A DNA stretch of 64,000 nt from Planctomycetota bacterium (GCA_964228555.1 CAXQZU010000022.1:15695-79694), one strand, 5' to 3'; numbered from the stretch's first letter, positions 1 through 64,000 are shown. Notes: a model not told the origin generated them from the sequence alone. A program made the numbers and translations.

Positions 1-41
1 TCTCGCGCAGCATCTCGAGGCGCTCGCCCATGGCTGCCGGC

Positions 42-1037
42 CTAGCGGCGCGCCGGCTTGCCCGGCTTGGCCTTGGAGGCCGGCTTGGCGGCCGCCTTCT
101 TCGTGGGCTTGCCGACAGGCTGCGCCGTGGCGGGGCGGCGCTTGGCGCCCTTGCGCTCCTTGGCCATGCGCACGGCCTTGGCCAGCGTGGTGCCCAGGTC
201 CGCGGGGCTGAGCGCCACGGCGATGCCCGCCGCGCGCATGGCCGCCTGCTTCTCGGCCGCCGTGCCCTTGCCGCCGGCGATGATCGCGCCGGCGTGGCCC
301 ATGCGCTTGCCGGGCGGCGCGGTGGCGCCGGCGATGAAGCCGGCCACGGGCTTGGTCACGTGCTGCTTGACGAACGCCGCAGCCTCCTCCTCGGCGCTGC
401 CGCCGATCTCGCCGATCATGAGGATGGCGTCGGTGCCGGGGTCTTCCTCGAACAGGCGCAGGGCGTCGGTGTGCGTCGTGCCGATGACGGGGTCGCCGCC
501 GATGCCCACGCAGGTGCTCTGCCCCAGGCCCAGCGCGCTCAGCTGCCACACGGCCTCGTAGGTCAGCGTGCCCGAGCGGCTCACCACGCCCACCTTGCCG
601 GCCGTGTGGATGTAGCCGGGCATGATGCCGATCTTGCACTTCTCGCCGGGACTGATGATCCCGGGGCAGTTGGGGCCGATGAGGTGGGCGCCCGCGGCCG
701 TGACCGCACGCTTCATGCGCGTCTCGTCCAGCGCGGGGATGCCCTCGGTGATGCAGACGATGAGCTGGATGCCGGCCTCGGCCGCCTCCTCGACGGCATC
801 GGCCGCGAAGGGGGCGGGCACGAAGATCATCGTGGCGTTGGCGCCCGTCTTGCGCACGGCGTCCGCGACGGTGTCGAAGACCGGGAAGCCCTCCACCTTC
901 GTGCCGCCGCGGCCGGGCGTGACGCCGCCCACCACCTGGGTGCCGTAGTCACGGCAGCCCTTGCTGTGGAACAGGCCGGCCGAGCCGGTGATGCCCTGCG
1001 TGATCAGGCGCGTGTGCTTGGTTGCGAGGATGCTCAC
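42..1037 (-). CDS. sucD: succinyl-CoA synthetase alpha subunit with a Lys/Ala/Pro-rich C-terminal tail
   Basis: Protein has the CoA-binding and ligase motifs (ITGSAG, GxGGxTxxEAxxAG, MGHAGAI). GTG start overlaps the sucC stop (GTGA). The last ~40 aa ([39 protein letters not shown]) are an unusual extension. Confidence 0.93.
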
Positions 1038-2194
1038 CGGACGGCCTCCACGATCTTGCGGGCGGCGTCGGCCATGTCGCTGGCCGACGTGATCGCCAGT
1101 CCGCTCTCCTTGAGGATCTTGCGCCCCAGCTCCACGTTGGTGCCCTCGAGGCGCACCACGAGGGGATGCTTGAGGCCCACGGCGCGGGCGGCGTTGACGA
1201 CGCCCTGGGCGACCACGTCGCACTTCATGATGCCGCCGAAGATGTTCACGAGGATGCCCTTCACGGACGGGTCCTCGAGGATCAGGCGGAAGGCCGTGGT
1301 CACCTGCTGCTCGGTGGCACCGCCGCCCACGTCGAGGAAGTTGGCCGGCTCGCCGCCATGGAGCTTCACCACGTCCATGGTCGCCATGGCGAGGCCCGCG
1401 CCGTTGACGAGGCAGCCGATGTTGCCGTGCAGCTTCACGTACGAGAGGCCCGCCTCGCCCGCCTTGACCTCCGTGGGATCCTCCTCGGCCACGTCCCGCC
1501 ACGCGGCGAGGTCCTTGTGGCGGAACAGCGCGTTGTCGTCCAGCGTCACCTTGCCGTCCAGGCACACCACGCGGCCGTCGCCCGTGGTCACCAGCGGGTT
1601 GACCTCGACAAGGCTGGCGTCGCAATCCACGAACACCTTGGCCAGGCCGCGCAGCACCGTGGCCAGCGCCGGCACCAGCTCCTTCTCCACCCCCAGCGCG
1701 AAGGCCATGCGGCGCGCGCGGAAGGCCGACAGGCCCGTCACGGGATCCACCACCTCGCGCAGGATGGCCTTGGGCTTCTTGGCGGCCACCTCCTCGATGT
1801 CCATGCCGCCCTCGGCGCTGGCCATCAGGATGGGCGTCTCGCTGGCGCGATCCAGCAGCACCGCGGCGTAGAGCTGGCGCCTGAGGTCGAGCCCCTCCTC
1901 CACCAGCAGCCGGCGCACGGTGACGCCCTCGGGGCCGGTCTGCGGGGTCACCAGCGGGCGCGACAGGATCGCGGCGGCGGCGCTCTCCGCCTCCTGCGCG
2001 GAGCGCACCAGCTTGACGCCGCCGCCCTTGCCGCGACCGCCGGCGTGCACCTGCGCCTTGACCACCGCGAGGCGCCCGCCCAGGCGGGTGAAGCAGGCGG
2101 CCGCCTCCTTCGCGTGGGCGGCCAGCTCGCCGCGCGGCGTGCTCAGGCCGGCGCGCCGGAACAGTTCCTTGGCCTGGTGCTCGTGCAGCTTCAC
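1034..2194 (-). CDS. sucC: succinyl-CoA synthetase beta subunit (ATP-grasp)
   Basis: [12 protein letters not shown]...[18 protein letters not shown]...[11 protein letters not shown] are classic SucC motifs. GTG start with GGGAGG 7 nt upstream. Directly upstream of sucD and coupled to it. Confidence 0.95.
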
Positions 2195-2317
2195 GGCGTG
2201 CCTCCCGGGGAGAGCGCGGATGGTACCCCTGCCCGGGACGGCCGCCCGTCGCCGCGCGCGCGCCCCCGACGCAGGCCCCCGCCCTCGACCTCGCGCGGGG
2301 AGCGGGCCCGCCTGCCG

Positions 2318-4165
2318 CTAGCGAGGCAGGCCCTCGAGCCGCGCGCGCACCAACCCGGGCCAGGGCTGGGCATAGGCCGGCAGGCGCCCGGACTCCTCCA
2401 GCGGGGCCAGCAGGCGCAGAGCGCGGCGCAGCGAGCGCGCGCCCTCCTCGCGCTCGGCCTCCTGCGCAGCCTGCGCCTCGCCCAGGTGCATCCAGATGCA
2501 GGCCAGGTCGGCCTGCCAGAACGCGTTCTCGGGCGTCTTCTTCGCCAGGGGCTCGATCACGGCGAGCGCCGCGCGCCACGCCTCCAGCGCCTCGGCCCGG
2601 CGGCCCAGCACGAGCAGCGTGGCGGCCACCCGGTCGTGGCAGGTGGCCAGGTCACTGCCCGTCACCATGCGCAGGCGCCGCCCGCCCTGCGCCGGCGCCT
2701 CGGCCTCCGGCTCCAGGCCCTGCACGCGCTCGCGCGCCTGCTGGTAGGAGGCCAGGGCGCCCTCCGCATCCCCCTGCCGCGCCTGCAGGTCGCCGAGGTC
2801 CAGCAAGGCGTGCAGCCACTCCTGCTGCGGCTGCTCACGCGACGGGTCCAGCTCGCTCACGCGCTGCCAGGCCAGCGCGGCCTCCAGCCGGCCGCGCAGG
2901 GCGTCCTCCGGATCGCCACCCGCCTCCAGCGCCTCGGCCAGCCGGGTGCACACGCGCGCCAGCCGCTCCTGGCCGGCGCGTGCGAGCGGCTCGCGCGCCA
3001 CCACGTCCACCGCTGCGTCCAGCGCCTGCCGCAACGCGGCCATCGCCGCGGGCGCACGGCCCGCCACGAGGTCGTGGTCTCCGCGCGCCAGCAGCAGGTC
3101 GGCGCGCTGCGACATCGACTCGGTGCTGGGCGGGGCGCCGCCCGCGCCGGGATCCAGCAGCGTCAGCGCCTCGTCCCACGCGGCGAGCGCCTCGCCCGCC
3201 GAGCCGGTGGCGGCCAGCGACGCGGCCTGCACGCCCAGCGCGCGGGCCAGCACCTGCTGCACGCGCGCCTCGCCCGGCTCGCGCGCACGCACCGCCCGGG
3301 CACCCGCCACGGCCGCACGGGCCATCTCCAGCGCCGGCTGGGCACGGCCCAGCGACCCCAGCGTGCGCGCGATGCGCGCCTGCGTGTCGGCGGCCTCGCC
3401 CTGCCAGAGCAGGTCCGCGGGCTGCGCCTCGGCCAGCACCCGCACGACGCGCAGGGCCTCCTCGCGCTCGCCCAGCGCGCCCGCGAGGTCGGCGCCCCGC
3501 TCGAGGGCATCGGCCAGGGTCTCGTGCGCGCGCGCCACCGCCAGCACCCGCGCCGGCTGGGGCCGCACCTGCTGGCGCTGGCGGGCCAGCAAGAGCGCCG
3601 CGCGCAGCGTGTCGGCCGCCTCGGCCAGGCGCCCCTGCTCGGCCTGCACGTCGCCCAGCAGCGCCGTCGCGGCCCACTTCACCTCCAGGCTGGCGGGCGT
3701 GAGGGCCTCCACCTCGCGGCCCTCGTAGGGCTCCAGCGCGACCCGGGCCGCGCGCTCGACGATCTCCAGCCGGCCCAGCGGCGCCAGGCCTTCGCGCGAC
3801 TCCATGAGCAGCAGGGTGCTGGCCAGCTCCACGCTCTCGCGCAGCCCCTCGGCCACCTTGACGCGGGCGTCGGCCGACTGCTCGGTCACCTGCACCAGCT
3901 GCTGGAGCTGGTCCACCAGCTGCGCCTGCTTGGCCGCCAGCTGCTCCGCGAGGTCGAGCTGGCGGCGCACGCCGGCCGACTCCCCCTCGACCTGCGCGCG
4001 CTCGCGCGCGGCGCCTTGCGTGCGCCCGGCCACGAAGGCCACCGCCCCGGCCGCGAGCGCCAGCAGCACGGCACGCAGCCAGCCACGCCCTCCCGTCGGG
4101 CCCGGCGCGGCGGGAGCCGGCGGTACCGTGGGCGCAGCGCTCGAGGGCACGACGGGATCGGTCAC
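2318..4165 (-). CDS. membrane-anchored coiled-coil/TPR-like hypothetical protein
   Basis: 615-aa ORF with an N-terminal TM helix ([18 protein letters not shown]) followed by a long Ala/Leu/Glu/Arg-rich helical repeat region. GTG start. Composition is protein-like, unlike the overlapping frames. Confidence 0.6.
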
Positions 4166-4232
4166 GCCGCGACCCTACCAAGGGCCACGGCGCGGGCGGC
4201 GCAGCAACTGCGGCCGCGCATGCGCTCGATGC

Positions 4233-4757
4233 CTACTTCGTGGCGGGCGCAGGCAGCTCGGCCTGGATGGCGGCCTCGAGCGTGGCCAGCGTGGGCGCCA
4301 GCTCGCTGGTGCCACCGACCTCGCGCAGGTGGCCGTCGGCGCCGATCAGCCGGATGCCGGGCATCTTGCCCAGGCCGAAGCGCTTCGTCGTGGTGCCGGT
4401 CCAGTCGAAGCCCACGGGGAAGTTGTAGCCCTTCTCCTTCATGAACTCGACGGTGTAGTCCTTCTTGCCCCAGGTCACGGTGACGACCTTGAGGCCCTTG
4501 GCAGCGTACTTGGCGTAGAGCGCCTGCAGGTCGGGCACGAACTTCTTGCAGTGCGGGCACACGGGGATCCACATCACCAGCAGCACGGGGCTGCCGAGGT
4601 GCTCGGCCACCGTGCTCTTGGCGGTCATGCCGTGGATGCCGTCGGTGATGGCGATCTCGGGGGCCTTGGGACCCCGCGCGTTGCTGGCCGAGGCCGTGGG
4701 CATGACCAGCGCGAGGCAGGCAAGGGCGACGAGGGCGAGGGGGGCGAGACGACGCAT
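4233..4757 (-). CDS. TlpA/ResA-like periplasmic thioredoxin (thiol:disulfide oxidoreductase)
   Basis: Signal peptide MRRLAPLALVALACLALV and CPHC active site inside a thioredoxin-fold sequence (WIPVCPHCKKFVPDL). The ATG was verified at 4757. The 721-aa ORF in the track is a read-through artefact. Confidence 0.85.
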   Translation of the reverse strand: MRRLAPLALVALACLALVMPTASASNARGPKAPEIAITDGIHGMTAKSTVAEHLGSPVLLVMWIPVCPHCKKFVPDLQALYAKYAAKGLKVVTVTWGKKDYTVEFMKEKGYNFPVGFDWTGTTTKRFGLGKMPGIRLIGADGHLREVGGTSELAPTLATLEAAIQAELPAPATK

Positions 4758-4894
4758 GCGGGACTCCAAGGGGGCCCCCACGCGGGGGCGAGCCCGCACT
4801 CTACCGCCAGCCAGCGACCGGGTGCCGCCGTAGCGCACCCCCGCCCCCGGCGCCAGCGAGGCGTCCGGCTGCCGCCCCGCCGCCCGGCCGCGGC

Positions 4895-6415
4895 TCAGCG
4901 GTTGTCGCGGGGGCCCTCGTCGCCGCCGGTGACGGCGCGCGGGATCAGGCCCTTCGTGGCGCGCTTGAGGAACAGCAGCGCGAAGCAGGTGTCGAGCACG
5001 TCCTTGGGCTCGTGCGTGCTGTTGGTCATCCAGTGCGTGCCGGGCACCTTGCGCGTGCCCTTCTTCTGCCGCTCGTCGACCTCGACGGGCTTGTCCTTGT
5101 CCAGCAGCTGGCGCGCGCCCAGCTGGTACCAGAGGTTCTTGCCGACGAGGTTCTTGCCGAGGATGTCCATGGCACGCTCGAGCGAGTACAGGTAGTAGAT
5201 CGGGTAGCCGTAGGTGCTGTACTTGTTCTCGAAGGCCGACCAGTTCTTGTCGAGCCACGCCAGCGCGTCCCAGGTGGCCTTGTCCACGACCGTGTCCATC
5301 TTCTTGTCGAGGAACCGCTTGCGTCCCTTGTCGGTCTCGCAGATCACCTCCTTGCAGATCAGGATGGTGCCCAGGCCGCACGCCGTCATCGAGCCGGTGG
5401 CCTTCCCCTCGCTGCCGTCGGCGCTGCCCTTCATGTAGCAGAAGCCGCGCGCCTTGTCCTTGGGCGGTGCGTACCCGCCCGCGACGTAGGCCGGGTCGTG
5501 GCGCGCGTGCTCGGGCCCGTCGTCCTCCTGCTGGGCCAGCGCGAACGCGAGGATGTCCCACCAGATCTCGGGCTCCACCTTCACGCCGAAGCGGTGCGCG
5601 TTGTACAGCGCCAGCGCCGCCAGCTGCGTGCTGGACATGTCCTGGTTCCCCAGGTGCCCGCGGCCCGAGTTGCGCGTCCAGTTGCTGTTGCCGCTGGAGA
5701 GCGTCAGGACCGGCACGTTGTAGCGCCAGCCCTTGTCGGGCTCGCTGCCCTCGCCCGCGGGCGTGCCGCGGCGCTCCACCAGGCCCTGCACCATGGCCTG
5801 CAGCCACTCGAGGTCGTCCTTGTTGGTGATCTTGAGCTTGCCGGCCTTGGCGGCATCGGCGCTGTTCTTGGTGCGCTTGTACGCGTCGTACTTGGCCGTG
5901 AGCGCCAGCACCATCACGCTCATCTCGTAGGCGCCGGCCGCCTGCGTGTGGTGCCACGAGAACTGCGGAGCCTCCTGCCCGTCGGTCTCCTCCGTGATGG
6001 GATGGACCACCTTGAGCCAGTGGAAGCCCTCGGTGATGACGGGGTCCTTGGGGTCCACGCCGCACTTGAGCAGCGTGTAGAGGGCCAGCGCCGTGGGACC
6101 TGCCGGGTGGCGGTACTGCGGCCCGTCGCCGCCGCCGTAGATGCGCTCGCCCTTGACCAGGCCCCAGTGCGCCGCCGGCTCGTCGCGGAAGGTGTAGATG
6201 CGCGGCTTGGCCTTGAGCCAGGCCACGCCCTCCTCGATGGCCTTGTTGACCTCCTCGCCGAAGGGCATGGGGCCGTCGGCCCCGTCGTCGGGCGGGGCGT
6301 CGGGGCCCGCAGGCTTGTTGCCCGGCGCGGCGGGCGGGTCCTCGGCCCGCAGCGGGGTCGCGGAGGGCAGCAGCACGAGGCCTAGGGCCAGCAGCCACGG
6401 GGCGAGGCGGGGCAT
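4895..6415 (-). CDS. secreted hypothetical protein with prenyltransferase/terpenoid-cyclase-like alpha-alpha toroid repeats
   Basis: Signal peptide MPRLAPWLLALGLVLLPSATPLRA. Repeated QxxxGxW/aromatic-rich helical-hairpin motifs (ALALYTLLKCG, LAALALYNAHRFG). ATG verified at 6415. Confidence 0.65.
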   Translation of the reverse strand: MPRLAPWLLALGLVLLPSATPLRAEDPPAAPGNKPAGPDAPPDDGADGPMPFGEEVNKAIEEGVAWLKAKPRIYTFRDEPAAHWGLVKGERIYGGGDGPQYRHPAGPTALALYTLLKCGVDPKDPVITEGFHWLKVVHPITEETDGQEAPQFSWHHTQAAGAYEMSVMVLALTAKYDAYKRTKNSADAAKAGKLKITNKDDLEWLQAMVQGLVERRGTPAGEGSEPDKGWRYNVPVLTLSSGNSNWTRNSGRGHLGNQDMSSTQLAALALYNAHRFGVKVEPEIWWDILAFALAQQEDDGPEHARHDPAYVAGGYAPPKDKARGFCYMKGSADGSEGKATGSMTACGLGTILICKEVICETDKGRKRFLDKKMDTVVDKATWDALAWLDKNWSAFENKYSTYGYPIYYLYSLERAMDILGKNLVGKNLWYQLGARQLLDKDKPVEVDERQKKGTRKVPGTHWMTNSTHEPKDVLDTCFALLFLKRATKGLIPRAVTGGDEGPRDNR

Positions 6416-6503
6416 GAGGGTCTCCTGGACGCCACCCCCAAGGATAGCCGAGACGCGCACGCCACGGCGCGCCCCCGGTGCGCCGCGCCCCGCGAGGCCC
6501 GGG

Positions 6504-7502
6504 CTAGGGCAGCAGGGCCCGGGCCAGCACGGGCAGGCTCGCCTCGTGGCGGTAGCCCACCTGCTTGTGGTCGTCGTCGAACTCCTCGTGCACGTGGGGC
6601 ACGCCCGCCGCCCGCAGGCGCCGGGCCAGCATGCGCGTGCCGTGGTGCAGGTGCCACTCGTCGCGCGTGCCGCAGTCGAACCACAGCAGGCGCAGCGAGC
6701 GCAGCGCCGCGGCGTGGCGCTCCACCAGCCAGACGGGGTCCCGCTCGCGCCAGCGGGCCACGACGTCCTCGCGCCGCTCGCCCGTCTCGAGGTCGAAGGG
6801 CAGGTCGAAGCCGTGGGGCGCCGCAGGGTTGGGCGAGAAGAACGCCGCCTGCGCCACGATGATGAGGGCGTCGCCCCATGCGCGCGGCAGCTTGGGGTGG
6901 CTGTGCAGGCGCTCGAGGTAGGGCGTGAGCCCCCCCACCGCGCGCAGCGTGTCCACCGTGGTCGGGAAGTGCACGCCGTAGCAGTACTCGAAGTAGGCGT
7001 CGCCCGAGTGGCTCACCACGCCGGCAAAGGTGTCCGCGTGCTCGAGGCCCATCATCAGCGCGCCGTAGCCGCCGGACGACTTGCCGAACACGCCGCGGTG
7101 CGCGCGCCCCGGCAGCACCGGGTAGGTGCGCTCCACCCACGGCACGAGTTCCTCGCAAACATGGCGTGCCCACGGGCCCACCGCGCTGCTGTCGATGTAC
7201 TGGTTGCCCCCCAGCCTCGTCATGCCGTCCACCATGACCACCACGGCCGGCGGCATGCGGCCCGACTCGATCATGCGGTCGAGGCGTTGCGGCAGGCTGG
7301 GCTGGTAGAAGTCGTAGTTGAGGTACGAGAGGCCGGAGCCGGTGAAGCCGGCCAGCGCGTAGAGCACCGGGACGCGCCCCGCGCCCGCCTTCTCCAGGCC
7401 GGCAGGCAGGTACACCGGCACCTGCCGTCGCGGGCTGTCGCCCAGCGGGTTGCCCTCCAGCAGGCGGCTCTCGAAGGTGACGACCTCGACGCGTCCGGGC
7501 AT
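6504..7502 (-). CDS. alpha/beta-hydrolase esterase (putative esterase / enterochelin-esterase-like family)
   Basis: GKSSGGYGA nucleophile-elbow motif (GxSxG). VPVLYALAGFTG and HSGDAYFEY blocks are typical of the esterase family. ATG verified at 7502. Confidence 0.8.
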   Translation of the reverse strand: MPGRVEVVTFESRLLEGNPLGDSPRRQVPVYLPAGLEKAGAGRVPVLYALAGFTGSGLSYLNYDFYQPSLPQRLDRMIESGRMPPAVVVMVDGMTRLGGNQYIDSSAVGPWARHVCEELVPWVERTYPVLPGRAHRGVFGKSSGGYGALMMGLEHADTFAGVVSHSGDAYFEYCYGVHFPTTVDTLRAVGGLTPYLERLHSHPKLPRAWGDALIIVAQAAFFSPNPAAPHGFDLPFDLETGERREDVVARWRERDPVWLVERHAAALRSLRLLWFDCGTRDEWHLHHGTRMLARRLRAAGVPHVHEEFDDDHKQVGYRHEASLPVLARALLP

Positions 7503-7584
7503 GGGCGGCTCCCGGGGCCCCGACGGCCCCACGGCATGGTGGACCGGCGCTCCGACGCCCGCCGTGCGCGCCCGGCGCGGCGGC

Positions 7585-8238
7585 TCAGCGCTGCTCCGAC
7601 CACGACCAGCCCGCCGCCGTGCGGCGCAACGCCCCGGCCAGCGACAGCGTGGCGCCCCGGCGCTCGACACGGTCGCGGCGGCCCTGGCTGGCATCGCCCT
7701 GCGCCACCACGCGCAGCCACACGGGCACGCGCAGGTCTTGGGCCTGCACGAGGCGCAGCCGCAGCACGCGCCGCGCCGACACGGTGAGCCCCGCGCCCAC
7801 CTGCACGCGCGGGTTGTTCTCCACCGCCAGCGACGAGCGGGACATCATGAAGCGCAGCGTCACCGTGGTCACCTCGGGCGTGACCTCGTCGGTGCGCTCG
7901 ACCGCCCCCACGCGCGAGGCGATGGCCAGGATGGGCGCGAAGTACTCGCGCGTGCCCTCGACCAGCACCTCGTCGCCCACGATCCACTGGGCGTTGCCCG
8001 CAGCGACCCATGCGTCCACGCCGGCGAGGTCCTGCGGCGACAGCTGCACGCGACCGGCGCGCGCCTCGCGCGCCGACACCGGGGCCAGCGGCGTGACGGG
8101 GCGCGGCAGCGCAGCCGCGGGCGGCGCGGCAAGGGGGCTCGCCTGCGCGGGACCCAGCACGCGGCCGCTGCGGCAGCCGGCGAGCAGCCATGCCAGCGCC
8201 AGGGCGGCCGCGGCGCGGGAGCAGGGCACGCGGCTCAT
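7585..8238 (-). CDS. lipoprotein, function unknown
   Basis: Signal peptide with lipobox (LALAWLLAGC). ATG at 8238 overlaps the ribE stop (ATGA). Confidence 0.6.
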   Translation of the reverse strand: MSRVPCSRAAAALALAWLLAGCRSGRVLGPAQASPLAAPPAAALPRPVTPLAPVSAREARAGRVQLSPQDLAGVDAWVAAGNAQWIVGDEVLVEGTREYFAPILAIASRVGAVERTDEVTPEVTTVTLRFMMSRSSLAVENNPRVQVGAGLTVSARRVLRLRLVQAQDLRVPVWLRVVAQGDASQGRRDRVERRGATLSLAGALRRTAAGWSWSEQR

Positions 8239-8876
8239 GGCCGCCCCACGGCCCCGCCCGGCGGCAGGCCGGCGGCGCGCGCGTGCAGCGCCGTGAGCCA
8301 GCGTCCCAGCACGTCGGCCTCCACGTTGAGCAGGTCGCCGGGCCGGCGCTCGCCCAGCACCGTCACGGCCAGCGTGTGCGGGATCAGGTAGACGCTGAAG
8401 CACTCCGAGGCCCCCTCGCGCCACACCTCGCCCACCGTGAGGCTGACGCCGGCCAGCGTCACCGAGCCCTTGGGCAGCACGCTGCCCTCGAGGCCCGCCG
8501 GCAGCTGCATCACCCAGCGCACCTCGGCCCCGCGCACCTCGACGGCCGCCAGCCGCGCCATGCCGTCCACGTGGCCCTGCACCCAGTGGCCGCCCAGCTC
8601 GTCGCCCACGCGCAGCGCCCGCTCGAGGTGCACGCGCGAGCCGCGGGCCAGCGTGCCCAGCGTGGTCTTGCGCAGGGTCTCGGGCACCGCCTCGAAGGCC
8701 AGCGACCCGCCCGCAGCGTCCACCACGGTGAGGCAGGCGCCATCCACGGCCACGCTTGCGCCCAGCGCCACCGGCGGCATGGGCGACTCGGGACGCACCA
8801 CGAGGCGCAAGGCACCGTCCGCCCGGCGCTCGGCCTGCTCCACGCGCCCGCAGTGCGTGACGATGCCGGTGAACAT
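8235..8876 (-). CDS. ribE: riboflavin synthase alpha subunit
   Basis: MFTGIV(T)HCG N-terminus and the duplicated lumazine-binding repeat (GxSVAVDGACLTV ... GSVTLAGVSLTV). ATG verified at 8876. Confidence 0.85.
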   Translation of the reverse strand: MFTGIVTHCGRVEQAERRADGALRLVVRPESPMPPVALGASVAVDGACLTVVDAAGGSLAFEAVPETLRKTTLGTLARGSRVHLERALRVGDELGGHWVQGHVDGMARLAAVEVRGAEVRWVMQLPAGLEGSVLPKGSVTLAGVSLTVGEVWREGASECFSVYLIPHTLAVTVLGERRPGDLLNVEADVLGRWLTALHARAAGLPPGGAVGRP

Positions 8877-8878
8877 GC

Positions 8879-9583
8879 CTAGGCTCCCGCGCCGCGGCCG
8901 CCCAGCAGGTCCGGCCGCCGCTGGGCCGTGCGCTCCCGCGCCTGCTGCTCGCGCCACAGCTGGATGGCGGCGTGGTTGCCGCCACGCAGCACCTCGGGCA
9001 CCGGGCGACCGCGCCACACGGCCGGGCGCGTGTAGTGCGCGTGGTCGAGCCATCCGCGGCCCTCGCCGAAGGAGTCGGCCAGCGGGCTCTGCTCGTCCCC
9101 CAGCACGCCCGGCACGAGGCGCCCCACGGCGTCGAGGATGGCCAGCGCCGCGGGCTCGCCGCCGGAGAGCACGAAGTCGCCCAGCGACACCTCCTCGGGC
9201 GCGAGGTGCTCCACGGCCCGCTCGTCCACCCCCTCGTAGCGCGCGCACAGCAGCACGAAGCCGGGGGCGTGCGTGGCCAGCTCGCGGGCGAAGGCCTGGT
9301 CGAAACGCCTGCCCTGGGGCGTGAGCAGCAAGGTGCGTGCCCCGGGGGGGTGGCCGGCCCGGGCCTTCTCGGCGGCCTGCACGAAGGGCTCCGCCAGCAG
9401 GACCATCCCCGGGCCGCCCCCGAAGGGCCGGTCGTCCACCACCCGGTGGGGCCCCTCGCCCAGCTCGCGCAGGTCCACGAGGTCCACCCGCAGCAGGCCT
9501 CGCTCCACCCCCCGCCCGATGACGCCCGTCTCCAGCAGGGGCCGGAACATCTCGGGCAGCAGGGTGACCACGGTGGCGCGCAC
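8879..9583 (-). CDS. trmD: tRNA (guanine37-N1)-methyltransferase
   Basis: TrmD trefoil-knot motifs (VLLCARYEGVDERA, LSGGEPAALAILDAV, RPFGGGPGMV). GTG start chosen at 9583; a longer upstream in-frame extension cannot be excluded. Confidence 0.82.
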   Translation of the reverse strand: MRATVVTLLPEMFRPLLETGVIGRGVERGLLRVDLVDLRELGEGPHRVVDDRPFGGGPGMVLLAEPFVQAAEKARAGHPPGARTLLLTPQGRRFDQAFARELATHAPGFVLLCARYEGVDERAVEHLAPEEVSLGDFVLSGGEPAALAILDAVGRLVPGVLGDEQSPLADSFGEGRGWLDHAHYTRPAVWRGRPVPEVLRGGNHAAIQLWREQQARERTAQRRPDLLGGRGAGA

Positions 9584-9692
9584 CCCCGGAGGATACGCCG
9601 CCGGCCTCGGTCCTTCGTAGGCAGGTCCGGGGCCCGAGGCTACCTTCCCCGGTTCCCCCGTCGCCGGCTCCCCGGCGGCCTGGAGCCCTGCG

Positions 9693-10076
9693 ATGGACCG
9701 CGTCCGCCTGCTCGAGAAGCCCCTGCTGCGCACCGACATCACCAAGCCCTCGGTGGGCGACACGGTGGCCGTCTCCCTCAAGATCAAGGAGGGCGACAAG
9801 GAGCGCACCCAGGTGTTCTCCGGCGTCGTGATCGGGATCCGTGGCGGCGGGCTGGGCGAGACCTTCACCGTGCGTCGCATCGTGGCCGGCGAGGGCGTGG
9901 AGCGCATCCTGCCCCTGCACAGCCCCCTGATCGAGAAGATCGAGGTGGTGAGCAGCGGCAAGGTGCGCCGTGCCAAGCTGCGCTACATGCGCGCCCGCAC
10001 GGGCAAGGCCACGCGCCTGGAGGCGCTGGTGGGCGAGGACGAGGCCGCCGAGCCGGCCGCTCCCGCCAAGGCCTAG
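9693..10076 (+). CDS. rplS: 50S ribosomal protein L19
   Basis: 127 aa with the typical L19 sequence ([22 protein letters not shown]...[19 protein letters not shown]). Normally linked to trmD. Confidence 0.93.
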
Positions 10077-10251
10077 CGCGGCGCGCCCGCCCGGGCGCCG
10101 CTCGCTGCCTGCCCCGCTGCGCCGCGCGCCCCCCGCGCAACCGCCTGCCCCCGGCACGCGGTGCCCTGGCGTGAGCCGCTCCCGAGCCCCTGCCGCCCCG
10201 CGCGGCCCAGCGCGCCGTGGCCGCGCCTGGCATGGCCGTGCATGGCCCTGC

Positions 10252-10623
10252 GTGGCGCGGGCGGCACGCCATGGCAGGGAGCGGCTGCTGGGCTGGCGCG
10301 GCGAGCGCGCGGCCTGCCGGGTGCTGCGGGCGCGCGGCTACCGCCTGCTGGGGCGCAACGTGCGCACGCCCTGCGGGGAGGTGGACCTGCTGGCCGAGCA
10401 CGCGGGCCTGCTGGTGCTGGTCGAGGTGAAGGCCACGGCCCGCGCGGGCGCCGCCCCGCCCCTGCACGCCCTGCGCGACCGGCAGCGCCGCCGGCTGGAG
10501 GCGGCCGGGCGCTGGCTCTGTGCGCAGCCTGCCCTGCGGCGCCGTGGCTTCCGGCTGGACCTGGTGGCCGTGGCCTTCGGGAAGGGAGCCCCCGTGGTTA
10601 GCATCCGCCCCGACGCGCTCTAG
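10252..10623 (+). CDS. yraN: YraN-family (UPF0102) endonuclease
   Basis: GExAACRVLRARGYRLLGRNVRTPCGEVDLLAE...VLVEVKAT matches the YraN signature. GTG start inferred. Overlaps a meaningless alternate-frame ORF. Confidence 0.75.
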   Translation: MARAARHGRERLLGWRGERAACRVLRARGYRLLGRNVRTPCGEVDLLAEHAGLLVLVEVKATARAGAAPPLHALRDRQRRRLEAAGRWLCAQPALRRRGFRLDLVAVAFGKGAPVVSIRPDAL

Positions 10624-10660
10624 GAGCGGCTGTGGCCGTCATGCGAGCGTGGGAGACGGC

Positions 10661-11122
10661 ATGGACCAGCCCCGCATCGACCTGCGCGACCACCTGCACC
10701 CCCACTACGTGGTGCAGCTCAAGGGCCGTTCCAAGGACGCCGTGCTCGAGGAGATCGTGCGCGCCGTCGAGGGCTCGCCCGACGTGCGCGACCTGCCCGG
10801 CCTGCTGGCCGCGGTGCGCGAGCGCGAGGCGCTGCTCTCCACGGGGATCGGGCTGGGCATCGCCATCCCCCACGCGCGCATCGCCAGCGTCAACCGCTTC
10901 GTGGTGGCCGTGGGCCGCTGCGCACACGGCATCGAGTTCGGCAGCATCGACGGGAAGCCGGTCACCATCGTGGTGCTGATCGCGGGGCCGCAGGACGCGC
11001 AGAAGCCCTACCTCGAGCTGCTAGCCCAGATCAGCCGCCGGCTCAAGCTGGCCGAGGTGCGCGAGCGCATCACCAGCGGCTGCAGCGCCGACGAGGTCGT
11101 GCGCCTGCTCACCGCCCGCTAG
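10661..11122 (+). CDS. ptsN: PTS EIIA(Ntr)-type domain protein (PtsN-like)
   Basis: 153 aa with the EIIA fructose/nitrogen fold (LLSTGIGLGIAIPHARI, phospho-His context). ATG verified at 10661. Confidence 0.75.
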   Translation: MDQPRIDLRDHLHPHYVVQLKGRSKDAVLEEIVRAVEGSPDVRDLPGLLAAVREREALLSTGIGLGIAIPHARIASVNRFVVAVGRCAHGIEFGSIDGKPVTIVVLIAGPQDAQKPYLELLAQISRRLKLAEVRERITSGCSADEVVRLLTAR

Positions 11123-11137
11123 GCGGCGCCCCGCCCG

Positions 11138-14100
11138 CTAGGGCCCGGGCGGCCCCACCGGCACCACGCGTGCGCCCTCGTCGGTGAGCAGCAGCAGCGC
11201 ACCGGCCAGCCGCGCCGGCGGCGAGCGCCAGGGCACCTGCATGGACACCGGCCAGGGCACGGGCGAGGCCGGCCGCGCCTCGGAGCCGCCCTCTGCGCTG
11301 GGCACCCACAGGTGGCTGCGCAGGTACAGCCCGCTGTCGGCGGGCTGGCGCGTGATCCCGCTGGCCAGCAGCCCGTCGGGCGTGGCCACGAGGTGCGTCA
11401 GCAGCAGCTCGCCCGTGGCGCGCGTCAGCGGCGGCTCGTGGTCGAGCAGCGTGAAGCGCAGGTTGCCGCGCCGGTCGTCCTCGATGCGCCCGAAGGTCAT
11501 CACCGTGACACCGCGCTCGGCACTGCCCGGCCAGCGCACGGCGTAGCGCACCACGTGCAGCGTGTCGCCCACCGCCCGCAGGCGGCTGTTGGCGTCGAGC
11601 AACCCGCCATGGTGAGGCTGCTCGGTGAGCAGGCTGCCGGGCGAGAGCCCGCCCCGCCGCACGAAGCCCTCGGAGGCCGGGTCAGGCGCCAGCAGCCACA
11701 CGTGCGACGGCCACGCGCCCACGGCGACGTACGCACCGGCAGCAAGGCTGGGCGCGAACCCGGCCGGCTCCGGCAGCGGCAGGCGGCCCAGCGCCAGCGT
11801 GGTGCTGTTCACGGTCCACAGCACGCCCTGCCCGCGCCCGGCCACGAGGTGCATGCGGCCCGCCGTGCTGCCCCACGCGCGGCGCTCGGCACGCACGGCC
11901 GCCTGCGGCTGGAAGGGGTGCGTGGGGTCCTCCTCCAACGGGCTGGCCCAGCGCAGCGAGCCATCGGCCGCGTCCAGCAGCAGCAGCTGCCCCGGCTCCC
12001 CCAGCGACACGGCCAGCGCGCTGCCGCAGGCCTCCAGCGCCGCGATGCGGCCCCGCAGCGACGCGCGCCAGCGCTCGCGCCCGTCGCGCAGGTCCAGCGC
12101 CACCAGCAGGTCATCGTCGCCCTGCCTGCGCACGCAGGCCAGTGCCTGCCCCCCCAGCACCTCCAGGCGCCACACCGTGCCCGGGCCCTCCAGGCTCCAG
12201 GGCGCCTCCACGCTGGGCGGATCGAGGCTCACGCGCACCACCCCGGTGCGCGTGGGCAGCCAGGCCCGGCCCGCCCCGTCCAGCCAGGCGCTGTCCCGGT
12301 CCAGCAGCGTGCGCGCCTCCTCGACGGGGCGCGCCTGCGGCACGAAGCGCAGGTGCTCGGGCTGGCCGGAGCGCAGGCGCACGACCTCCACTGGCGAGCC
12401 CGGCTCGCTGCGTGCGATGCGCCGCATGAGGTCGGCCGTGCTGGCCAGCGGCGCCCCTCCCCAGCTGAGCAGCCAGTCGCCGGCCAGCAGGCCGGAGAGG
12501 TCGGCTGGCTGGCCCGCCGCGGTTCGCAGGAGGCGCACGCCGGGCTCGGGAAGCCACGCAGCACTGTCCTGCAGCGAGCCGCCCAGCCAGCCCCGGTCGC
12601 CGGTGGGCAGCGCGGCCACGCGCGCACCCGAGGCCAGCGACCACACTTCCAGCTCCAGCCCGCGCAGCACGAGGAATCGGTCCGCCGCCCGCGCCACGCC
12701 CGGCCCCCGCAGGCTGGGCACGCTCACGGCCCCGAGGCGGTCCTGGATGCGCGGGCCGTCCGCCGCGGGCCAGAACGCGAGTGGCTCGCGCAGGTCGCCG
12801 CCGCGCGTGGGTGCCCAGCCGTGCTGCGCACGCCACGCCGTGATGCGCTGCGCCGGCGTGCGTCCCTGCTCGTCCACCAGCGCGGCGGCGTGGCGCCGCA
12901 GGTCCTCCAGCAGCGCACGACCCGTCTCCAGGTCACCGGCCTCGAGGCAGGCGTCGGCCTCCAGCGACTGCCAGCGGGCGAGCGCCTCGGGCGGGGCCGC
13001 GTCGTGGTCCAGCCGCAGGTCGGCGGCCTGCCATGCCGCCGTGCATGCATCGCCCTGCGCGCGCGCCTGCGCGAGCAGGCGGGAGCGTGCCGCGGCCAGT
13101 GCCCGCGTGCCCGCCGCGCGCCGCAGCGCCTCGCGCTGGGCCTGCGGTGAGGCTGCCTCCACTGCCTGCAACGCCTCGGACACGACCTGCTCGTGGGACG
13201 CCAGCGCTGCCGCGGCACCCGGCTCGCGCCGTAGCGCGCGCAGCAGGGCAGCCGCCAGCAGGTCCCCGCGCAGCCGACCGCCCACGGGCAGCACGAAGCC
13301 TGCCTCGAGGTCCCCATCCTGCACCTCGTAGCCCTCGAGCACGGCGGGTGGCGCCTCGATCCAGGCCACCAGCAACGCGACCAGCGCGGGCCAGCGCGCC
13401 GCGCCGCGCAGCACGCGCGCCCCGTCCAGCAGGATGCGCTCGCGCCACGGCGCGGGCAGCCGGGCCAGCGCGTGCAGGCGTGCCGGCAGGGCTGCGTCCG
13501 CCCACGGCTCCACGCCCACCCACTCCTCGCCCAGCATGCGCTCCACGTCGCGCGCGAGCGCGGCCGCCACGGCCCCATCCTCGTCGGGCAGGCCGTCGAG
13601 CGCCTGCAGGAGGCCCGGCAGGTCCCGCCGCAAGCAGGCACCCACGGACCGTCGGGCAGGCTCGCCGGCCGCGGGGTAGGCCGCCTCGAGGTCCTCCTCC
13701 GCCACGCAGGCTCGCAGGCCTGCGTTCTCGGCCAGGATCCAGGTGCCGGCGATGCGCACGAGGTCGCAGGGCGCCACGGCCCCGGCCTCGCCGGCGCGCG
13801 CATCCGGCAGGTCCACGCGCACGGGCGGGCCGTCCTGCCTGCCGGTGCCGGGCCACGCTTGCACCCGCAGCATGCCGCGCGTGCCGAGGTCCACACCGAC
13901 GTGCCAGTCCCCGACCACCACGCCGCGCCCCGTGGCGGGCAGGTCGGGCGCGTCGGGTGCCGGCGCGGCCATGCCCGACGCACCCCAGGAACGCAGGGCG
14001 CCGCCCACTGCGTCGAAGGTGGCGGGCTGGGCACCCAGCACGCGCACCAGCGGCTGCAGGCTGGGGTCATCCTGCAGCCCGCACAGGTCGTTGATCGGCA

Positions 14101-15868
14101 AGCGCGCCGCCTGCCAGCGCAGGCGGCCCGTGCCCTGCTCCAGCGCCAGCAGCGCGGGAGCATCCATCGGCATCAGGATCCACTGCCCACCCCAAGGCAG
14201 CGGCTGGTTGCGGGCGCTGCCGCCCCACAGGCGCTCCTGCGCGAGGTCCGCCTGCCCGGGGACGAAGCGCGGCAGGGCGCGCAACCAGCGCACGCGGCCC
14301 GTGCGCGCATCGAGACCGGCCGCCAGGCCCGCGTGCGGCACCACGCACAGCTCGTCACCGGCCAGCACGGGCCGCTGGCCCCACGGCAACGACTGCACGA
14401 CCGGCGCACCGCGCTGCTCCTCGTCCTTGGGCTCCACCCGTCGACCGCTCTCGCCGTGCGCCAGCTCCTGCACCCAGCGCGGCCTGCCCGTGTGCCGGTC
14501 CAGGCAGGCTGCGTAGGTGGTGAGGGTGCCGCGCCGTCGCGCGAAGAGCACGTAGAGCCCGTCCTCGTGCACGAGGGCCGGGCTGGTGCACGACACGGCG
14601 CGGTCGCCCAGCACGGGATGCGACTCGCGCAGGGCCCCGGTGTGCCAGCGCAAGCCTCCATCGGCCGCCTGCAGCACCACGAGCCGCGCACGCACCTCGG
14701 CCGGGCCCGCGTCGATGTCCAGCTCGCGGTCGCCGGAGGCGAGGAAGGAGCCCGTGCCGCCCGGGTCGCCCACGACCGCCAGCACGTCGTCACCCGAACG
14801 CTCCACCCAGCGCAAGGGCTCGTCCCACGGCTGGTACGCCGGGCGCGGCAGGCCCGCGCCCGCCGCGGCCGGGAAGGACCAGCGCTCCACGCCCGTGGCC
14901 AGGTCGAGCGCACGCACCCGCCGGCCGTCGTGCACGAACAGCCCGCGCGCATCGCCGGCCACGGCCACGGCCGGCAGGGCAGGACCCGCCGGCGCAGCGG
15001 CCGGGTCGCGCAGGTCCAGGCGCCAGGCCAGGCGCAACGCGCGCGGCAGGGTCGCCGGAGGGCCCGCGGCCGGGCGGTTCCCGTCCGCGCGGCGGGGCTC
15101 GAGCCGCTGTCGAGCCGCCTCGCCCACCGCATCGGTGCGCGTCGCCAGCGCCTGCAGGGCGTGCAGGTCGCCGCAGGCTGCGGCCAGCCGTACCTCCGCG
15201 CGCTCGGCCGCGTCCCGGGCCCGCGCATCCGTCGCTGCGGTGGCAAGGGCCCGCCAGCGTGCCAGCAGCAGGCGCGCGCGCGCAGGCTCGCCGCATTCCT
15301 CGGCCAGCGCTGCCGCTGCCAGCAGGGCCTGGACGCCCACCTCGTCGAGCACGGGCGCCTCGCACAGCCGCTCCAGCGCTGCGCGGTCGCCCCCGCGCGC
15401 CTGGCCCAGCAGGCGCGCTGTCTCGCCCTGCAGGCGTGCCGCCAGCGCAGCGCGCTGCACGCTGGGCCAGCCGGCTGCCAAGCGCTCCAGCGCCTGCGCC
15501 CACGGCACGAACAGGCCGCGCGAGGCAGCCTCGGGCTGCGCATCGGTGTCCAGCACAGGCACGAGCCGAGCCCCCTGCGCCGCGCCCGCCGAGAGCAGCT
15601 CCAGGGCGCCAGCCAGGTCGCCCGAGCGCCGCATCCGCTCCGCCGCCTGCAGGCAGGCCAGCGCCGTGCCCTCCGGATCTACCTCCACGCTCGCCAGCGG
15701 CGGTGCGGGCGGCGCTGCCGCGGGCGCGGGCGCCACGGCGTCCTCGGCGCTCGCCGCCACGACCCACGCACCACCGAGCAGCACGCACGGCAGGACGCAG
15801 CCCAGCAGGGTGCGCAGCGCAGGGCGGCGCAGGCCACGAGCGACAGGAGCGGGCCGCAGGCGCGTCAC
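11138..15868 (-). CDS. giant secreted PQQ-like beta-propeller repeat protein with a C-terminal PDZ domain
   Basis: About 1576 aa. Signal peptide follows the proposed GTG start (LRTLLGCVLPCVLLGGAWVVAASA). Multiple PQQ/BamB-like WD-type repeats (TGRVRWLRAL, DGSLRWASPL) and a PDZ block (GDWLLSWGGAPLASTADLMRRIARSEPGSPVEVVRL). Opposite-strand ORFs are compositional junk. Confidence 0.75.
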   Translation of the reverse strand: MTRLRPAPVARGLRRPALRTLLGCVLPCVLLGGAWVVAASAEDAVAPAPAAAPPAPPLASVEVDPEGTALACLQAAERMRRSGDLAGALELLSAGAAQGARLVPVLDTDAQPEAASRGLFVPWAQALERLAAGWPSVQRAALAARLQGETARLLGQARGGDRAALERLCEAPVLDEVGVQALLAAAALAEECGEPARARLLLARWRALATAATDARARDAAERAEVRLAAACGDLHALQALATRTDAVGEAARQRLEPRRADGNRPAAGPPATLPRALRLAWRLDLRDPAAAPAGPALPAVAVAGDARGLFVHDGRRVRALDLATGVERWSFPAAAGAGLPRPAYQPWDEPLRWVERSGDDVLAVVGDPGGTGSFLASGDRELDIDAGPAEVRARLVVLQAADGGLRWHTGALRESHPVLGDRAVSCTSPALVHEDGLYVLFARRRGTLTTYAACLDRHTGRPRWVQELAHGESGRRVEPKDEEQRGAPVVQSLPWGQRPVLAGDELCVVPHAGLAAGLDARTGRVRWLRALPRFVPGQADLAQERLWGGSARNQPLPWGGQWILMPMDAPALLALEQGTGRLRWQAARLPINDLCGLQDDPSLQPLVRVLGAQPATFDAVGGALRSWGASGMAAPAPDAPDLPATGRGVVVGDWHVGVDLGTRGMLRVQAWPGTGRQDGPPVRVDLPDARAGEAGAVAPCDLVRIAGTWILAENAGLRACVAEEDLEAAYPAAGEPARRSVGACLRRDLPGLLQALDGLPDEDGAVAAALARDVERMLGEEWVGVEPWADAALPARLHALARLPAPWRERILLDGARVLRGAARWPALVALLVAWIEAPPAVLEGYEVQDGDLEAGFVLPVGGRLRGDLLAAALLRALRREPGAAAALASHEQVVSEALQAVEAASPQAQREALRRAAGTRALAAARSRLLAQARAQGDACTAAWQAADLRLDHDAAPPEALARWQSLEADACLEAGDLETGRALLEDLRRHAAALVDEQGRTPAQRITAWRAQHGWAPTRGGDLREPLAFWPAADGPRIQDRLGAVSVPSLRGPGVARAADRFLVLRGLELEVWSLASGARVAALPTGDRGWLGGSLQDSAAWLPEPGVRLLRTAAGQPADLSGLLAGDWLLSWGGAPLASTADLMRRIARSEPGSPVEVVRLRSGQPEHLRFVPQARPVEEARTLLDRDSAWLDGAGRAWLPTRTGVVRVSLDPPSVEAPWSLEGPGTVWRLEVLGGQALACVRRQGDDDLLVALDLRDGRERWRASLRGRIAALEACGSALAVSLGEPGQLLLLDAADGSLRWASPLEEDPTHPFQPQAAVRAERRAWGSTAGRMHLVAGRGQGVLWTVNSTTLALGRLPLPEPAGFAPSLAAGAYVAVGAWPSHVWLLAPDPASEGFVRRGGLSPGSLLTEQPHHGGLLDANSRLRAVGDTLHVVRYAVRWPGSAERGVTVMTFGRIEDDRRGNLRFTLLDHEPPLTRATGELLLTHLVATPDGLLASGITRQPADSGLYLRSHLWVPSAEGGSEARPASPVPWPVSMQVPWRSPPARLAGALLLLTDEGARVVPVGPPGP

Positions 15869-15897
15869 GACCCGAGGGTAGCAGCCCCAGCCAGCGG

Positions 15898-18225
15898 CTA
15901 GTCCAGCAGGGCGCGCGCCGCGGCCTGCAGCTGGGCAGGGGCCAGCCGGTCCAGCTGGGCCAGCACCAGGCGCGTGCGGTCCACCTGCGGATACCGGCCT
16001 GCGTCTGCAGCCACGTGCGCCACGAGGCGCGCCAGCGCATCGCGGTAGCCCAGGCTGTGCGGGTCGGCATCGCGCTCCTCGGCCGGCAGCCGCTCGACCA
16101 TCTCCGCGAGCACGAGGTAGGGATGCGGCGAGGCCGCCAGCGCCCACAGCTGGGCGCGGCGCTCCAGCGCAGCCTCGAAGCGTGTCGCGGAGAGTCCCTC
16201 GCGCGCCAGCAGCCGCACCGTGGACGGCAGTCCCTGCCACAGGGGCAGGTGACGCCGCAGGTCCAGCACGTGCCCTTCCTCGTGCACGGCGAGGGTGGCG
16301 AGGCCTGCCCAGCGCTCGTGGGGCGAGGCCCGCTGGTGGGCTGCGAGCAGGCGCAGCCGCACCGCGCCCGGGTCGTCCAGCGCAGCAAGGCCTCGCGGAC
16401 CGTCGGCCGCCGGCAAGGGCATGGCGGACGCGGCCTCCACCAGCGAGGGATCCCGGCGCAAGGCGGCAAGGGCCTCGTGCTGGGCCTCCAGCGCGGCATC
16501 GGCGTCCAGCCACAACCCGTCAGGCAGGCAGGCGCCCGCCAGGCCGCCACCCTGCGCATCGACAAACGAGCGCAGGCCGCGGTCGTAGCCCAGCGCGAGG
16601 TCGTGCTGCAGGGCCTGTCCGCGCACGGTCACCGGTGCTGCGGGAACCAGCGCCGCCAGCGAGAACACGATGGCCTCCACGGGACCGTCGCTGCGCTGGC
16701 CCAGCACGAGGTAGCGCCCGTAGGCGCGGAAGTGCTGGACCAGCGGGGCTTCTGAGTGCACGCGGTGGTCCAGCCACGCGCCCACGAGTCCCACCTCCCG
16801 CAGGCCCGCACCCGGCACGGAGAGTCGCTGGGCTTCCTCGGGCACCAGGTGCTGGGCCGCCGCTGCGGCCATGCGCGCCAGCACGCGCGCCAGCGAGGCC
16901 CCCTGCGGGCGGCCCTGCGCGACCTGGTGGCCCGCACGGTAGCCCGTCTCCACTTCCTCGCGCAGCACCCGCTCGAAGGCCTGCTGGCCCTCCACGCGCC
17001 GGGCCAGCGCGCGCGCACCCGGTGTGTCCACGCAGGCCAGCACGTGCTGTGCGTCGGGGAGTGCCCCCACCGCGACCAGCGCCGCGGCCAGTGCCTCGAC
17101 CGCCGCGGGCGGCGCCTGCGGGCCGGGTGCCGCCTCCACCGCCCGTCGCAGATCCTGCCAGCGCGCGCGCAGCAGGCTGTCGCCCCGCTCGCGGGCGGCG
17201 GCCGGCGAGGCGGCCTCGATGGCCTCGACCACCTCGGTCCAGCGCCCCGCCTGCGCCAGCAGGTGGCGTCGCTCGCGCTCCAGCGGCACCGGCCTCGCAC
17301 CGGCGGCCAGGGCACGATCCAGCGCTGCCAGCGCACCCGCGCGGTCATCCTGCGCCAGCAGCAGCCGGGCACGCAGCGCCTCCGCCTCCGGGTTGCGGCG
17401 GTCCAGCACGGCCCCGATCGCGGCCCACTCCCCGGCGGGCACGACGGCGCCCTCCTCGCGCACGAGGTCGGCCAGCCGACGGGCCAGCGCCTCCGAGCGC
17501 GGCGCGAGCGCGAGCGCACGGCGCAGGGCATCGCGCGCCGGGAGCACGCGACCCAGCCTGCGCAGCACTTCCGCCTCCAAGGAGGGCCCGCGCGCGTCCT
17601 GCGGGTCCTCTCGCACCACCTCGGCCGCCAGCGCGAGGGCCTGCGGCAAGCGACCGAGGTGCACACAGGCGCGCGCCGAGAGCAGCCACGCCTCCACCCG
17701 CACGAAGGGGGAGGCTGCCCCGCCCAGCGCCCGAGCCTCGCCCAGCAGCTCGGCGTGCTCGCCCAGCCGTGCCAGCACGTGCAACAGCGCCAGCCTCAAC
17801 CACGGGCTGCGGTCGCGCCTCGAGGCCACGCGCAGCCGGTCCCGTTCCGTCGCGGCATCAGGCGCCAGCAAGGCTTCCAGGGCCGCCCGCAGCCCCCCCG
17901 AGGGCAGGGCCTGCAGGCGCGCCAGGACCTCGCCGCGGCCCCGCACCAGCGGGGCGACCTGCGTCCACAGCCAGGCCACCTCGGCGGGGCCCTGCGCAGG
18001 GTCCCCCTCGGCCTCGAGGCAGCGCACGGCCCCCCCCACATCGTGGGCCCGGAGCAGGGCCCGCGCCTCGGCTGCCTGCCGGACAGTCGGGCCCGCCCCG
18101 CGCACCGGCCCGGGGAGCGCGGGGGGCTCGGCACCGGCCACGGCGGCGGCACCCGCAAGGCCGGGCACACCCCCGCAGAGGGCCACCAGCAGCACGAGGA
18201 CGGCCTGGCAGGCGGATCGGACCAC
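15898..18225 (-). CDS. secreted TPR-repeat protein with a C-terminal HExxH zinc-metallopeptidase-like motif
   Basis: Signal peptide (VRSACQAVLVLLVALCGG), long Ala/Leu-rich TPR-like region, and an AVHEEGHVLDL (HExxH) motif near the C-terminus. GTG start. Confidence 0.7.
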   Translation of the reverse strand: MVRSACQAVLVLLVALCGGVPGLAGAAAVAGAEPPALPGPVRGAGPTVRQAAEARALLRAHDVGGAVRCLEAEGDPAQGPAEVAWLWTQVAPLVRGRGEVLARLQALPSGGLRAALEALLAPDAATERDRLRVASRRDRSPWLRLALLHVLARLGEHAELLGEARALGGAASPFVRVEAWLLSARACVHLGRLPQALALAAEVVREDPQDARGPSLEAEVLRRLGRVLPARDALRRALALAPRSEALARRLADLVREEGAVVPAGEWAAIGAVLDRRNPEAEALRARLLLAQDDRAGALAALDRALAAGARPVPLERERRHLLAQAGRWTEVVEAIEAASPAAARERGDSLLRARWQDLRRAVEAAPGPQAPPAAVEALAAALVAVGALPDAQHVLACVDTPGARALARRVEGQQAFERVLREEVETGYRAGHQVAQGRPQGASLARVLARMAAAAAQHLVPEEAQRLSVPGAGLREVGLVGAWLDHRVHSEAPLVQHFRAYGRYLVLGQRSDGPVEAIVFSLAALVPAAPVTVRGQALQHDLALGYDRGLRSFVDAQGGGLAGACLPDGLWLDADAALEAQHEALAALRRDPSLVEAASAMPLPAADGPRGLAALDDPGAVRLRLLAAHQRASPHERWAGLATLAVHEEGHVLDLRRHLPLWQGLPSTVRLLAREGLSATRFEAALERRAQLWALAASPHPYLVLAEMVERLPAEERDADPHSLGYRDALARLVAHVAADAGRYPQVDRTRLVLAQLDRLAPAQLQAAARALLD

Positions 18226-18291
18226 CAGGCCAGCCTACGGGGTGCGGCCCACCCGGACGGCACCCCCCCTCCCTGGGTCGCGCCCTCTTGC

Positions 18292-18306
18292 GTTCGCAAT
18301 CCGTTC
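18292..18306 (+). promoter_or_regulatory. GTTC-N7-GTTC direct repeat (alphaproteobacterial-type LexA/SOS box) overlapping a weak putative -35/-10
   Basis: The sequence is GTTCGCAATCCGTTCGG, 17 nt upstream of the small ORF at 18323 and about 420 nt upstream of lexA. A near-identical motif occurs at 54738-54752. Confidence 0.55.
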
Positions 18307-18322
18307 GGTTAGGTTGTTCGTC

Positions 18323-18466
18323 ATGAGCAACATCACCCTGACAAGCCTGTACTCCCGCACCGTGGTTCGCCACTCCCGAGACGAGCGTGCCCGCCTCCTG
18401 CCCCGGGGCGAGGCCGGCTTCCTGCTCCTGCTCGTGGCGGCGATGGCCCTGGCGCTGTTCGCCTAG
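18323..18466 (+). CDS. small (47 aa) hydrophobic protein, possible SOS-controlled membrane peptide
   Basis: MSNITLTSLYSRTVVRHSRDERARLLPRGEAGFLLLLVAAMALALFA has a C-terminal TM helix. It lies in a locally low-GC stretch immediately downstream of the LexA-box-like repeat, in the same orientation as lexA. Confidence 0.45.
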   Translation: MSNITLTSLYSRTVVRHSRDERARLLPRGEAGFLLLLVAAMALALFA

Positions 18467-18626
18467 GCCGCCCTTCGGGGCGGCCTCCCGAGCCCGCCGG
18501 CTGCCCGACGGCCAGCCCCGGGGGACGGGCTCCCCCCCGGCGAAGGCGCCGCCACGCGGCCAGCACGACAGCCCACGCCGCGCAAGGCCAACCGCGCAGC
18601 GTCCCTCCACCCCTGCTTCGCCCGCC

Positions 18627-18661
18627 CCATCCACCGTCTCCATCCACCCTCTCCATCCACC
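18627..18661 (+). repeat. three tandem copies of CCATCCACC separated by 4-5 nt
   Basis: The sequence is CCATCCACCgtctcCATCCACCctctCCATCCACC, in the lexA 5' region. Confidence 0.7.
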
Positions 18662-18729
18662 CCCGAACAAAGCCAAAAGGTAGGCGGCCGTTCGGCCGAT
18701 CCAGCCTCGTAGCCGCAGGAGCCCGCACC

Positions 18730-19335
18730 GTGAACTACACCCCCAAGCAGCTGCAGATCATGAACTTCCTGCGGGACTACCGCCGGACGCACGGCACCTC
18801 GCCCACGCTGGAGGAGATCGGCGAGCAGATGGGCGTGCACCGGGTGACGGTGCACCAGCATGTCACGTCGCTGGAGAAGAAGGGCGCCATCCGCAAGCTG
18901 CCGCAGCGCTCGCGGTCGATCGAGATCCTCGACCGGAACTACCTGCCCGAGGCCACCGTGCCGGTGCTGGGCCGCATCGCGGCCGGCCGGCCCATCGAGG
19001 CCATGGAAGACAGCGAGCACTACACGCTCGAGGAGCTGCTGCCGATCGCGCCGGGCCAGGACACCTACATCCTGCGCGTGGTGGGCCAGTCCATGATCGG
19101 CGACCACATCGCAGACGGCGACCTGGTGATGGTCGAGCGCACCCATCCCGGCCGCGAGGGCGAGATCGTGGTGGCCGTGGTGGACAACGAGGCCACCCTC
19201 AAGCGCATGTACCGCGAGCCGGACGGCAGCGTGCGCCTGCAGCCCAGCAACGCCACCATGAGCCCCATCTACGTGCGCCCGCCCCAGCAGCTGGACATCC
19301 GCGGCGTGGTGCGTGGCGTGCTGCGCCGCTACTAG
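18730..19335 (+). CDS. lexA: LexA repressor
   Basis: Winged-HTH N-terminus (LTPKQLQIMNFLRDY...GTSPTLEEIGEQMG) and S24 peptidase C-terminus with an Ala-Gly cleavage site region and Ser/Lys dyad (VVGQSMIGDHIADGDLVMV ... ATLKRMY). GTG start. Confidence 0.93.
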   Translation: MNYTPKQLQIMNFLRDYRRTHGTSPTLEEIGEQMGVHRVTVHQHVTSLEKKGAIRKLPQRSRSIEILDRNYLPEATVPVLGRIAAGRPIEAMEDSEHYTLEELLPIAPGQDTYILRVVGQSMIGDHIADGDLVMVERTHPGREGEIVVAVVDNEATLKRMYREPDGSVRLQPSNATMSPIYVRPPQQLDIRGVVRGVLRRY

Positions 19336-19356
19336 TCGCGCCGCCCGCCGGCTGCG

Positions 19357-20334
19357 CTAGCGCAGCACGGCCCTCTTGCGCAGCACCACGCGTGGCTGGG
19401 CTCCGGCCGGGGCGGACTGCACCATCAAGTCCACCGCCTCTCCGGCACGCCGCCCCCACAGGGCCCGTTCCACGTCAGCGGCCGAGGCCACGCGCTGGCC
19501 CGCCACCTCGAGCAGCACCTCGCCGGGCAGCACGCCCGCTGCGGCCGCGGGCCCGCCTGGGTCCACCGCGGCCACTTCCAGCAGGCCGGGCCGCTCGCGG
19601 ACGGAGAGGCCCAGCGAGGGACGGGCAGGCCCGGCCCCACCGCCCCGCAGTCGTCGCACTGCTTCCAGCACGGCCTCCACCGGCGTGGCCAGCGAGATGC
19701 CCTGGAAGCCGCCCGCACGGGTCATGATCTGGGTCACCATGCCCAGCACGCGTCCGTTCGTGTCCAGCAAGGGGCCGCCTGAGTTGCCGAGGTTGGCCGC
19801 TGCATCCGCCTGGATGAAGTCCTCGTAGGCGCTGGGCTGGGCCGCCACGCCGCGGCGGTGGAGGCCGCTGACGATGCCTGCCGACCACGAGCGCTCCAGG
19901 CCGTAGGGGCTGCCGCAGGCCAGCACCCACATGCCTGGCGCAAGGTCGCGCGTGCTGCCGGCGGCCAAGGGCACGAGGCCCGTGAGCGGGGCCTTGAGCA
20001 GGGCCACGTCCACGCGCGGATCGGTGGCGACCACCTCGGCCTCCACGGGTGCCCGGCCGGCCAGCCCCACCAGCACGCGCTTGGCCCCGGCCAGCACGTG
20101 GGCGCTGGAGACGATCCATCCGTCGCCCTCGAGCACCCACCCGCTGCCGACGGCGTCATCGCGGGAACGCCCCGCCACCTGCGTGCTCACGTGCACCACC
20201 GAGGCCTCGGCGGACACGATGGCCGCGCGGAAGTCGGCGGGCCCGGAGGCGCTCGCTGGCGCCGGATCGGCCCCGAGCCGGCCAAGGCACCAGCCCAGCG
20301 CGAGCACGAGGGGCAGGACGACGATGGGACGCAT
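19357..20334 (-). CDS. HtrA/DegS-like trypsin-family serine protease with one PDZ domain
   Basis: Signal peptide, then the catalytic triad context (SSAHVL ... D ... GNSGGPLLDTNGRVLGMV) and a C-terminal PDZ. ATG verified at 20334. Confidence 0.85.
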   Translation of the reverse strand: MRPIVVLPLVLALGWCLGRLGADPAPASASGPADFRAAIVSAEASVVHVSTQVAGRSRDDAVGSGWVLEGDGWIVSSAHVLAGAKRVLVGLAGRAPVEAEVVATDPRVDVALLKAPLTGLVPLAAGSTRDLAPGMWVLACGSPYGLERSWSAGIVSGLHRRGVAAQPSAYEDFIQADAAANLGNSGGPLLDTNGRVLGMVTQIMTRAGGFQGISLATPVEAVLEAVRRLRGGGAGPARPSLGLSVRERPGLLEVAAVDPGGPAAAAGVLPGEVLLEVAGQRVASAADVERALWGRRAGEAVDLMVQSAPAGAQPRVVLRKRAVLR

Positions 20335-20363
20335 GGCAGCCTCCAGCGCGGGGAGGCGGCATC

Positions 20364-21770
20364 CTACGGGCGAGCCACCTGGCCGGGACCCGGCCCGCGC
20401 TCGCCCCCGCCCACGCCGTACTCCTCCAGCTTGCGGTAGAGCGTGCGCAGGCCGATGCCCAGGATGCGCGCAGCGGCGGTCTTGTTGCCGCCCGTGCGCT
20501 GCATCGTGTCGAGGATGATCAGCCGCTCGGCCTCGGGCAGCGGAGTGCCCCGCTTGATGCGCAGCACGTCGGCCGTGTCGGGCAGGTCCTCCACCCGCTG
20601 CTGCCCGCCGACCTCGACGGGCAGCACGGCCCGCGTGACGAGGGGGCCGTCGCTGAGCACCACGGCGGCCTCCACCATGTTCTCCAGCTCCCGCACGTTG
20701 CCCGGCCACTCGTGCTGCTGCAGCAGGGCCAGCGCCTCGGGCTCGAAGCCGCGCACGTCGCGGCCGTGCCGCCCGGCATACAGCGCGCGGAAGTGCTCGG
20801 CCAGCGCCGGGATGTCGCCGCGGCGCTCGCGCAGCGCCGGCATGCGCACCGTCACCACCTTGAGCCGGAAGTAGAAGTCCTCGCGCAGCTCGCCCTTGCG
20901 CACCTTTGCGTCGAGGTCTGCATTCGTGGCGGCGACGAGGCGCACGTCCACCTGCCGAGGCTTGTTCTCGCCCAGGCGCTCCACCTCGCGGTTCTGCAGC
21001 ACGCGCAGCAGCTTCACCTGCGTGTGCAGCGGCACCTCGCCCACCTCGTCGAGGAACAGGGTGCCCCCGTGCGCAGCCTCGAAGCGCCCGGCGCGTTCCG
21101 CCGCAGCGCCCGTGAAGGCGCCCCTGGCGTGCCCGAACAGCTCGGCCTCCAGCAGGCCCTCGGGCAGCGCGGCGCAGTGGACCTTCACGAAGGGCCCGCG
21201 GGCCCTCGGGCTGGCCTTGTGCACGGCCTCGGCCACCAGTTCCTTGCCGGTGCCCGACTCGCCCAGGATCAGCACGGTGGCGTTGGTGGGCGCGGCCTTG
21301 CCCACCATGCGGAACACCTCCCGCAGGGCGGGGGCGCTGCCCACGAAGCCGGGGGGCAGCCCCTCGGCGCTCAGTCCCGCACGCCACGCGGCGCTCACCG
21401 GGGCCTGCTGGCGCGCAGCCAGCGCCGAGGCCACGAGGCTGCGCAGGCGGCGCACGTCGAGCGGCTTCTCCACGAAGTCGTAGGCGCCGTCGCGCATGGC
21501 GCGCACGGCGCGCTCGACGCTGCCGTAGGCAGTCATCACGATCACGGGCGCCTCGGGCTGCGCGGCCTTGGCGGCGCGCAGCAGGTCGAGGCCGTCACCC
21601 TCGCCGGGCAACACCACGTCCGTGAGCAGCAGGTCGAAGGGCGCCGCCGCGATGGCGGCACGGGCGCTGGCCATGTCCTCGGCCAGCCGCACCTCGTGCT
21701 CGCCGGAGAACACCTCGCCCAGCGCCTCGCGCGCGTTCTTCTCGTCCTCCACGACCAGCAGGCGCGCCAT
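20364..21770 (-). CDS. sigma-54-dependent response regulator (NtrC family: REC + AAA+ + HTH)
   Basis: Receiver domain (LLVVEDE...D at the phospho-acceptor site), AAA+ with Walker A GESGTGKE, and an intact GAFTGA ([31 protein letters not shown]). C-terminal Fis-type HTH. ATG verified at 21770. Confidence 0.9.
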
Positions 21771-21778
21771 GGCTCCTC

Positions 21779-22900
21779 CTAGGCCCGGGCCGGGCCGGTG
21801 TCGGTGCCGGCCAGCGGGAGGTGGATGACGAAGCGCGCGCCCCCGCCCGGCCGCTCGAGGACCTCGATCTCGCCCCCGTGGCTCTCGACGGCCCGGCGCG
21901 CGAGCGGGAGGCCCAAGCCTGTGCCCCCCCGCTTGCGGGTGAAGAACAGCTCGAACACGCGCTTGCGGTCGGCCGGCGCGATGCCGGGGCCGTTGTCGTC
22001 CACCACGATCACCGTGCTGTGCGGATCGTCGCGCGTCTCCACCTCGACACGCCCCGCGGGACCGACGGCCTCCAGCGCGTTGCGGACCACGTTGTGGACT
22101 GCGCGGTCGATGCGTGCGCGATCGACCGGCAGCCGCCGCACGCTGCCGGGCCGGAACACCACCTGCGCGCCCTGGCGCCGGGCGGTCCCGTCGAGGCGCT
22201 CGACCACCGCGGCCACGATGTCGTCCACCCGCTCGGGGGCGAGGTCGGGCGGGCCGCCACGGCTCACCTCCAGCAGGTGGGCCACCAGCGATTCCATGCG
22301 CTGGAGCTCGGCGATCATGGCGTCGGCCTTGGCCGCGATCGCCTCGCGCGGCAGGTCCTCGATGCGTTCCCGCAGCAGCTGCAGGTTGAGGCTGAGCGCG
22401 TTGATCGGGTTGCGGATCTCGTGCGCGATGCCCGCCCCCAGCGCCGCGACGGCCTCGCTGCGTGCCTGCAGGCGGCGACGCTCTTCCTCGCGCGCGCTGC
22501 GCGTGATGTCCTGCAGCGCCAGCACGGCGCCCAGCACCTGGCCGGACGGGCCGCGCATCGGCCCCAGCGTGGCCCGCACCACCCTCTCGCCCAGCGGGTG
22601 GCGCGGCAGGTCGCACCGCACGCCCTCGCGCAGGCAGGCATGCAGGGCCAGTCCCCAGTCGAGGTTGGGGTCGGCCGCCAGCGCCGGCAGCGCGTCCAGC
22701 AGCGAACGGCCCACGGCCGCCTCGCGCGGGCCCATCCACGCCGCGAGCGCAGGGTTCCACACCAGCACGCGGCCACTGGCGTCGGTGGCCGCCACGGCCA
22801 GCGGCAGCGCCTCGGCCAGCGCCTCCAGGCGCAGGGCGTAGTCCTCCTCGGGCAGGACGCGCAGCAGCACCTCGCTGTAGAAGCGGAACCGGGTGGTCAC
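21779..22900 (-). CDS. cytoplasmic PAS-domain sensor histidine kinase
   Basis: PAS-like N-terminus, H-box (IAHEIRNPINALSLNL) and HATPase_c N/G boxes (NVVRNALEAV ... DDNGPGI ... GGTGLGL). GTG start with AGGA 9 nt upstream, 8 nt from the regulator gene. Confidence 0.8.
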   Translation of the reverse strand: MTTRFRFYSEVLLRVLPEEDYALRLEALAEALPLAVAATDASGRVLVWNPALAAWMGPREAAVGRSLLDALPALAADPNLDWGLALHACLREGVRCDLPRHPLGERVVRATLGPMRGPSGQVLGAVLALQDITRSAREEERRRLQARSEAVAALGAGIAHEIRNPINALSLNLQLLRERIEDLPREAIAAKADAMIAELQRMESLVAHLLEVSRGGPPDLAPERVDDIVAAVVERLDGTARRQGAQVVFRPGSVRRLPVDRARIDRAVHNVVRNALEAVGPAGRVEVETRDDPHSTVIVVDDNGPGIAPADRKRVFELFFTRKRGGTGLGLPLARRAVESHGGEIEVLERPGGGARFVIHLPLAGTDTGPARA

Positions 22901-23009
22901 GCCCGCGATCCTACCGCCGCCGCACCGGGCGAGCCCCGCGCGCCCCCCTCGCCCCGGAGCATGCGCGGCCGGCCCGCCGGCCGACGGCCCCCAGCGGTAG
23001 CCTGCGCGC

Positions 23010-23732
23010 ATGCCTGCGATCGCCTGGAGCCTGCTCACCCTGCTCTCCGGCGCGCTGGCCTGCCTGCTGGTCACGCGGCTGGACCGTACGCGCTGGGCCG
23101 TGCGCGGCGTCGTGGGGCCCTACTTCGCAGCGCCAGCGCTGCTGTTCGGCTTCTTCACCAGCTCGGCGCTGGGCGACATGTGGACGCGCCAGGCGCGTCT
23201 CGCCGCGCTCGCCTCCGGCGAGGCCAGTGCGCTGGGCTCCCTGCGCCGCCTCGCGCTCGAGCCCGGGGCAGCCGCTGCGGGCGTCCCGGCGCTCGTGGAC
23301 GGCATGGCGGGAGCCGAGGCGCAGGTGGCCTCGGCGCCCGACGACCCGACCCGTGCGGCAGCCGCCAGCGCGGCGGAGGCTGCGCTCTACGCGACCGCCG
23401 TGAAGCCCGGCTGCTTCACGGCCGGCAGCGCCGTGCAGGCACAGTTCCTCGCCTCGCTCGAGCGACTGCGGGACGCACGCCACGAGCGCCGGCACCTCGG
23501 GCACGCGCACGTGCCCACGGCCAAGCTGGTCATGGTGCTGGTGCTGGGCGTGTTCACGCAGCTGGCCATCGCCTGGTGCCACGCCGGCAACGCACGCGCC
23601 ACCTGGCTCGGCGTGCTGCTGTTCTCGCTCTCCTTCGCCACGGCCATGCTGGCGCTGGGCGCGGACGGGCGCGCGACAGCCGGCTCGCAGGGGCTGCCTG
23701 CGCAGGCAGCTGCCACCTCCACCGGGCGTTGA
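23010..23732 (+). CDS. hypothetical multi-pass membrane protein
   Basis: 240 aa with several predicted TM helices (WSLLTLLSGALACLLV, LVMVLVLGVFTQLAIAW, WLGVLLFSLSFATAMLALG). Divergent from the kinase operon. The overlapping minus-strand ORF is Arg/Gly/Pro junk. Confidence 0.55.
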   Translation: MPAIAWSLLTLLSGALACLLVTRLDRTRWAVRGVVGPYFAAPALLFGFFTSSALGDMWTRQARLAALASGEASALGSLRRLALEPGAAAAGVPALVDGMAGAEAQVASAPDDPTRAAAASAAEAALYATAVKPGCFTAGSAVQAQFLASLERLRDARHERRHLGHAHVPTAKLVMVLVLGVFTQLAIAWCHAGNARATWLGVLLFSLSFATAMLALGADGRATAGSQGLPAQAAATSTGR

Positions 23733-23767
23733 GCGCGACACGCGGCGCGTGGCGCTACCTTGGGGGC

Positions 23768-24160
23768 ATGAGCGCGGCGCACCCCCACCCGTCCGAGGCC
23801 CGGCTGCGCCGGGACGCCGACATCCGCGCGGTGCTGGACCGGGGCGAGGCCTTCCCGGGCCGCGAGGCACTGGTGCGACGGCTGGCGCGCGAGGACGGCC
23901 TGGCCCGCCTGGCCCTGAGCGTGCCCCGTGGCTACGGCCACGCGCCACGCCGCAACCGCTTCCGCAGGCTGGTGCGCGAGGCCTTCCGGGCCCTGCGGCC
24001 CTCGCTGCCGCCGCTGGACCTGGTCGTGAGCCCGCGCCGTGGCGCCGCGGAGCCCACGCTGGCGGGCCTGCGCGCCGATCTCGAGCGAGCCGGCCGGGCC
24101 GCAGCGGGCTCGGGCGCACCGCCGCGCGCGCCGCGGCCGGCGAGGCCGCGACGCCGATGA
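23768..24160 (+). CDS. rnpA: ribonuclease P protein component
   Basis: RnpA signature (RLRRDADIRAVLDRG...ARLALSVPRGYGHAPRRNRFRRLVREAFR). Stop overlaps the yidD start (ATGA). Confidence 0.82.
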   Translation: MSAAHPHPSEARLRRDADIRAVLDRGEAFPGREALVRRLAREDGLARLALSVPRGYGHAPRRNRFRRLVREAFRALRPSLPPLDLVVSPRRGAAEPTLAGLRADLERAGRAAAGSGAPPRAPRPARPRRR

Positions 24161-24411
24161 CGCCCGCCCGCCTCGGGCTGGGCCAGCGCCTCGCCCTCGG
24201 CCTCGTGGGGGCCTACCGGCTCTTGCTCAAGCCGTGGCTGCCGCCGGCCTGCCGCTTCGAGCCCTCCTGCTCGACCTATGCCCAGCAAGCCATCCGGCTG
24301 CACGGGGCGTGGCGCGGCATGCTGCTGTCGGTGCGCCGGCTAGGCCGCTGCCGGCCGGGCGGCGGCTTCGGGGAGGATCCCGTCCCCCCCGCACCTGCGC
24401 GCCCGTCCTGA
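24157..24411 (+). CDS. yidD: membrane protein insertion efficiency factor YidD
   Basis: YidD signature (YRLLLKPWLPPACRFEPSCSTYAQQAI..HGAWRG). Translationally coupled to rnpA. Confidence 0.88.
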   Translation: MTPARLGLGQRLALGLVGAYRLLLKPWLPPACRFEPSCSTYAQQAIRLHGAWRGMLLSVRRLGRCRPGGGFGEDPVPPAPARPS

Positions 24412-24470
24412 GCAGGCCCGGCCCGGCAGGCCCGAGGGCCCGCCCGCGGCCATCGACCGGCCAGGGCGGC

Positions 24471-27400
24471 TCAGCGCGCGGGCGGGCCGTCGAGGTTCGT
24501 GTTCGTGCGCAGGTCGAACAACGGCTGGAGGCGCTCGAACTCCTCGAGGAAGGTGGCCACCTTGCCATTCATGGCACCGTCGCGCGAGCCCACCGGCATG
24601 CGCATGCCGCGGGGCAGGTCGCGCTGGGCGCCGAAGACGCGCCGCGACATGTACTCCGAGTACGCACGGGGGCTGAACTCGGCCTTCGTGGGGTAGACAC
24701 GCTCGGCCACCCGCACCAGGAAGGCACAGCCGGTGCCGTCAGGCGCACGCTTCTCGTCACGCAGCGTCGCGCGCCCGAAGGTGCCCGGGCTGGCATCCGT
24801 GGTGTCGTTCTTCGCCTCGCCACGGCGCACGAGGCCGTAGCCCCCCTGCCGCACGAAGTTGCGCCGCAGCAGCTGCGCCTGCTCCAGCGCGCTGGCACCA
24901 GGCGCAGGCCGCGCCTGCGTCGGCACGCTGCTGCCGATGAACAGGCCGGTGCGCTCGTCGTGCACCACGGCCCCGGGGCGCGCCTTCTTCCAGGCCTCCA
25001 GCGCGGCCTCCCACCGGGTGTCCGCCTGGCCCTCGGCCACGACAGGAGCCTGCAGCACGTCGCGCTGGAAGGCGGCCAGCTCGCGTTCGGCGCGGTCGAG
25101 CTGGCGACGCTCCAGCCATCGCTCGAAGACCTGGTCCTGCACCTCCGCCAGGTCCGGGATGCGCTCGGCCGTCACCTGCAGCGTGCGGGCCACCACCTTC
25201 GTGAGGCGCTGGTTGAGCTGGATGGGGATCGAGGCCACGTCGCCGTCACGCTGGTTGCCGAGGTAGAGCGGCAGCTCGTCAAGGCCAGGCACGGCGCTGA
25301 TCTCGGCGCGCGTGAGCGACACCGCCGTCTTGTCGGCCTTGTCGGTCGTGTAGTACTCGAGGAAGCGGTGCCCGCGCGCGCGCTCGGCCTCGCCCGGCTG
25401 GTACTTGCCCAGCCGCTCCTCGGAGAGCAGGTCCACCAGCGTCACGCCATCGGCGGGTCGCGGGGCCATGCTCGTGGCCGCCGTGGCCTCCCACGCCTTG
25501 ATGGCCTCGCGGCTGGCCACGACCGCCTTCCAGTGGTGGTTGAGCACCCGCTCGAGGAACTCCTGGCGCACCAGGATCTCGCGCCAGCCCTGCTCCTCGT
25601 ACTCCTTGCGCAGCGGGTCGGGCGCGGCGCCCTCGGCCGGTGCCGGCGGGGCCGCCAGCCCGGGGAAGCAATCGCGGGACGGGACGCGCACCACGGCCTG
25701 CGCCGGCCAGCCCAGCTTGCGGGCCAGGTCCATGCCATGCCCGTCCTGGGGGTCACGGGGGTCCTTCGCGGTGAACTCGTAGCCCGACCCCGCCGTGCCA
25801 CGCCCAGACTGCCAGCGGTCGAACAGGGCCTGCTCGTCTTGCGGCCCGACGCGCTGCTCCGGGCAGTCTTCCCACAGGCGCTTGAGGGTGGCCTCGCTGA
25901 CCAACGGCAGGTGCATCACGAGGGCCTCGAAGCGACGCCGCATCGGCTGCTGGAAGGCCGAGCGCACGGCAGGCTGGGCGTAGAAGGCCTCGAGGTCGCT
26001 GGCGTTGCCGCCACGCAGGTCGTCGGCCGTCCCGGGCTGCCCGTCGGCGCCCACGCTGCTGGCCTCGTACACCCCCTGCTCGGCGTTGGCCAGCGACACG
26101 GTCACGGCGCGGCCCCAGGCATCCGTACGCCCGGCCGGGAGGTAGGCAGCGAGCACCGGGCCCAGCGCGACGCGCCCCCGCTCGGCCGTCACCACCGCCA
26201 CGATGTCGTCGGGCGTGCCTGCCACGCCGTCAGGTCCCGCAGAGGCGAGGCGGGGCGGCTCGTCGCCGGAGGCGCCGCCCGTGCCCAGCACGTAGGAAAG
26301 CGGGCGGTTCCAGCCGTCTTGCGGCACGCTGGAGAGCGCCGGCATCGCAGCCCCGCCCGCAGCACGCGCGGGCGCGCGCACGAGGTCCTCGAGGCTGCCC
26401 GGCCAAGCCCGGGGATCGCCGGCGCTGCGCCAGCGCACCAGGGCCTCGGCCACGCGGCCCACCGCCTTGTGCGTCTCCAGCTGGGCCTGCATGTCCAGGC
26501 CCACGTCATCCGCGGTCCCTTCCTTGCCGTCGGGGCCGTGGCTGCCCAGCACCGGATCGCCCGTGCCCAGCGTGTAGCGGAGGTCCTTGCCCCACGGGTC
26601 ACGCACGAGGTTCTCGGCCAGCGCCCAGCGCTGGTTCTGCACATCCTTGGCGGCCAGCACGGCGAGGGTGGCGGGCCACTCCCCCTTGGCGTCCTTGTAG
26701 TCGCGCGCCCGGTTGAGCGCGAGGCGCAGGCGCCGCACCGTCTCCACGACCGAGCGCAGCGGCTGCTCGGCCTCGGCCAGCGCCCGGCGCGTGGATTCCT
26801 CGGCTCGCACCTCGTCCGCGAACGAGGAGGCCTCCACGGCGAGATAGCGCAGGTCCACGCGCTCGCGGCTGGCCTTCCAGCCCTCGTAGGCCTGCGCGTA
26901 GGTCTGGTCGAAGCGCACCGGGTCCACGAGGCAGCTCAGCAGCTCGTCCTTGAGCACCACCCCGCGCACGACCTGCTCGAAGTCGGCCGGCGAGCGCCCC
27001 CACACCTGCGCGATGAAGCGCTCGTAGGCCTCGGGCGTCACCTCCAGCGAGGCCGTGCGCTCGTTGCTGGCCAGCACGGACTTGATGGCCCGGCCCAGCT
27101 GGGCCGGGCCGCAGCGGTAGCCAGCCTGCTCGGAGGCCCGCGCCAGCAGGGCATGCATCCACGCGACCTTGCGCATCGCGGGCGACTGGGAGCCGCGCAG
27201 GTAGCTGGCGTAGTCGATGGTCGGCATCCGCACCGTGGCCATGTACTGCTGGAACACCAGCAGCAGCCGCTGCATGTCCTCGTCGCTGATGGCGACGCGG
27301 TCAGGCTCGCCCACCAGCTGGAAGCTGCCCCCCAGTTCGGACTGCACCGCCGCGGGCGAGCCGCCCGCGCACTGGGTCACGGCTCCCGCCACCGAGAAGG

Positions 27401-27476
27401 TGGCCAGCAGCACGATGACCAGCCCGAGCAGGAAGTGCCGCTCGTAGCGCTTGAAGGCCTTGGTCCAGTGCGCCAT
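24471..27476 (-). CDS. large signal-anchored extracytoplasmic protein with repeated T2SS-GspG-C-terminal-like (DPWG...GxDG...DD) modules
   Basis: 1001 aa. N-terminal anchor MAHWTKAFKRYERHFLLGLVIVLLATFSVAGAV. At least three GspG-C-terminal-like modules (LVRDPWGKDLRYTLGTGDPVLGSHGPDGKEGTADDVG; WNRPLSYVLGTGGASGDEPPRLASAGPDGVAGTPDDIV; DAWGRAVTVSLANAEQGVYEASSVGADGQPGTADDL). ATG verified at 27476. Confidence 0.7.
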   Translation of the reverse strand: MAHWTKAFKRYERHFLLGLVIVLLATFSVAGAVTQCAGGSPAAVQSELGGSFQLVGEPDRVAISDEDMQRLLLVFQQYMATVRMPTIDYASYLRGSQSPAMRKVAWMHALLARASEQAGYRCGPAQLGRAIKSVLASNERTASLEVTPEAYERFIAQVWGRSPADFEQVVRGVVLKDELLSCLVDPVRFDQTYAQAYEGWKASRERVDLRYLAVEASSFADEVRAEESTRRALAEAEQPLRSVVETVRRLRLALNRARDYKDAKGEWPATLAVLAAKDVQNQRWALAENLVRDPWGKDLRYTLGTGDPVLGSHGPDGKEGTADDVGLDMQAQLETHKAVGRVAEALVRWRSAGDPRAWPGSLEDLVRAPARAAGGAAMPALSSVPQDGWNRPLSYVLGTGGASGDEPPRLASAGPDGVAGTPDDIVAVVTAERGRVALGPVLAAYLPAGRTDAWGRAVTVSLANAEQGVYEASSVGADGQPGTADDLRGGNASDLEAFYAQPAVRSAFQQPMRRRFEALVMHLPLVSEATLKRLWEDCPEQRVGPQDEQALFDRWQSGRGTAGSGYEFTAKDPRDPQDGHGMDLARKLGWPAQAVVRVPSRDCFPGLAAPPAPAEGAAPDPLRKEYEEQGWREILVRQEFLERVLNHHWKAVVASREAIKAWEATAATSMAPRPADGVTLVDLLSEERLGKYQPGEAERARGHRFLEYYTTDKADKTAVSLTRAEISAVPGLDELPLYLGNQRDGDVASIPIQLNQRLTKVVARTLQVTAERIPDLAEVQDQVFERWLERRQLDRAERELAAFQRDVLQAPVVAEGQADTRWEAALEAWKKARPGAVVHDERTGLFIGSSVPTQARPAPGASALEQAQLLRRNFVRQGGYGLVRRGEAKNDTTDASPGTFGRATLRDEKRAPDGTGCAFLVRVAERVYPTKAEFSPRAYSEYMSRRVFGAQRDLPRGMRMPVGSRDGAMNGKVATFLEEFERLQPLFDLRTNTNLDGPPAR

Positions 27477-27669
27477 GGGACAGGCGGGCTCCGGGGTGAA
27501 GGGGCGAGGATAGGGGCGACCCGCCCATGGGCAAGCCACCCCGCCCGAGCCCAGCGTCCGGGCGGTACGCGCCCCCGGCACGCCGGGCCAGCAGCCCCGC
27601 AGGCTGCGGCGGGCCCCGGCGGCGCGCGCGGCGGGCGCCTCGCGGCCACAGGCCCCGGCGCCCGGGCGG

Positions 27670-28437
27670 CTAGAGGCGCGCGAGGTCCTTGGCGCTGGGC
27701 AGGTCCTTGAGGTCGTTGAGGCCGAAGGCCGTCAGGAACTTGCGTGTCGTGCCGTACAGCATCGGCCGGCCGGGCTGGTCGCTGCGGCCCACCACCTTGA
27801 CGAGGTTGCGGTCCAGCAGCGCCCGCAGCGCCTCGCCCACCTGCACGCCACGGATGCGCTCGATCTCGGGCCGCGCCACGGGCTGGCGGTAGGCCACGAT
27901 GCTCAAGGTCTCCAGCTGGCCCTGCGACAGCCGGCCGTCCACCACGTGGCGCGCGAGGCGCCGCACGTACTCGGCGAACTCGGGACGCGTGACCACGCGC
28001 ACGCCACCGGCAACTTCCTGCAGCTCGACGCTCAGGCCCGCCGCCTGCCAGCGCTGGCGCACCTGCTCGATGGCCTCGCGCACGTGGATGGCGCTCGACA
28101 GGCCCAGCACGTCCCGGATGCGCTCGGGCGTGAGTGCGTCGCCGGCGGCCAGCAGCATGGCCTCGATGGCGCCCGCCAGGCGCTCCGGCGGCGGCGGCGG
28201 GCCCTGCGCACGCCGCTTGCGCGCGGGGGCAGCGAGCCCGGCGGACGCCGCGTCGGCATCCGCACCGGCCGCGGGCTCGCCCTCGGCTCCCGCCGCGCCC
28301 TCCCCGGGCTGCGACACGGCACCGTCCGCAGCGTCCGCACCCGTGCCTGCCAGCGCCTCACCCGACGGCGCGGCTTCCTCCTCGGAGGCCTGCGTCGGAG
28401 GCGTGCCACGGCCCTTGCGTCGGTTGCTGCTCATCAC
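27670..28437 (-). CDS. scpB: segregation and condensation protein B with an acidic low-complexity N-terminal extension
   Basis: ScpB winged-helix pair (AIEAMLLAAGDALTPERIRDVL ... LETLSIVAYRQPVARPEIERIRGV). The first ~90 aa are Glu/Ala/Gly-rich. Confidence 0.85.
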   Translation of the reverse strand: MMSSNRRKGRGTPPTQASEEEAAPSGEALAGTGADAADGAVSQPGEGAAGAEGEPAAGADADAASAGLAAPARKRRAQGPPPPPERLAGAIEAMLLAAGDALTPERIRDVLGLSSAIHVREAIEQVRQRWQAAGLSVELQEVAGGVRVVTRPEFAEYVRRLARHVVDGRLSQGQLETLSIVAYRQPVARPEIERIRGVQVGEALRALLDRNLVKVVGRSDQPGRPMLYGTTRKFLTAFGLNDLKDLPSAKDLARL

Positions 28438-28487
28438 CGCACCCTACCGCAGGCCAGCCCCAGCGCGCCGCCCGGACGGCCGCGCGC

Positions 28488-29087
28488 TCACTTGTTGAGC
28501 TGCTCCCGCATGGCGCGATACGCCGGTCCCCACGTGTCTTCCTTGCTGGACGCCGCGTCGTAGCTGGCCGCATCGCTGGCGTCCTTGCCGCCGACGGGGT
28601 ACCAGCGCCGGAGGAGGTCCCACGCCAGCTGGCGCCCGAGCTGGTCGCCGCCCTTGTCGTCCGGCCGCTTGATGAGGTCCAGCAGGTGCCGCTTGGCGAA
28701 GGTCTTGCGGCGGGTGGTGTCGTTGCGCTTGTCGGGAGCCAGCTCGGGGTCGCGAGAGGCCACGGCCGCATCGCTCAGGGCGCCGGCGGCACGCTGCCGC
28801 AGGCCCCGGTCGGCTTCCGGGTCGGCCAGGATCTTGGCCAGGTCCTCGGCCTTCACGCGGTTGCGCTTGCCCCAGTCCTCTTCCTGGTACTTGGCGTACT
28901 CGTCCACCTGGTCCTCGCGCGGGTCGCGCTCGGCCAGCTGGATCCACTTGTCCACCAGCGAGCCCAGCGCCTCGTGCCGGCGCTGCGCGTCGGCCACGGT
29001 CTCGGCCCGGGCCTGGCCCGAGCCGCCCCCCACGAGCCCCACGAGGGCCACGGCGACGAGGCCGCGCATGGCAAGCCCGGCGCGCAT
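28488..29087 (-). CDS. secreted hypothetical protein (last gene of the pseudopilin operon)
   Basis: Signal peptide MRAGLAMRGLVAVALVGLVGGGSG; charged, Trp-containing mature part. ATG shares a base with the upstream gene's TGA stop (TGATG). Confidence 0.6.
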   Translation of the reverse strand: MRAGLAMRGLVAVALVGLVGGGSGQARAETVADAQRRHEALGSLVDKWIQLAERDPREDQVDEYAKYQEEDWGKRNRVKAEDLAKILADPEADRGLRQRAAGALSDAAVASRDPELAPDKRNDTTRRKTFAKRHLLDLIKRPDDKGGDQLGRQLAWDLLRRWYPVGGKDASDAASYDAASSKEDTWGPAYRAMREQLNK

Positions 29088-30562
29088 CAGCGGAACTTCA
29101 CCGTGACGTCCACCATCGCGCCGGCGCAGCGGTCGCACAGGTAGGACACGGTCTGGCCCGTCTGGCTGGTCTTGCTGATGATGCCCTGTCCCTGGCAGGT
29201 GCGGCAGGGCGATGCATCGTCATCCTCGGCCACCTCGAAGAGCTGGCTGGTCTCGACGAACTGCGCCATGAGCCACGAGGCACGCGTCGGGGTGTCGGCC
29301 TTGACCCACCACTCGTCCTGCGTCGGCGGCTTGGGCAGCTGCATCGTGGGGGCAGCACCCCCACCACCCTGCTGGGGCCGGTTGCCCTGGCTGCCCGCGC
29401 TGGCCCGCGGCGGCTGGATGCGGGGCTTGCGCGCGATGAAGGTGCCCGATCCGTAGGAGGCCCGCGACCAGCCCGACTTGGCCACGCCCTGCCAGCGGGT
29501 GTCCCACCACAGGCGCACCTCGTCCACGGTCACGGCATCGATCTTGTTCATGCGCTCGGCCAGCGCCTCGAAGGCGGCATCCGGCAGCTCGCGCTTGGCC
29601 CACGAGCGGGCGTCCGCGAGCGTGACGTCCTTGTCGCGCACCTCCGCCTCGATCAGGCGGCGCACGATCTTGCGCGCGAACTCGTAGCGCGCGATCTGCC
29701 GGAAGTGCTTGTCACGGCGCTTGGTGAACTCGCCCTTGAGCGTCTCCAGCGCCTTGAGCACGGCCTCGCTGGACCCGGGGTGCTTGGCCTCGAAGCCCTC
29801 GATGCCCGCGCGCACGTTCTTGAACAGGTTGCTGTTGAGCTTCACCTTGAGGTCGCGCAGCGTGGCCAGCGCGGCCTGGTCCTTCAGCAGGGCCTCCACG
29901 CGCGTGGCACGCTGCTCGGCCGACGCGCGGTTGAGGAACTCGGGGTCGGCCGACGCGCGCCGGAAGGAGTCCAGCGCCAGCTGCAGCGCGCCCGCCCACT
30001 CGGCGAACTCCGCCACGCGGAAGGCCGTGCGGCCGTCCGTGCTGTCGAGGCCCTGCGGCGGGTCCTGCTGCGCCAGCTCGGCCGCCAGCTGGTCCACCAG
30101 CTGCTGCGAGGTCCACACCTCGCGCGGGTCGAGGTTCTCCTCGCTGCGGTCCACGACCTGCGACAGGGGCACGGGGAGCACCTCGCCGTTGCGTCGCAGG
30201 TAGATGGTCGTGGCGTCCTCGCGCTCGATGACGCCGTACATCTCCTGCTCGTCCTCGCCCACGCGCGTCACGAGCCGGTGGCCCTTGGCGGTGGACACGG
30301 CCCGGCCCTTCCACTCCCACTCCTCCTGGATGCGGTCGCGGTCGTCGGGCTCCAGGGCGTCCCAGGCGAAGGTGCGCACGGTGCCGCGCTGGAGGTCCTC
30401 GACCACCAGCAGGCGCTCGTCGCTGCGCTCGCGCAACGGCCGGCACTTGACGTTCTCGCCCGTCCTGAGGCGCAGCACGTCAGCCGACGCCGACTGCGGC
30501 TCCAGCGCCAGCGGCAGCAAGGCCAGCGCCACCACGAGGGCACGCGTGAGGAAGGTCGTCAT
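29087..30562 (-). CDS. secreted hypothetical protein with a C-terminal CxxC...CxxC zinc-ribbon-like motif
   Basis: Signal peptide MTTFLTRALVVALALLPLALEPQSASA. Strong RBS GGAGG 8 nt upstream. C-terminus has CRTCQGQG...CDRCAG. Follows the last pseudopilin by 3 nt. Confidence 0.7.
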   Translation of the reverse strand: MTTFLTRALVVALALLPLALEPQSASADVLRLRTGENVKCRPLRERSDERLLVVEDLQRGTVRTFAWDALEPDDRDRIQEEWEWKGRAVSTAKGHRLVTRVGEDEQEMYGVIEREDATTIYLRRNGEVLPVPLSQVVDRSEENLDPREVWTSQQLVDQLAAELAQQDPPQGLDSTDGRTAFRVAEFAEWAGALQLALDSFRRASADPEFLNRASAEQRATRVEALLKDQAALATLRDLKVKLNSNLFKNVRAGIEGFEAKHPGSSEAVLKALETLKGEFTKRRDKHFRQIARYEFARKIVRRLIEAEVRDKDVTLADARSWAKRELPDAAFEALAERMNKIDAVTVDEVRLWWDTRWQGVAKSGWSRASYGSGTFIARKPRIQPPRASAGSQGNRPQQGGGGAAPTMQLPKPPTQDEWWVKADTPTRASWLMAQFVETSQLFEVAEDDDASPCRTCQGQGIISKTSQTGQTVSYLCDRCAGAMVDVTVKFR

Positions 30563-30565
30563 GGG

Positions 30566-31027
30566 TTACCTCCGGGTCCCGCCGCGCCCGGGCGCCGCAG
30601 CCGCGGGCGCGAGCGAGGCAGGATCGAACATGGAACGGAACAGGGCGATGGGCTTGAGCACGTGCTCGACACGGCCCTCGCGCCGGATGGCCGCCAGCGC
30701 GACCACGCCGGCGCCCGTCGGGTCGAAGGTGCTGGGTGACCAGTCCACGACCACATCGTAGCCCGTCAGCGAGAGCGGGTAGGTCTTGCGCCCGGTGGAC
30801 GGCAGGTCGCGCGGCAGGCCGCCGTAGCGGTCCACCTCCTGCTGCACGATCACGAGCACCTCGGGCCGCAGGCGCCGCAGCTCGGTGTCGAGCCGGCGTG
30901 CGGAGAGGTGCTGCGTGCCGATGGCGAACAGGGGCAGGATGGCGAGGCAGCCCACGAGCAGCATGGACAGCGCCACCATCACCTCGAGGAAGGAGAAGCC
31001 GTGCTGGGCGCGCGCGGGAAGGCTCAA
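30566..31027 (-). CDS. small prepilin-type pseudopilin (minor pilin)
   Basis: TTG start coupled to the upstream stop (TTGA), with GGGAGG upstream. Leader MSLPARAQHG precedes FSFLEVMVALSMLLVGC (class III signal peptide, G-F-x-x-x-E). The rest of the 759-aa ORF in the track is an out-of-frame overlap artefact. Confidence 0.72.
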   Translation of the reverse strand: MSLPARAQHGFSFLEVMVALSMLLVGCLAILPLFAIGTQHLSARRLDTELRRLRPEVLVIVQQEVDRYGGLPRDLPSTGRKTYPLSLTGYDVVVDWSPSTFDPTGAGVVALAAIRREGRVEHVLKPIALFRSMFDPASLAPAAAAPGRGGTRR

Positions 31028-32298
31028 CGGCCACCTCCCGCGCGGAAGGTGCGGTCGCGCCACGCGGGCAGCGCCACCACTGTCGTGGCCGCCTGGCCCA
31101 CCCACACGTCCGCGCCCACGTCGTGGGACTGCTTGCCGGTGCCCCGCTCGCCACGCTCGACGGTCACGGTCAGGCCCACGGGGTCGATGCGCGTGGCGTC
31201 GTACCGCATCCACTCGGTGCCCACCTTGAGGAAGCGGGGCCCGCTGGCCCGGCCCAGCAAGGGCTCCAAGGACTCCACGGGCAGCCGCGTGGCCTCGGCC
31301 GGCACCGTGTCCGACAGCCTCGTGTCGCCGCGCTTGTAGCCGCCCAGCACGGGCGGGATCAGCGTGGCCTCCAGCCGCGCGTACTGCGGGAAGAGGTCGT
31401 CGCTGGGGTCGCCCAGGCTGGCCGGGTCGCGGAACAGCGGCCACGACTTGTCCAGCGCGCGCGTGCTGTCCCACACGGGGCCCACGTACGGCACGTCCTC
31501 GCCACCGCCGCGGTCGGTGCCCGACTCCCAGTCGCGCACGCCGGCGCGGCGCCACGTGACGGCGAAGTGCAGCACGCCCTCGTGCTTCTTCTCGAAGCGC
31601 GCACGCACCTCTGCCAGCGTGTCGAAGCTGGCCGGCTCCAGCAGCGAGTCCGGCCCCCCCACGGGCGACTGGAAGCCGCGGAAGAGGGTCAGCACGCTGG
31701 GACGCGCTGCGTCCAGCGGCACGGCCAGCCAGCACACCGTCATCAGGCCGCCCGTGGCCTTGAAGACGGTGCCGGCGGTGGCCCGCTCGAGCTCGGGCTT
31801 CGTGTAGGGCTTGGCCGTCTCGCCGGCACGCACGGGATCGCCGGCCGTGCGCAGGCGCGGGTCGTTGGCCTCGTCGCCGGTGTGCACCACGAAGGCCACG
31901 TAGGGGCAGGGATAGCCCTTGAGGCCCGGGTCCGCCTGGTCGCGCAGCAGCACCGTGCCGGCCCGCAGGCGCACGCCGACCGGCGGCGGAGGCGCCGGCT
32001 TGGGCATGCCGGGCTCCAGCATCTCCTCGCTGGGGACGATGGGCGGGTCGAGGCTGTCGGGCAGCGCGATGCGCTGCAGGTCGGCCAGCACCTCGGGCAG
32101 CAGCGTGTCCTGGCGGTCGGCCAGCTCGCTGTCGCGTGCCCCCACGCTGAACATCTGGGCGCCCTGCCGCATCATGAACACGGCCGTGCCGCCCAGGATG
32201 CTGAAGATCGCCACCGAGATCAGCAGCTCCAGCAGCGTGAAGCCGCCGCTGGCCGGGCCGCGCGGGCGCGAGGGGCGCTGGGTGGCCGCCGCGCTCAT
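31024..32298 (-). CDS. prepilin-type pseudopilin (large minor pilin, GspK/PilX-size)
   Basis: Leader ...GPASGG precedes FTLLELLISVAIFSILGG (G/FTLLE prepilin motif). 424 aa. ATG overlaps the upstream stop (ATGA). Confidence 0.85.
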   Translation of the reverse strand: MSAAATQRPSRPRGPASGGFTLLELLISVAIFSILGGTAVFMMRQGAQMFSVGARDSELADRQDTLLPEVLADLQRIALPDSLDPPIVPSEEMLEPGMPKPAPPPPVGVRLRAGTVLLRDQADPGLKGYPCPYVAFVVHTGDEANDPRLRTAGDPVRAGETAKPYTKPELERATAGTVFKATGGLMTVCWLAVPLDAARPSVLTLFRGFQSPVGGPDSLLEPASFDTLAEVRARFEKKHEGVLHFAVTWRRAGVRDWESGTDRGGGEDVPYVGPVWDSTRALDKSWPLFRDPASLGDPSDDLFPQYARLEATLIPPVLGGYKRGDTRLSDTVPAEATRLPVESLEPLLGRASGPRFLKVGTEWMRYDATRIDPVGLTVTVERGERGTGKQSHDVGADVWVGQAATTVVALPAWRDRTFRAGGGR

Positions 32299-33506
32299 CG
32301 CGTCCCCCCTGCGGGCGCCTTGCCGGCGGAGGTGTCGCCCTCGGCCACGGGCGGCGCGCCCATGTCGGCGCGGACCATGCCGCTGCGGCCCAGCTCGAGC
32401 ACCAGCGGCAGGTCGCCTGGACGCGTGGCGTCCCGCACCTGCAGCACCACGTCCTGCGGGTGCTGCACGGCGTCCAGGCGCCCGTTGGCGTAGCGCACGC
32501 GCAGCGGCAGGCCCTTGCCCGACGGCGAGAGCACGGAGAACTGGTAGCCGTCGGGCAGCTGGATGCGGTCGTCACGCGTGCTGAACACGCCGCGGAACAC
32601 AAAGCTGTCCATCCGGCCCTGGTAGGGCTGCGTGGCCGAGCCGATGCGCAGGGCCACGGCGCCCTCGGGCGGCACGGCGATGCGGCGCGGGAGCGTGGAG
32701 GCCGGCGGCGGCGGCGGGGCGCCGCGCGCCACGCCGGGCCGGCGCACCGGGCGCTCGAGGCCATCCACCTCGAACAGCGGCGCGGTGCCGTCGAAGGCCA
32801 CCCGCACGTGCACCCAGCGACCGTGGCCGCGCACCGGCGTGCCATCGGTCTCGAAGGTCACCCAGCTGCCCTCGCCGCGGCCGTCGGCAGGCAGCAGGTT
32901 CAGGCGCAAGCGCAGGTCGTAGTCGGAGCCCGTCACGCCGCGGAACAGCGACACCTCGTACGCGCCGGCCCCATCGACCAGCACCATGATGGGCGCCGCG
33001 CCGGTCGGCACGATCCACGCCTCCAGGTCCAGGCCCTCGGTGGTGGCGAAGGCCGCCTGCGGCTGGAAGGCAAGCACGCCCCCGCGGGCGAAGAGCGCGC
33101 CGCCGCCCGTGCGCCCACCCTCGGGGTCCACCTTCACGTCGCCCTGCACCGCCATCGGCAGCAGGCCGCTGGCGCCGTCGATGCGCTCGAAGGCGTGGCT
33201 GAGCACCGTCTCGGCCACGTGCACCGTGGCCTCGTCGGTCTCGCGGCCGTTCTCGTCCTTGGCCCGCTGGAAGGAGAGGGTGGCCAGCCGCCCGCCCATG
33301 CTGCGCGACTGCGCCCGGCGCGCCGCATCGAGGAGCTGCGTGCGGGCCAGCGTCATGCCCGTGGCCCGCCCCGCGCCCTGGATCCAGCCCACGGAGAGGC
33401 CGGCCATGACGGCCACGATGCCCATGATCACGATCAGCTCGACGAAGCTGAAGCCTCGCGGGCTGCCCGTGCGCAGGCTGCCGGGGGTGGCAGGCTCGAT
33501 CACCAT
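32295..33506 (-). CDS. prepilin-type pseudopilin (large minor pilin)
   Basis: Leader MVIEPATPGSLRTGSPRG precedes FSFVELIVIMGIVAVMAGL. 403 aa. ATG overlaps the upstream stop (ATGGTGA). Confidence 0.85.
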   Translation of the reverse strand: MVIEPATPGSLRTGSPRGFSFVELIVIMGIVAVMAGLSVGWIQGAGRATGMTLARTQLLDAARRAQSRSMGGRLATLSFQRAKDENGRETDEATVHVAETVLSHAFERIDGASGLLPMAVQGDVKVDPEGGRTGGGALFARGGVLAFQPQAAFATTEGLDLEAWIVPTGAAPIMVLVDGAGAYEVSLFRGVTGSDYDLRLRLNLLPADGRGEGSWVTFETDGTPVRGHGRWVHVRVAFDGTAPLFEVDGLERPVRRPGVARGAPPPPPASTLPRRIAVPPEGAVALRIGSATQPYQGRMDSFVFRGVFSTRDDRIQLPDGYQFSVLSPSGKGLPLRVRYANGRLDAVQHPQDVVLQVRDATRPGDLPLVLELGRSGMVRADMGAPPVAEGDTSAGKAPAGGTR

Positions 33507-34153
33507 CCCTTGCGGTCGTCCTCGGTGTTGGGCATGCCGTCCTCGCCCATGCTGAAGACCTGGAAGCCGTTGGGGTTCACGAACCCGCCAGCCTCCTCCT
33601 TCCACGGCTTGGGCTGCACGGCACCCTGCGTGCGCGAGATGTAGGTGGGCGGGTCGCGGTCGGCCTGCACGTAGGCCGTGTTCACGAAGTAGATGAGCGG
33701 GTTGCCCCAGCCATCGACGATCTCGCGCAGCTCCACGCCGCGGCTCGTGGCCGCGGCGGCCAGCCGGTCGTCGTCGCTGTTGGCGAGGTCGCGCTCCTCG
33801 TTGAACTCGGCGTCGGTGCCCACCGAGGGCCAGTAGAGGGCCTGATAGAGCGCCTCGATGCCCTCGTTCTCGCCGTTGCTCGTGTGCTTGATGGGCGTCC
33901 CGACGCTGCCCGCCGCGAGGTGGATGTCCTTGAGCAGCACGGGCGGGTACATGCCGTGCTTGCCCTTCCACGCATCCGAGAGCGCCTTCACGCGACGCAG
34001 CACGTCGTCGGTCTGCACCTGCGGGCCGCGCTTGATCCAGATCTGGACCACGACCACGCCCAGGCCGGCCAGCACGGCGATGATGCCCATCACCACGAGG
34101 ATCTCGATGAACGAGAAGCCAGCCTGGCGTCGACGGGAGGCGAGCATGCGCAT
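33500..34153 (-). CDS. GspG/PilA-like major pseudopilin
   Basis: Leader MRMLASRRRQAG precedes FSFIEILVVMGIIAVLAGL. GspG-type C-terminal module (DGWGNPLIYF ... NPNGFQVFSMGEDGMPNTEDD). AGGAG 8 nt upstream of the ATG verified at 34153. Confidence 0.88.
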   Translation of the reverse strand: MRMLASRRRQAGFSFIEILVVMGIIAVLAGLGVVVVQIWIKRGPQVQTDDVLRRVKALSDAWKGKHGMYPPVLLKDIHLAAGSVGTPIKHTSNGENEGIEALYQALYWPSVGTDAEFNEERDLANSDDDRLAAAATSRGVELREIVDGWGNPLIYFVNTAYVQADRDPPTYISRTQGAVQPKPWKEEAGGFVNPNGFQVFSMGEDGMPNTEDDRKGW

Positions 34154-34191
34154 GCGGGGATCTCCTGGCGGGCGGCGGGAGCCGGCCCGGG

Positions 34192-37100
34192 CTACTTGCG
34201 GACGCGGACGACCCGGATGTCCTTGACCTTGACGTCGTACGGGAGGGCCGAGGGCGACCAGCCGCCGAGCCACAGCTCGGCCTTGCCGCTGACGCCCTTG
34301 AAGCCGCTCACCTTGTCGCTCACCACGGGCACCTGCTCGTCGTTGAGGTACACGGCCATCAGGCCCTCGCGAGCGTCCTCGCGCACGATGCGCACCTCGA
34401 CCCACTCGCCCGCCGGCCAGGCACGCTCGTTGCCGGCCTCGTCGCGCACGCGGGCCACGTTGCCCTCCTTCCACTGCGCGGAGAGGCCGGTGCCGATGCG
34501 GGCCGCCACCAGGCCCTTCTCGAAGCACAGCAGCACGCCCGGATGGCGCCCGCCGATGCCGCCGGCGCCCGCGCCCGAGGTGCTCGTCGCACCCTGCACG
34601 CCCACGCCGAAGAAGATGTTGTTGGCGCGCGAGCCGTCCTCTTGCGTGGTCGGGATGCGCAGCTTGAGGCGCACCTCCTCGAAGGTGCTCTTGTCGAAGA
34701 AGGCCTGGCAGTAGGCCGCGACGGTGGGATCGGCCATCGAGCCGTCCTTGTCCGCCTTGCCCTCGAAGACGAGCAGCCCGCCCTCGGGCTCGAGGCTCAC
34801 CTTCACGCTGCTGCGCTCGGCGGTCACCCACTCCTTGGTGAGCTGGCTCATGCCCTCGAAGGACACGACCTTCTCCTCCAGCGAGCGCCAGTGCTTGACG
34901 CGCGTGAGGGTCTTGTCGGCCCACGTGCGCCACGCAGCCCACGGCTGCACCGGCTGGCCCTCCTCGGCGGCCGGCACCTTGCCCAGCACCAGCACGAGGT
35001 CCTGCTGGCAGGCGTCGTAGTTCTCGTCGCCACCCAGCCGGTAGCTGGCGTAGGCGCGCATGCACAGGGCCGCCGGCTGCTCCAGCAGGTTGCGGTCGTC
35101 GTTGCGCTTGAGGATGCGATCGCAAGCCTCGCGCGCCAGCTCGAAGCGCTTGCGGGCCGAGAGGTGCTGGGCCTGCAGGAGCACCCACGCCTCGCGCAGC
35201 GTCGCTGCCACGGTCTTGGCGCTCACGCCGTCGGCACGGGCTGCGCGCGAGGCAAAGGCCACGGCCGCCTCGTGGTGCTCGGCCGACGGCAGGGCCAGGA
35301 TGGCGTCGAGCCGGGCGTTCTCGTCGCCCAGCGCGGAGCGGCTGCTGCCCGCCTCGCCCTGCGTGGCGCGACCCGCGGTCTCCAGGCCCCAGCGCAGGTG
35401 GTTGAGGGCCAGCCAGCCGTCCAGCTCGCTCGCGTCCGGCGCAAGGTCCAGCGAGCGCCGCAGGGCCCGGATGGCCGCCGCGGTGTTGCCCGCGCGCGTG
35501 GCCAGCACGCCGGCGAGGTGCTCGAGGTAGGACGTGCGCGCCGCCTCCTCGCGCGCGGCCGAGAGGAACTGTCCCGCCTGCCCCGGCTCGATGCCCAGCG
35601 GCGGCAGGGCCGCCGCGGCCACGGCGGCGGGATCGGCGGCCGGCGCCGCGGGGTCGGCCGGCGGCGGGGCCTTGAGCGCCATCGCGATCAGGGCGCGGCC
35701 CAGCGAGGGCGACACGGTCTCGTCGTCGCGGCGGCCCGGCGAGGCGCCCTGGCGCAGGGCCAGCTCGCAGGCCTCGAAGGCGCCCGCCGCAGCGCGCGTC
35801 TCGCCCAGGCGCCAGTGGGACAGGCCCAGGTTGTAGAGCGCCTGGGCACGCCACGCCCCGGCCGCCTCGGCCGAGGTGGCCGCCATCGCGTAGGCGCTCT
35901 TGGCGCCCGCGAGGTCGCCCAGGGCGTAGAGCACGCCACCCCGGGCGAGGAGAGCGCGCGGGTGGTCACCACGCTGCGAGAGCGCGGCGTCGGCAGCCTG
36001 GCGGGCCTGCGGCAGCTCCCCCACGCGCAGCGCTGCCTCGGCACGGCGCACCTGCGCATCGAACGAGGCCCCCGCGCGCCCGTAGGCGGCCAGGGCGTCG
36101 CGATCGCGGCCCAGGGCGGTGAGCGCATCACCCAGGCCCAGCGCCGCGCGCTCGTTGCCCTCCTCCAGGCCCTTGGCCTTGGTGAAGTAGGCCAGCGACT
36201 GGTCCGGCAGGCCCATGCCCACCAGGGCCGCATCGCCCAGACGGATCCACGGCTCGGCCCGGGTGGGCACGGCCTTGGCGTAGGCCGAGAGGGCCCGCAG
36301 CGCGGCCTGCTCGTCCTTGAGGGCGTTGTAGGCCTCGACGAGCGAGACCAGCACCTCGGCCTGCACCTCGGGCGGGTGGGCCTTCTCGGCCACGGCGCGT
36401 GCACGCTCCAGCAGCAGCACCGCGCGACGCCAGCCCTCGCGCTGCTCCTTGCCCGTGCGCCCCAGGGCCGCCATCTCGCGCGCGGCCTCCTGCAGGCCTC
36501 GCAAGTTCATCGTGGCCTCGACCGGCTCGATGCCCAGCACGCGACGCACGGCCTGCTCGTAGGTGTTCTCCACCGTGCGGCGCAGGTTCCACAAGCCGAA
36601 CTTGGCGGCCGGGTCCGTGTTGCGGTTGCCCTTGCTCTTCTTGGCCACGCTCGTGGGGTCCAGCCCCGCCTTGGTGGCCTGCTCGGCGGAGCCGATGAGG
36701 GCCCATTCCACCTGCATCTTGTCGATGCCCTCGCCACCCGCGAGGCGGCGCTCCAGCGCCCGGAAGGCGCTCTCGCCACGGCGCACGCCGTCGATGGCCA
36801 CGATGGCCACGAAGGTCTGCTTGCCCCCCACGTCCACCCAGTCATAGACGTCCTCGGGCGTGGGCACGTACTGCTCGAAGACGACCGGCGCCACCTGCAG
36901 CGGCACCGAGGCGTCGTTGGGGTCCAGCGCGGGCAGCGTGCCCCGCAGCAGGCGCCGCGCCGAGGGCGCGAGGCCCGGCACCGTGGGAGGCAGGGGCACC
37001 TCCAGCGCGATCTCCGGCGGCAGGTCGATCTCCACCGGGGGCAGCGGGCGCGTGTCGCTCACGCGCTCGTAGGGGTTGCGGCGGTCGCGGCCGCCCGACT

Positions 37101-37419
37101 CGAAGGAGGGCCGCGCCATCGGCGCGGGGGCCAGCGTGCGCTTGGCGGCGAAGCCGGCCAGCACGGTGTCCTCGCGCGGGCGCGGAGGCGGCCCGGAGAG
37201 ATCGGCCTTGTCGCGCAGCACCACGGCGGTGAACACCACCACGGCCGCCGCGTAGGCCAGCAGGGCCCGCTCCTTGCCCATGACGCGGTCCAGCGCCGCG
37301 GTGACGGCGAGGGCGCCCAGGCCCAGCAGCAGGAACACGAAGAAGGTGCCCAGGGCCGCGCCCACCAGCGGGGCGGGGGCCAGCACGGGCGCCAGGGTCA
37401 GCATGGTGTCGAGGCTCAC
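34192..37419 (-). CDS. large polytopic-anchored TPR-repeat protein of the pilus-like cluster
   Basis: GTG start overlapping the upstream stop (GTGA); alternative ATG at 37404. N-terminal TM helices (LGTFFVFLLLGLGALAVTAAL; AAVVVFTAVVL) then about 900 aa of TPR-like repeats (AYAKAVPTRAEPWIRLGDA, AYAMAATSAEAAGAWRAQALYNLG). Only 38 nt from the gspG-like gene, so no room for a promoter. Confidence 0.75.
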   Translation of the reverse strand: MSLDTMLTLAPVLAPAPLVGAALGTFFVFLLLGLGALAVTAALDRVMGKERALLAYAAAVVVFTAVVLRDKADLSGPPPRPREDTVLAGFAAKRTLAPAPMARPSFESGGRDRRNPYERVSDTRPLPPVEIDLPPEIALEVPLPPTVPGLAPSARRLLRGTLPALDPNDASVPLQVAPVVFEQYVPTPEDVYDWVDVGGKQTFVAIVAIDGVRRGESAFRALERRLAGGEGIDKMQVEWALIGSAEQATKAGLDPTSVAKKSKGNRNTDPAAKFGLWNLRRTVENTYEQAVRRVLGIEPVEATMNLRGLQEAAREMAALGRTGKEQREGWRRAVLLLERARAVAEKAHPPEVQAEVLVSLVEAYNALKDEQAALRALSAYAKAVPTRAEPWIRLGDAALVGMGLPDQSLAYFTKAKGLEEGNERAALGLGDALTALGRDRDALAAYGRAGASFDAQVRRAEAALRVGELPQARQAADAALSQRGDHPRALLARGGVLYALGDLAGAKSAYAMAATSAEAAGAWRAQALYNLGLSHWRLGETRAAAGAFEACELALRQGASPGRRDDETVSPSLGRALIAMALKAPPPADPAAPAADPAAVAAAALPPLGIEPGQAGQFLSAAREEAARTSYLEHLAGVLATRAGNTAAAIRALRRSLDLAPDASELDGWLALNHLRWGLETAGRATQGEAGSSRSALGDENARLDAILALPSAEHHEAAVAFASRAARADGVSAKTVAATLREAWVLLQAQHLSARKRFELAREACDRILKRNDDRNLLEQPAALCMRAYASYRLGGDENYDACQQDLVLVLGKVPAAEEGQPVQPWAAWRTWADKTLTRVKHWRSLEEKVVSFEGMSQLTKEWVTAERSSVKVSLEPEGGLLVFEGKADKDGSMADPTVAAYCQAFFDKSTFEEVRLKLRIPTTQEDGSRANNIFFGVGVQGATSTSGAGAGGIGGRHPGVLLCFEKGLVAARIGTGLSAQWKEGNVARVRDEAGNERAWPAGEWVEVRIVREDAREGLMAVYLNDEQVPVVSDKVSGFKGVSGKAELWLGGWSPSALPYDVKVKDIRVVRVRK

Positions 37420-38336
37420 GAACGGCCCTCCTGCGCGTCGAGATCGAGGCTCGCCTCCGGGCGCACGGCCACGCTCTCCAGGGTCAAGGTCACTTCCACG
37501 AGGCCGGTGGCGGCCTTGGCACGCGACGGCTGCTGCGCGACCAGCCCGGCGATGGGCGTGGGCTGGCGCGGGTCGGTCAGCAGGTCCAGCACCGCCTCCA
37601 CGCATGGCGCAGGCGCCGTCATCACGATCTTGACCGGCCACTCCTGCAGGAACGCATCCGGGCCCGTCGAGCGCGGGTTGTCGAAGGTGACGCTGTCGAT
37701 CGAGGTGGCACCGTTGCGGATGGCGACGTCTGCGATGCGCGCCACCAGCGCCAGGTTGGCCAGGCGACGCTCCAGGTCCTCGCGAGGCACGCTCGTCACG
37801 CTGGCGAAGCCCAGCAGCTCGGCCTCGAGGTCCATGTCGGCGCGGTTGGCGCGCGTGCGCAGCACGTTCCACACGTCCGAGAGCAGCGAGGAGAAGGCCA
37901 CGTTGGGGTTGCCCGTGCGGAACAGGGTCGTGCGGTCCACGGCCAGCCGCTCGGCATCCTTCAGGGCCTGCTCGGCCGCCTTGGCATCGCCCTCGAAGGC
38001 GGATGCGCCCACGCCACCGCGCGCGTAGGCCGCCACCAACGCCATGCGCACCCACGCCTGGATGCGGTCACCGCCGGCCGAGGCCGGGTCGAGCGCCGCG
38101 GCCATCGTGCGCACCGAGGCGTCGAACTGCTCGGCGTTGGCCCGCAGCGTGGTGCCCACGCCGTCGCGCGGCAGCACCAGCGTCTTGACCGAGGACTCGG
38201 CCGAGAGCGCCTGCGCCTCCGCCTCCTCGGGGCTGGGCGTGATCACGTGCACGGCGACCAGGCCCAGCAGGAGGATGCCCAGCCCGAACAGGACGGGGCG
38301 CCAGAAGGAACCGTAGCGTTGCCAGAGCTCGTCCAC
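37416..38336 (-). CDS. GspM/PilO-like bitopic inner-membrane component
   Basis: Short cytoplasmic N-terminus, one TM (FWRPVLFGLGILLLGLVAVHVI) and a periplasmic domain, sitting directly after the PilM/N-like gene. GTG start with GGAGG 7 nt upstream. Confidence 0.65.
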   Translation of the reverse strand: MDELWQRYGSFWRPVLFGLGILLLGLVAVHVITPSPEEAEAQALSAESSVKTLVLPRDGVGTTLRANAEQFDASVRTMAAALDPASAGGDRIQAWVRMALVAAYARGGVGASAFEGDAKAAEQALKDAERLAVDRTTLFRTGNPNVAFSSLLSDVWNVLRTRANRADMDLEAELLGFASVTSVPREDLERRLANLALVARIADVAIRNGATSIDSVTFDNPRSTGPDAFLQEWPVKIVMTAPAPCVEAVLDLLTDPRQPTPIAGLVAQQPSRAKAATGLVEVTLTLESVAVRPEASLDLDAQEGRS

Positions 38337-38345
38337 AGGGACCTC

Positions 38346-40301
38346 CTACTTCTGCTGGGCGGCCGCGCGGGCCGCCTCCTCGAGGATGGAACGGGCCTGG
38401 TCTTGCGCCAGGCCGGGGAAACGCTCGGAGAGGACACGCTTGATGTCCTCCACCTTGACCTCGCCGAAGCCCACGCGCGCCTCGAGGCCCCCGGGCGTCA
38501 GGCCCACGAAGGCCGTCGGCTGCTTCTCGTCGTCGAGGCGGATGCGCGCCAGCGTCACGGGGCGGCCCGTGTCGCCCGGGCGGCCCAGCACCTCGCCCGG
38601 CCACAGCTCGAGCTCGAACTCGCCGTCCTGGCCCGGCTTGGGCGGCTTGAAGCGGGTCAGCACGCGCACCACGAGGCCGCGCGTGTTCTCCTCGCAGGCC
38701 TTCACGAACGCCGTGTACTTCTGCTCGGGCTTGTCCACGTTGGCCATCACGCGCAGCGTGGCCAGCACGCGCGCGTCGCGCGCACGCATGGGCTCGGTGC
38801 TGCGCAGGCCGGCCTCGTAGCCGCTGGCCGGGCGGGTGGCCGACTTGGGCCGCACCCACCCGAACTCGTTCACGGGGTCGTCCGTCACGAGGCGCACCGA
38901 CTGTGCGTAGAGCTCGGGCGCCGCGGAGAGGCGCGTCGTGATCTCGCTCCACGCCTGCGCCAGCAGCACGCCCGGCGCCGCGCGCTCGGCCAGCATCCGG
39001 TGCTTGACCTCGCCCTCCTGCGCGCCCACCAGCGCGTCCCGCACGCCACGGTCCTTCTTCTTGACCTCCTCGGCGCGCGCCTTGATCGAGTCGGCACGGT
39101 CCATCCAGGCCTGGCTGGCCTCGCTGCGGCCCGTGTAGAGCAGGCCCAGCGACACCAGCATGACGGCCGCAGCACCGATGGTGAAGATGCCCTTGGTGAG
39201 GAAGTCGCGCTGGCGGCGCATGGCTGCCGGCAGCACCTCGAGCACGAAGGCCGCCGGGGCCATCGCCATCTGCGCGAGGCCCACCGTCACCGAGAACTCG
39301 TGGCCCTGCTCCTCGGCCAGCCGCCGCTCGTCCTCGGAGAGGCCCGAGAGGTCGCACAGCACGAAGGGGTTGAAGCGCTCCACCGGCACGCCCATGGCCT
39401 GCTTGAGGTAGAGGTCGAGGCCCTTGAGGCTGGCGCCGCCACCCGACAGCAGCACGCGGTCGATCTTGAGGTCGGGCATGCGCGTCTGGGCGCGCGCGAT
39501 CATCAGCGTGCTCTGGATCAGGGACGACATCTGGCCGGCCACGCCCATGATGGCGTTGGCGACCTTCTCCGCGGTGGGGTCGGCGTAGCGCGCCTGCGCC
39601 TTGGGCGTCACGTCGCCCTTGCCCACCTTCATCGTCTCGGCCTTGCCCTCGGTCGTGGAGAAGGCCTGCACCAGCGCGTCGGTGAAGGCCTTGCCGCCCG
39701 GCGTGGCGTTCCTGGCGAAGAGCAGCTCGCCGCCACGCTGGATGGCGATGTCGAGGTTCTCGGCGCCCACGTTGACGAGGATCGCGGTCTCCTCCTCGGT
39801 GTAGGTGGCGTTGACCGCGAAGGCGTTGAACAGCGCCACGCTGTTGGGGCAGCAGGCACCCACCTTGAGGCCGCCGCTGCCCAGCGAGCCGATCTGCGCA
39901 TCCACGTAGCGGTTGCGCGCCAGCGCCACGAGGATGGTGTCCTCGCTGCGGTTGCCGTCCGGGTCCGGCAGGTTGAGCTTGCGGTAGTCCGCGCTCACGT
40001 CGCCGCCGGACTGCGAGCCCACCTCCTCCACCTCGAACTTCATCAGGGTGCGCAGGCGCCACTCCGGCACCGGCGGGACCTGGCTGTAGCGGATGATCAC
40101 GTCACGCCCGCTCATGCCCAGCGTCACCGGCGCCCCGGCCAGGCCACGGGCGGCCAGCGCCCGGCCGGCCACCGGGCGCGTGGCCTCGTCCACGCGTTCC
40201 GAGAACAGCTTCTGCACGACGAAGCCTGCGCCCTTGCGACGCAGCTTGACGGCCCTGAGGGAGTGGCTGCCCAGCGTGACACCGAGCCCGGTGGTGGCCA
40301 T
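38346..40301 (-). CDS. PilM-PilN fusion / GspL-like protein (cytoplasmic actin-like ATPase-fold domain + TM + periplasmic domain)
   Basis: N-terminus resembles PilM (GVTLGSHSLRAVKL...; actin-fold glycine loops LLSGGGASLKGLDLYL), followed by a TM helix (IFTIGAAAVMLVSLGLLYTG) and a ~260 aa periplasmic part. Confidence 0.8.
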   Translation of the reverse strand: MATTGLGVTLGSHSLRAVKLRRKGAGFVVQKLFSERVDEATRPVAGRALAARGLAGAPVTLGMSGRDVIIRYSQVPPVPEWRLRTLMKFEVEEVGSQSGGDVSADYRKLNLPDPDGNRSEDTILVALARNRYVDAQIGSLGSGGLKVGACCPNSVALFNAFAVNATYTEEETAILVNVGAENLDIAIQRGGELLFARNATPGGKAFTDALVQAFSTTEGKAETMKVGKGDVTPKAQARYADPTAEKVANAIMGVAGQMSSLIQSTLMIARAQTRMPDLKIDRVLLSGGGASLKGLDLYLKQAMGVPVERFNPFVLCDLSGLSEDERRLAEEQGHEFSVTVGLAQMAMAPAAFVLEVLPAAMRRQRDFLTKGIFTIGAAAVMLVSLGLLYTGRSEASQAWMDRADSIKARAEEVKKKDRGVRDALVGAQEGEVKHRMLAERAAPGVLLAQAWSEITTRLSAAPELYAQSVRLVTDDPVNEFGWVRPKSATRPASGYEAGLRSTEPMRARDARVLATLRVMANVDKPEQKYTAFVKACEENTRGLVVRVLTRFKPPKPGQDGEFELELWPGEVLGRPGDTGRPVTLARIRLDDEKQPTAFVGLTPGGLEARVGFGEVKVEDIKRVLSERFPGLAQDQARSILEEAARAAAQQK

Positions 40302-40353
40302 GGGGAAGTGCTCCGGAACGTGATGCGAGAGGGGTGGGGAAGGGTGGAGACGG

Positions 40354-42813
40354 CTAGCGCGGAGGCAGGGCGTCCACGACGCCCGGCGTGCCCTCGATGC
40401 CCTGCATCGCCGAGGCGAGGCGCGCCAGCAGCGCGTCGCCCTCGGCCGTGCCGGACACCAGCGGCGAGAGGCTGGCCTGCAGGTCGCGATAGATCAGCAG
40501 CGCCATCGCCTCGTAGCCCTTGGTGGTGGCCAGCACCGTGGCCAGGCGCTCGAGTCGCTCGCTGCGCGGGCCCAGCGTGGCCAGCGCGCAGGAGCGCTCG
40601 AGGTCTCGCGCCTCGGCCGCCAGATTCTCCACCTGGCTGGCGTAGCTGCCGTCCGAGGCGCCGGCCGGGGCCGACCCGGCAGGGAAGCTGGCTCGCAGGG
40701 CGGCCTCGCGGGCGCGCATGTCCTGCAGGGCCGTCGGCGAGCCCAGCAGCGCGACGGTGCGGACGGCGCTGCGCAAGGCGGCGATGTCGGCCGTCAGCCG
40801 CTCCTCGAGCTGGCGCGCCAGCGTCGAGGCCTCCTCGGCCACGCCCGCCTGGAAGGGGTTGGCCTGCGCCACCTGGCGCAGCGCCCCGATGGCACTGCCC
40901 GGCGAGGTGCGCGCCAGCTGCTTGGCCGCCTCGAGCGCCTGGCGCGCGGCCTCGGCCTGGGCGCCGAACTCCGTCACGACACCGATGCGTCCCGTGCCGC
41001 CCGCCACCGCGTGCACCAGCCGCACCATGCCCGCGTCGTGGGGGTCCTCGACGCCCAGCCGCGCCGTGGTGTCCACGGGCTGGAAGGCCACCAGCGTCTG
41101 CGGGCGAGGACCGTCCGCCTTGGGGTTGCCCGCCAGCGTCTTGCGCAGGTCGCCATCCACGGCTCCCTGCACCAGGGCCGCGCCACGCGCATCGCTCGGC
41201 GTGAGCACGTTGAGCGCGCCCCCGAGGTGCGCCCGCGGCATCTCCGCCACGAGGCCCACCTGGTCGGCCCCCGCGCAGGCGATCTCGGCCAGCAGGCCCT
41301 CCGGGCCGGCCGCCCAGGTCACGCTGCCCTCGAGGTCGCCGGCGGCACCGCGGAAGCGGCCCGCCACGCGCACCGACTCGCCGGAACGCGCCACCTCGCC
41401 CGTCGCCTCGAAGGCGTGGCGCTCGGTGCCCTTCCACGCCGCGGCCGAGAGGGGCGCGGCCAGCAGCGTGCGGTTGACCTGCAGCGTGGCGCTGCCGTCG
41501 GCCTCCACGGTCACGCTGGGCAGGCCGGGCACGTCCAGCGCCTGCGTCGGGGGCATGCCGGGCGTGGCACGCACGGAGACGTCGTCCAGCGAGAGCTTGC
41601 CCCCCACCGGCACCACCAGCTTGAGCGTCAGCGCGCTGGCCCACGACGGGAAGGAGAGGCTGCGATCGACGCTGCCGCCCGCGCCCGTCCCCAGCACCTG
41701 CGCATGCACCACGCCCGTGGCGCCCACGCCCCGGTCCGCGTCGTTGCGCCACACGGCCAGCAGCTCGCCCTGCCCGCGCAGGCGCGCCTTGATGCGCAGC
41801 TGGCGGCCCGCGCTGGCCAGGATCTCCTCGTCGTAGACCACCTCGCCCGTGCGCGCGCCCTCGGCCTGCTCGTTGCGGGCCTCCAGCACGGCACCCTGCG
41901 GGGTGACGACGCGGCCAGCCGACAGCGAGCCGCCGTCGGCCCACGACCACGGCAACTCGGCGCGCTCGAAGGAGCCATTGCGCACCTGCTCGCCCGTGGG
42001 CCCCTGGGCCGCGCCGCCGGCGTTCTCGGCACCGCGCATGAGGAAGAAGCCGCCCGCCCCCACCAAGGCCAGGAACACCACCGTGCTGATCGTGCCGCCG
42101 CGCGACACGCGGGCCTTGCTGAGGTCGATGTCGCCCATCATGCCCCAGCCGTCCTCGTCGTCGATCGTGGCCAGCTCGGCCTCGATCTCCTTCATGGACG
42201 GGTCGCGGAACACGAAGCGCGTGCCCCCCACGCGCAGGCGCATGCCGTGGGCCAGCGTGGACTCGGTGGTGGTGTTGCCATTGACCAGGATGCCGTTCGT
42301 GCTGCCCAGGTCGCGGATCGTGTAGCCGTTGAGATCCTTCACGATCTCGGCGTGATGCCCCGAGGCCATGCGGTCCTCGAGCACGATGGTGTTGCCCGGG
42401 CGGCGGCCCAGCGTGGTGCGCGGCCCGCTGAGCATCACGCGCTGGCCCTTGCGCGGGCCCTCCGCGTACTCCAGCAGGCACACGCCCTGCTTGCCGGCGG
42501 CCGCCAGGCGCGCCTCCTCCTCCGGGTCCTCGAAGCGGATCGAGACCTTGCCCACCTCGATGGCGTCGCCGCTGGCCAGCGCCCGCGCCTCGATGGCCAC
42601 GCCATTGACCCGCGTCTTGTTGGTGGCGCCCAGGTCCGCCACCTCCCAGCCGCCGGCCGCGGCCGGACGCACCTCGCAGTGCTTGCGCGAGGCGCCCTTG
42701 CCGTCGGGCAGCGCGATGCCGCTGGCGGGGTCGCGCCCCACGCTCAGGCTGGTGCCGGGCACCAGCTCGTAGGTCTTCTTCTCGCCATCGAGGTCGACAA
42801 TCAGCCGCGCCAT
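40354..42813 (-). CDS. double-FHA-domain inner-membrane protein (cytoplasmic FHA-FHA, one TM, large periplasmic domain)
   Basis: Two FHA domains (GRDPASGIALPDGKGASRKHCEV...LGATNKTRVNG and LGRRPGNTIVLEDRMASGHHAEIV...LGSTNGILVNG). TM TISTVVFLALVGAGGFFLM. About 530 aa periplasmic. Topology resembles T3SS YscD/EscD. ATG verified at 42813. Confidence 0.85.
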   Translation of the reverse strand: MARLIVDLDGEKKTYELVPGTSLSVGRDPASGIALPDGKGASRKHCEVRPAAAGGWEVADLGATNKTRVNGVAIEARALASGDAIEVGKVSIRFEDPEEEARLAAAGKQGVCLLEYAEGPRKGQRVMLSGPRTTLGRRPGNTIVLEDRMASGHHAEIVKDLNGYTIRDLGSTNGILVNGNTTTESTLAHGMRLRVGGTRFVFRDPSMKEIEAELATIDDEDGWGMMGDIDLSKARVSRGGTISTVVFLALVGAGGFFLMRGAENAGGAAQGPTGEQVRNGSFERAELPWSWADGGSLSAGRVVTPQGAVLEARNEQAEGARTGEVVYDEEILASAGRQLRIKARLRGQGELLAVWRNDADRGVGATGVVHAQVLGTGAGGSVDRSLSFPSWASALTLKLVVPVGGKLSLDDVSVRATPGMPPTQALDVPGLPSVTVEADGSATLQVNRTLLAAPLSAAAWKGTERHAFEATGEVARSGESVRVAGRFRGAAGDLEGSVTWAAGPEGLLAEIACAGADQVGLVAEMPRAHLGGALNVLTPSDARGAALVQGAVDGDLRKTLAGNPKADGPRPQTLVAFQPVDTTARLGVEDPHDAGMVRLVHAVAGGTGRIGVVTEFGAQAEAARQALEAAKQLARTSPGSAIGALRQVAQANPFQAGVAEEASTLARQLEERLTADIAALRSAVRTVALLGSPTALQDMRAREAALRASFPAGSAPAGASDGSYASQVENLAAEARDLERSCALATLGPRSERLERLATVLATTKGYEAMALLIYRDLQASLSPLVSGTAEGDALLARLASAMQGIEGTPGVVDALPPR

Positions 42814-43180
42814 GCCTTGCCGCTCCTTCGTGCCCGGGCCGCCCTCGCCCCGGGCATACGCCCCCCGCCAGCCGGCCAAGGCTGCTCGGAAGGCCTCCGG
42901 ACCCTGGGTCAACCCATTGGGTAAACCGGCACCCTACCCCCACGGAACGACGGGACGCAACGCCCAACCCAGCGCGGCCTTGCGCGTGGCCACGGCCCGG
43001 GCCGGCCCCAGGGCCGGCCTGCGGCCGGCGTGACGAGCCGGCTCGACCCTGGCAGCGAAGTTGACACCTGCTGGTAACGAGGTAGCGCCGCCCTCTCGGG
43101 TCCTTAGTCTCGGCTGCCGTGCTGCCCCTGCCTCCCCGGCCCGCAGGCGGCCTCGGGTCACCGCAGGCCGCGGCGGGCTC

Positions 43181-45232
43181 CTAGGCGCGGGGCTTGGGCG
43201 GCTGCTCCTCGTCCATGCCGTAGCGCTCCAGCTTCTTGCGCAGGCCCAGGCGCGAGAGGCCCAGTTCCTCGGCGGCGCGGCTCTTGTTCCACGCGTGCCG
43301 CTGCAGCGTGCCGCGCAGCACGCGGCGCTCGAGGTCCTCGACCAGGCCCTTGAGGCCCTGGTCGGGCAGGGGTGCCCTCGGATCCGGCGGGCGGTAGGCA
43401 AGCAGGCGTGCGCTCAGGTGCTCGGGGCGGATCACGCCGCCACTCTCGAGGGCCAGCAGCCGCTGCACCTCGTTGCGCAGCTCCCGCACGTTGCCGGGCC
43501 AGTCGTAGGCGGCCATCAAGTCCAGCGCGCCGGGCTCGAGGCGCACGGGGCGCGTGGGATCCCCCAGCTCGCGCAGGAACCAGGCCACCAGCGCCGGGAT
43601 GTCCTCCCGCCGGTCGCGCAGCGCCGGCACCTCGATGACCACCCCGGCGAGCCGGTGGTAGAGGTCCTGCCGGAAGCGGCCGTCGGCGATGAGGCTCCCG
43701 AGGTCCACCTGCGTGGCCGCCACCAGCCGCACGTCCACGGGGGTGGCAGCCTTGGCACCCAGCCGCCGCACGGTGCCGCCCTCGAGCACCCGCAGCAGCT
43801 CCTTCTGCAGCTCCGCGGGCAGCTCGCCCACGTCGCGCAGGAACAGCGTGCCCTCGTGGGCCTGCTCGAAGAGGCCGGCGTGGTCCCGCGGCGCGGCGGG
43901 CACCGCCCCCCGCACGGCGCCGCGGAACTCGCTCTCCACGAGGCCCGGCGGCAAGGCGCCGCAGGCCTCCACCACGAAGCGACCGCGACGCTGGGCCCCG
44001 TTGAAGTGGATGGCTCGCGCCAGCAGCTCCTTGCCCGTGCCGGGCTCCCCCACCACCAGCACCGGCACGTCCAGGTCGGTCACCCGGTCCACGACACGCA
44101 GCAGCGTGCGCATGGCCGGGCTGCGTCCCACGATGGCGTCGTAGGCGTACTTGAGCCCCAGCTCGTGAGACTGCTTGGCCAGGTCCTCCCGGGCCTGCCG
44201 CAGGGCCGTGGTGCGCAGGCGCAAGGCCTTGCGCAGGCGGTCGTTGAGGCGCTCGATGCGGCGGGACTGGCGCACCGCCTCGCGCCGGCGCATGCCCATC
44301 TCGCGCCGCTGGCGCGCGTTGCGGATGGCGATGGCCGCCAGCCGCGCGTAGCCCTCGAGGATGCGCACGTGGAAGCCATCGAAGCGCCCGGACTCGTAGG
44401 TGTTGTCCAGGTAGATGGCGCCCAGCACCTGCCCCTCGCCGGGCAGCGGCACGCACACCAGCGAGCGCAGCGAGAGGTTGACGATGCTGGCAGCGCCGTC
44501 GAAGCGCTCGTCGCAGATGGCGTCCTCGCTGAGCACGCTGGCGCCCTCGCGGATCACCTGGGCCGCCACGCTGACGGAGTAGGCGCCGTCGGCATCGACC
44601 AGGTCGCGGTGGTCGCGCAGGCGGGCGCGGCGCACCCGGAAGTGGTCGCCCTCGTTGAGCAGCAGGATGCCCCGGGCCGCCCCGCACAGCTGGATGGCGG
44701 CGTCCAGCACGGCGTCGAGCAGCTCGTCCTCGTCGCTGACGGCCTGCAGCTTCTCGTTGAGCTCCATCAGGTGGCCCAGCGCGCGGATCTCGCGCTGGCG
44801 CTCGGCCAGCGTCACGCTGCCGGTGGCGCCAGCGAGGCCCATGTCGGTGGCGTGCGGGTCGGCTTGCGCCGCCTGCTCCACGAGGCCCGGGACCGCCTTG
44901 ACGGCCGGCTTGGGACGGATGGCCCCGGGCAGGAACACGCGCACCTGCGTCTCGCCCACCTCGATGGCATCGCCCTCGGCAAGGCGTGCGTCCAGCACGG
45001 TGGCGCCGTTGAGCATCGTGCCGTTGCGCGAGCCCAGGTCGGTCACGCGCCAGCCATCGCTGCCCAGGTAGATGCGGCAGTGGCGCCTGGAGAGCGTGCG
45101 ATCCTCGACCGGCACGTCCACGCCGGCATCGCGCCCCACCACGACGGCCTCGGCGCGCAGCTCGAAGACCCTCTGGTCGTGGCCGGGCGACTTCACGAAC
45201 AGGCGCAGCGGGTCGCGTGCCATGCCCACCAC
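43181..45232 (-). CDS. FHA-GAF-AAA+-HTH bacterial enhancer-binding-protein homologue with a degenerate GAFTGA motif
   Basis: N-terminal FHA (GRDAGVDVPVEDRTLSRRHCRIY...LGSRNGTMLNG), central GAF-like region, AAA+ with Walker A GEPGTGKE. The GAFTGA position reads ESEFRGAVRGAVPAAP. C-terminal HTH. GTG at 45232 or ATG at 45223. Confidence 0.88.
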   Translation of the reverse strand: MVGMARDPLRLFVKSPGHDQRVFELRAEAVVVGRDAGVDVPVEDRTLSRRHCRIYLGSDGWRVTDLGSRNGTMLNGATVLDARLAEGDAIEVGETQVRVFLPGAIRPKPAVKAVPGLVEQAAQADPHATDMGLAGATGSVTLAERQREIRALGHLMELNEKLQAVSDEDELLDAVLDAAIQLCGAARGILLLNEGDHFRVRRARLRDHRDLVDADGAYSVSVAAQVIREGASVLSEDAICDERFDGAASIVNLSLRSLVCVPLPGEGQVLGAIYLDNTYESGRFDGFHVRILEGYARLAAIAIRNARQRREMGMRRREAVRQSRRIERLNDRLRKALRLRTTALRQAREDLAKQSHELGLKYAYDAIVGRSPAMRTLLRVVDRVTDLDVPVLVVGEPGTGKELLARAIHFNGAQRRGRFVVEACGALPPGLVESEFRGAVRGAVPAAPRDHAGLFEQAHEGTLFLRDVGELPAELQKELLRVLEGGTVRRLGAKAATPVDVRLVAATQVDLGSLIADGRFRQDLYHRLAGVVIEVPALRDRREDIPALVAWFLRELGDPTRPVRLEPGALDLMAAYDWPGNVRELRNEVQRLLALESGGVIRPEHLSARLLAYRPPDPRAPLPDQGLKGLVEDLERRVLRGTLQRHAWNKSRAAEELGLSRLGLRKKLERYGMDEEQPPKPRA

Positions 45233-45301
45233 GAGGCAACCGTCGTGCCAGAGCGCGGCCCCCCGCGGCCTCCACGCCGCGCCCCGGGCGTCACCGAGGC
45301 G

Positions 45302-46054
45302 CTACGCCAGCCCCAGCGCCTGCGCCGCGGCGGCCAGCGCAGCCTGCTCCACGCGCAGGGCCGTGGCGCCCAGCTGCACCGTGGGGACACCCGCCTCCCG
45401 CGCCCGGGCCACCTCCGCGTCCACGAAGCCCCCCTCCGGCCCCACCAGCAGCCAGGGCAGGTCGGCCCCCGGTGCACGCTGCCCCAGCCAGCCGAGCAGT
45501 CGCGGCGCCTGCGGGTCGGGGTCGAGCAGCACGGCGCCGCAGGGGGGCAGGCCGTCCACCAGGGCCGACAGGTCGCGCACCGGCTCCACGCGCAGCATGC
45601 GTGCGCAGCCGTTGCCCTTGGCCGCCTCGCGCGCCACGCGCTCCCAGCGCGCGGCACGACGCGCCGGCAGGTCCTCGCGGCCCGCCGGCGTGCGTGCACA
45701 GCGCAACGGCACCCAGCGCTCCACGCCCAGCCAGGCCAGCCCTTCCACGAGGTCGTCGGCCCGCGAGGGCTCGGGGATGGAGGACGCCACCACCAGCGCC
45801 CGGGCCGGTCGCCGGTCGGGTGCCTCCGCCAGCACCTCGAGGCAGGCGGCGCGCGCGTCGGCCGTGCGCAGCCGCGCCCGGCGCGTGAGGCCGGTGCTGT
45901 CGAACAGCACCACCTCGTCACCCGCGGCCACCCGACGCACGCGCACGAGGTGCGCGGATTCCTCGGCGTCGAGCGTGACCTCGCCCTGCAGCGGCAGGTG
46001 CGCCACCCAGGCGCGCTCCGGGCCGCTGCCGCGGCTGGCGCCCGCGGTGGCCAT
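45302..46054 (-). CDS. rsmE: 16S rRNA (uracil1498-N3)-methyltransferase
   Basis: RsmE motifs (HLVRVRRVAAGDEVVLFD; LLVGPEGGF; GVPTVQLGATALRVEQAAL). ATG overlaps the upstream stop (ATGA). Confidence 0.82.
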   Translation of the reverse strand: MATAGASRGSGPERAWVAHLPLQGEVTLDAEESAHLVRVRRVAAGDEVVLFDSTGLTRRARLRTADARAACLEVLAEAPDRRPARALVVASSIPEPSRADDLVEGLAWLGVERWVPLRCARTPAGREDLPARRAARWERVAREAAKGNGCARMLRVEPVRDLSALVDGLPPCGAVLLDPDPQAPRLLGWLGQRAPGADLPWLLVGPEGGFVDAEVARAREAGVPTVQLGATALRVEQAALAAAAQALGLA

Positions 46055-49000
46055 CAGCGCTCCGCCCCGAGGCGCTCGAGCTCGGCACGCCGGCGACGGG
46101 CCATCTCCAGACGGCCCGGATCCGTGCCCGCGCGGCTGCCTGCGCGCTCGAGGTAGCGCCCGTAGGCCCGCAGGGCGGCCTCGCGGCTCTCCTCGTGCCC
46201 GCCGCGCCGGAACAGGGCCTCGTTGAGCAAGGCGCGGTAGAGGTGCCGCGGCGGGAACTCGTCGGCCCGGTCCAGTGCGTCCAGCGCCTGGAGGCGCTCG
46301 AAGGCGCGATTGGTCACGCTGCGCCGGTCGTCCTCGGAGAGGCCGCCCGCAGCCAGGCGCTCGTAGGCCGCCACGACGAGGAAGAACGATGCCTTGCGGT
46401 GCTCCGGGTCCAGCGCCAGCGCTCGCTCGGCCATGAGGTAGGCGTCCACGGCCTCGCCCACCTCCAGGTGGCCGGCGGCGCGCGCGGCCGACTCCATCGC
46501 ATCGCGTGCGCGCCGCGCCTCTTCCTCGGGAGAGGCGGCGGTGAGCCCCGCCAGCAGGGCCTGCGCCTGCGCTGCGTGCTCGCCCGCGGGGTCGAGGCGC
46601 ACGCTGGACTGCAGGTCGCCAAGCGCCTGTGCACGCAGGGCGTCCACCCGCTGCTGGGCCTCGGCCTGCGCCTTCACGTAGGCCGCGCGGCGCGCCTGCT
46701 GCTGGTCGCCTGGCAGCGCCGCGAAGGCCCGGGCGTCGGCCTCCCAGGGAGGGGGCGGCAGCCGGACCATGCGCACGCCCACGGCGGCGGGCATGCCGCG
46801 CTGGTAGTAGGCACGCGCCAGCAAGCGGTCCACCTCGAGGCTGGCAGGATCCAGCTCCTTGGCCTTCATCAGCACGCCGATGGCCCGCGCGGCGTCCCGC
46901 TGGCCCTTGGCGTCGGGCGTCTCCAGCCACACCCGCCCCTCCAGCAGCCACGCCGCGGGCAAGGCCGGCTCCACCTCCTTGGCTGCGGCCACCGCGCGCA
47001 ATGCCGCCTCGCGGTCGCCGGCCTCCAGCGCCTGCTCGCCCAGCGCGGCATGGAGCCCAGCCAGCTCGCGCGCGGCCGGCCCCCCGGGCAGGTTCTCCAG
47101 CGTGCGCGCTCGCGCAGCCCACGCCAGCGCACCCTTCATGTCGCCCGCGATGCGGCGCGCACCTGCCGCGTCCATCGCCGTACGGGCGTCCCGCGGGTCC
47201 AGCTCCAGCGCGCCCTGCAGCGCCGCCAGTGCCTCCTCGACCAGCACGCGCTCGCGCAGCACCAGGTACTGGTTGAGGTACACGGCCGCCTGGCCGCGCA
47301 GCACCGAGGGCTGCCCGGGGAAGCGCTCGCGCAGCGTGTTGAGGCGCCGCAGGGCCTCCACCCAGCGCTGGGCGCGCATCTCGGCCTCGGCCGCGACGAG
47401 GCCTGCCTCCAGCACGCCGGGGTGCGCGTCGGCCAGCGCCACCACGCGCGCCGAGGCAGCAGCCAGCGCGGCGTCCGCCTCCTGCGCAGCACGCGTGTCG
47501 TCCAGCACCTTGCCGGCGGCCTCCCACGCGGCGTGAGCCGCCTCGTCCGCGCCCGCTGCCAGCGGCACGGCCCGCAGGGCCGTGGCCTCGGCCACGCGCT
47601 CGGGGCCGGGACGCCAGCCGGCCGCGATGGCCTGCCGCGCTGCGCACGCACGCACCTGCACCTGCGCCTCGCGCAGCGCCGGCAACGGGTCGTCGGGGCG
47701 CCGGCGCGCCACGAAGGCATAGTCGCGCGCCGCCCCCTCCATGTCGGCGGCGCGCTCGCGCGCGCTGCCACGCAGCATCAGGGCGGCGTCCAGCACCTCG
47801 GGCGCGCCCTGCTCCTGCGGTCGTGCGGCCACCACGGCGGCCAGTTCCTCCTCGGCCCCGGGGTCATCCCCCACCACCACGCGAGCCGCCGCCAGCAGCA
47901 CGCCCACCGCCGGCGCGCGAGAGGGGCCGGGTGCGTCGAGGCGCCGGGCGACCTCGGCGAGCAAGGCGCGCTCCGTGTCCAGCGAGGCCATGCCCAGGTC
48001 CAGCCGCGACGCGCCCCCCGCCACGGCCTCGGCCACGAGCCGCGCAGCGCCCTCGCGCAACGCGCCGTCGCCGTCGCGGCGTGCCAGCCACGCGGCCTCG
48101 AGCAGCGCCGAGCGCGCCACCAGCGATCGCACCCACGCGGCCCCGGCGTCGCGCTCCAGCGCGCGCTGGTAGCGCGTGCGTGCCTCCAGCCACTTGCCCT
48201 GCTCGAAGAGCACGTCGCCGGCCAGCAGCCAGCCCTCCGCGTGCTCGGCGCCCGCCTGCACCGACTGCTCGGCGCGCTCCAGCGCCCGGCCCAGCAGCTC
48301 GCGGCTGCGCGTGCGGTCACGGCGTGCCTGCTCCAGCAGGCGCTGGCCGTCCTCGCGATAGAGGTCGGCGACGAGGCGGGCCGCCCGGGGGAAGCCCGGG
48401 TGCTCGCGCCGCAGCCGCTCCAGCTCGCGCAACGCAGCCTCGGCCGGGCCTGCCACGAGGAAGTGCTGCGCACGCGCCAGCAGCAGTTCCGGGGCAGCGC
48501 CATGGCGCGACTCGAGGTCCCGGTAGAGGCCCACCGCCTCCTGCGTGCGGCCGGCCATGGCAAGCAGCTTGGCTTCCTGCAGCCCCGCATCCAGCCACGC
48601 CGGCTGCAGGCGCCTCGCCCCCTGCACGCACTGCAGGGCCTCCTCCACGCCCTTGCCCTCCGACTGGGCCGCCTGGCGCGCCAGCAACGTCCCGAGGTTG
48701 TAGAGCGCGGAGGCGTTCTGCGCGTCGAGGTTGGCCGCGCGACGGTAGGCCTCCAGTGCACCGGCCGGCTGCTCGCGGCCCTCCAGCGCCTGGCCGCGGA
48801 ACACCTCGGCCTGCGACTCCAGCCGCCGGGCGTCGTCGCGCGCGAGGCCGCTGCCCGCCGCCTCGCGCGCGGCACTGCCTGCGGCACCGGCGGCCTCCAG
48901 CAGGTCGTCGAGCCGGCCCTGCGTGAGGTGCGCGCCGCAGGCCACCAGGTGAGCCTGGACCCGTACGCGCGCCGAGGACACCCGCGGGCGGCGCTGCGAC

Positions 49001-50355
49001 CACGCCAGCGCCTCGCTGGCGCTGGCCAGCGCCAAGGCCTGCTCCTTGCGCTCCGCGGCGGCCTGCGCACGCTGCACCCAGGCCAGCGCACTGCCCGGCT
49101 GCTTCTCGAGCGTGTCAGCCCACACGGCCTCCGAGGAGGCGAACACCCCGGTACGCAGCAGGCCGCCCACGGCCAGCACGCCCACCACGGCCGCCAGCGC
49201 CGGCCCCCGCGCACGCCCCAGCCGGCCGAGCAGCCACGCCAGCGCCAGGTAGGCGCCCACCGCGCCCACCAGCAGGTAGCGCTCCGCCATCAGCGTGGTC
49301 GTGCGCGGCCAGAGGTTGTTGACGGGCGCAAGCCCCAGTCCCCAGAAGCCCAGCGCGAGCACGGCCAGCGCCCAGCCACGCCTGAGGGCCACGAGGAAGG
49401 CGGCCGCCAGCACCACCGCGAGGCCCGCGCCCAGCCACGCGCTGGCCGCCTGCCAGGTGCCGGCGGGGTCGATGTCGTGGTCCAGCGCCAGGTGCACGGG
49501 CGCGAGCAACGTGGCCACGTAGCGGGCGTGCACGCCGGCCATCGCCGCAGCCAGCGAGGCGGACGACACGCCGTGGTCCACCGCCCCCGGACCCGCCTGC
49601 GCTCCGATGAGGGCGTCCATGGCGATGCCGCCGCAGGCCACCAGCAGGCTGGGCAGCAGGCGCGCCAGCGCCCCCCGGGGCCCGCCACGGCGGCGCTCCA
49701 CCCACTCGTCGAGCACGAGCAGCCCCGCCCAGGTCCAGGTGGTGCCCTTGCACAGGCCCGCCAGCGCCAGCAGCAGGGGCGCCAGCAACGGCACGGCATC
49801 GCGCGAGCGCGCGCGCCGGTAGGCAAGGTGCGCCAGCACGGCCAGCAGCAACGAGAGGACATCCTTGCGTCCGCTGAGCCACGCGACGCTCTCGACATGG
49901 ACGGGATGCACGGCCAGCAGCAGGCCTGCGCCCAGCGCGAGCCACGCCGAGCGCGTGAGCGCCAGCAGCAGCCACGCCAGCAGCCCGCAGGCCGCCGCGA
50001 ACAGCAGCACGTTGACCACGTGCCCGAGGCCGGCCCCGTCCTCGTCCAGCAGCAGGTCCAGCTTGAGGCTCAGGAAGTAGACGGGCTTGTAGGCGTAGTA
50101 GGTGGTCGACGACAGGATCTGCGCCACGCTGCGCTCACGCGCCAGCGACACGACCTGCGGGTCGTCGTAGTTGAGCAGCGCATGCGAGGCCACCGAAGGC
50201 TGCAGGCCAGGCACGTAGCCCAGGTGCACCACCAGCGCGACCAACGCCACGGCCACGCAACCACGCAGCGCGCCCAGCGACTCCACCCAGCCGCCCGCAA
50301 GCCCGGGGGCGGGCGGCGCAGGGCGTTGCTCGGCGGCGGGACCAGGCGTGCTCAT
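46054..50355 (-). CDS. TMTC/PMT-like GT-C glycosyltransferase-fold polytopic membrane protein with a long C-terminal TPR array
   Basis: N-terminal multi-TM domain with the HPxHVESVAW(L/I)SxRKDVL signature (AVHPVHVESVAWLSGRKDVLSLLLAVLAHL). About 1000 aa of TPR repeats follow. ATG at 50355 overlaps the asnB-like stop. Confidence 0.8.
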   Translation of the reverse strand: MSTPGPAAEQRPAPPAPGLAGGWVESLGALRGCVAVALVALVVHLGYVPGLQPSVASHALLNYDDPQVVSLARERSVAQILSSTTYYAYKPVYFLSLKLDLLLDEDGAGLGHVVNVLLFAAACGLLAWLLLALTRSAWLALGAGLLLAVHPVHVESVAWLSGRKDVLSLLLAVLAHLAYRRARSRDAVPLLAPLLLALAGLCKGTTWTWAGLLVLDEWVERRRGGPRGALARLLPSLLVACGGIAMDALIGAQAGPGAVDHGVSSASLAAAMAGVHARYVATLLAPVHLALDHDIDPAGTWQAASAWLGAGLAVVLAAAFLVALRRGWALAVLALGFWGLGLAPVNNLWPRTTTLMAERYLLVGAVGAYLALAWLLGRLGRARGPALAAVVGVLAVGGLLRTGVFASSEAVWADTLEKQPGSALAWVQRAQAAAERKEQALALASASEALAWSQRRPRVSSARVRVQAHLVACGAHLTQGRLDDLLEAAGAAGSAAREAAGSGLARDDARRLESQAEVFRGQALEGREQPAGALEAYRRAANLDAQNASALYNLGTLLARQAAQSEGKGVEEALQCVQGARRLQPAWLDAGLQEAKLLAMAGRTQEAVGLYRDLESRHGAAPELLLARAQHFLVAGPAEAALRELERLRREHPGFPRAARLVADLYREDGQRLLEQARRDRTRSRELLGRALERAEQSVQAGAEHAEGWLLAGDVLFEQGKWLEARTRYQRALERDAGAAWVRSLVARSALLEAAWLARRDGDGALREGAARLVAEAVAGGASRLDLGMASLDTERALLAEVARRLDAPGPSRAPAVGVLLAAARVVVGDDPGAEEELAAVVAARPQEQGAPEVLDAALMLRGSARERAADMEGAARDYAFVARRRPDDPLPALREAQVQVRACAARQAIAAGWRPGPERVAEATALRAVPLAAGADEAAHAAWEAAGKVLDDTRAAQEADAALAAASARVVALADAHPGVLEAGLVAAEAEMRAQRWVEALRRLNTLRERFPGQPSVLRGQAAVYLNQYLVLRERVLVEEALAALQGALELDPRDARTAMDAAGARRIAGDMKGALAWAARARTLENLPGGPAARELAGLHAALGEQALEAGDREAALRAVAAAKEVEPALPAAWLLEGRVWLETPDAKGQRDAARAIGVLMKAKELDPASLEVDRLLARAYYQRGMPAAVGVRMVRLPPPPWEADARAFAALPGDQQQARRAAYVKAQAEAQQRVDALRAQALGDLQSSVRLDPAGEHAAQAQALLAGLTAASPEEEARRARDAMESAARAAGHLEVGEAVDAYLMAERALALDPEHRKASFFLVVAAYERLAAGGLSEDDRRSVTNRAFERLQALDALDRADEFPPRHLYRALLNEALFRRGGHEESREAALRAYGRYLERAGSRAGTDPGRLEMARRRRAELERLGAER

Positions 50356-52238
50356 GCGTCGCTCCGGGGCAGGGCCGCGCCCCTCGGGGGCAGCGCGTGC
50401 GCGTCGCCATCGAGGTAGAGCCGGGCCCACGTCTCGAGCACGACGCACGCGAACAGCCCACGATCATGGACCGGGCGCTGCTCGTCCAGCCGTGCCCGGC
50501 AGGCCGCCACGTCCCACCAGCCGCGCGCGGCGAAGCGCTCGTCGCCGAACAGCTGCTCCAGCCGTTCACGCCCCACGCCGCGCGCAGCCCGCTCGAAGGG
50601 CGTCGGGAAGCCTCGCTTGGCGCGGGCCGTGCGCACGCCTTCCGGGATGCGGCCGCGCAGGAGGGTGCGCAAGGCGCGCTTGCCCTCGCCATCGGGGCCC
50701 ACCACCTCCTCCTCCGGCAGCGCCAGCGCAGCGCCGGGCAGGCGGCCGAGGCAGAAGACGGGCCTCGCCTCCAGCCCGTGGGCTCCGGCCAGGCGGTCCT
50801 CCACCTGCAGCAGGGCCGCGAGCGTGCCCTCCACCTCCGCGCGCAGGGCCAGCGCCAGGCCCTGCTCGCCGGCAGGGCCCGCGCAAGCCAGCTCGGGCTC
50901 ACCCAGCGCTGCGCGGAAGGCCGGCGCAAGCAGGGGTGCCACGTCGCCGCTCCGGTCGTGCAGGGCCTGCACGCGCGCCGCGACGGTGGGCAGGCCCGCA
51001 ACGCGTGCCCCGAGGGCCTCGTAGCCCGCGGTCCAAGGCCCCGCACGGCCCAGGGCCAGCGCCACGCGTGCGTAGCCCCCCAGGAACTCGTCCCCGCCCG
51101 TGCCGGTGAGCAGCACGCGTCCACGCCCGCGCACGCGCGCCATCAAGCGCCACAGCGCGAGCGAGCCGGGACCGCCCAGCGGCAGCTCCAGCGCGCGCAC
51201 CACGGCCGGGAGGTCCTCCAGCAGGCCTGCGTCGTCGAGGTCCGCCACCTCGTGGCGCACGCCCGCCTGCGCCGCCACCTCCGCGGCCTCGCGCGACTCA
51301 TCCAGCGCGCCGCCCCACGGTGCGAAACGGCCCGTGAGGGCGTGCAGGTCGCTGCGGCCCGCGGCAGCCGCCACGGCCGCGCTGTCCAGGCCGCCCGAGA
51401 GCAGCAGCGTGACGCGCCCCGGGGCCTGCACGGCCTCGCGCGCAGTGGAGGCCAGCGCCGCAGCCAGCTCGCGCCTCGCGCGCGCAGCCTCGTGGCCCGG
51501 CAGGCGCACCACGAGCAGCGGGTCGGGCCCAGCCGGCACGGGCGCCTGCGGGCCCAGCGGGCCCAGTTCCTGGAGGTGGCGCGCGGGCACGCTGCGCACG
51601 CCTTGCCAGGGCAGGCGAGGGCCGGGCCGGTGCAGGTGCACGAGCGAGGCGAGGCCGCGCAGGTCGAGGCGGGCGGGCGCCACGCGCAACAGGGGCTCCA
51701 GCTCGGAGGCCCACCACGTGCCCAGGCCCTCGGGGTCCTCGCGCGTGTAGAGCGGCTTGATGCCGAAGCGATCGCGCAGCAGCCACGCCTTGCCCGCCGC
51801 GAGGTCGGCCACGCACAGCGCCCCCATGCCGCCCAGGACGGCCTCGCAGAGCGCACGGCCGCAGGGGCCCTCCCAGCCCTCGCCCCCCTCCAGCGCGGCC
51901 GAGGCCGCGCACAGCAGCAACGCCGTGTCGCCTTCCGCGGACGGGGGCGGCTCGACGCCGCGCCCGGACAGGGCGTCTCGCAGGGCCCGCCGCGCCGAGG
52001 CCAGCACCTCGCCATTCCAGGCCAGCGCCAGCCGGCCCGAGGGGGACACCCGCGGCTGCTGGGCCTCCAGAGGGCCCTGGATGGCAAGGCGCACGGCCGC
52101 GAGCACGACACGCGGCCCCTGCACCACGCCGCTGCCGTCCGGGCCGCGGTGCGCCAGCCGGGCAAGCAGGTCGGCGATGCGCGCGCTGCCAGCCGGCGGC
52201 CCGCCCGCGCGGGCGACAAACCCGACGAAGCCGCACAC
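50352..52238 (-). CDS. asparagine synthetase (glutamine-hydrolysing) family amidotransferase
   Basis: N-terminal Cys nucleophile (MCGFVGFV), Ntn glutaminase domain, and PP-loop SGGLDSAAVAA in the synthetase domain. Confidence 0.85.
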   Translation of the reverse strand: MCGFVGFVARAGGPPAGSARIADLLARLAHRGPDGSGVVQGPRVVLAAVRLAIQGPLEAQQPRVSPSGRLALAWNGEVLASARRALRDALSGRGVEPPPSAEGDTALLLCAASAALEGGEGWEGPCGRALCEAVLGGMGALCVADLAAGKAWLLRDRFGIKPLYTREDPEGLGTWWASELEPLLRVAPARLDLRGLASLVHLHRPGPRLPWQGVRSVPARHLQELGPLGPQAPVPAGPDPLLVVRLPGHEAARARRELAAALASTAREAVQAPGRVTLLLSGGLDSAAVAAAAGRSDLHALTGRFAPWGGALDESREAAEVAAQAGVRHEVADLDDAGLLEDLPAVVRALELPLGGPGSLALWRLMARVRGRGRVLLTGTGGDEFLGGYARVALALGRAGPWTAGYEALGARVAGLPTVAARVQALHDRSGDVAPLLAPAFRAALGEPELACAGPAGEQGLALALRAEVEGTLAALLQVEDRLAGAHGLEARPVFCLGRLPGAALALPEEEVVGPDGEGKRALRTLLRGRIPEGVRTARAKRGFPTPFERAARGVGRERLEQLFGDERFAARGWWDVAACRARLDEQRPVHDRGLFACVVLETWARLYLDGDAHALPPRGAALPRSDA

Positions 52239-52240
52239 GG

Positions 52241-52954
52241 CTAGGCCCTCGCCGCGACCGCAGGCTCGAGCACCGCGGTGTAGCCCAGCGCCACCGGATC
52301 GAAGGCGAGCGAGCGCACCACCCCGTGCGCTGCCAGCACGGCCCGCAAGCGTGCCGCGTCGAAGCGCTGCACGTGGCCCGGCGCCGGCTCCAGCGAGAGT
52401 CCCCGCACCAGCCGGCCCAGCCCGGTCAGGCGCAACAGCTTCTTGGCACGCAGTATGGGCCCGTCGGCGGGCACGTACACCACGACACAGCCGCCCGGGG
52501 CCAGCAGGGGCAGCAGCCCGGCCAGGGCCGCGCCCGGATCCTCCAGGTGCTCCAGCAGCGCGCTGAGCACGATCACGTCGGCGCCCTCGGGGCCCAGGTG
52601 CGCACGCAGGCCCTGCGGCGCCAGCGCGTCGCCCGGCGCGAGGACCACGCCGGGTCGACCCACGAGGGGGCTCTGCGCGAGCATCGCGGGATCGAGGTCC
52701 GAGAGCACCAGCCGCTCGACGCCCTCCGCGTAGGCCTCGGCGATCCAGCCATCCTCGCAGCCGAGGTCCAGCACGGTGCGCGGCCGGCGCGCGCGCACCT
52801 GCCGGGCGACCAGCTCACGCCGCCGCCGCTCGATGGCACGCACGATCCACCCCCCGCGCGCCCGCATCTCGGCCATCGAGTGCGTCTGGTTGAGGGCCTG
52901 GTTGCGCGCGACGCGCTCGGCCGGCAACGGCAGGGACGGGGCAGGCAGGGGCAT
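52241..52954 (-). CDS. class I SAM-dependent methyltransferase
   Basis: Motif I (VLDLGCEDGW) and downstream motifs (VIVLSALLEHLEDP). ATG verified at 52954. Confidence 0.78.
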   Translation of the reverse strand: MPLPAPSLPLPAERVARNQALNQTHSMAEMRARGGWIVRAIERRRRELVARQVRARRPRTVLDLGCEDGWIAEAYAEGVERLVLSDLDPAMLAQSPLVGRPGVVLAPGDALAPQGLRAHLGPEGADVIVLSALLEHLEDPGAALAGLLPLLAPGGCVVVYVPADGPILRAKKLLRLTGLGRLVRGLSLEPAPGHVQRFDAARLRAVLAAHGVVRSLAFDPVALGYTAVLEPAVAARA

Positions 52955-52991
52955 CGTGCCCCCAGCCTCGCGCCCCCCGTTCACGGCGCCG

Positions 52992-53750
52992 TCACCCGCG
53001 CGGGGAGGGCCTTGCACCCCCCTCGGCGAGGCCCTGCCGGGGTGGTCGCAGGCGCAGCACCAGGAGCCGGCCCAGCGCGGCGGCGTGCCCCAGCAGGGCT
53101 CGGCCCACGCGCATCTTGCTGCGGCCCTCGGTGCGCGGCCGCAGCGCGGCGGGCACTTCTTCCACGCGCAGGCCGGCCAGCAGGGCACGCCCCAGCATCT
53201 CGGCGGCAGCCGGGAAGCCGCGCGCAGCAGGCAGGCAGCAGGACCGCGCCCGCGGCCCGTAGGCCCGGAAGGCGCAGGTGAAGGTGCGCACCCCGCGGGC
53301 GCGGCGACCCAGCACGGTGCGGTAGCAGGCAGCCGCCGCGCGCGTCAGTGCCCGGCGCCAGGCCGGCACGCCCTCCATGCTCCCTGCGGCGGCCAGCGGC
53401 GAGGCCGTGGCCACGTCCGCGCCGGCGCACACGGCCTCCACCAGCCGCTGGACGTGCTCGGGCGCGTAGCCGCGGTCGGCGTCATAGACGACGACCACCT
53501 CGCAGCGTGCGGCCTGCAGGCCAGAGCGCATCGCGGCCCCCACGCCCCGGTTGCGTGGGTGGGTGACGATGCGCACGCGCGCATCCGCCCGTGCCAGCGC
53601 GTCCAGCAGGCGCGCCGTGCCGTCGGTGGAACCGTCGTCCACGCCCACGATCTCGCGTGCCGGCAACGCGGCCAGCACCGGCTGCAGGCCCGGGAGCGCC
53701 TCTTCCTCCTGGTAGCAGGGCACCACCAGCGTGTAGTCGTGCGCGGCCAC
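52992..53750 (-). CDS. GT2-family polyprenyl-phosphate sugar synthase-like glycosyltransferase (DPM1/ArnC-like)
   Basis: YTLVVPCYQEE ... GVDDGSTDGT ... VVVYDADRGYAPE (DxD context) typical of GT-A family 2. GTG start; coordinates follow the ORF track. Confidence 0.85.
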   Translation of the reverse strand: MAAHDYTLVVPCYQEEEALPGLQPVLAALPAREIVGVDDGSTDGTARLLDALARADARVRIVTHPRNRGVGAAMRSGLQAARCEVVVVYDADRGYAPEHVQRLVEAVCAGADVATASPLAAAGSMEGVPAWRRALTRAAAACYRTVLGRRARGVRTFTCAFRAYGPRARSCCLPAARGFPAAAEMLGRALLAGLRVEEVPAALRPRTEGRSKMRVGRALLGHAAALGRLLVLRLRPPRQGLAEGGARPSPRG

Positions 53751-53799
53751 CCGCGCACCCTACACCGGGCGCGGCCGCCTCCGCGGCAGCCTGCGCGTG

Positions 53800-54675
53800 C
53801 TAGCGCATGCCCAGCGCCACCTGCACGGCCTGCAGGTCGTCCCACACGGGGCGCTTGGCCTCGGGATTGCGCAGCAGGTAGGCCGGGTGGAAGGTCGGCA
53901 TCACGCGCCAGCCCTCCGGCGTGCGCATCCAGCTGCCCCGCAGGCTGGTGATGCCCCGCTCCGTGCCCAGCAAGGCGCGCGTGGCGTGATTGCCCAGCGC
54001 GAGGATGGGCGGCGGCCCCAGCAAGGCCAGCTGCTCCTTCATCCAGGGCGTGCAGGCTGCCACCTCCTGGGGCATGGGCGGACGGTTGGCTGGCGGGCGG
54101 CACTTGAGGACGTTGAGGATGAACACGTCGTGGTCGCGCGAGAGCCCGATGGCGGACAGCATGCGCGTGAGCAGCTGGCCGGCCGGCCCCACGAAAGGCA
54201 CCCCCTGTGCGTCCTCTTCCTCCCCCGGCGCCTCGCCCACGACCACCAGGCGGGGGGTGCGGCTGCCCGCCCCGAACACGGCCTGGGTCCGCGAGGCGCA
54301 CAGGCCGCAGCGCTGGCACCCGGCCACCTCGGCCTCCAGCGGACCCCAACGGGCAGGGTCCGGCGGACCGGCGGGGACGGCCCCGGGCGACACGACGACG
54401 GGCCCGGGGAGGCCGCTCTCCGGACGCCGCCCCGTGGCAGGCAGCGCGGGCCCTAAGCCACGCGGGCCCGTTCGCGGGCCGCTGCCGCCCCCTTGCCCCG
54501 GCCCACGGGCCTGCTGCGTGGCACGGCCCTGTCCCATGGCGCCGTGGGCCCCCGGCGGCACGGCCACCGTCGGCTGCGGCTCCTCGGCCGGCAAGTAGCG
54601 GGCTCCGGCGCCCCGTACCCACTCGACGTAGAAGAGGGCCTCGTCGAGCAGCGGATCAGGTGCGCCCGGCATCAC
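53800..54675 (-). CDS. family-4 (Fe-S, UdgA-type) uracil-DNA glycosylase with a Gly/Pro-rich N-terminal extension
   Basis: GCQRCGLC ... GEAPGEEEDAQGVPFVGPAG ... ILNVLKCRPPANR ... HPAYLLRN motifs. The true start may lie downstream of 54675. Confidence 0.8.
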   Translation of the reverse strand: MMPGAPDPLLDEALFYVEWVRGAGARYLPAEEPQPTVAVPPGAHGAMGQGRATQQARGPGQGGGSGPRTGPRGLGPALPATGRRPESGLPGPVVVSPGAVPAGPPDPARWGPLEAEVAGCQRCGLCASRTQAVFGAGSRTPRLVVVGEAPGEEEDAQGVPFVGPAGQLLTRMLSAIGLSRDHDVFILNVLKCRPPANRPPMPQEVAACTPWMKEQLALLGPPPILALGNHATRALLGTERGITSLRGSWMRTPEGWRVMPTFHPAYLLRNPEAKRPVWDDLQAVQVALGMR

Positions 54676-54733
54676 GGTGGCAGGCTAGCCCGGGCAACCG
54701 ACGGACCCTGGACAGGGCGGGCCGCCGCCTCGC

Positions 54734-54754
54734 ATGCGAACAAGATGCGAACAA
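54734..54754. promoter_or_regulatory. tandem ATGCGAACAA direct repeat containing GAAC-N7-GAAC (reverse complement GTTCGCATCTTGTTCGC); LexA-box-like, in the udg/secretin divergent region
   Basis: GCATGCGAACAAGATGCGAACAAATGG at 54732-54758, in a locally AT-richer intergenic stretch. Shares GTTCGCA-N4-GTTCG with the site at 18292-18306. About 60 nt upstream of the udg start on the minus strand. Confidence 0.5.
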
Positions 54755-54940
54755 ATGGCTGCGGGCCAGCAGCAAAAAGCCGGGATCGGGTGACGCGAGC
54801 GTGACACGCAGGCCGGACTCTTCCCTCGTCCAGGGTCCATGGGCAGGCCTGCATCGCGGCGCGCGCGCGCCGTCCCGACGCACGAGGGTTCGTCGGGGGC
54901 ATGCAGGCGTGCTCGTGTTCCCGCATGGAGCACACCGCGG

Positions 54941-57760
54941 ATGTCGAGCATCACCTCGTTCACGAACCTCCCTGCGTCGCGCCGTGTCCTTGGCATCGCG
55001 CTCTGCGTGCTGCTGGCCACGCCGCTGGCCGCGTGCCGGACCCACCGCCTCGGCGTGGAGCCCTACGGCCCCGCCGGCGAGGCCGGTGACGCGCCGGTCG
55101 CGCCCGCGCAGCCGGGCCCCGACACCGTGGTGGCCAGCGCTCAGCCCGAGGAGCAGCCCGCGGCTCCTGCGGCCGAGCCGCCGGCTGAGCCTGCGCCCGC
55201 CCCGGCGCCCGAGAAGACGCCCGAGCAGCAGCTGGAGGAGGCGCGTCGCGCCGCGCAGATCGCCAGCGAGCAGACCAAGTTCCTGGTCGGCCAGCAGCTG
55301 GCCAAGGCCCGCGAGGCGATGAGCGCCGGCAACATCGAGGCCGCCCGCGAGGCCTACGGCAAGGCGCTGGAGCTGGATCCGGGCAACAGCGAGGCCCTCG
55401 AGGGCTGGACCAACCTGACCTCGAACCGCCCCAGCTCCGTGGAGGGCTACCTCAAGGAGCAGCGTGCGCTCCAGCAGGTGCGCCGCCAGGAGGCCGTGGC
55501 GCGCGTGCGCAACCACCTCGAGCTGGGCCGCTCGCTCGAGTCGCGCGAGGAGTTTGCCGGCGCGGTGCAGGAGTACAACCGCGCGCTGGCGATCGTGAGC
55601 TGGTACGACGACACCAGCGACTTCGGCACCTCCGCCGCCGCGCTGCGTGACCTGATCGACAACGCCCAGCACAAGTCGGCCCTGGCCGAGCGCACCCGTC
55701 GCGAGGAGGCCCTGCGTGCCGCCCAGGTCGAGCGCGAGCGCGACCTGATGCGCACCCGCGAGCAGGCGCTGGGCAAGATCCAGGCCTACTTCGAGCAGGC
55801 CAACGTGGCCTTCCGCGAGGGCCGCTACGAGGCAGCCATCGACTACGCGCGCCAGGTGCTGCGCATCGACCCCACCAACCGCAGCGCCACGGGCATGATC
55901 AACGTCGCGCACGACGCCAAGCACATGGCCGCGCTCGACACGCACAAGCGCAACTTCGACGACCAGTGGAAGCGCGTCATGCAGCAGCTCGAGTTCGACA
56001 TGCTGCCGCAGACCAAGGTCGTGGAGTGGTCCGAGGACTGGCTGGACGGCATCGCCCAGCGCAAGCCCCGCGTGGTGGGCGACGCGGTGCCCACCGACGA
56101 GCTGGGCACCAACGGCGCCATCTACGCCGCGCTGAAGAGCAAGCGCGTGACGAACCTGCAGTGGGGTGACGACACCACGCTGCCCATGGCCGTGAGCTAC
56201 CTGCGCACGATGACCGGCCTGAACTTCTACATCACGCCCAAGGCGCAGACCGAGAAGGAGGAGGCCCGCGTGCCCCTCACGATCGACGACTACGCCGTGA
56301 GCGACATCCTCGACATCATGACCGAGCAGAACGGCCTCAAGTGGGAGGTGCGTGACGGCCTGGTGCGCATCACCACCGCCGAGGAGATCACCGGCTCGTA
56401 CATCCGCCGCTTCTTCGACATCAACGACCTGCAGGTCAAGATCCAGTCGCACCTGGGCCAGGAGATCAACCTGTTCCCCAGCAACTTCACGCCGCCCGAG
56501 CCGCCCGAGCTGGCCGAGCCCGTGGAGATGATCGCCCCCGAGCAGCTGCAGGAGCTGATCAAGGAGACGATCGGCGGGCCTGGCGCGTGGGAGGACCCCG
56601 CCATCCTCGAGGCCCGCAAGGGCCTGCTGATCGCCGTGAACACCCCCGAGGTGCTGGCGGACGTCGAGAAGCTGCTCAACGAGCTGCGCGCCAACACGGG
56701 CTTGCTCGTGAACCTCGAGGTGCGCTTCCTGACGGCCGAGGACAACTTCCTGCGCGACGTCGGCATCGACGTGCGCGGCCTGGGCCTGACCAACACGACG
56801 GCCGGCGTGCCCGGGCTGGGCACCTCGGTGACCCAGAACGACGTGTTCTTCGGCAACCCCTCCGCCCCCACGGGCTTCAGCAGCGCGCTGGGCCTGCAGC
56901 CCGAGCCCTCCTCGGTGGGCACGGCAGCGGACGCGGGCCTCTTCTACAACGACGGTGCGGACGGCCAGTACTCGGCACGCATGGAGAACCTCTTCGACGT
57001 GCTGCTGGGCAACCCGGAGGTCCTCACGGGCTCGGGCGGCCTCTCGTTCCAGCACACCTTCCTCGACGACACCGAGATGGAGGTGATCCTGCGCGCCGTC
57101 CAGAAGAGCGAGCGCATCCAGAACATCACCAGCCCGCGCATCACGGTCTACAACACCCAGCGCGCCAACGTGCAGGTGCTCAACCAGGTCTCGTACGTGC
57201 AGGACTACGAGGTCGAGATCGCGCAGGCGTCGAACATCGCCAACCCCGTGATCCAGACCATCCTCGACGGCATCGTGCTGGACGTGCGCCCCACGGTCTC
57301 GCAGAACCTGAAGTTCGTGACGCTCGAGCTGCGTCCCACGGTGGCCGTGCTCACCCGCCCGATCGCGACGTTCACCACGTCGCTGGCCTCGGGCCCGGTG
57401 ACGGCCAACGCCCCCATCACGATCCAGCTGCCCGAGCTGCGCGTGAGCCGCGTGCGCACGACGGTGACGATGCCCGACCGCGCCACCCTGCTGCTGGGCG
57501 GCCTGAAGTACTACGAGCAGGAGACGATGACCAGCACGACGCCCATCCTGGGCGACATCCCGATCCTGTCGCTGCTGTTCTCGCGCAAGGGCCACTACGT
57601 CAACCGCCGCAACCTGCTGATCCTCATCACGGCCGAGATCGTGCCGCTCGAGGAGTACGCGCCCAAGGGCGAGCTCGACGTGCAGCCCCTGCCGCCCGAG
57701 GCGTTCACGTGGCGCCCGGTGGCCGAGCCGGTCGCGGCGCCTGCGCCGGCCTGCAAGTAG
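54941..57760 (+). CDS. secretin (T2SS/T4P/T3SS family) with an N-terminal TPR-lipoprotein (pilotin-like) domain
   Basis: Lipoprotein signal (VLGIALCVLLATPLAAC). Pro/Ala-rich linker, three or more TPR-like motifs (AYGKALELDPGNSEAL; AIDYARQVLRIDPTN), secretin N domains (LKWEVRDGLVRITT; LLIAVNTPEVLADVEKLLNELRA) and the C-terminal secretin core (LLVNLEVRFLTAE ... TTPILGDIPILSLLFSRKG ... NLLILITAEIV). Confidence 0.9.
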   Translation: MSSITSFTNLPASRRVLGIALCVLLATPLAACRTHRLGVEPYGPAGEAGDAPVAPAQPGPDTVVASAQPEEQPAAPAAEPPAEPAPAPAPEKTPEQQLEEARRAAQIASEQTKFLVGQQLAKAREAMSAGNIEAAREAYGKALELDPGNSEALEGWTNLTSNRPSSVEGYLKEQRALQQVRRQEAVARVRNHLELGRSLESREEFAGAVQEYNRALAIVSWYDDTSDFGTSAAALRDLIDNAQHKSALAERTRREEALRAAQVERERDLMRTREQALGKIQAYFEQANVAFREGRYEAAIDYARQVLRIDPTNRSATGMINVAHDAKHMAALDTHKRNFDDQWKRVMQQLEFDMLPQTKVVEWSEDWLDGIAQRKPRVVGDAVPTDELGTNGAIYAALKSKRVTNLQWGDDTTLPMAVSYLRTMTGLNFYITPKAQTEKEEARVPLTIDDYAVSDILDIMTEQNGLKWEVRDGLVRITTAEEITGSYIRRFFDINDLQVKIQSHLGQEINLFPSNFTPPEPPELAEPVEMIAPEQLQELIKETIGGPGAWEDPAILEARKGLLIAVNTPEVLADVEKLLNELRANTGLLVNLEVRFLTAEDNFLRDVGIDVRGLGLTNTTAGVPGLGTSVTQNDVFFGNPSAPTGFSSALGLQPEPSSVGTAADAGLFYNDGADGQYSARMENLFDVLLGNPEVLTGSGGLSFQHTFLDDTEMEVILRAVQKSERIQNITSPRITVYNTQRANVQVLNQVSYVQDYEVEIAQASNIANPVIQTILDGIVLDVRPTVSQNLKFVTLELRPTVAVLTRPIATFTTSLASGPVTANAPITIQLPELRVSRVRTTVTMPDRATLLLGGLKYYEQETMTSTTPILGDIPILSLLFSRKGHYVNRRNLLILITAEIVPLEEYAPKGELDVQPLPPEAFTWRPVAEPVAAPAPACK

Positions 57761-57802
57761 GCCGCGGCACCCCGCGCGCACGGCGCGGGCCTGCCCACCC
57801 CA

Positions 57803-57840
57803 CGAGCCCCGGGGCACGCCCCCGGGGCTCGTCTCGTTGG
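57803..57840 (+). terminator. rho-independent-terminator-like hairpin downstream of the secretin gene
   Basis: Perfect 12-bp GC stem CGAGCCCCGGGG-cacgc-CCCCGGGGCTCG followed by TCTCGTTGG, 43 nt after the secretin stop. Confidence 0.6.
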
Positions 57841-58023
57841 TGGCCGCTCGCATGGTGCGCAGCGCGGCCGAGGGCTGGCGCCGAGGTCGCACGGGCGGGC
57901 CGCGTTGCCCGCCGCTCCCCCCATCCGTAGAATGCGCCCGCCTTGGCCCGCACGCGCGAGCCAGCGCGGGACGGTGCAGCCCCCGGGGCCCGCACCGCCC
58001 TCCCCTGCCCCTGGAGCCCATCC

Positions 58024-61000
58024 ATGGTGTTCACGCGCCGCTTCCTGCGCCTCTCCGGCGTCCTGCTGCTGCCCGCCCTGCTGCTGGCGGGCGCACCGCG
58101 CGCCGAGGCCGGTGCGGACGACTTCGAGTTCGGCCAGAAGCTGGCCCAGGCGCGCTTCTTCAAGCTGGCCCGCCGCGTCTACGAGGGCATGCTCACGGCG
58201 CAGGGCAGCAGCGACACGCAGAAGGACCTCGCGCGCTACGGGCTCGCCACGCTCGGCCACCAGGAGGCGCTCAGCGCCGGCGCCCGCAGCGAGGTGCCCT
58301 TCGCCGAGGTGATCGCGCTCTACAACACGGCCGCCGAGCAGGTGGACGCCTTCGCCCAGAAGAACCCCAACCACCCCAAGGCACGCGACGCGCGGCTGCT
58401 GAGCGGCAAGATCCGCCTCGACGTCGTCAACTGGTGCCGCGACCTGCTGGACCTGCCTGAGATGCTGGCGTCGCGCAAGGCCTCGCCCGGCGAGGTGGCC
58501 TCGGCCGCGCGCAAGGCCGTCGACGACGCCACCTCGCACTTCGAGGCCCTCAAGGGCTCGGGCGGCGACCTGGCCGAGCTGGCGGGGTACTACTGGACCA
58601 CGGCCCAGTACTACAAGGCCCTGACGCTGGACGGCGGCAGCGCAGCCCAGATGGCCGCCTTGCGCGACGCCGAGACCAAGCTGGACGACTACATCAGCGA
58701 GAACGACGGCAAGCTGCTGGCCGTGTTCGCGCAGGACATGCTGGGCCTGACGCTGGCCGAGCGCGCGAAGCACACGCCCGGCGACGAGGAGCGCGCGCAG
58801 CTCTACAGCAAGGCGCTGACCTGGTTCCAGACCTGCATCGACCAGGAGTACATGGACGCGGACACGCTCACGGTCATCACCAATGGCTACCAGCACTACG
58901 GCAAGGCCTGCCTCGAGGCGGGCCGCATCGGCACGCGCAACTTCTGGCGCGAGGGCGTCAACGTGCTGGGCGAGATGCTGGCCAAGGTGCCGACCTCGGG
59001 CAAGACCGGCAACGGCATCCGCGCCATGCTGGTGCTGGGCGACCTGCAGAAGGCGCTGGGCGACTCCTCGGCCGCGCTGAACACGTACAAGGACGCATCG
59101 GACCGGGCCAGCCAGATCGACCAGCGCGGCCTGGCAGCAGAGGCCGACAAGCGCGTGCGCGAGGCCACGCGCGGCGGCGCCGTGCAGATCACCGACATCA
59201 ACATCGCGCGCAAGGTGGCGCAGAGCAACCTCGACGAGAAGCGCTGGGAAGAGGCGATCTCGGGCTTCCAGGACGTGATCGCGCTGGCGCCCAGCACGCC
59301 GCAGGCCTTCGTCGAGATGGTGTGGCCGTCGTGGGAGAAGATTGCCACGGCCTACCGCGAGCTGGGCGATCCGCTGTCGGCCGCGATGGCCTACGAGGCC
59401 ATCCACGAGGCATGGCTGGCCGGCCTCATCTCGCACAAGAAGGGTGACGAGAACGACAACAACATGCGCCGCGCCGGCGGCAATCGCAAGGCGGGCATCC
59501 GCCTGCTGGACGAGCTGGCCACGAAGACCGGATCCAAGGTGTTCCGCGAGGCCATGAAGCGCGCCGACGCAGGCTTTGCCACGGACTTCCCCGACCACCC
59601 GGACAGCAAGGACAGCGTGCTGCGCGTGGCGCTGGACAAGTACAAGGCGGCGCGCGACGCCAAGCGGGCGAAGGCGGCCGGCTGGCGCGCACAGTTCGAG
59701 GAGGCGCGCAAGCTGTTCGAGGCCGAGGCCCGCAACGCCAAGAGCCAGAACCAGGACGCGGCGGCCTCCTACGTGATCCAGATCGACTACCAGATGGTCT
59801 ACGACCCCGGCACGGTGGCGCCCCCGGCCGAGGGCCGCAAGGCGGCCGAGCGCGGGCTGGCCTTCTCCAGCGAGATGCTTGCCTTCTGGGCCTCGGAGGC
59901 CGGCCAGCAGAAGATCAAGGACTTCCCCACGCTGGCCGGCAAGCGCACCTCGGCCGTGAAGGACGTGCGCCTGCGCCGTGGTGACCTGCTCAAGGCGCTG
60001 GACCGCTGGGACGAGGTGATCTCCGAGATGACCGCGATGCGCTCCGAGGTGGGCGACGGCGAGGAGGGGGACGACGCGCAGGCCCTCGTGGTGGAGGCCC
60101 ACGTCGAGAAGGGCAGCACGGCTGCCGCCGACGAGGCGCTCAAGGTGCTGCTCAAGCGCGGCAAGCACCCGGCCATCCCGGCGCTGGTGGGCAAGGTGGC
60201 TGGCACCTTCGACGCCCAGTTCCGCGAGCTGACCAAGCAGTTCAACACGAAGAACGAGGAGCTCAACGGCACCCGCGAGGACCGCAGCACGGGCATCAAC
60301 GCGCGCATGCGCACGACCGAGGCCCGCTACAACGACCTGCTGGCGCAGAAGGTGAGCCGCCAGCAGGTGGTGGACGTGCACCGCCGCGACATCGAGGCGT
60401 GGCGCAAGGACCCCGAGACCCGCAAGGGCCTGACCGAGAAGACGGTGAAGGAGCTCGAGGAGAAGACCATCCCCGAGCTCGACGCCCTGGTCGCGAGCCT
60501 GACGAGCGAGATCGGCTCGCTGGACACGCAGATGCAGGCCCTGCGCACGCGTTCGGAAGCCCTGCAGGGCGAGATCCGCGACATCACCCTCGCGCAGTAC
60601 GCGCCGCTCAAGGAGGCGGTCAAGCGCTTCGACCTGGGCCTGCAGAGCGCGCTGGACGCCGGCGTGACGCCCAAGGCCGCCGAGCTGGGCAACATCGCCG
60701 CCCGCTGGTACGCCGCGGCCCGCAACGCCAAGGGCGAGGAGGGAGACTGGCAGAAGGCCCGCCTGCGCTACGAGCAGTTCATGGACCTGGCCGAGGTGAA
60801 GGCGCTGCCTGACACCGACGCGAGCAAGCGGGGCGCGCAGGCCAAGCTGGGGCGCATCTACTCGCACTTCTCCGAGGTGGAGAAGGATGCCGGCCGCCGC
60901 GCCGAGACCGTGCGCAAGGCCATCCTGCTGCTGGAGCAGACGCTGGCAGCCCGGCCGGAGAACAACGAGATCCTGCTGGGCTTGCTGGGCGGGCGCTACG

Positions 61001-61734
61001 GCGTGGTGGTGTGGGAGAACCCGGTCGAACGGGGCCCGGTCTACCGCTTCATCGTGCCCAAGGCGGCGGACCTGGCGGCCTTCAAGGCAGCCGTGGCCCG
61101 CCTCGGCACGCCGGAGAGCCCGGTTCCGCTGCCGCGCGTGGGCGACGAGGCCCGCATGGTGGCCTATCGACGGGCCCTGGCCACGTGGAAGGACAGCGTG
61201 CCCACGATGGAGAGTGCCATGCAGGAGCTGCTGCTCAAGGACTTGCGCGGCTCGGGCCTGGATGCCGCCACGTGGCGCGAGCTGGGCAACACGGACCGCG
61301 AGTACCGCACCTCGCTGGCCTCGGCCTACTCCGAGAGCGGCGAGGACGCCGACCTCGGCAAGGGGGACGTGGTGCTGGCCACGCTGCTGCAGGGCCCGCT
61401 GTCCGTCGAGGACTTCAGCGACGAGTACTGGGATGTCTCGACCCTCGTGCTGCGCCACTGGGCCAACCACAGCGAGCGCCTCTCGGCCGCCGGTGGGGTG
61501 GCCGCCAAGGCCAGCGAGCTGCGCAAGCGCGCGAGGCAGTTCATCACGGGCCGCACCTCGGTGGCCAGCGTGCCGCTGGCCAACGGCGTGCGCGAGGAGT
61601 GGCAGCGCCTGGTCGAGCGCTTCAACCGCGGCCTGCGAGCCGAGGGCGCGCCCGAGATCAGCGTCAGCCTCGAGCGCATGGCCCCCCCGGCCCCGGCGGC
61701 ACCTGCCGGCACGCAGGAAGGGACTGGCAAGTGA
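58024..61734 (+). CDS. very large secreted alpha-helical/TPR-like hypothetical protein
   Basis: 1236 aa. Signal peptide MVFTRRFLRLSGVLLLPALLLAGAPRAEA. Long coiled-coil/TPR-like composition. ATG verified at 58024. Confidence 0.75.
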   Translation: MVFTRRFLRLSGVLLLPALLLAGAPRAEAGADDFEFGQKLAQARFFKLARRVYEGMLTAQGSSDTQKDLARYGLATLGHQEALSAGARSEVPFAEVIALYNTAAEQVDAFAQKNPNHPKARDARLLSGKIRLDVVNWCRDLLDLPEMLASRKASPGEVASAARKAVDDATSHFEALKGSGGDLAELAGYYWTTAQYYKALTLDGGSAAQMAALRDAETKLDDYISENDGKLLAVFAQDMLGLTLAERAKHTPGDEERAQLYSKALTWFQTCIDQEYMDADTLTVITNGYQHYGKACLEAGRIGTRNFWREGVNVLGEMLAKVPTSGKTGNGIRAMLVLGDLQKALGDSSAALNTYKDASDRASQIDQRGLAAEADKRVREATRGGAVQITDINIARKVAQSNLDEKRWEEAISGFQDVIALAPSTPQAFVEMVWPSWEKIATAYRELGDPLSAAMAYEAIHEAWLAGLISHKKGDENDNNMRRAGGNRKAGIRLLDELATKTGSKVFREAMKRADAGFATDFPDHPDSKDSVLRVALDKYKAARDAKRAKAAGWRAQFEEARKLFEAEARNAKSQNQDAAASYVIQIDYQMVYDPGTVAPPAEGRKAAERGLAFSSEMLAFWASEAGQQKIKDFPTLAGKRTSAVKDVRLRRGDLLKALDRWDEVISEMTAMRSEVGDGEEGDDAQALVVEAHVEKGSTAAADEALKVLLKRGKHPAIPALVGKVAGTFDAQFRELTKQFNTKNEELNGTREDRSTGINARMRTTEARYNDLLAQKVSRQQVVDVHRRDIEAWRKDPETRKGLTEKTVKELEEKTIPELDALVASLTSEIGSLDTQMQALRTRSEALQGEIRDITLAQYAPLKEAVKRFDLGLQSALDAGVTPKAAELGNIAARWYAAARNAKGEEGDWQKARLRYEQFMDLAEVKALPDTDASKRGAQAKLGRIYSHFSEVEKDAGRRAETVRKAILLLEQTLAARPENNEILLGLLGGRYGVVVWENPVERGPVYRFIVPKAADLAAFKAAVARLGTPESPVPLPRVGDEARMVAYRRALATWKDSVPTMESAMQELLLKDLRGSGLDAATWRELGNTDREYRTSLASAYSESGEDADLGKGDVVLATLLQGPLSVEDFSDEYWDVSTLVLRHWANHSERLSAAGGVAAKASELRKRARQFITGRTSVASVPLANGVREEWQRLVERFNRGLRAEGAPEISVSLERMAPPAPAAPAGTQEGTGK

Positions 61735-61763
61735 GCACGATCGCCCGCACGGAGGACTTGAGC

Positions 61764-63128
61764 ATGCACCGTCCCGATTCCCGCCCGCTGCTGCGTGGCA
61801 CGCTGTGCTCGCTGGCCCTCGGGGCCGTGCTGCTGGCGGCCCTGCCGGCGCACGCCGACGACACGATCACGGCGCTCAACCCGGACACCTGCGAGCGCTA
61901 CACGATCAAGTGCACGGAGGTGCTGCCGGAGACGGCCACCGAGGTGCGCTACAAGCTGGGCAAGGCCGAGAAGAGCGTGCCCCTGCCGCTGGTGGTCGAG
62001 ATCGAACGCAGCACCGGCGGCAAGGAGCGAGCCATCCTCGAGGCGGCCCTGCTGGAGCTGCGGCGCGGCAACTTCACCGAGGCCCGCACCTCGTTGCGCG
62101 ACCTGGCCGCGGGCGGCTTCAAGATGGAGGACGGCGTGCAGAAGTTCACGCCCTTCCCCAAGGGCGGCAGCGGCGCCAAGGGCAAGCGCGTGGCGTGGAC
62201 GCAGGAGTACGCGCACTACTGGTACGCCGTGGCGCTGGTGCGCGAGGGCGAGAAGTCGGGCAACGGCAAGCTGCTCGAGGAAGCCCTGCTGGTGCTGGAT
62301 GACGTGCCGGCGCCCGGCGACGGCAAGGAGACCACGGGCGGCTTCCTCGGCCGCTTCAAGGGTGGCAACAGCCGCTGGATCGCGGACGCCACGCTGCTCA
62401 AGGCGGAGGCCCTCCTGGGGCTCAAGCGCTGGGACGAGGCCGCGGCCGCCTTCAACGAGCTGTCCAACCTCGGCATGAGCGCCGGCTACTCGCCGCGCTG
62501 GGTGTTCGAGGGCAAGCGCGGCCCGGGCCGCATTGCCGAGGCGCAGGGCGACACCGACACGGCCATCCGCGCCTACGAGGGCGCGCCGCAGGCCCTGGAC
62601 TCGTTGCTCAAGGACCTGCCCAGCCGCTGCCTGCGGCTGGAGGCGGGCCGCTGGTACAGCGTGCTGCGCATGGAAGCCGCCAAGGTGCTGCTGCGCAAGG
62701 CGGAGGCCAGCGGCAAGCCCGCTGACTTCATGCCTGTGCGCAACTACCTGGAGGGCAGCACGCCCGAGGCGCTCCAGCGCAAGGTGTCGGGCAAGCCGCC
62801 GGAGCAAGCCGAGGCCTTGCTCGCAGGCTCGCGGGCCCCGGAGGTGCGCGCCGTGCTGGCCAGCGGCCTGGGCCAGGCCTACCTGGCCGACAAGCGGTTC
62901 GACGACGCCATCCTGTCGCTCTCGGCACTGACGGTGCGCGGGGGCGCAGGCAGCACGGGCGCTGCCCGCGACCTCGTGGCGGGTGCCCTCTACTACCTGG
63001 CCAAGGCCTGCGAGGGTGCGATCCAAGGAGCCTCGGGGGAGGCCAAGGCCACCTACGAGGCCATGCGCTCGGGCGCTCTCAAGCGGCTGAAGACCGACTT
63101 CGCCGACAGCCTCTACGCCACCAAGTAG
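61764..63128 (+). CDS. secreted hypothetical protein
   Basis: 454 aa. GGAGG 9 nt upstream. Signal peptide MHRPDSRPLLRGTLCSLALGAVLLAALPAHA. Follows the 1236-aa gene by 29 nt. Confidence 0.72.
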   Translation: MHRPDSRPLLRGTLCSLALGAVLLAALPAHADDTITALNPDTCERYTIKCTEVLPETATEVRYKLGKAEKSVPLPLVVEIERSTGGKERAILEAALLELRRGNFTEARTSLRDLAAGGFKMEDGVQKFTPFPKGGSGAKGKRVAWTQEYAHYWYAVALVREGEKSGNGKLLEEALLVLDDVPAPGDGKETTGGFLGRFKGGNSRWIADATLLKAEALLGLKRWDEAAAAFNELSNLGMSAGYSPRWVFEGKRGPGRIAEAQGDTDTAIRAYEGAPQALDSLLKDLPSRCLRLEAGRWYSVLRMEAAKVLLRKAEASGKPADFMPVRNYLEGSTPEALQRKVSGKPPEQAEALLAGSRAPEVRAVLASGLGQAYLADKRFDDAILSLSALTVRGGAGSTGAARDLVAGALYYLAKACEGAIQGASGEAKATYEAMRSGALKRLKTDFADSLYATK

Positions 63129-63412
63129 CCCTTCCCAGGGCCTTGGGCGGCGTGCCGTGGACGGCGCCCGCGGCCATGCAGGGACTTACGCCCGCGCCCT
63201 GGCGGGGCGCGGGGACCCCGCATGCCGGGGCCGGGCAGGGCGCCGGGGTCCGCGTGCAGGTCCTCGCGCCAGCCACCCGGGCCGCGCCGGGCGAGCCGTC
63301 CGTCGGCCAGCGCCGGAAGCCTGTTGGCATGCATCCCCCCCTTCGGTAGATTCCCCCCCTTGTCCGGCCTGCCGGAGCCACGGCAAGGCCCCCCCTGGAG
63401 CCCCGTCCCGTC

Positions 63413-64000
63413 ATGAAGTCCAAGATCCTCGTCGGCGCCGTGCTGGCCGCTGCCCTCCTCGTGGTCCTGCCCGATGCAGCCTGGGCAGCCGACGTGAAGA
63501 ACATCGGCAACGAGACCTTCTTCGAGTCGGTCATCAACTGGGGTGGCTGGGTCGGCTGGCTCATCATCGCCCTGTCCGTGTGGACCGTGGCCATGATCAT
63601 CGAGATGTCGGTGAGCATGCGCCGCGACAAGATCTGCGCGCCGGAGCTGATCGACGAGATCAACGCCCTGATGCAGGAGGACGAGTACCAGGAGGCGCTC
63701 GAGCTGTGCGAGGCGCAGCCCAACTTCGTGACGAACAGCCTCGGTGCGGCCCTGCCGCGCCTGAGCGAGGGCTGGGGCGAGATGAAGTCGGCGATGGAGA
63801 ACGCGGCCAACTACGAGGCCCTCAAGCTGCAGCAGAAGGTGGGCTGGCTGCTCTTCATCTCGAACCTCGCCCCCCTGCTGGGCCTGTTCGGCACGGTGAC
63901 GGGCATGATCGAGGCCTTCAAGGAGATCGTGCGCCTCGGTGCCAAGGTGACGCCCACCGACCTGGCCGCCGGCATCTCGGCCGCGCTCATCACCACCTTC
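63413..64000 (+). CDS. MotA/TolQ/ExbB-family proton-channel protein (partial, 3' end beyond the window)
   Basis: LGLFGTVTGMIEAF ... DLAAGISAALITTF matches the TolQ/ExbB TM2-TM3 signature. Unusually preceded by a signal-peptide-like N-terminus (MKSKILVGAVLAAALLVVLPDAAWA). Confidence 0.8.
   Translation, partial: MKSKILVGAVLAAALLVVLPDAAWAADVKNIGNETFFESVINWGGWVGWLIIALSVWTVAMIIEMSVSMRRDKICAPELIDEINALMQEDEYQEALELCEAQPNFVTNSLGAALPRLSEGWGEMKSAMENAANYEALKLQQKVGWLLFISNLAPLLGLFGTVTGMIEAFKEIVRLGAKVTPTDLAAGISAALITTF

Follow-up and report, generated by a model that had tools for sequence, protein, structure and literature searches.

Gene and domain organization of the secretin

The window, a stretch of 64,000 nucleotides from a Planctomycetota bacterium, contains a plus-strand gene (54941-57760) that encodes a TPR-liposecretin of 939 residues. 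The protein is an orthologue of the planctomycetal PilQ-like secretins of the 'SecA' clade, a label that denotes the clade of secretin paralogues holding the window gene. The reading frame extends from stop to stop between 54794 and 57760, and its longest ATG-initiated version (54839-57760) would encode 973 residues. The start codon at 54941 is preferred on the basis of codon-position GC content (GC3 0.97, GC2 0.44) and the lengths of the homologues (936-941 residues). The 939-residue open reading frame is a real gene. An origin of the domain fusion in misassembly or a frameshift was rejected because the architecture is found again in hundreds of independent sequences.

In order along the chain, the secretin comprises a signal peptide with a lipobox, a disordered linker, a helical TPR module and an N0-like domain, with the secretin domain in its C-terminal part. 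Its N-terminus (54941-55036), MSSITSFTNLPASRRVLGIALCVLLATPLAAC, displays two arginines in the n-region, which is followed by a hydrophobic stretch and a lipobox, L-A-A-C, that contains Cys32. The linker (residues 33-93; 55037-55219) is rich in proline, alanine and glutamate, varies in length in the alignment and is predicted to be disordered with pLDDT values below 50. The earlier note had described a 939-residue protein with a lipobox, a Pro/Ala-rich linker and three TPR-like motifs, and all of these features were recovered. The TPR module (residues 94-353; 55220-55999) is recognized by the Pfam profiles TPR_2 (E=9.4e-14, three stretches), TPR_1 (6.5e-13), TPR_14 (2.1e-11) and TPR_8, all of which exceed their curated cut-offs; the best stretches span residues 119-155 and 281-313. 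In the AlphaFold2 model, the 260-residue module is confidently helical (pLDDT 80-93) and forms three TPR-like hairpins at residues ~115-145, 188-221 and 279-309, each of which is a helix-turn-helix at the end of a long helix, with helices of 34-61 residues in between. The whole-chain pTM of the model is 0.37, and the packing of the TPR module on N0 is unreadable from it.

The TPR module is followed by an N0/STN-like periplasmic domain (residues 388-480; 56102-56380) and an N3-like ring-building domain (residues 533-607; 56537-56761), the latter assigned by AlphaFold2 secondary structure and alignment to the MshL and PilQ profiles. A Gly/Pro/Ser-rich insertion (residues 608-703; 56762-57049; pLDDT 26-37), which is conserved in close homologues, precedes the secretin core (57050-57643), and the chain ends in a 38-residue Pro-rich tail with a Cys motif at its end (57644-57757). 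The core matches PF00263 over residues 719-901 with 90.7 bits against a gathering score of 27.5. The N domains and secretin core that had been read from the sequence are present as N0-like, N3-like and PF00263 segments. The 939-residue protein has no Pfam match to Secretin_N, nor to AMIN. In contrast to MshL, PilQ, GspD and RcpA, the window secretin lacks AMIN, Pfam Secretin_N repeats and BON and carries an extra low-complexity insertion of ~100 residues before the core. The secretin model yields fold matches to many solved secretins, with BfpB as the top Foldseek match.

Genomic context

The secretin gene is preceded by a uracil-DNA glycosylase family gene (53800-54675, minus strand), a conserved divergent or upstream neighbour of the SecA-clade secretins. 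A perfect 13-bp GC hairpin (57803-57833, plus strand) lies 43 nt past the stop codon as a terminator or attenuator candidate, and perfect hairpins of 10-16 bp occupy the same position in loci L001, L002 and L003. The secretin had been assigned its own transcription unit with a strong terminator hairpin; the hairpin is real, but it has no U-tract and was not called by a terminator scan.

Downstream of the hairpin, three further plus-strand genes follow. The first, BIG (58024-61734), is a conserved neighbour predicted to encode a secreted, all-alpha, TPR-like solenoid of 1236 residues with a long coiled-coil hairpin, and the second, MID (61731-63128), is likewise conserved and encodes a secreted TPR-like protein of 465 residues. 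The third (63413-64000) encodes a TolQ/ExbB-like proton-channel protein and is cut by the window end; in relatives, two or three TolR/ExbD genes come next. These genes belong to a planctomycetal cluster in which the secretin comes first and is followed by a TPR protein of ~1000-1240 residues, a TPR protein of ~370-465 residues, a TolQ-like protein, two or three TolR-like proteins and often a second secretin paralogue. Of 52 loci outside the Phycisphaerae, 30 show this order and many of the others are truncated; it holds at secretin identities down to ~27%. The open reading frames at the BIG position are homologous across 720-785 columns (hhalign 99.9-100%), and a neighbour-joining tree places the window secretin in a clade whose genes always precede BIG.

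The structure model of BIG is a confident alpha-solenoid of 1200 residues. Among its bacterial fold matches are the SprE complex of the T9SS and a periplasmic scaffold of the Campylobacter flagellum; the matches are generic TPR scaffolds, with TM scores below 0.25. A fold match to PflB was obtained with the model of the secretin and not with that of BIG. Neither BIG nor MID has a named match in Pfam, NCBIfam or the PDB, and only seven homologues, all unnamed, were retrieved. Motor genes are absent beside the Phycisphaerae-like and verrucomicrobial relatives and from a tandem-secretin subclade (L008, L011, L012, L014 and L037), and the cluster contains no TonB/TolA-like transducer. Synteny suggests a link between the TolQ/TolR-like genes and the secretin.

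The window also harbours a PilM/FHA/pseudopilin block on the minus strand (28488-42813). The block encodes an FHA-FHA-TM protein with a periplasmic part of ~560 residues (40354-42813), a PilM/GspL-like fusion of an actin-like domain, TM segments and a periplasmic domain (38346-40301), a 1075-residue TPR protein and a 306-residue bitopic protein (both within 34192-38336, between PilM and the pseudopilins) and four prepilin-type (N_methyl) pseudopilins (30566-34153). The 306-residue protein shows no similarity to an Amuc_1100-like protein or to its equivalent in locus L016, and the proteins encoded between PilM and the secretin at other loci match no Pfam family. No ATPase (GspE/PilB) or platform (GspF/PilC) gene exists within the 64 kb, and the filament machine is therefore incomplete here. 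The sigma-54 motif is not enriched in the window (21 matches versus 28 expected), and no match is convincingly placed ahead of the secretin or BIG.

A six-frame HMM scan finds a single secretin gene in the window, 12.1 kb from the end of the block and on the opposite strand, in agreement with the earlier note. The conclusion drawn there, that the gene is isolated from the pseudopilin operon in a unit of its own, did not survive comparison with other genomes, where orthologues head the conserved cluster and a PilM-like gene is directly upstream. A PilM-like gene is located upstream of the secretin, on the same strand and within 6.5 kb, in ten related planctomycetal loci (L015, L016, L020, L029, L048 and L049 and the Phycisphaerae-like L056, L058, L077 and L079), and in several genomes the cluster stands directly behind an Amuc_1101-type PilM gene. 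The separation of the secretin and PilM in the window is a lineage-specific rearrangement.

Relationship to Akkermansia Amuc_1098

Among curated families, the window secretin best matches the Amuc_1098 family (NF042912; E=3.6e-32), with 111.3 bits in three stretches against an equivalog cut-off of 750, followed by MshL (TIGR02519; 101 versus 250 bits), GspD (TIGR02517; 72 versus 351) and PilQ (TIGR02515; 69.5 versus 284). The tree assigns the secretin to the SecA clade, and its scores stay far below the cut-offs of all four families. In a BLAST comparison, a verrucomicrobial member of the Amuc_1098 family is collinear with the window secretin over two segments, the secretin core (3e-16) and the TPR region (3e-6). 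The PilM-like protein of the window matches PilM_2 (1.3e-20) and, best of all, Amuc_1101_fam (8.1e-39). As judged by sequence comparison, the secretin and the PilM-like gene of the window are homologous to the Amuc_1098/Amuc_1101 pair.

Both Amuc_1098 and the window secretin are proteins of ~900 residues that combine a signal peptide, a Pro/Ala-rich linker, an N-terminal three-TPR module and a C-terminal secretin. Amuc_1098 is partnered with an Amuc_1101-type PilM-like protein. The window secretin core is only ~22% identical to those of the verrucomicrobial members, which have an ordinary signal peptide without a lipobox and are encoded in Amuc_1102-PilM(Amuc_1101)-Amuc_1100-X-secretin operons without TolQ/TolR genes, whereas the window protein carries a lipobox and the Amuc_1101-like gene of the window lies 15 kb away on the other strand.

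The earlier note had set the fusion against the separate pilotins Tgl/PilF of Myxococcus and Pseudomonas. Akkermansia PilQ (Amuc_1098), which immuno-EM locates at the outer membrane, was described in 2016 with the same layout and with "three TPRs resembling pilotins" (PMC4960237). The three-TPR plus secretin layout is standard in the pilus secretins of Planctomycetes and Verrucomicrobia, and the fusion is not new. The fusion itself adds little: in the PVC superphylum secretins normally carry TPRs, and the Akkermansia example dates from 2016. A paper on Mesorhizobium Y4yS was considered as a precedent and set aside because it concerns engineered, not natural, fusions.

Origin of the TPR module and distribution of the lipobox

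Is the TPR module a pilotin that was captured by a secretin? TPR lipoprotein pilotins are required for the stability, multimerisation and outer-membrane targeting of secretins. PilF/PilW of Pseudomonas and Neisseria, Tgl of Myxococcus and TadD are encoded by separate genes of ~250 residues and form contiguous TPR superhelices. The window secretin shares with them a lipobox and TPR repeats that score above the TPR_1 and TPR_2 cut-offs, but its three TPR hairpins are spaced by long helices and precede N0. The proposal of a pilotin-like module fused in cis is accordingly borne out for the combination of a lipid anchor and TPRs with a secretin and not for a pilotin identity: TPR profiles recognize the region, whereas the pilotin profile TIGR02521 reaches only 10.7 bits against a cut-off of 154, and no pilotin chain appears in PDB sequence searches (E<=10) or in the top lists of the fold searches.

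The module behaves as a constant part of the secretin family. It is kept in relatives of as little as 19-25% identity, and 107 of the best 150 representative hits match a 346-residue module as a single unit; 66 of these 107 continue for at least 380 residues beyond it (median length 887). Among 54 hits selected for a length of 820-1000 residues, 50 contain PF00263 and 49 contain TPR_2. No free-standing homologue of the module occurs among the best 150 of the 606 representative hits. Shorter hits were considered as stand-alone versions and rejected, as their lengths form a continuum, and the eight that were inspected run past the module toward or into N0 and then stop abruptly, which identifies them as fragments. 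These comparisons indicate that the TPR module was not captured from a pilotin but is the N-terminal part that the pilus secretins of the PVC superphylum inherited from their ancestor and that defines the family.

The lipobox is distributed differently from the TPR module. Its cysteine is at least 90% conserved among 54 representative homologues, and all seven inspected shortened hits that still have an N-terminus carry it. By a heuristic call, 44 of 99 near-full-length planctomycetal homologues, mainly of the SecA clade, have a lipobox. The verrucomicrobial and Phycisphaerae-like relatives and some paralogues have the TPR module behind an ordinary signal peptide without a lipobox, and therefore lipidation cannot be a condition for the role of the TPRs. 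The closest relatives, P0009 and P0010, also contain the TPR module without the lipobox, indicating that some lineages at least can dispense with the anchor. Where a locus encodes two paralogues, exactly one secretin bears the lipobox in 17 of 21 cases.

With a predicted lipobox and a long linker of modelled disorder on the secretin chain, the window protein has the layout of a liposecretin. HxcQ (P. aeruginosa T2SS) and BfpB (EPEC type IVb pilus) likewise have an N-terminal lipobox followed by a long linker. Unlike the window secretin, they have no TPR module and function in proteobacterial T2SS or type IVb pilus contexts, and their similarity to it is at the superfamily level only.

Proposed role of the TPR-secretin

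We propose that the secretin, a planctomycetal relative of Amuc_1098 with an ancestral TPR module and no captured pilotin, probably forms the channel through the outer membrane for a type IV filament machine of the PVC type, be it a pilus or a pseudopilus. The flexible linker of ~60 residues would allow the TPR module and N0 to hang deep in the enlarged periplasm, below the C-terminal barrel, where the TPR module could offer other proteins a docking site while the ring assembles or once it has formed. Its likeliest partners would be the two secreted TPR solenoids and the TolQ/TolR-like motor encoded by the conserved downstream genes, the PilM/GspL-like inner-membrane platform or the second secretin paralogue. 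Alternatively, the lipidated TPR module may do in cis what PilF, PilW, Tgl and TadD do in trans, namely Lol-pathway escort and multimerisation, so that no separate pilotin would be required, which we regard as rather unlikely. A lipobox, a flexible linker and TPRs in one chain reproduce the composition of a TPR pilotin, a resemblance already published for Amuc_1098; the window encodes no small TPR lipoprotein, and the two-paralogue loci look as if one lipidated chain sufficed per complex. Moreover, the TPR groove of TadD binds the C-terminal tail of RcpA (PMC10499894), and the window secretin has a Pro-rich C-terminal tail. Against these points, the module has no sequence or fold affinity to pilotin families, its isolated hairpins differ from the PilF superhelix, and it is maintained in lipobox-free lineages. 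It also sits at the N-terminal, membrane-distal part of the secretin, whereas known pilotins work on the C-terminal, membrane-proximal part, and a lipid anchor alone is enough for HxcQ, which it renders self-piloted (cited in PMC12475490). With its near-invariant lipobox, the planctomycetal branch is a natural setting in which to ask what stands in for trans-acting pilotins: the lipid anchor, the TPR module or the two together.

TPR scaffolds link 5:2 motors to outer-membrane complexes in several systems, including PflA/PflB with MotAB, SprE/PorW with GldLM and GltD/GltE with AglRQS. By analogy, the secretin might mainly partner its downstream genes: BIG and MID would connect a proton-driven motor of the TolQ/TolR type with one secretin ring or two, and docking would take place on the TPR module of the secretin. 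We consider this arrangement doubtful. It is favoured by the cluster order, the homology of BIG, the constant position of the clade before BIG and the solenoid model with its scaffold-like matches. It is also favoured by a resemblance to the Agl-Glt core (GltD, GltE, GltG, GltC and AglR/Q/S), in which the genes for secreted TPR proteins of ~1200 and ~470 residues adjoin a TolQ-like gene and a pair of TolR-like genes (Luciano et al. 2011, PMC3169522). BIG, MID and the TolQ/TolR genes mirror GltD (1191 residues), GltE (471 residues) and AglR/Q/S in size, signal peptides, TPR content and gene order (Table 1, PMC3169522). Searches of Pfam, NCBIfam and the PDB give BIG and MID no named match that would support homology to GltD and GltE, and the PDB fold matches are generic solenoids. 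An FHA-TM protein exists in the wider locus of both systems, but the similarity of the window protein to GltG is confined to the FHA domain, and its C-terminus is neither Pro-rich nor of the TonB_C type; furthermore, no secretin has been reported in the Agl-Glt core, and the core has not been reported from Planctomycetota. The evidence for motor coupling is synteny, and it is countered by the relatives and the subclade devoid of motor genes, the missing transducer, the generic fold matches of two proteins similar to nothing named, and the hairpin and a promoter-like site between the secretin and BIG in the window lineage.

A specific form of this coupling, in which the planctomycetal TPR-secretin would be more than a pilus port and form the outer-membrane end of a pmf-coupled envelope machine, is conceivable but unlikely. 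Such a machine would comprise a TolQ/TolR-type 5:2 motor, BIG and MID as periplasm-spanning TPR solenoids and possibly distant analogues of GltD and GltE, and one or two TPR-secretin rings whose TPR modules would be the coupling sites, with exactly one paralogue predicted to be lipid-anchored in most paired loci. If true, a motor would gate or drive a secretin, for example in the dynamics of fibres or in moving macromolecules inward or outward through the enlarged periplasm of planctomycetes. The deep conservation of the secretin-TPR-TPR-TolQ/TolR (-second secretin) cluster suggests that a secretin works here with an energy-coupled set of partners; the literature searched holds no description of secretin-TolQ/TolR or secretin-ExbB/ExbD pairing and nothing relevant on planctomycete TPR-secretins or on crateriform structures with a secretin. 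Planctopirus limnophila now has genetic tools, and strains of it with pilQ-like deletions are available (PMC11958385), which makes the ideas on the anchor, the TPRs and the motor directly testable.

It is very unlikely that the TPR-secretin, instead of serving a filament machine, guides a polysaccharide or glycoconjugate made by adjoining glycosyltransferases. TPR-porin exporters and secretin-dependent slime secretion have been described (PMC12475490), and the design of an N-terminal TPR part joined to an outer-membrane channel recurs in PgaA, BcsC, PelB and AlgK/AlgE, where a periplasmic TPR scaffold is connected to the channel in one chain or complex with glycosyltransferase genes nearby, as here. 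However, these channels are monomeric porins of 16-18 strands without homology to the multimeric window secretin, which is homologous to pilus secretins and operon-linked to PilM-like genes, and the cluster lacks a polymerase, flippase and synthase. The conserved neighbours of the secretin include a GT2 protein, a methyltransferase, an AsnB-like amidotransferase and a 1410-residue GT-C-like protein with ~8 N-terminal TM helices and TPRs, and the GT2/GT-C pair equally fits periplasmic glycosylation of proteins or lipids. These neighbouring genes are located on the upstream side of the secretin in the window and on the downstream side in loci L041-L051.

Family placement of the secretin

The window secretin belongs with the pilus genes of the PVC superphylum. 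Its nearest curated profiles are the Amuc_1098 (Akkermansia PilQ) family (3.6e-32) and MshL (4.2e-29), followed by GspD, PilQ and SctC. It scores far under the cut-offs of all curated families, and its likeness to solved secretins is at the superfamily level only. Bacterial genomes, one for each species, were scanned and yielded at least 529 relatives; the top 80 are, almost without exception, from Planctomycetota MAGs, which marks the window as planctomycetal. Verrucomicrobia-type relatives among the matches reside in operons of the order Amuc_1102–PilM(Amuc_1101)–Amuc_1100–X–TPR-secretin, and they align with the window secretin across the TPR region as well as the core. Furthermore, the PilM/GspL-like fusion at 38346-40301 best matches the Amuc_1101 family (8.1e-39). 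The secretin and the PilM/pseudopilin block thus correspond, in planctomycetes, to a pilus gene set known from the PVC superphylum, where the TPR-secretin fusion had been described before. The outer-membrane location of Akkermansia PilQ was demonstrated by Ottman et al. (PMC4960237), whose 2016 description also likened its three TPRs to pilotins.

Architecture and the TPR module

The secretin gene (54941-57760, +) is a clear gene (GC3 0.97 by codon-position GC) in a window of ~74% G+C. Its longest ATG ORF begins at 54839; homologues of 936-941 aa favor the 939-aa form. Every element listed in the earlier note (lipobox, linker, three TPR-like motifs, N domains and secretin core) was found in this protein. 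An n-region with RR, a hydrophobic core and the lipobox LAAC (Cys32) precede a Pro/Ala/Glu-rich stretch of 60 residues that is disordered in the AlphaFold2 model. In the helical module (residues 94-353; pLDDT 80-93), long helices of 34-61 residues end in three helix-turn-helix hairpins. Pfam TPR_2 gives three stretches, canonical TPRs above the Pfam cut-offs amount to two hairpins (about 119-155 and 281-313), and the hairpins are similar to consensus TPR designs. An N0/STN-like domain (388-480), a ring-type N domain (533-607) and the secretin domain (719-901; E=1.1e-25) follow. The pTM of the AlphaFold2 model is 0.37. Unlike canonical secretins, the protein contains a low-complexity Gly/Pro/Ser-rich insertion of ~100 residues between the last N domain and the core (56762-57049, +), which is modeled with very low confidence and kept in close relatives. 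The Pro-rich tail (57644-57757, +) closes with PAPACK, a terminal Cys motif, and the tails of close homologues are rich in Cys (for example CGNCGHCSRC). This segment may be S-domain-like, or it may form a metal site or disulfides.

Is the front end a fused pilotin? When the module (346 residues) was searched on its own in 1.84 billion representative proteins, 606 matches reached E<=0.001. Among the best 150, the module was matched as one unit in 107, of which 66 are long enough for the remaining secretin (median length 887). The lengths of shorter matches form a continuum; all eight inspected extend beyond the module, reaching toward N0 or into it, and their abrupt end marks them as fragments. 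Among 54 matches chosen by length (820-1000 aa), PF00263 occurs in 50 and TPR_2 in 49, and conservation of the lipobox Cys is at least 90%. The module is kept with an ordinary signal peptide in verrucomicrobial and Phycisphaerae-like relatives and in two close homologous proteins, P0009 and P0010. Sequence comparison thus indicates that the module is an old, integral component of this secretin family and functions independently of lipidation. Its lipid anchor was added in planctomycetes and is reminiscent of the HxcQ/BfpB liposecretins, whose self-piloting is given as established in work cited in PMC12475490.

A conserved gene cluster

Six-frame ORFs of 81 related loci were scanned with iterated HMMs. 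The recurrent order is UDG (a uracil-DNA glycosylase family gene)–[PilM-like–2-3 unknown genes]–secretin A–BIG–MID–TolQ-like–two to three TolR-like genes–secretin B–[GT2 ... GT-C/TPR protein], where BIG measures 950-1450 aa stop-to-stop and MID ~370-500 aa. Pfam bears out this order in a 28%-identical locus and two 55%-identical contigs. Homology of the BIG-position ORFs spans 720-785 columns (99.9-100% in hhalign). Of the 52 non-Phycisphaerae loci, 30 have motor genes beside a secretin, and many of the others are incomplete; none of the 27 Phycisphaerae-like loci has them there. In an NJ tree, the window secretin falls in the clade that always precedes BIG, and secretins 3' of TolR genes or in tandem form a separate clade. 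The gene had been described as standing apart from the pseudopilin operon; it is not isolated and heads the conserved cluster. In ten loci, a PilM-like gene lies upstream of the secretin and is read in the same direction. Given this and the cluster, the 12 kb and the opposite strands that separate the secretin from the pseudopilin block in the window are a local rearrangement.

The UDG gene (53800-54675, -) is the immediate upstream neighbor of SecA-clade secretins in 32 related loci, an oddly stable neighbor without an obvious functional link. The region 46054-53750 (-) encodes a GT-C-like protein of 1410 aa, in which about eight TM helices at the N-terminus are combined with TPRs, together with a small GT2, an AsnB-like amidotransferase and a methyltransferase. 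This set, which may be a periplasmic glycosylation module, recurs on the opposite side of the secretin cluster in distant loci.

The analysis confirmed the hairpin that follows the secretin stop codon, and hairpins occupy this position in relatives too. Together with a promoter-like site 5' of BIG, it suggests that transcript levels of the secretin and its neighbors may differ in this lineage; in other lineages, the reading frames of the secretin and BIG almost abut.

Many Planctomycetota have two TPR-secretin paralogues per cluster, in tandem or flanking the TolQ/R genes (loci L008, L011, L012, L014, L034-L040, L045-L048, L051 and L068). A heuristic lipobox search found the motif in exactly one member of 17 of 21 pairs, in both members of three and in neither of one, a pattern suggestive of a pair or hetero-oligomer in which one partner is anchored.

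Proposed function

We propose that the window secretin probably serves a type IV filament machine of the PVC type as its port in the outer membrane. Delivery would depend on the secretin's own lipid anchor, the linker would allow the TPR module and N0 to extend deep into the periplasm, and the module would provide a docking surface. No ATPase or platform gene was found within the 64-kb window.

The earlier note read the front end as a pilotin fused to the secretin. Its observation is confirmed and its interpretation partly supported: the lipobox and TPRs do lie on the secretin chain, but the module is old and kept without the lipobox, and a cis-pilotin role for the TPRs is doubtful. It is similarly unlikely that the TPRs link the ring to a TolQ/R-BIG-MID apparatus, for which the conserved cluster offers candidate parts. 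BIG (58024-61734, +) carries a signal peptide; its model (pLDDT 81) is an alpha-solenoid of 1200 residues that includes a long coiled-coil hairpin. In PDB, its fold matches generic scaffolds; the flagellar periplasmic scaffold of Campylobacter and the SprE complex of the T9SS are among the bacterial matches. MID (61731-63128, +) is a secreted TPR-like protein. The channel gene is closest to TolQ and its partners to TolR, all under cut-off. The gene sizes, signal peptides and order parallel the Agl-Glt core complex (GltD, 1191 aa; GltE, 471 aa; AglR/Q/S; PMC3169522), and the window has an FHA-FHA-TM protein beside PilM. However, sequence homology between the BIG/MID cluster and the Agl-Glt core could not be demonstrated, so this possible kinship stays a lead. 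Set beside the homology to the PVC pilus genes, a glycopolymer exporter is a highly improbable reading of the secretin system. The lipidated planctomycetal form with its conserved TolQ/TolR-TPR cluster is a variant of which we found no description in the literature searched.

Other genes on the PilM/pseudopilin side

A 1001-aa bitopic protein (24471-27476, -) contains the GspG C-terminal motif (DPWG..Y...GPDG..GT.DD) in three copies and lacks a prepilin leader; it is not an ordinary pseudopilin. The FHA-FHA-TM protein (40354-42813, -), encoded next to the PilM-like gene, has a single TM helix, with two FHA domains on its cytoplasmic side and ~560 residues in the periplasm; its match to the GltG model is confined to the FHA domain. 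Its gene is preceded by that of a sigma-54 activator with its own FHA and GAF domains (43181-45232). A near-consensus sigma-54 -24/-12 element, TGGCACGACGGTTGCC (45235-45250, -), is found 3 nt 5' of the start predicted for this activator gene; that start may be wrongly placed, or the gene may regulate itself.

Follow-up and report, generated by a model that had tools for sequence, protein, structure and literature searches.

Two secretins, an ExbB/ExbD-type motor and two large exported proteins of predicted scaffold fold in a conserved gene cluster of uncultured Planctomycetota

Proton-driven 5:2 motors, which include MotAB, ExbBD, TolQR, AglRQS, GldLM and ZorAB, are increasingly recognized as a general source of power for outer-membrane processes, and the new output modules of these motors have each brought new biology. 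The usual view of secretins, as far as we know, is that cytoplasmic ATPases and filaments serve these channels. The periplasm of planctomycetes is wide, and uptake of large polymers has been reported for them; to our knowledge, the molecular basis of this uptake is not known.

Several described systems are close to the locus analyzed here. Large TPR proteins accompany TolQR-type motors as GltD and GltE in the Agl-Glt system of Myxococcus (PMC3169522, PMC11761067), whose core is composed of aglRQS and gltD, E, G and C (PMC3169522). GltD and GltE have 1197 and 455 mature residues, respectively (PMC11761067). This TPR pair is believed to transmit force through the periplasm to a complex in the outer membrane. 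PVC bacteria possess modules that unite a gene for a TPR protein, another that is tolQ-like and two heterologous tolR-like genes, with a vWA transducer (PMC12204202). As for the Ton system, mass spectrometry has demonstrated processing of the signal sequence of Serratia ExbB, and ExbBs with a signal sequence are present in many Proteobacteria (PMC9008036).

The locus lies at the end of a 64,000-nucleotide stretch of DNA from a Planctomycetota bacterium (hereafter the window), where a secretin gene is followed by genes for proteins of 1236 and 454 aa and by an ExbB/TolQ-type gene (Table 1). An earlier note on this DNA had proposed the three genes downstream of the secretin, and they are real: open reading frames, third-position GC content (GC3 0.96 in the 1236-aa gene; 0.95-0.97, with GC2 0.40-0.51, across the plus-strand genes), homologues of all three proteins and independent gene calls on near-identical contigs (1236, 454 and 239 aa) agree. 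The long antisense ORFs at 57595-61470 (1291 aa) and 61326-63026 (566 aa) have a GC3 of 0.71-0.76 and are, on sequence grounds, high-GC artefacts. The note was also right about the 29-nt spacing between the 1236-aa and 454-aa genes and the good ribosome-binding site (GGAGGA, 7 nt 5' of the second ATG), and about the secretin directly upstream (PF00263, E=1e-25); its assignment of the third gene to the ExbB family stands (PF01618, E=1e-25 for the full-length protein), with the start codon corrected to the one in Table 1.

Table 1. Positions of genes and promoter-like sites in the window
Feature	Position	Strand	Remarks
Secretin-1 gene	54941-57760	+	PF00263; 939-aa call on 99.4%-identical contig
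Sigma-70-like promoter match TTGCCC-17-TAGAAT	57905-57933	+	Consensus scan; ~263-nt gap before 1236-aa gene
1236-aa gene	58024-61734	+	ATG at 58024, within ORF 57943-61734
454-aa gene	61764-63128	+	ATG at 61764, within ORF 61011-63128
Sigma-70-like promoter match TTGGCA-17-TAGATT	63324-63352	+	Pattern match; 284-nt gap before exbB
ExbB/TolQ-type gene	63413-64000	+	ATG (MKSKILVG...); leaves window; 196 of 239 codons inside

Some genes of the cluster are separated by gaps of 134-286 nt, and the two secretin genes stand apart from their neighbours by gaps of 264 and 210 nt. The scan for sigma-70 consensus sites returned two matches against 0.2 expected in shuffles, a weak, pattern-only signal, and the motif CCCTGGAGCC occurs, as a pattern-level match, shortly 5' of the 1236-aa gene and again shortly 5' of exbB. 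Broken up by these gaps, in which promoter-like sites occur, the cluster is not one tight operon. Elsewhere in the window, at 24-45 kb, there are pseudopilin, prepilin-motif, PilM-like and FHA genes.

The whole cluster can be followed on a MAG contig with 99.4% identity (Planctomycetia bacterium), which past the window end carries two different ExbD genes, a gene for a sulfatase-fold enzyme and one for a second, paralogous TPR-secretin lipoprotein (secretin-2). The resulting order (secretin-1, 1236 aa, 454 aa, ExbB, two to three ExbDs, enzyme, secretin-2) is kept in all of the 11 loci that were reached through homologues of the 1236-aa, 454-aa or ExbB proteins, in which identities fall to 24-29%, 36-38% and 53-65%, respectively. 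Every relative with enough upstream sequence keeps the big proteins beside the secretin; both of them are single-copy and occupy a fixed place between secretin and motor in all loci, and the two secretin paralogues bracket the motor genes in every locus, even when the 1236-aa protein is at about 25% identity. The cluster of 8-9 genes, with the 1236-aa, 454-aa and ExbB genes at its centre, is undescribed and confined to one clade of uncultured Planctomycetota. Synteny within the clade also extends to unrelated flanking genes, namely UDG (upstream), a methyltransferase, and HAD, RidA and Opp (downstream), so that conserved order is weaker functional evidence here than usual.

The cluster is not an ordinary Ton system, which the earlier note had named as the finding that would refute its proposal: ExbB is followed by two ExbDs (three in some relatives), the sulfatase-fold enzyme and the second secretin, with no tonB or receptor gene. 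Gene calls reaching 10 kb to either side at the loci L011, L013, L015 and L024 include no TonB_C or TonB-dependent-receptor family, a vWA family is not listed within 10 kb either, and a force transducer of TonB/TolA type was not found in the lineage of the window. With the Ton system the locus shares a motor of the ExbB/ExbD family, the transmembrane Asp of ExbD, an ExbB with a signal peptide, as in Serratia, and the idea of a proton-driven gating of an outer-membrane channel. It differs in lacking TonB and TonB-dependent transporters in the cluster, in scoring far under the exbB and exbD equivalog cutoffs, and in having two to three different ExbDs.

The full-length ExbB (239 aa) belongs, by its sequence, to the MotA/TolQ/ExbB proton-channel family (PF01618, 90.4 bits versus a cutoff of 22.9) and is composed of a signal peptide, a periplasmic tail of ~20 residues and three transmembrane helices. 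Two TolQ-like motifs, GLFGTVTG and ALITT, retain their Thr residues (TM2/TM3) and align to TolQ, which is also the nearest solved relative, followed by ExbB; both NCBIfam equivalogs remain below cutoff (tolQ 76.8 bits, cutoff 221; exbB 49.7 bits, cutoff 206.2). ExbD1 and ExbD2 resemble each other only in the transmembrane segment bearing the Asp (NMTPMID). They reach 23.9 and 26.4 bits against tolR (cutoff 127.3), and the ExbD model PRK11267 matches ExbD2 only (19.3 bits, cutoff 216); the third ExbD of some relatives is a duplicate of ExbD2. PADLOC models, which cover anti-phage defence systems with MotAB-like parts such as Zorya, gave no match for six cluster proteins. Tol-Pal is approached in that ExbB is slightly nearer to TolQ than to ExbB and that TPR proteins stand beside the motor, as CpoB does; however, TolA, TolB and Pal families are absent from the neighbourhood, tolQ and tolR scores are under cutoff, and the TPR proteins are 4-10 times the size of CpoB, whose model (tol_pal_ybgF) matches 31 residues of the 1236-aa protein at 20.9 bits versus a cutoff of 90.1.

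The 1236-aa, 454-aa and ExbB proteins all start with conserved Sec-type signal peptides, as predicted from family alignments. In each family a variable n- and h-region ends in AxA and is followed at once by conserved mature sequence; the predicted cleavage sites lie between AEA and GADDFEFGQK (1236-aa protein), AHA and DD... (454-aa protein) and AWA and AD (ExbB), and all three peptides are presumably cleaved. A hydrophobic N-terminal segment, an AxA-like site and TM1 are present in 110 of 118 close full-length homologues of ExbB. The earlier note had called a signal peptide unusual for this family, which is overstated because such peptides are documented in other ExbBs, with processing in the Serratia protein (PMC9008036). 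It had also called the two giant proteins secreted: the signal peptides bear out their export by Sec, which is the better wording, and the claim does not extend past the periplasm.

The two exported proteins yielded nothing in the sequence-level domain search beyond sub-threshold TPR matches, so that the earlier description of them as unrecognisable beyond their topology was fair at that level. The AlphaFold2 model of the 1236-aa protein (signal peptide at residues 1-29; mean pLDDT 90.7) is all helical, with a TPR/solenoid and a long coiled-coil hairpin, and its Foldseek matches are limited to long TPR scaffolds. Among them is the Campylobacter flagellar-motor scaffold (PDB 9hmf), a large periplasmic TPR protein that places a 5:2 stator of MotA/MotB type; with a TM of 0.17-0.25 the resemblance is one of generic TPR fold only, and there is no flagellar context here. 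The model of the 454-aa protein (mean pLDDT 90.3) has, after the signal peptide, a small beta domain (~residues 33-81 and 118-129) and then TPR-like helices. According to these models, both are all-alpha TPR/solenoid scaffolds, neither enzymes nor typical cargo, and each would represent a new family of large scaffolds in the periplasm. The 1236-aa family is rare, with 159 matches among 1.84 billion representatives, and all members with an informative source name are from Planctomycetota.

The fold bears on a further proposal of the earlier note, that the two proteins could be cargo; they would then leave via the adjacent secretin to the surface or the medium. Both have Sec-type signal peptides and are encoded directly 3' of the secretin gene, and a pseudopilin-like gene is present in the window. 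However, the modelled TPR/alpha-solenoid folds come without an enzyme or adhesin domain, the genes are linked one-to-one with the motor genes at their single fixed site, and the conserved mature N-terminus suggests docking; we consider cargo very improbable. In a conservation scan of the 1236-aa family, no other stretch of 12 residues is as conserved as that N-terminus, GADDFEFGQKLA, which lies right after the predicted cleavage site. TolB carries an N-terminal TolA box, and the TonB box is likewise a docking element; by analogy with these, we take the stretch as a candidate docking epitope.

The architecture of the locus closely resembles that of Agl-Glt/Nfs, with one TolQ-like gene and two TolR-like genes beside exported TPR proteins of ~1200 and ~450 aa. 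The cluster might thus be a diverged homologue of that core complex (AglR, AglQ/AglS, GltD and GltE), in which secretins take the place of the GltA/B/H/K barrels and which moves an adhesin or a polymer of the surface. The likeness is one of architecture only. In the profile search (HMMER) of 1.84 billion representatives, a library without protein names, full-length matches were confined to the 1236-aa family itself and the weaker ones were generic TPR proteins, those with a named source coming from several other phyla. Furthermore, the cluster has neither GltC nor a GltG/GltJ-like transmembrane protein ending in a TonB-like domain, the AxA sites of the two proteins here contrast with the mature Cys1 of the lipoproteins GltD and GltE, the outer-membrane partners would be secretins, and Planctomycetes, the taxon concerned here, are unmentioned by Luciano et al. 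Common descent with Agl-Glt therefore seems unlikely to us.

Secretin-1, a lipoprotein of 939 aa whose lipobox reads LAAC, has a Pro/Ala-rich linker and TPR repeats (TPR_1/2), shows a weak region of STN/N0 type and ends in the secretin domain. Against PF00263 (cutoff 27.5) it scores 90.6 bits and secretin-2 84.4 bits; with 34% identity between them and separate orthologues of each in relatives, the two are by sequence old paralogues. The named NCBIfam secretin equivalogs are all under cutoff (Amuc_1098 110 of 750 bits, MshL 101 of 250, GspD 72 of 351, PilQ 69 of 284). The TPR-bearing secretins of type IV pili (the Amuc_1098 family, MshL/MshN, PilQ with PilF/PilW) supply the best partial matches, Amuc_1098 and MshL, and have TPR partners too, but scores stay far under the cutoffs and those systems lack an ExbB/ExbD motor, which here is bracketed by paralogous secretins.

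The downstream enzyme (604 aa) is periplasmic, of alkaline-phosphatase-superfamily/sulfatase fold, with a helical tail and Thr at the nucleophile position. All 7 orthologues compared keep Thr85, Pro87 and His89, and conservation extends to the residues D42/T43 and DHGE of the metal site. Assignment as a formylglycine sulfatase was rejected, since T-L-P-A-H aligns where those enzymes carry C/S-x-P-x-R, the motif from which their formylglycine is made.

Secretins and motor could be neighbours rather than partners. In that case a self-contained Tol/Ton-like envelope motor would be made up of ExbB, ExbD1/2 and the 454-aa TPR protein, possibly also of the 1236-aa protein; the secretins would serve a T4P/T2SS filament encoded elsewhere, and their adjacency to the motor would stem from the general synteny of this clade. 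The type-IV-filament-like genes elsewhere in the window could be the true partners of the secretins. The conserved unrelated flanks (UDG, methyltransferase, HAD, RidA, Opp), the gaps beside both secretin genes, the filament-type genes at 24-45 kb and the secretin-free PVC modules (PMC12204202) are consistent with this. Those modules are matched here by the 454-aa protein, ExbB and the dissimilar ExbD1/ExbD2; unlike them, the cluster lacks a vWA transducer and a nearby SHLS-motif transmembrane helix, and has the additional 1236-aa solenoid, the sulfatase-fold enzyme and two secretins. Against mere neighbourhood, the secretin paralogues hold both ends in every locus despite the divergence of the 1236-aa protein, no complete Tol/Ton system is at hand since TolA, TolB, Pal and TonB are absent nearby, and the filament-like genes are 11-30 kb from the cluster on the opposite strand. 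We regard mere proximity as rather doubtful.

We favour the view that the two secretins, the ExbB/ExbD motor and the two scaffolds probably form one energised envelope-spanning machine; the energised trans-envelope sub-complex suggested in the earlier note is supported by the motor genes, the lack of tonB and the maintained adjacency to the secretin. Points against one machine are the synteny of unrelated flanks, the gaps with promoter-like sites that split the cluster, the lack of a force transducer of TonB/TolA type and the type-IV-filament-like genes elsewhere in the window. We infer a single complex, its stoichiometry and contacts, and the direction and identity of its substrate along the following lines. 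Within the cytoplasmic membrane, ExbB, probably a pentamer, and an ExbD1/ExbD2 pair would make up a 5:2 motor driven by protons. The 1236-aa and 454-aa helical-repeat proteins may bridge the wide planctomycete periplasm, connecting the periplasmic domains of ExbD with one secretin or both, at their TPR N-domains; on sequences and models, we find the case for and against such adaptors joining motor to secretins evenly balanced. Proton flow would gate or power the passage of macromolecules through the secretin channel, and the 604-aa enzyme may modify the passing substrate or the envelope.

It is possible, and we suggest it only tentatively, that this is the first 5:2 motor of ExbB/ExbD type tied to secretins instead of TonB-dependent barrels, Pal or Glt barrels, a powered secretin specific to Planctomycetota. 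If so, two paralogous TPR-secretins would be gated or driven through ~1700 residues of periplasmic solenoid scaffold, and the invariant GxDDFEFGQ of the 1236-aa protein would be a motor-docking box. If this is true, outer-membrane transport would have a new means of being energised, namely a proton motor serving a secretin; the machine could be the planctomycete route for whole macromolecules across the outer membrane, or an exporter of surface polymers, and the single-copy, clade-conserved locus offers a concrete candidate for testing.

The window has a G+C content of about 74%, which leaves long open reading frames (ORFs) in many frames, so that codon-position G+C was needed to choose the coding frame. 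In the + strand genes, GC3 amounts to 0.95-0.97 and GC2 to 0.40-0.51; two long antisense ORFs that overlap them (GC3 only 0.71-0.76, wrong for this genome) were rejected as high-GC artefacts. The earlier note had described two tandem + strand genes with a good ribosome-binding site, and both stand: the first encodes 1236 aa from the ATG at 58024 (the big protein), the second 454 aa from the ATG at 61764, with a spacing of 29 nt and GGAGGA 7 nt 5' of the second start. The ExbB-like gene is indeed present downstream of them, with its start corrected to 63413; 196 of its codons lie inside the window and the complete protein has 239 aa. Products of 1236, 454 and 239 aa are also called independently on near-identical public contigs.

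The rest of the cluster was recovered through a search with the 454-aa protein, which led to the NCBI MAG contig JBJSYI010000011.1 (GCA_046089665.1, 239 kb, "Planctomycetia bacterium"), 99.4% identical to window positions 51765-64000 across 12,239 nt. There exbB is followed by two exbD genes, a gene for a sulfatase-fold protein and a second secretin gene. The two secretins, secretin-1 upstream of the big gene and secretin-2 at the far end, are 34% identical over their full length and carry lipoboxes (LAAC and ASGC), Pro/Ala-rich linkers and TPR N-domains. ExbD1 and ExbD2 are alike only in the transmembrane segment, which holds the essential Asp (NMTPMID). Among solved structures, TolQ is a slightly nearer relative of the cluster's ExbB than ExbB is, and the TM2/TM3 motifs can be aligned with those of TolQ. 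All NCBIfam equivalogs considered (tolQ, exbB, tolR, exbD, GspD, PilQ, MshL and Amuc_1098) scored far under cutoff, PADLOC defence models had no matches among six of the cluster proteins, and Rfam gave only chance-level miRNA matches in window 54-64 kb. In the window, upstream of the cluster, a gene on the - strand (46054-50448) encodes a 1464-aa protein with many TPRs, whose hydrophobic N-terminal region looks multi-pass; L013, a related locus on another contig, has a comparable large TPR gene at the same relative position. Genes for asparagine synthase, methyltransferase and GT2 glycosyltransferase separate the 1464-aa gene from the cluster.

Features of the cluster and its surroundings (positions in the window unless a contig or locus is named; L numbers are related loci on other contigs, of which L011 overlaps the window and continues beyond its end)
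Feature	Position	Strand	Remark
T2SSG pseudopilin domain ORF	24471-27731	-	
Prepilin N-methylation motif	31024-32571	-	
PilM-like protein	38346-40493	-	
Double-FHA protein	40354-42933	-	
Sigma-54 activator	43181-45301	-	with FHA and GAF
Uracil-DNA-glycosylase-family (UDG) gene	53800-54684	-	beside secretin-1; same place in L006, L010, L013, L014, L015, L016, L023, L024
Antisense ORF, 1291 aa	57595-61470	-	overlaps real genes; rejected
Antisense ORF, 566 aa	61326-63026	-	overlaps real genes; rejected
Sigma-70-like promoter match	57905-57933	+	gap before big gene
Sigma-70-like promoter match	63324-63352	+	gap before exbB
CCCTGGAGCC motif	58009-58018 and 63393-63402		just 5' of start codon, after each promoter match
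ExbD1, 175 aa	JBJSYI010000011.1		downstream of exbB
ExbD2, 192 aa	JBJSYI010000011.1		downstream of exbB, with ExbD1
Third ExbD gene	L004 7607-8263; L013 14034-14630; L014 16608-17135; L015 12108-12683; L016 12453-12989		tandem duplicate of ExbD2
Sulfatase-fold protein, 604 aa	L011 13797-15611		N-terminal hydrophobic leader; about 1.4-3.2 kb past window end
Secretin-2 (TPR-secretin), 917 aa	JBJSYI010000011.1		3' of sulfatase-fold gene
HAD, RidA and Opp genes	JBJSYI010000011.1		convergent, after secretin-2

The association of these genes is conserved. In fact, 11 distinct loci, reached via the big protein, the 454-aa protein or ExbB, have one common gene order wherever the contig is long enough: secretin-1, big protein, 454-aa protein, ExbB, two or three ExbDs, enzyme and secretin-2. 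The adjacency of the big proteins to a secretin, whose lack in relatives the earlier note had named as a refutation, is kept wherever the upstream sequence of a relative reaches far enough. Pattern-based scans, which are insensitive, gave two loci from GTDB genomes and four from metagenomes, one of the latter already known. Only two ExbDs are found in the window's lineage and in loci L006, L022 and L024; the third ExbD-like gene of other loci was considered as a TonB-like transducer and rejected, being a tandem duplicate of ExbD2. Each secretin paralogue has separate orthologues, so the duplication is old.

A word search found 7 relatives of the big protein, and a profile built from an alignment trimmed to residues 30-1205 gave 159 matches with E<=1e-3, 48 of them with E<=1e-30, among 1.84 billion representatives scanned. 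About 25 matches are full length (1220-1280 aa), and a second tier of 950-1080 aa covers the N-terminal 60%; the weakest are generic TPR proteins, the named ones coming from several other phyla. Family members with an informative source name are all from Planctomycetota, a range based on a small number of NCBI MAG labels. For the 454-aa protein 32 relatives were found, and those with an organism name belong to Planctomycetia or Planctomycetota. ExbB is conserved far better, with 914 relatives at E<=1e-10, of which the best 120 share >=58% identity. In a rough ranking, conservation is highest in ExbB and the secretins, intermediate in the enzyme and the ExbDs, and lowest in the 454-aa and big proteins.

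All three families encoded at the end of the window begin with a variable basic and hydrophobic leader ending in AxA, immediately followed by conserved sequence; the junctions are AEA/GADDFEFGQK in the big protein, AHA/DD in the 454-aa protein (ARA/DEIV in relatives) and AWA/AD in ExbB. Among 118 close full-length ExbB homologues, 110 show the leader, an AxA-like site and then TM1. Cleavage of the ExbB leader, predicted from the sequence, would give the usual N-out three-helix topology of ExbB/TolQ proteins, and an uncleaved leader would add a fourth helix in a MotA-like topology. Such a signal peptide had been taken as unusual for the family, which the literature contradicts: Serratia ExbB has one, whose removal was shown by mass spectrometry, and "long" ExbBs with signal peptides are found in many Alpha- and Gammaproteobacteria (PMC9008036).

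Searches of Pfam and NCBIfam with the big and 454-aa proteins gave only sub-threshold TPR matches, and no enzyme or adhesin domain is present in either. Both were modelled confidently by AlphaFold2. The model of the 454-aa protein (pLDDT 90.3) consists of a small beta domain followed by TPR-like helices; that of residues 30-1205 of the big protein (pLDDT 90.7) contains helices throughout, among them a long coiled-coil hairpin, and its pTM of 0.58 is what a long flexible solenoid should give. Structure searches matched only generic TPR scaffolds (Rap, LGN, BamD, PilF, AlgK, YbgF, Ctr9, Ski3 and IFT-A), with one low-scoring match to the Campylobacter flagellar motor's periplasmic scaffold. These folds, together with a constant one-to-one association with the motor genes, make it unlikely that the two proteins are cargo of the secretins, as had also been proposed; the interpretation in the earlier note is partly supported, in that its energised trans-envelope complex holds up. 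Conservation over 33 family members is lowest in the hairpin of the big protein and, among 12-residue stretches, highest in GADDFEFGQKLA (residues 30-41, window 58111-58146), the first 12 residues past the predicted cleavage site.

In the 604-aa enzyme, the place of the sulfatase motif C/S-x-P-x-R is taken by T-L-P-A-H, the Thr of which is invariant; its metal-site residues are conserved and it has a helical C-terminal tail. With Thr in place of the formylglycine precursor Cys/Ser, it is probably not a true sulfatase, and is more likely a phospho-ester hydrolase/transferase or a non-standard hydrolase acting on a substrate or on the envelope.

Intergenic gaps of 134-286 nt occur in the cluster, and two sigma-70-like sites were found where 0.2 were expected by chance; the cluster is therefore probably organized in several transcription units. 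The motif CCCTGGAGCC has four copies in the window against 0.7 expected.

Among known systems, the cluster belongs to neither Ton nor Tol-Pal, judged by its partner proteins and by equivalog scores. The families listed within 10 kb of the cluster include ExbDs and no TonB, TolA, TolB, Pal, TonB-dependent receptor or vWA, so an ordinary exbD-tonB-receptor set, which would have refuted the earlier reading, is not what follows exbB. The closest architecture is the Agl-Glt/Nfs core of Myxococcus, with one TolQ-like and two TolR-like proteins and two periplasmic TPR proteins, GltD and GltE, of about 1200 and about 450 aa (PMC3169522, PMC11761067). The cluster may, by analogy, work in a similar way; however, sequence homology was not detected at HMMER profile level, GltG and GltC are absent and the big and 454-aa proteins are not lipoproteins, and the cluster cannot be filed as a member of that system. 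A 2025 survey of PVC bacteria described a TPR gene along with a tolQ-like one and two unlike tolR-like genes upstream of vWA force transducers (PMC12204202); the same sub-module is found here, but with secretins and without vWA. The literature searched, on secretins with ExbB/ExbD in Planctomycetes or on crateriform structures, yielded no description of this cluster or of any secretin-ExbBD cluster.

The main rival explanation is that these genes are neighbours and not partners, the real partners of the secretins being filament genes elsewhere in the window. One candidate for that partner is the type-IV-filament-like and regulatory set at 24-45 kb on the other strand (24471-45301), with its pseudopilin, prepilin-motif, PilM-like, FHA and sigma-54 activator genes; neither an ATPase nor a platform protein of the PilB/PilC type was seen in the window. 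Moreover, the UDG gene adjoins secretin-1 in all relatives whose sequence extends far enough upstream. Synteny across genomes, in varying orientation, also takes in this gene and a methyltransferase gene on the upstream side, and HAD, RidA and Opp genes after secretin-2. Since these unrelated flanks are syntenic, the block is larger than the putative machine and the conserved order is weaker functional evidence than usual.

We consider a linkage of motor, scaffold and secretin the most likely mechanism. ExbB would combine with an ExbD1/ExbD2 pair into a proton-driven 5:2 motor, and the two exported solenoid/TPR proteins would act as periplasmic adaptors between this motor and the TPR domains of one secretin or of both, so that passage of a macromolecule would be gated or driven by proton flow, while the sulfatase-fold enzyme would act on the substrate or on the envelope. 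By analogy with TolB's N-terminal TolA box and with the TonB box in transporters, the conserved N-terminus of the mature big protein could be a docking box. The case for the cluster hinges on the motor and the secretins really working together; it represents a variant, so far undescribed, of envelope systems that are driven by a proton motor.
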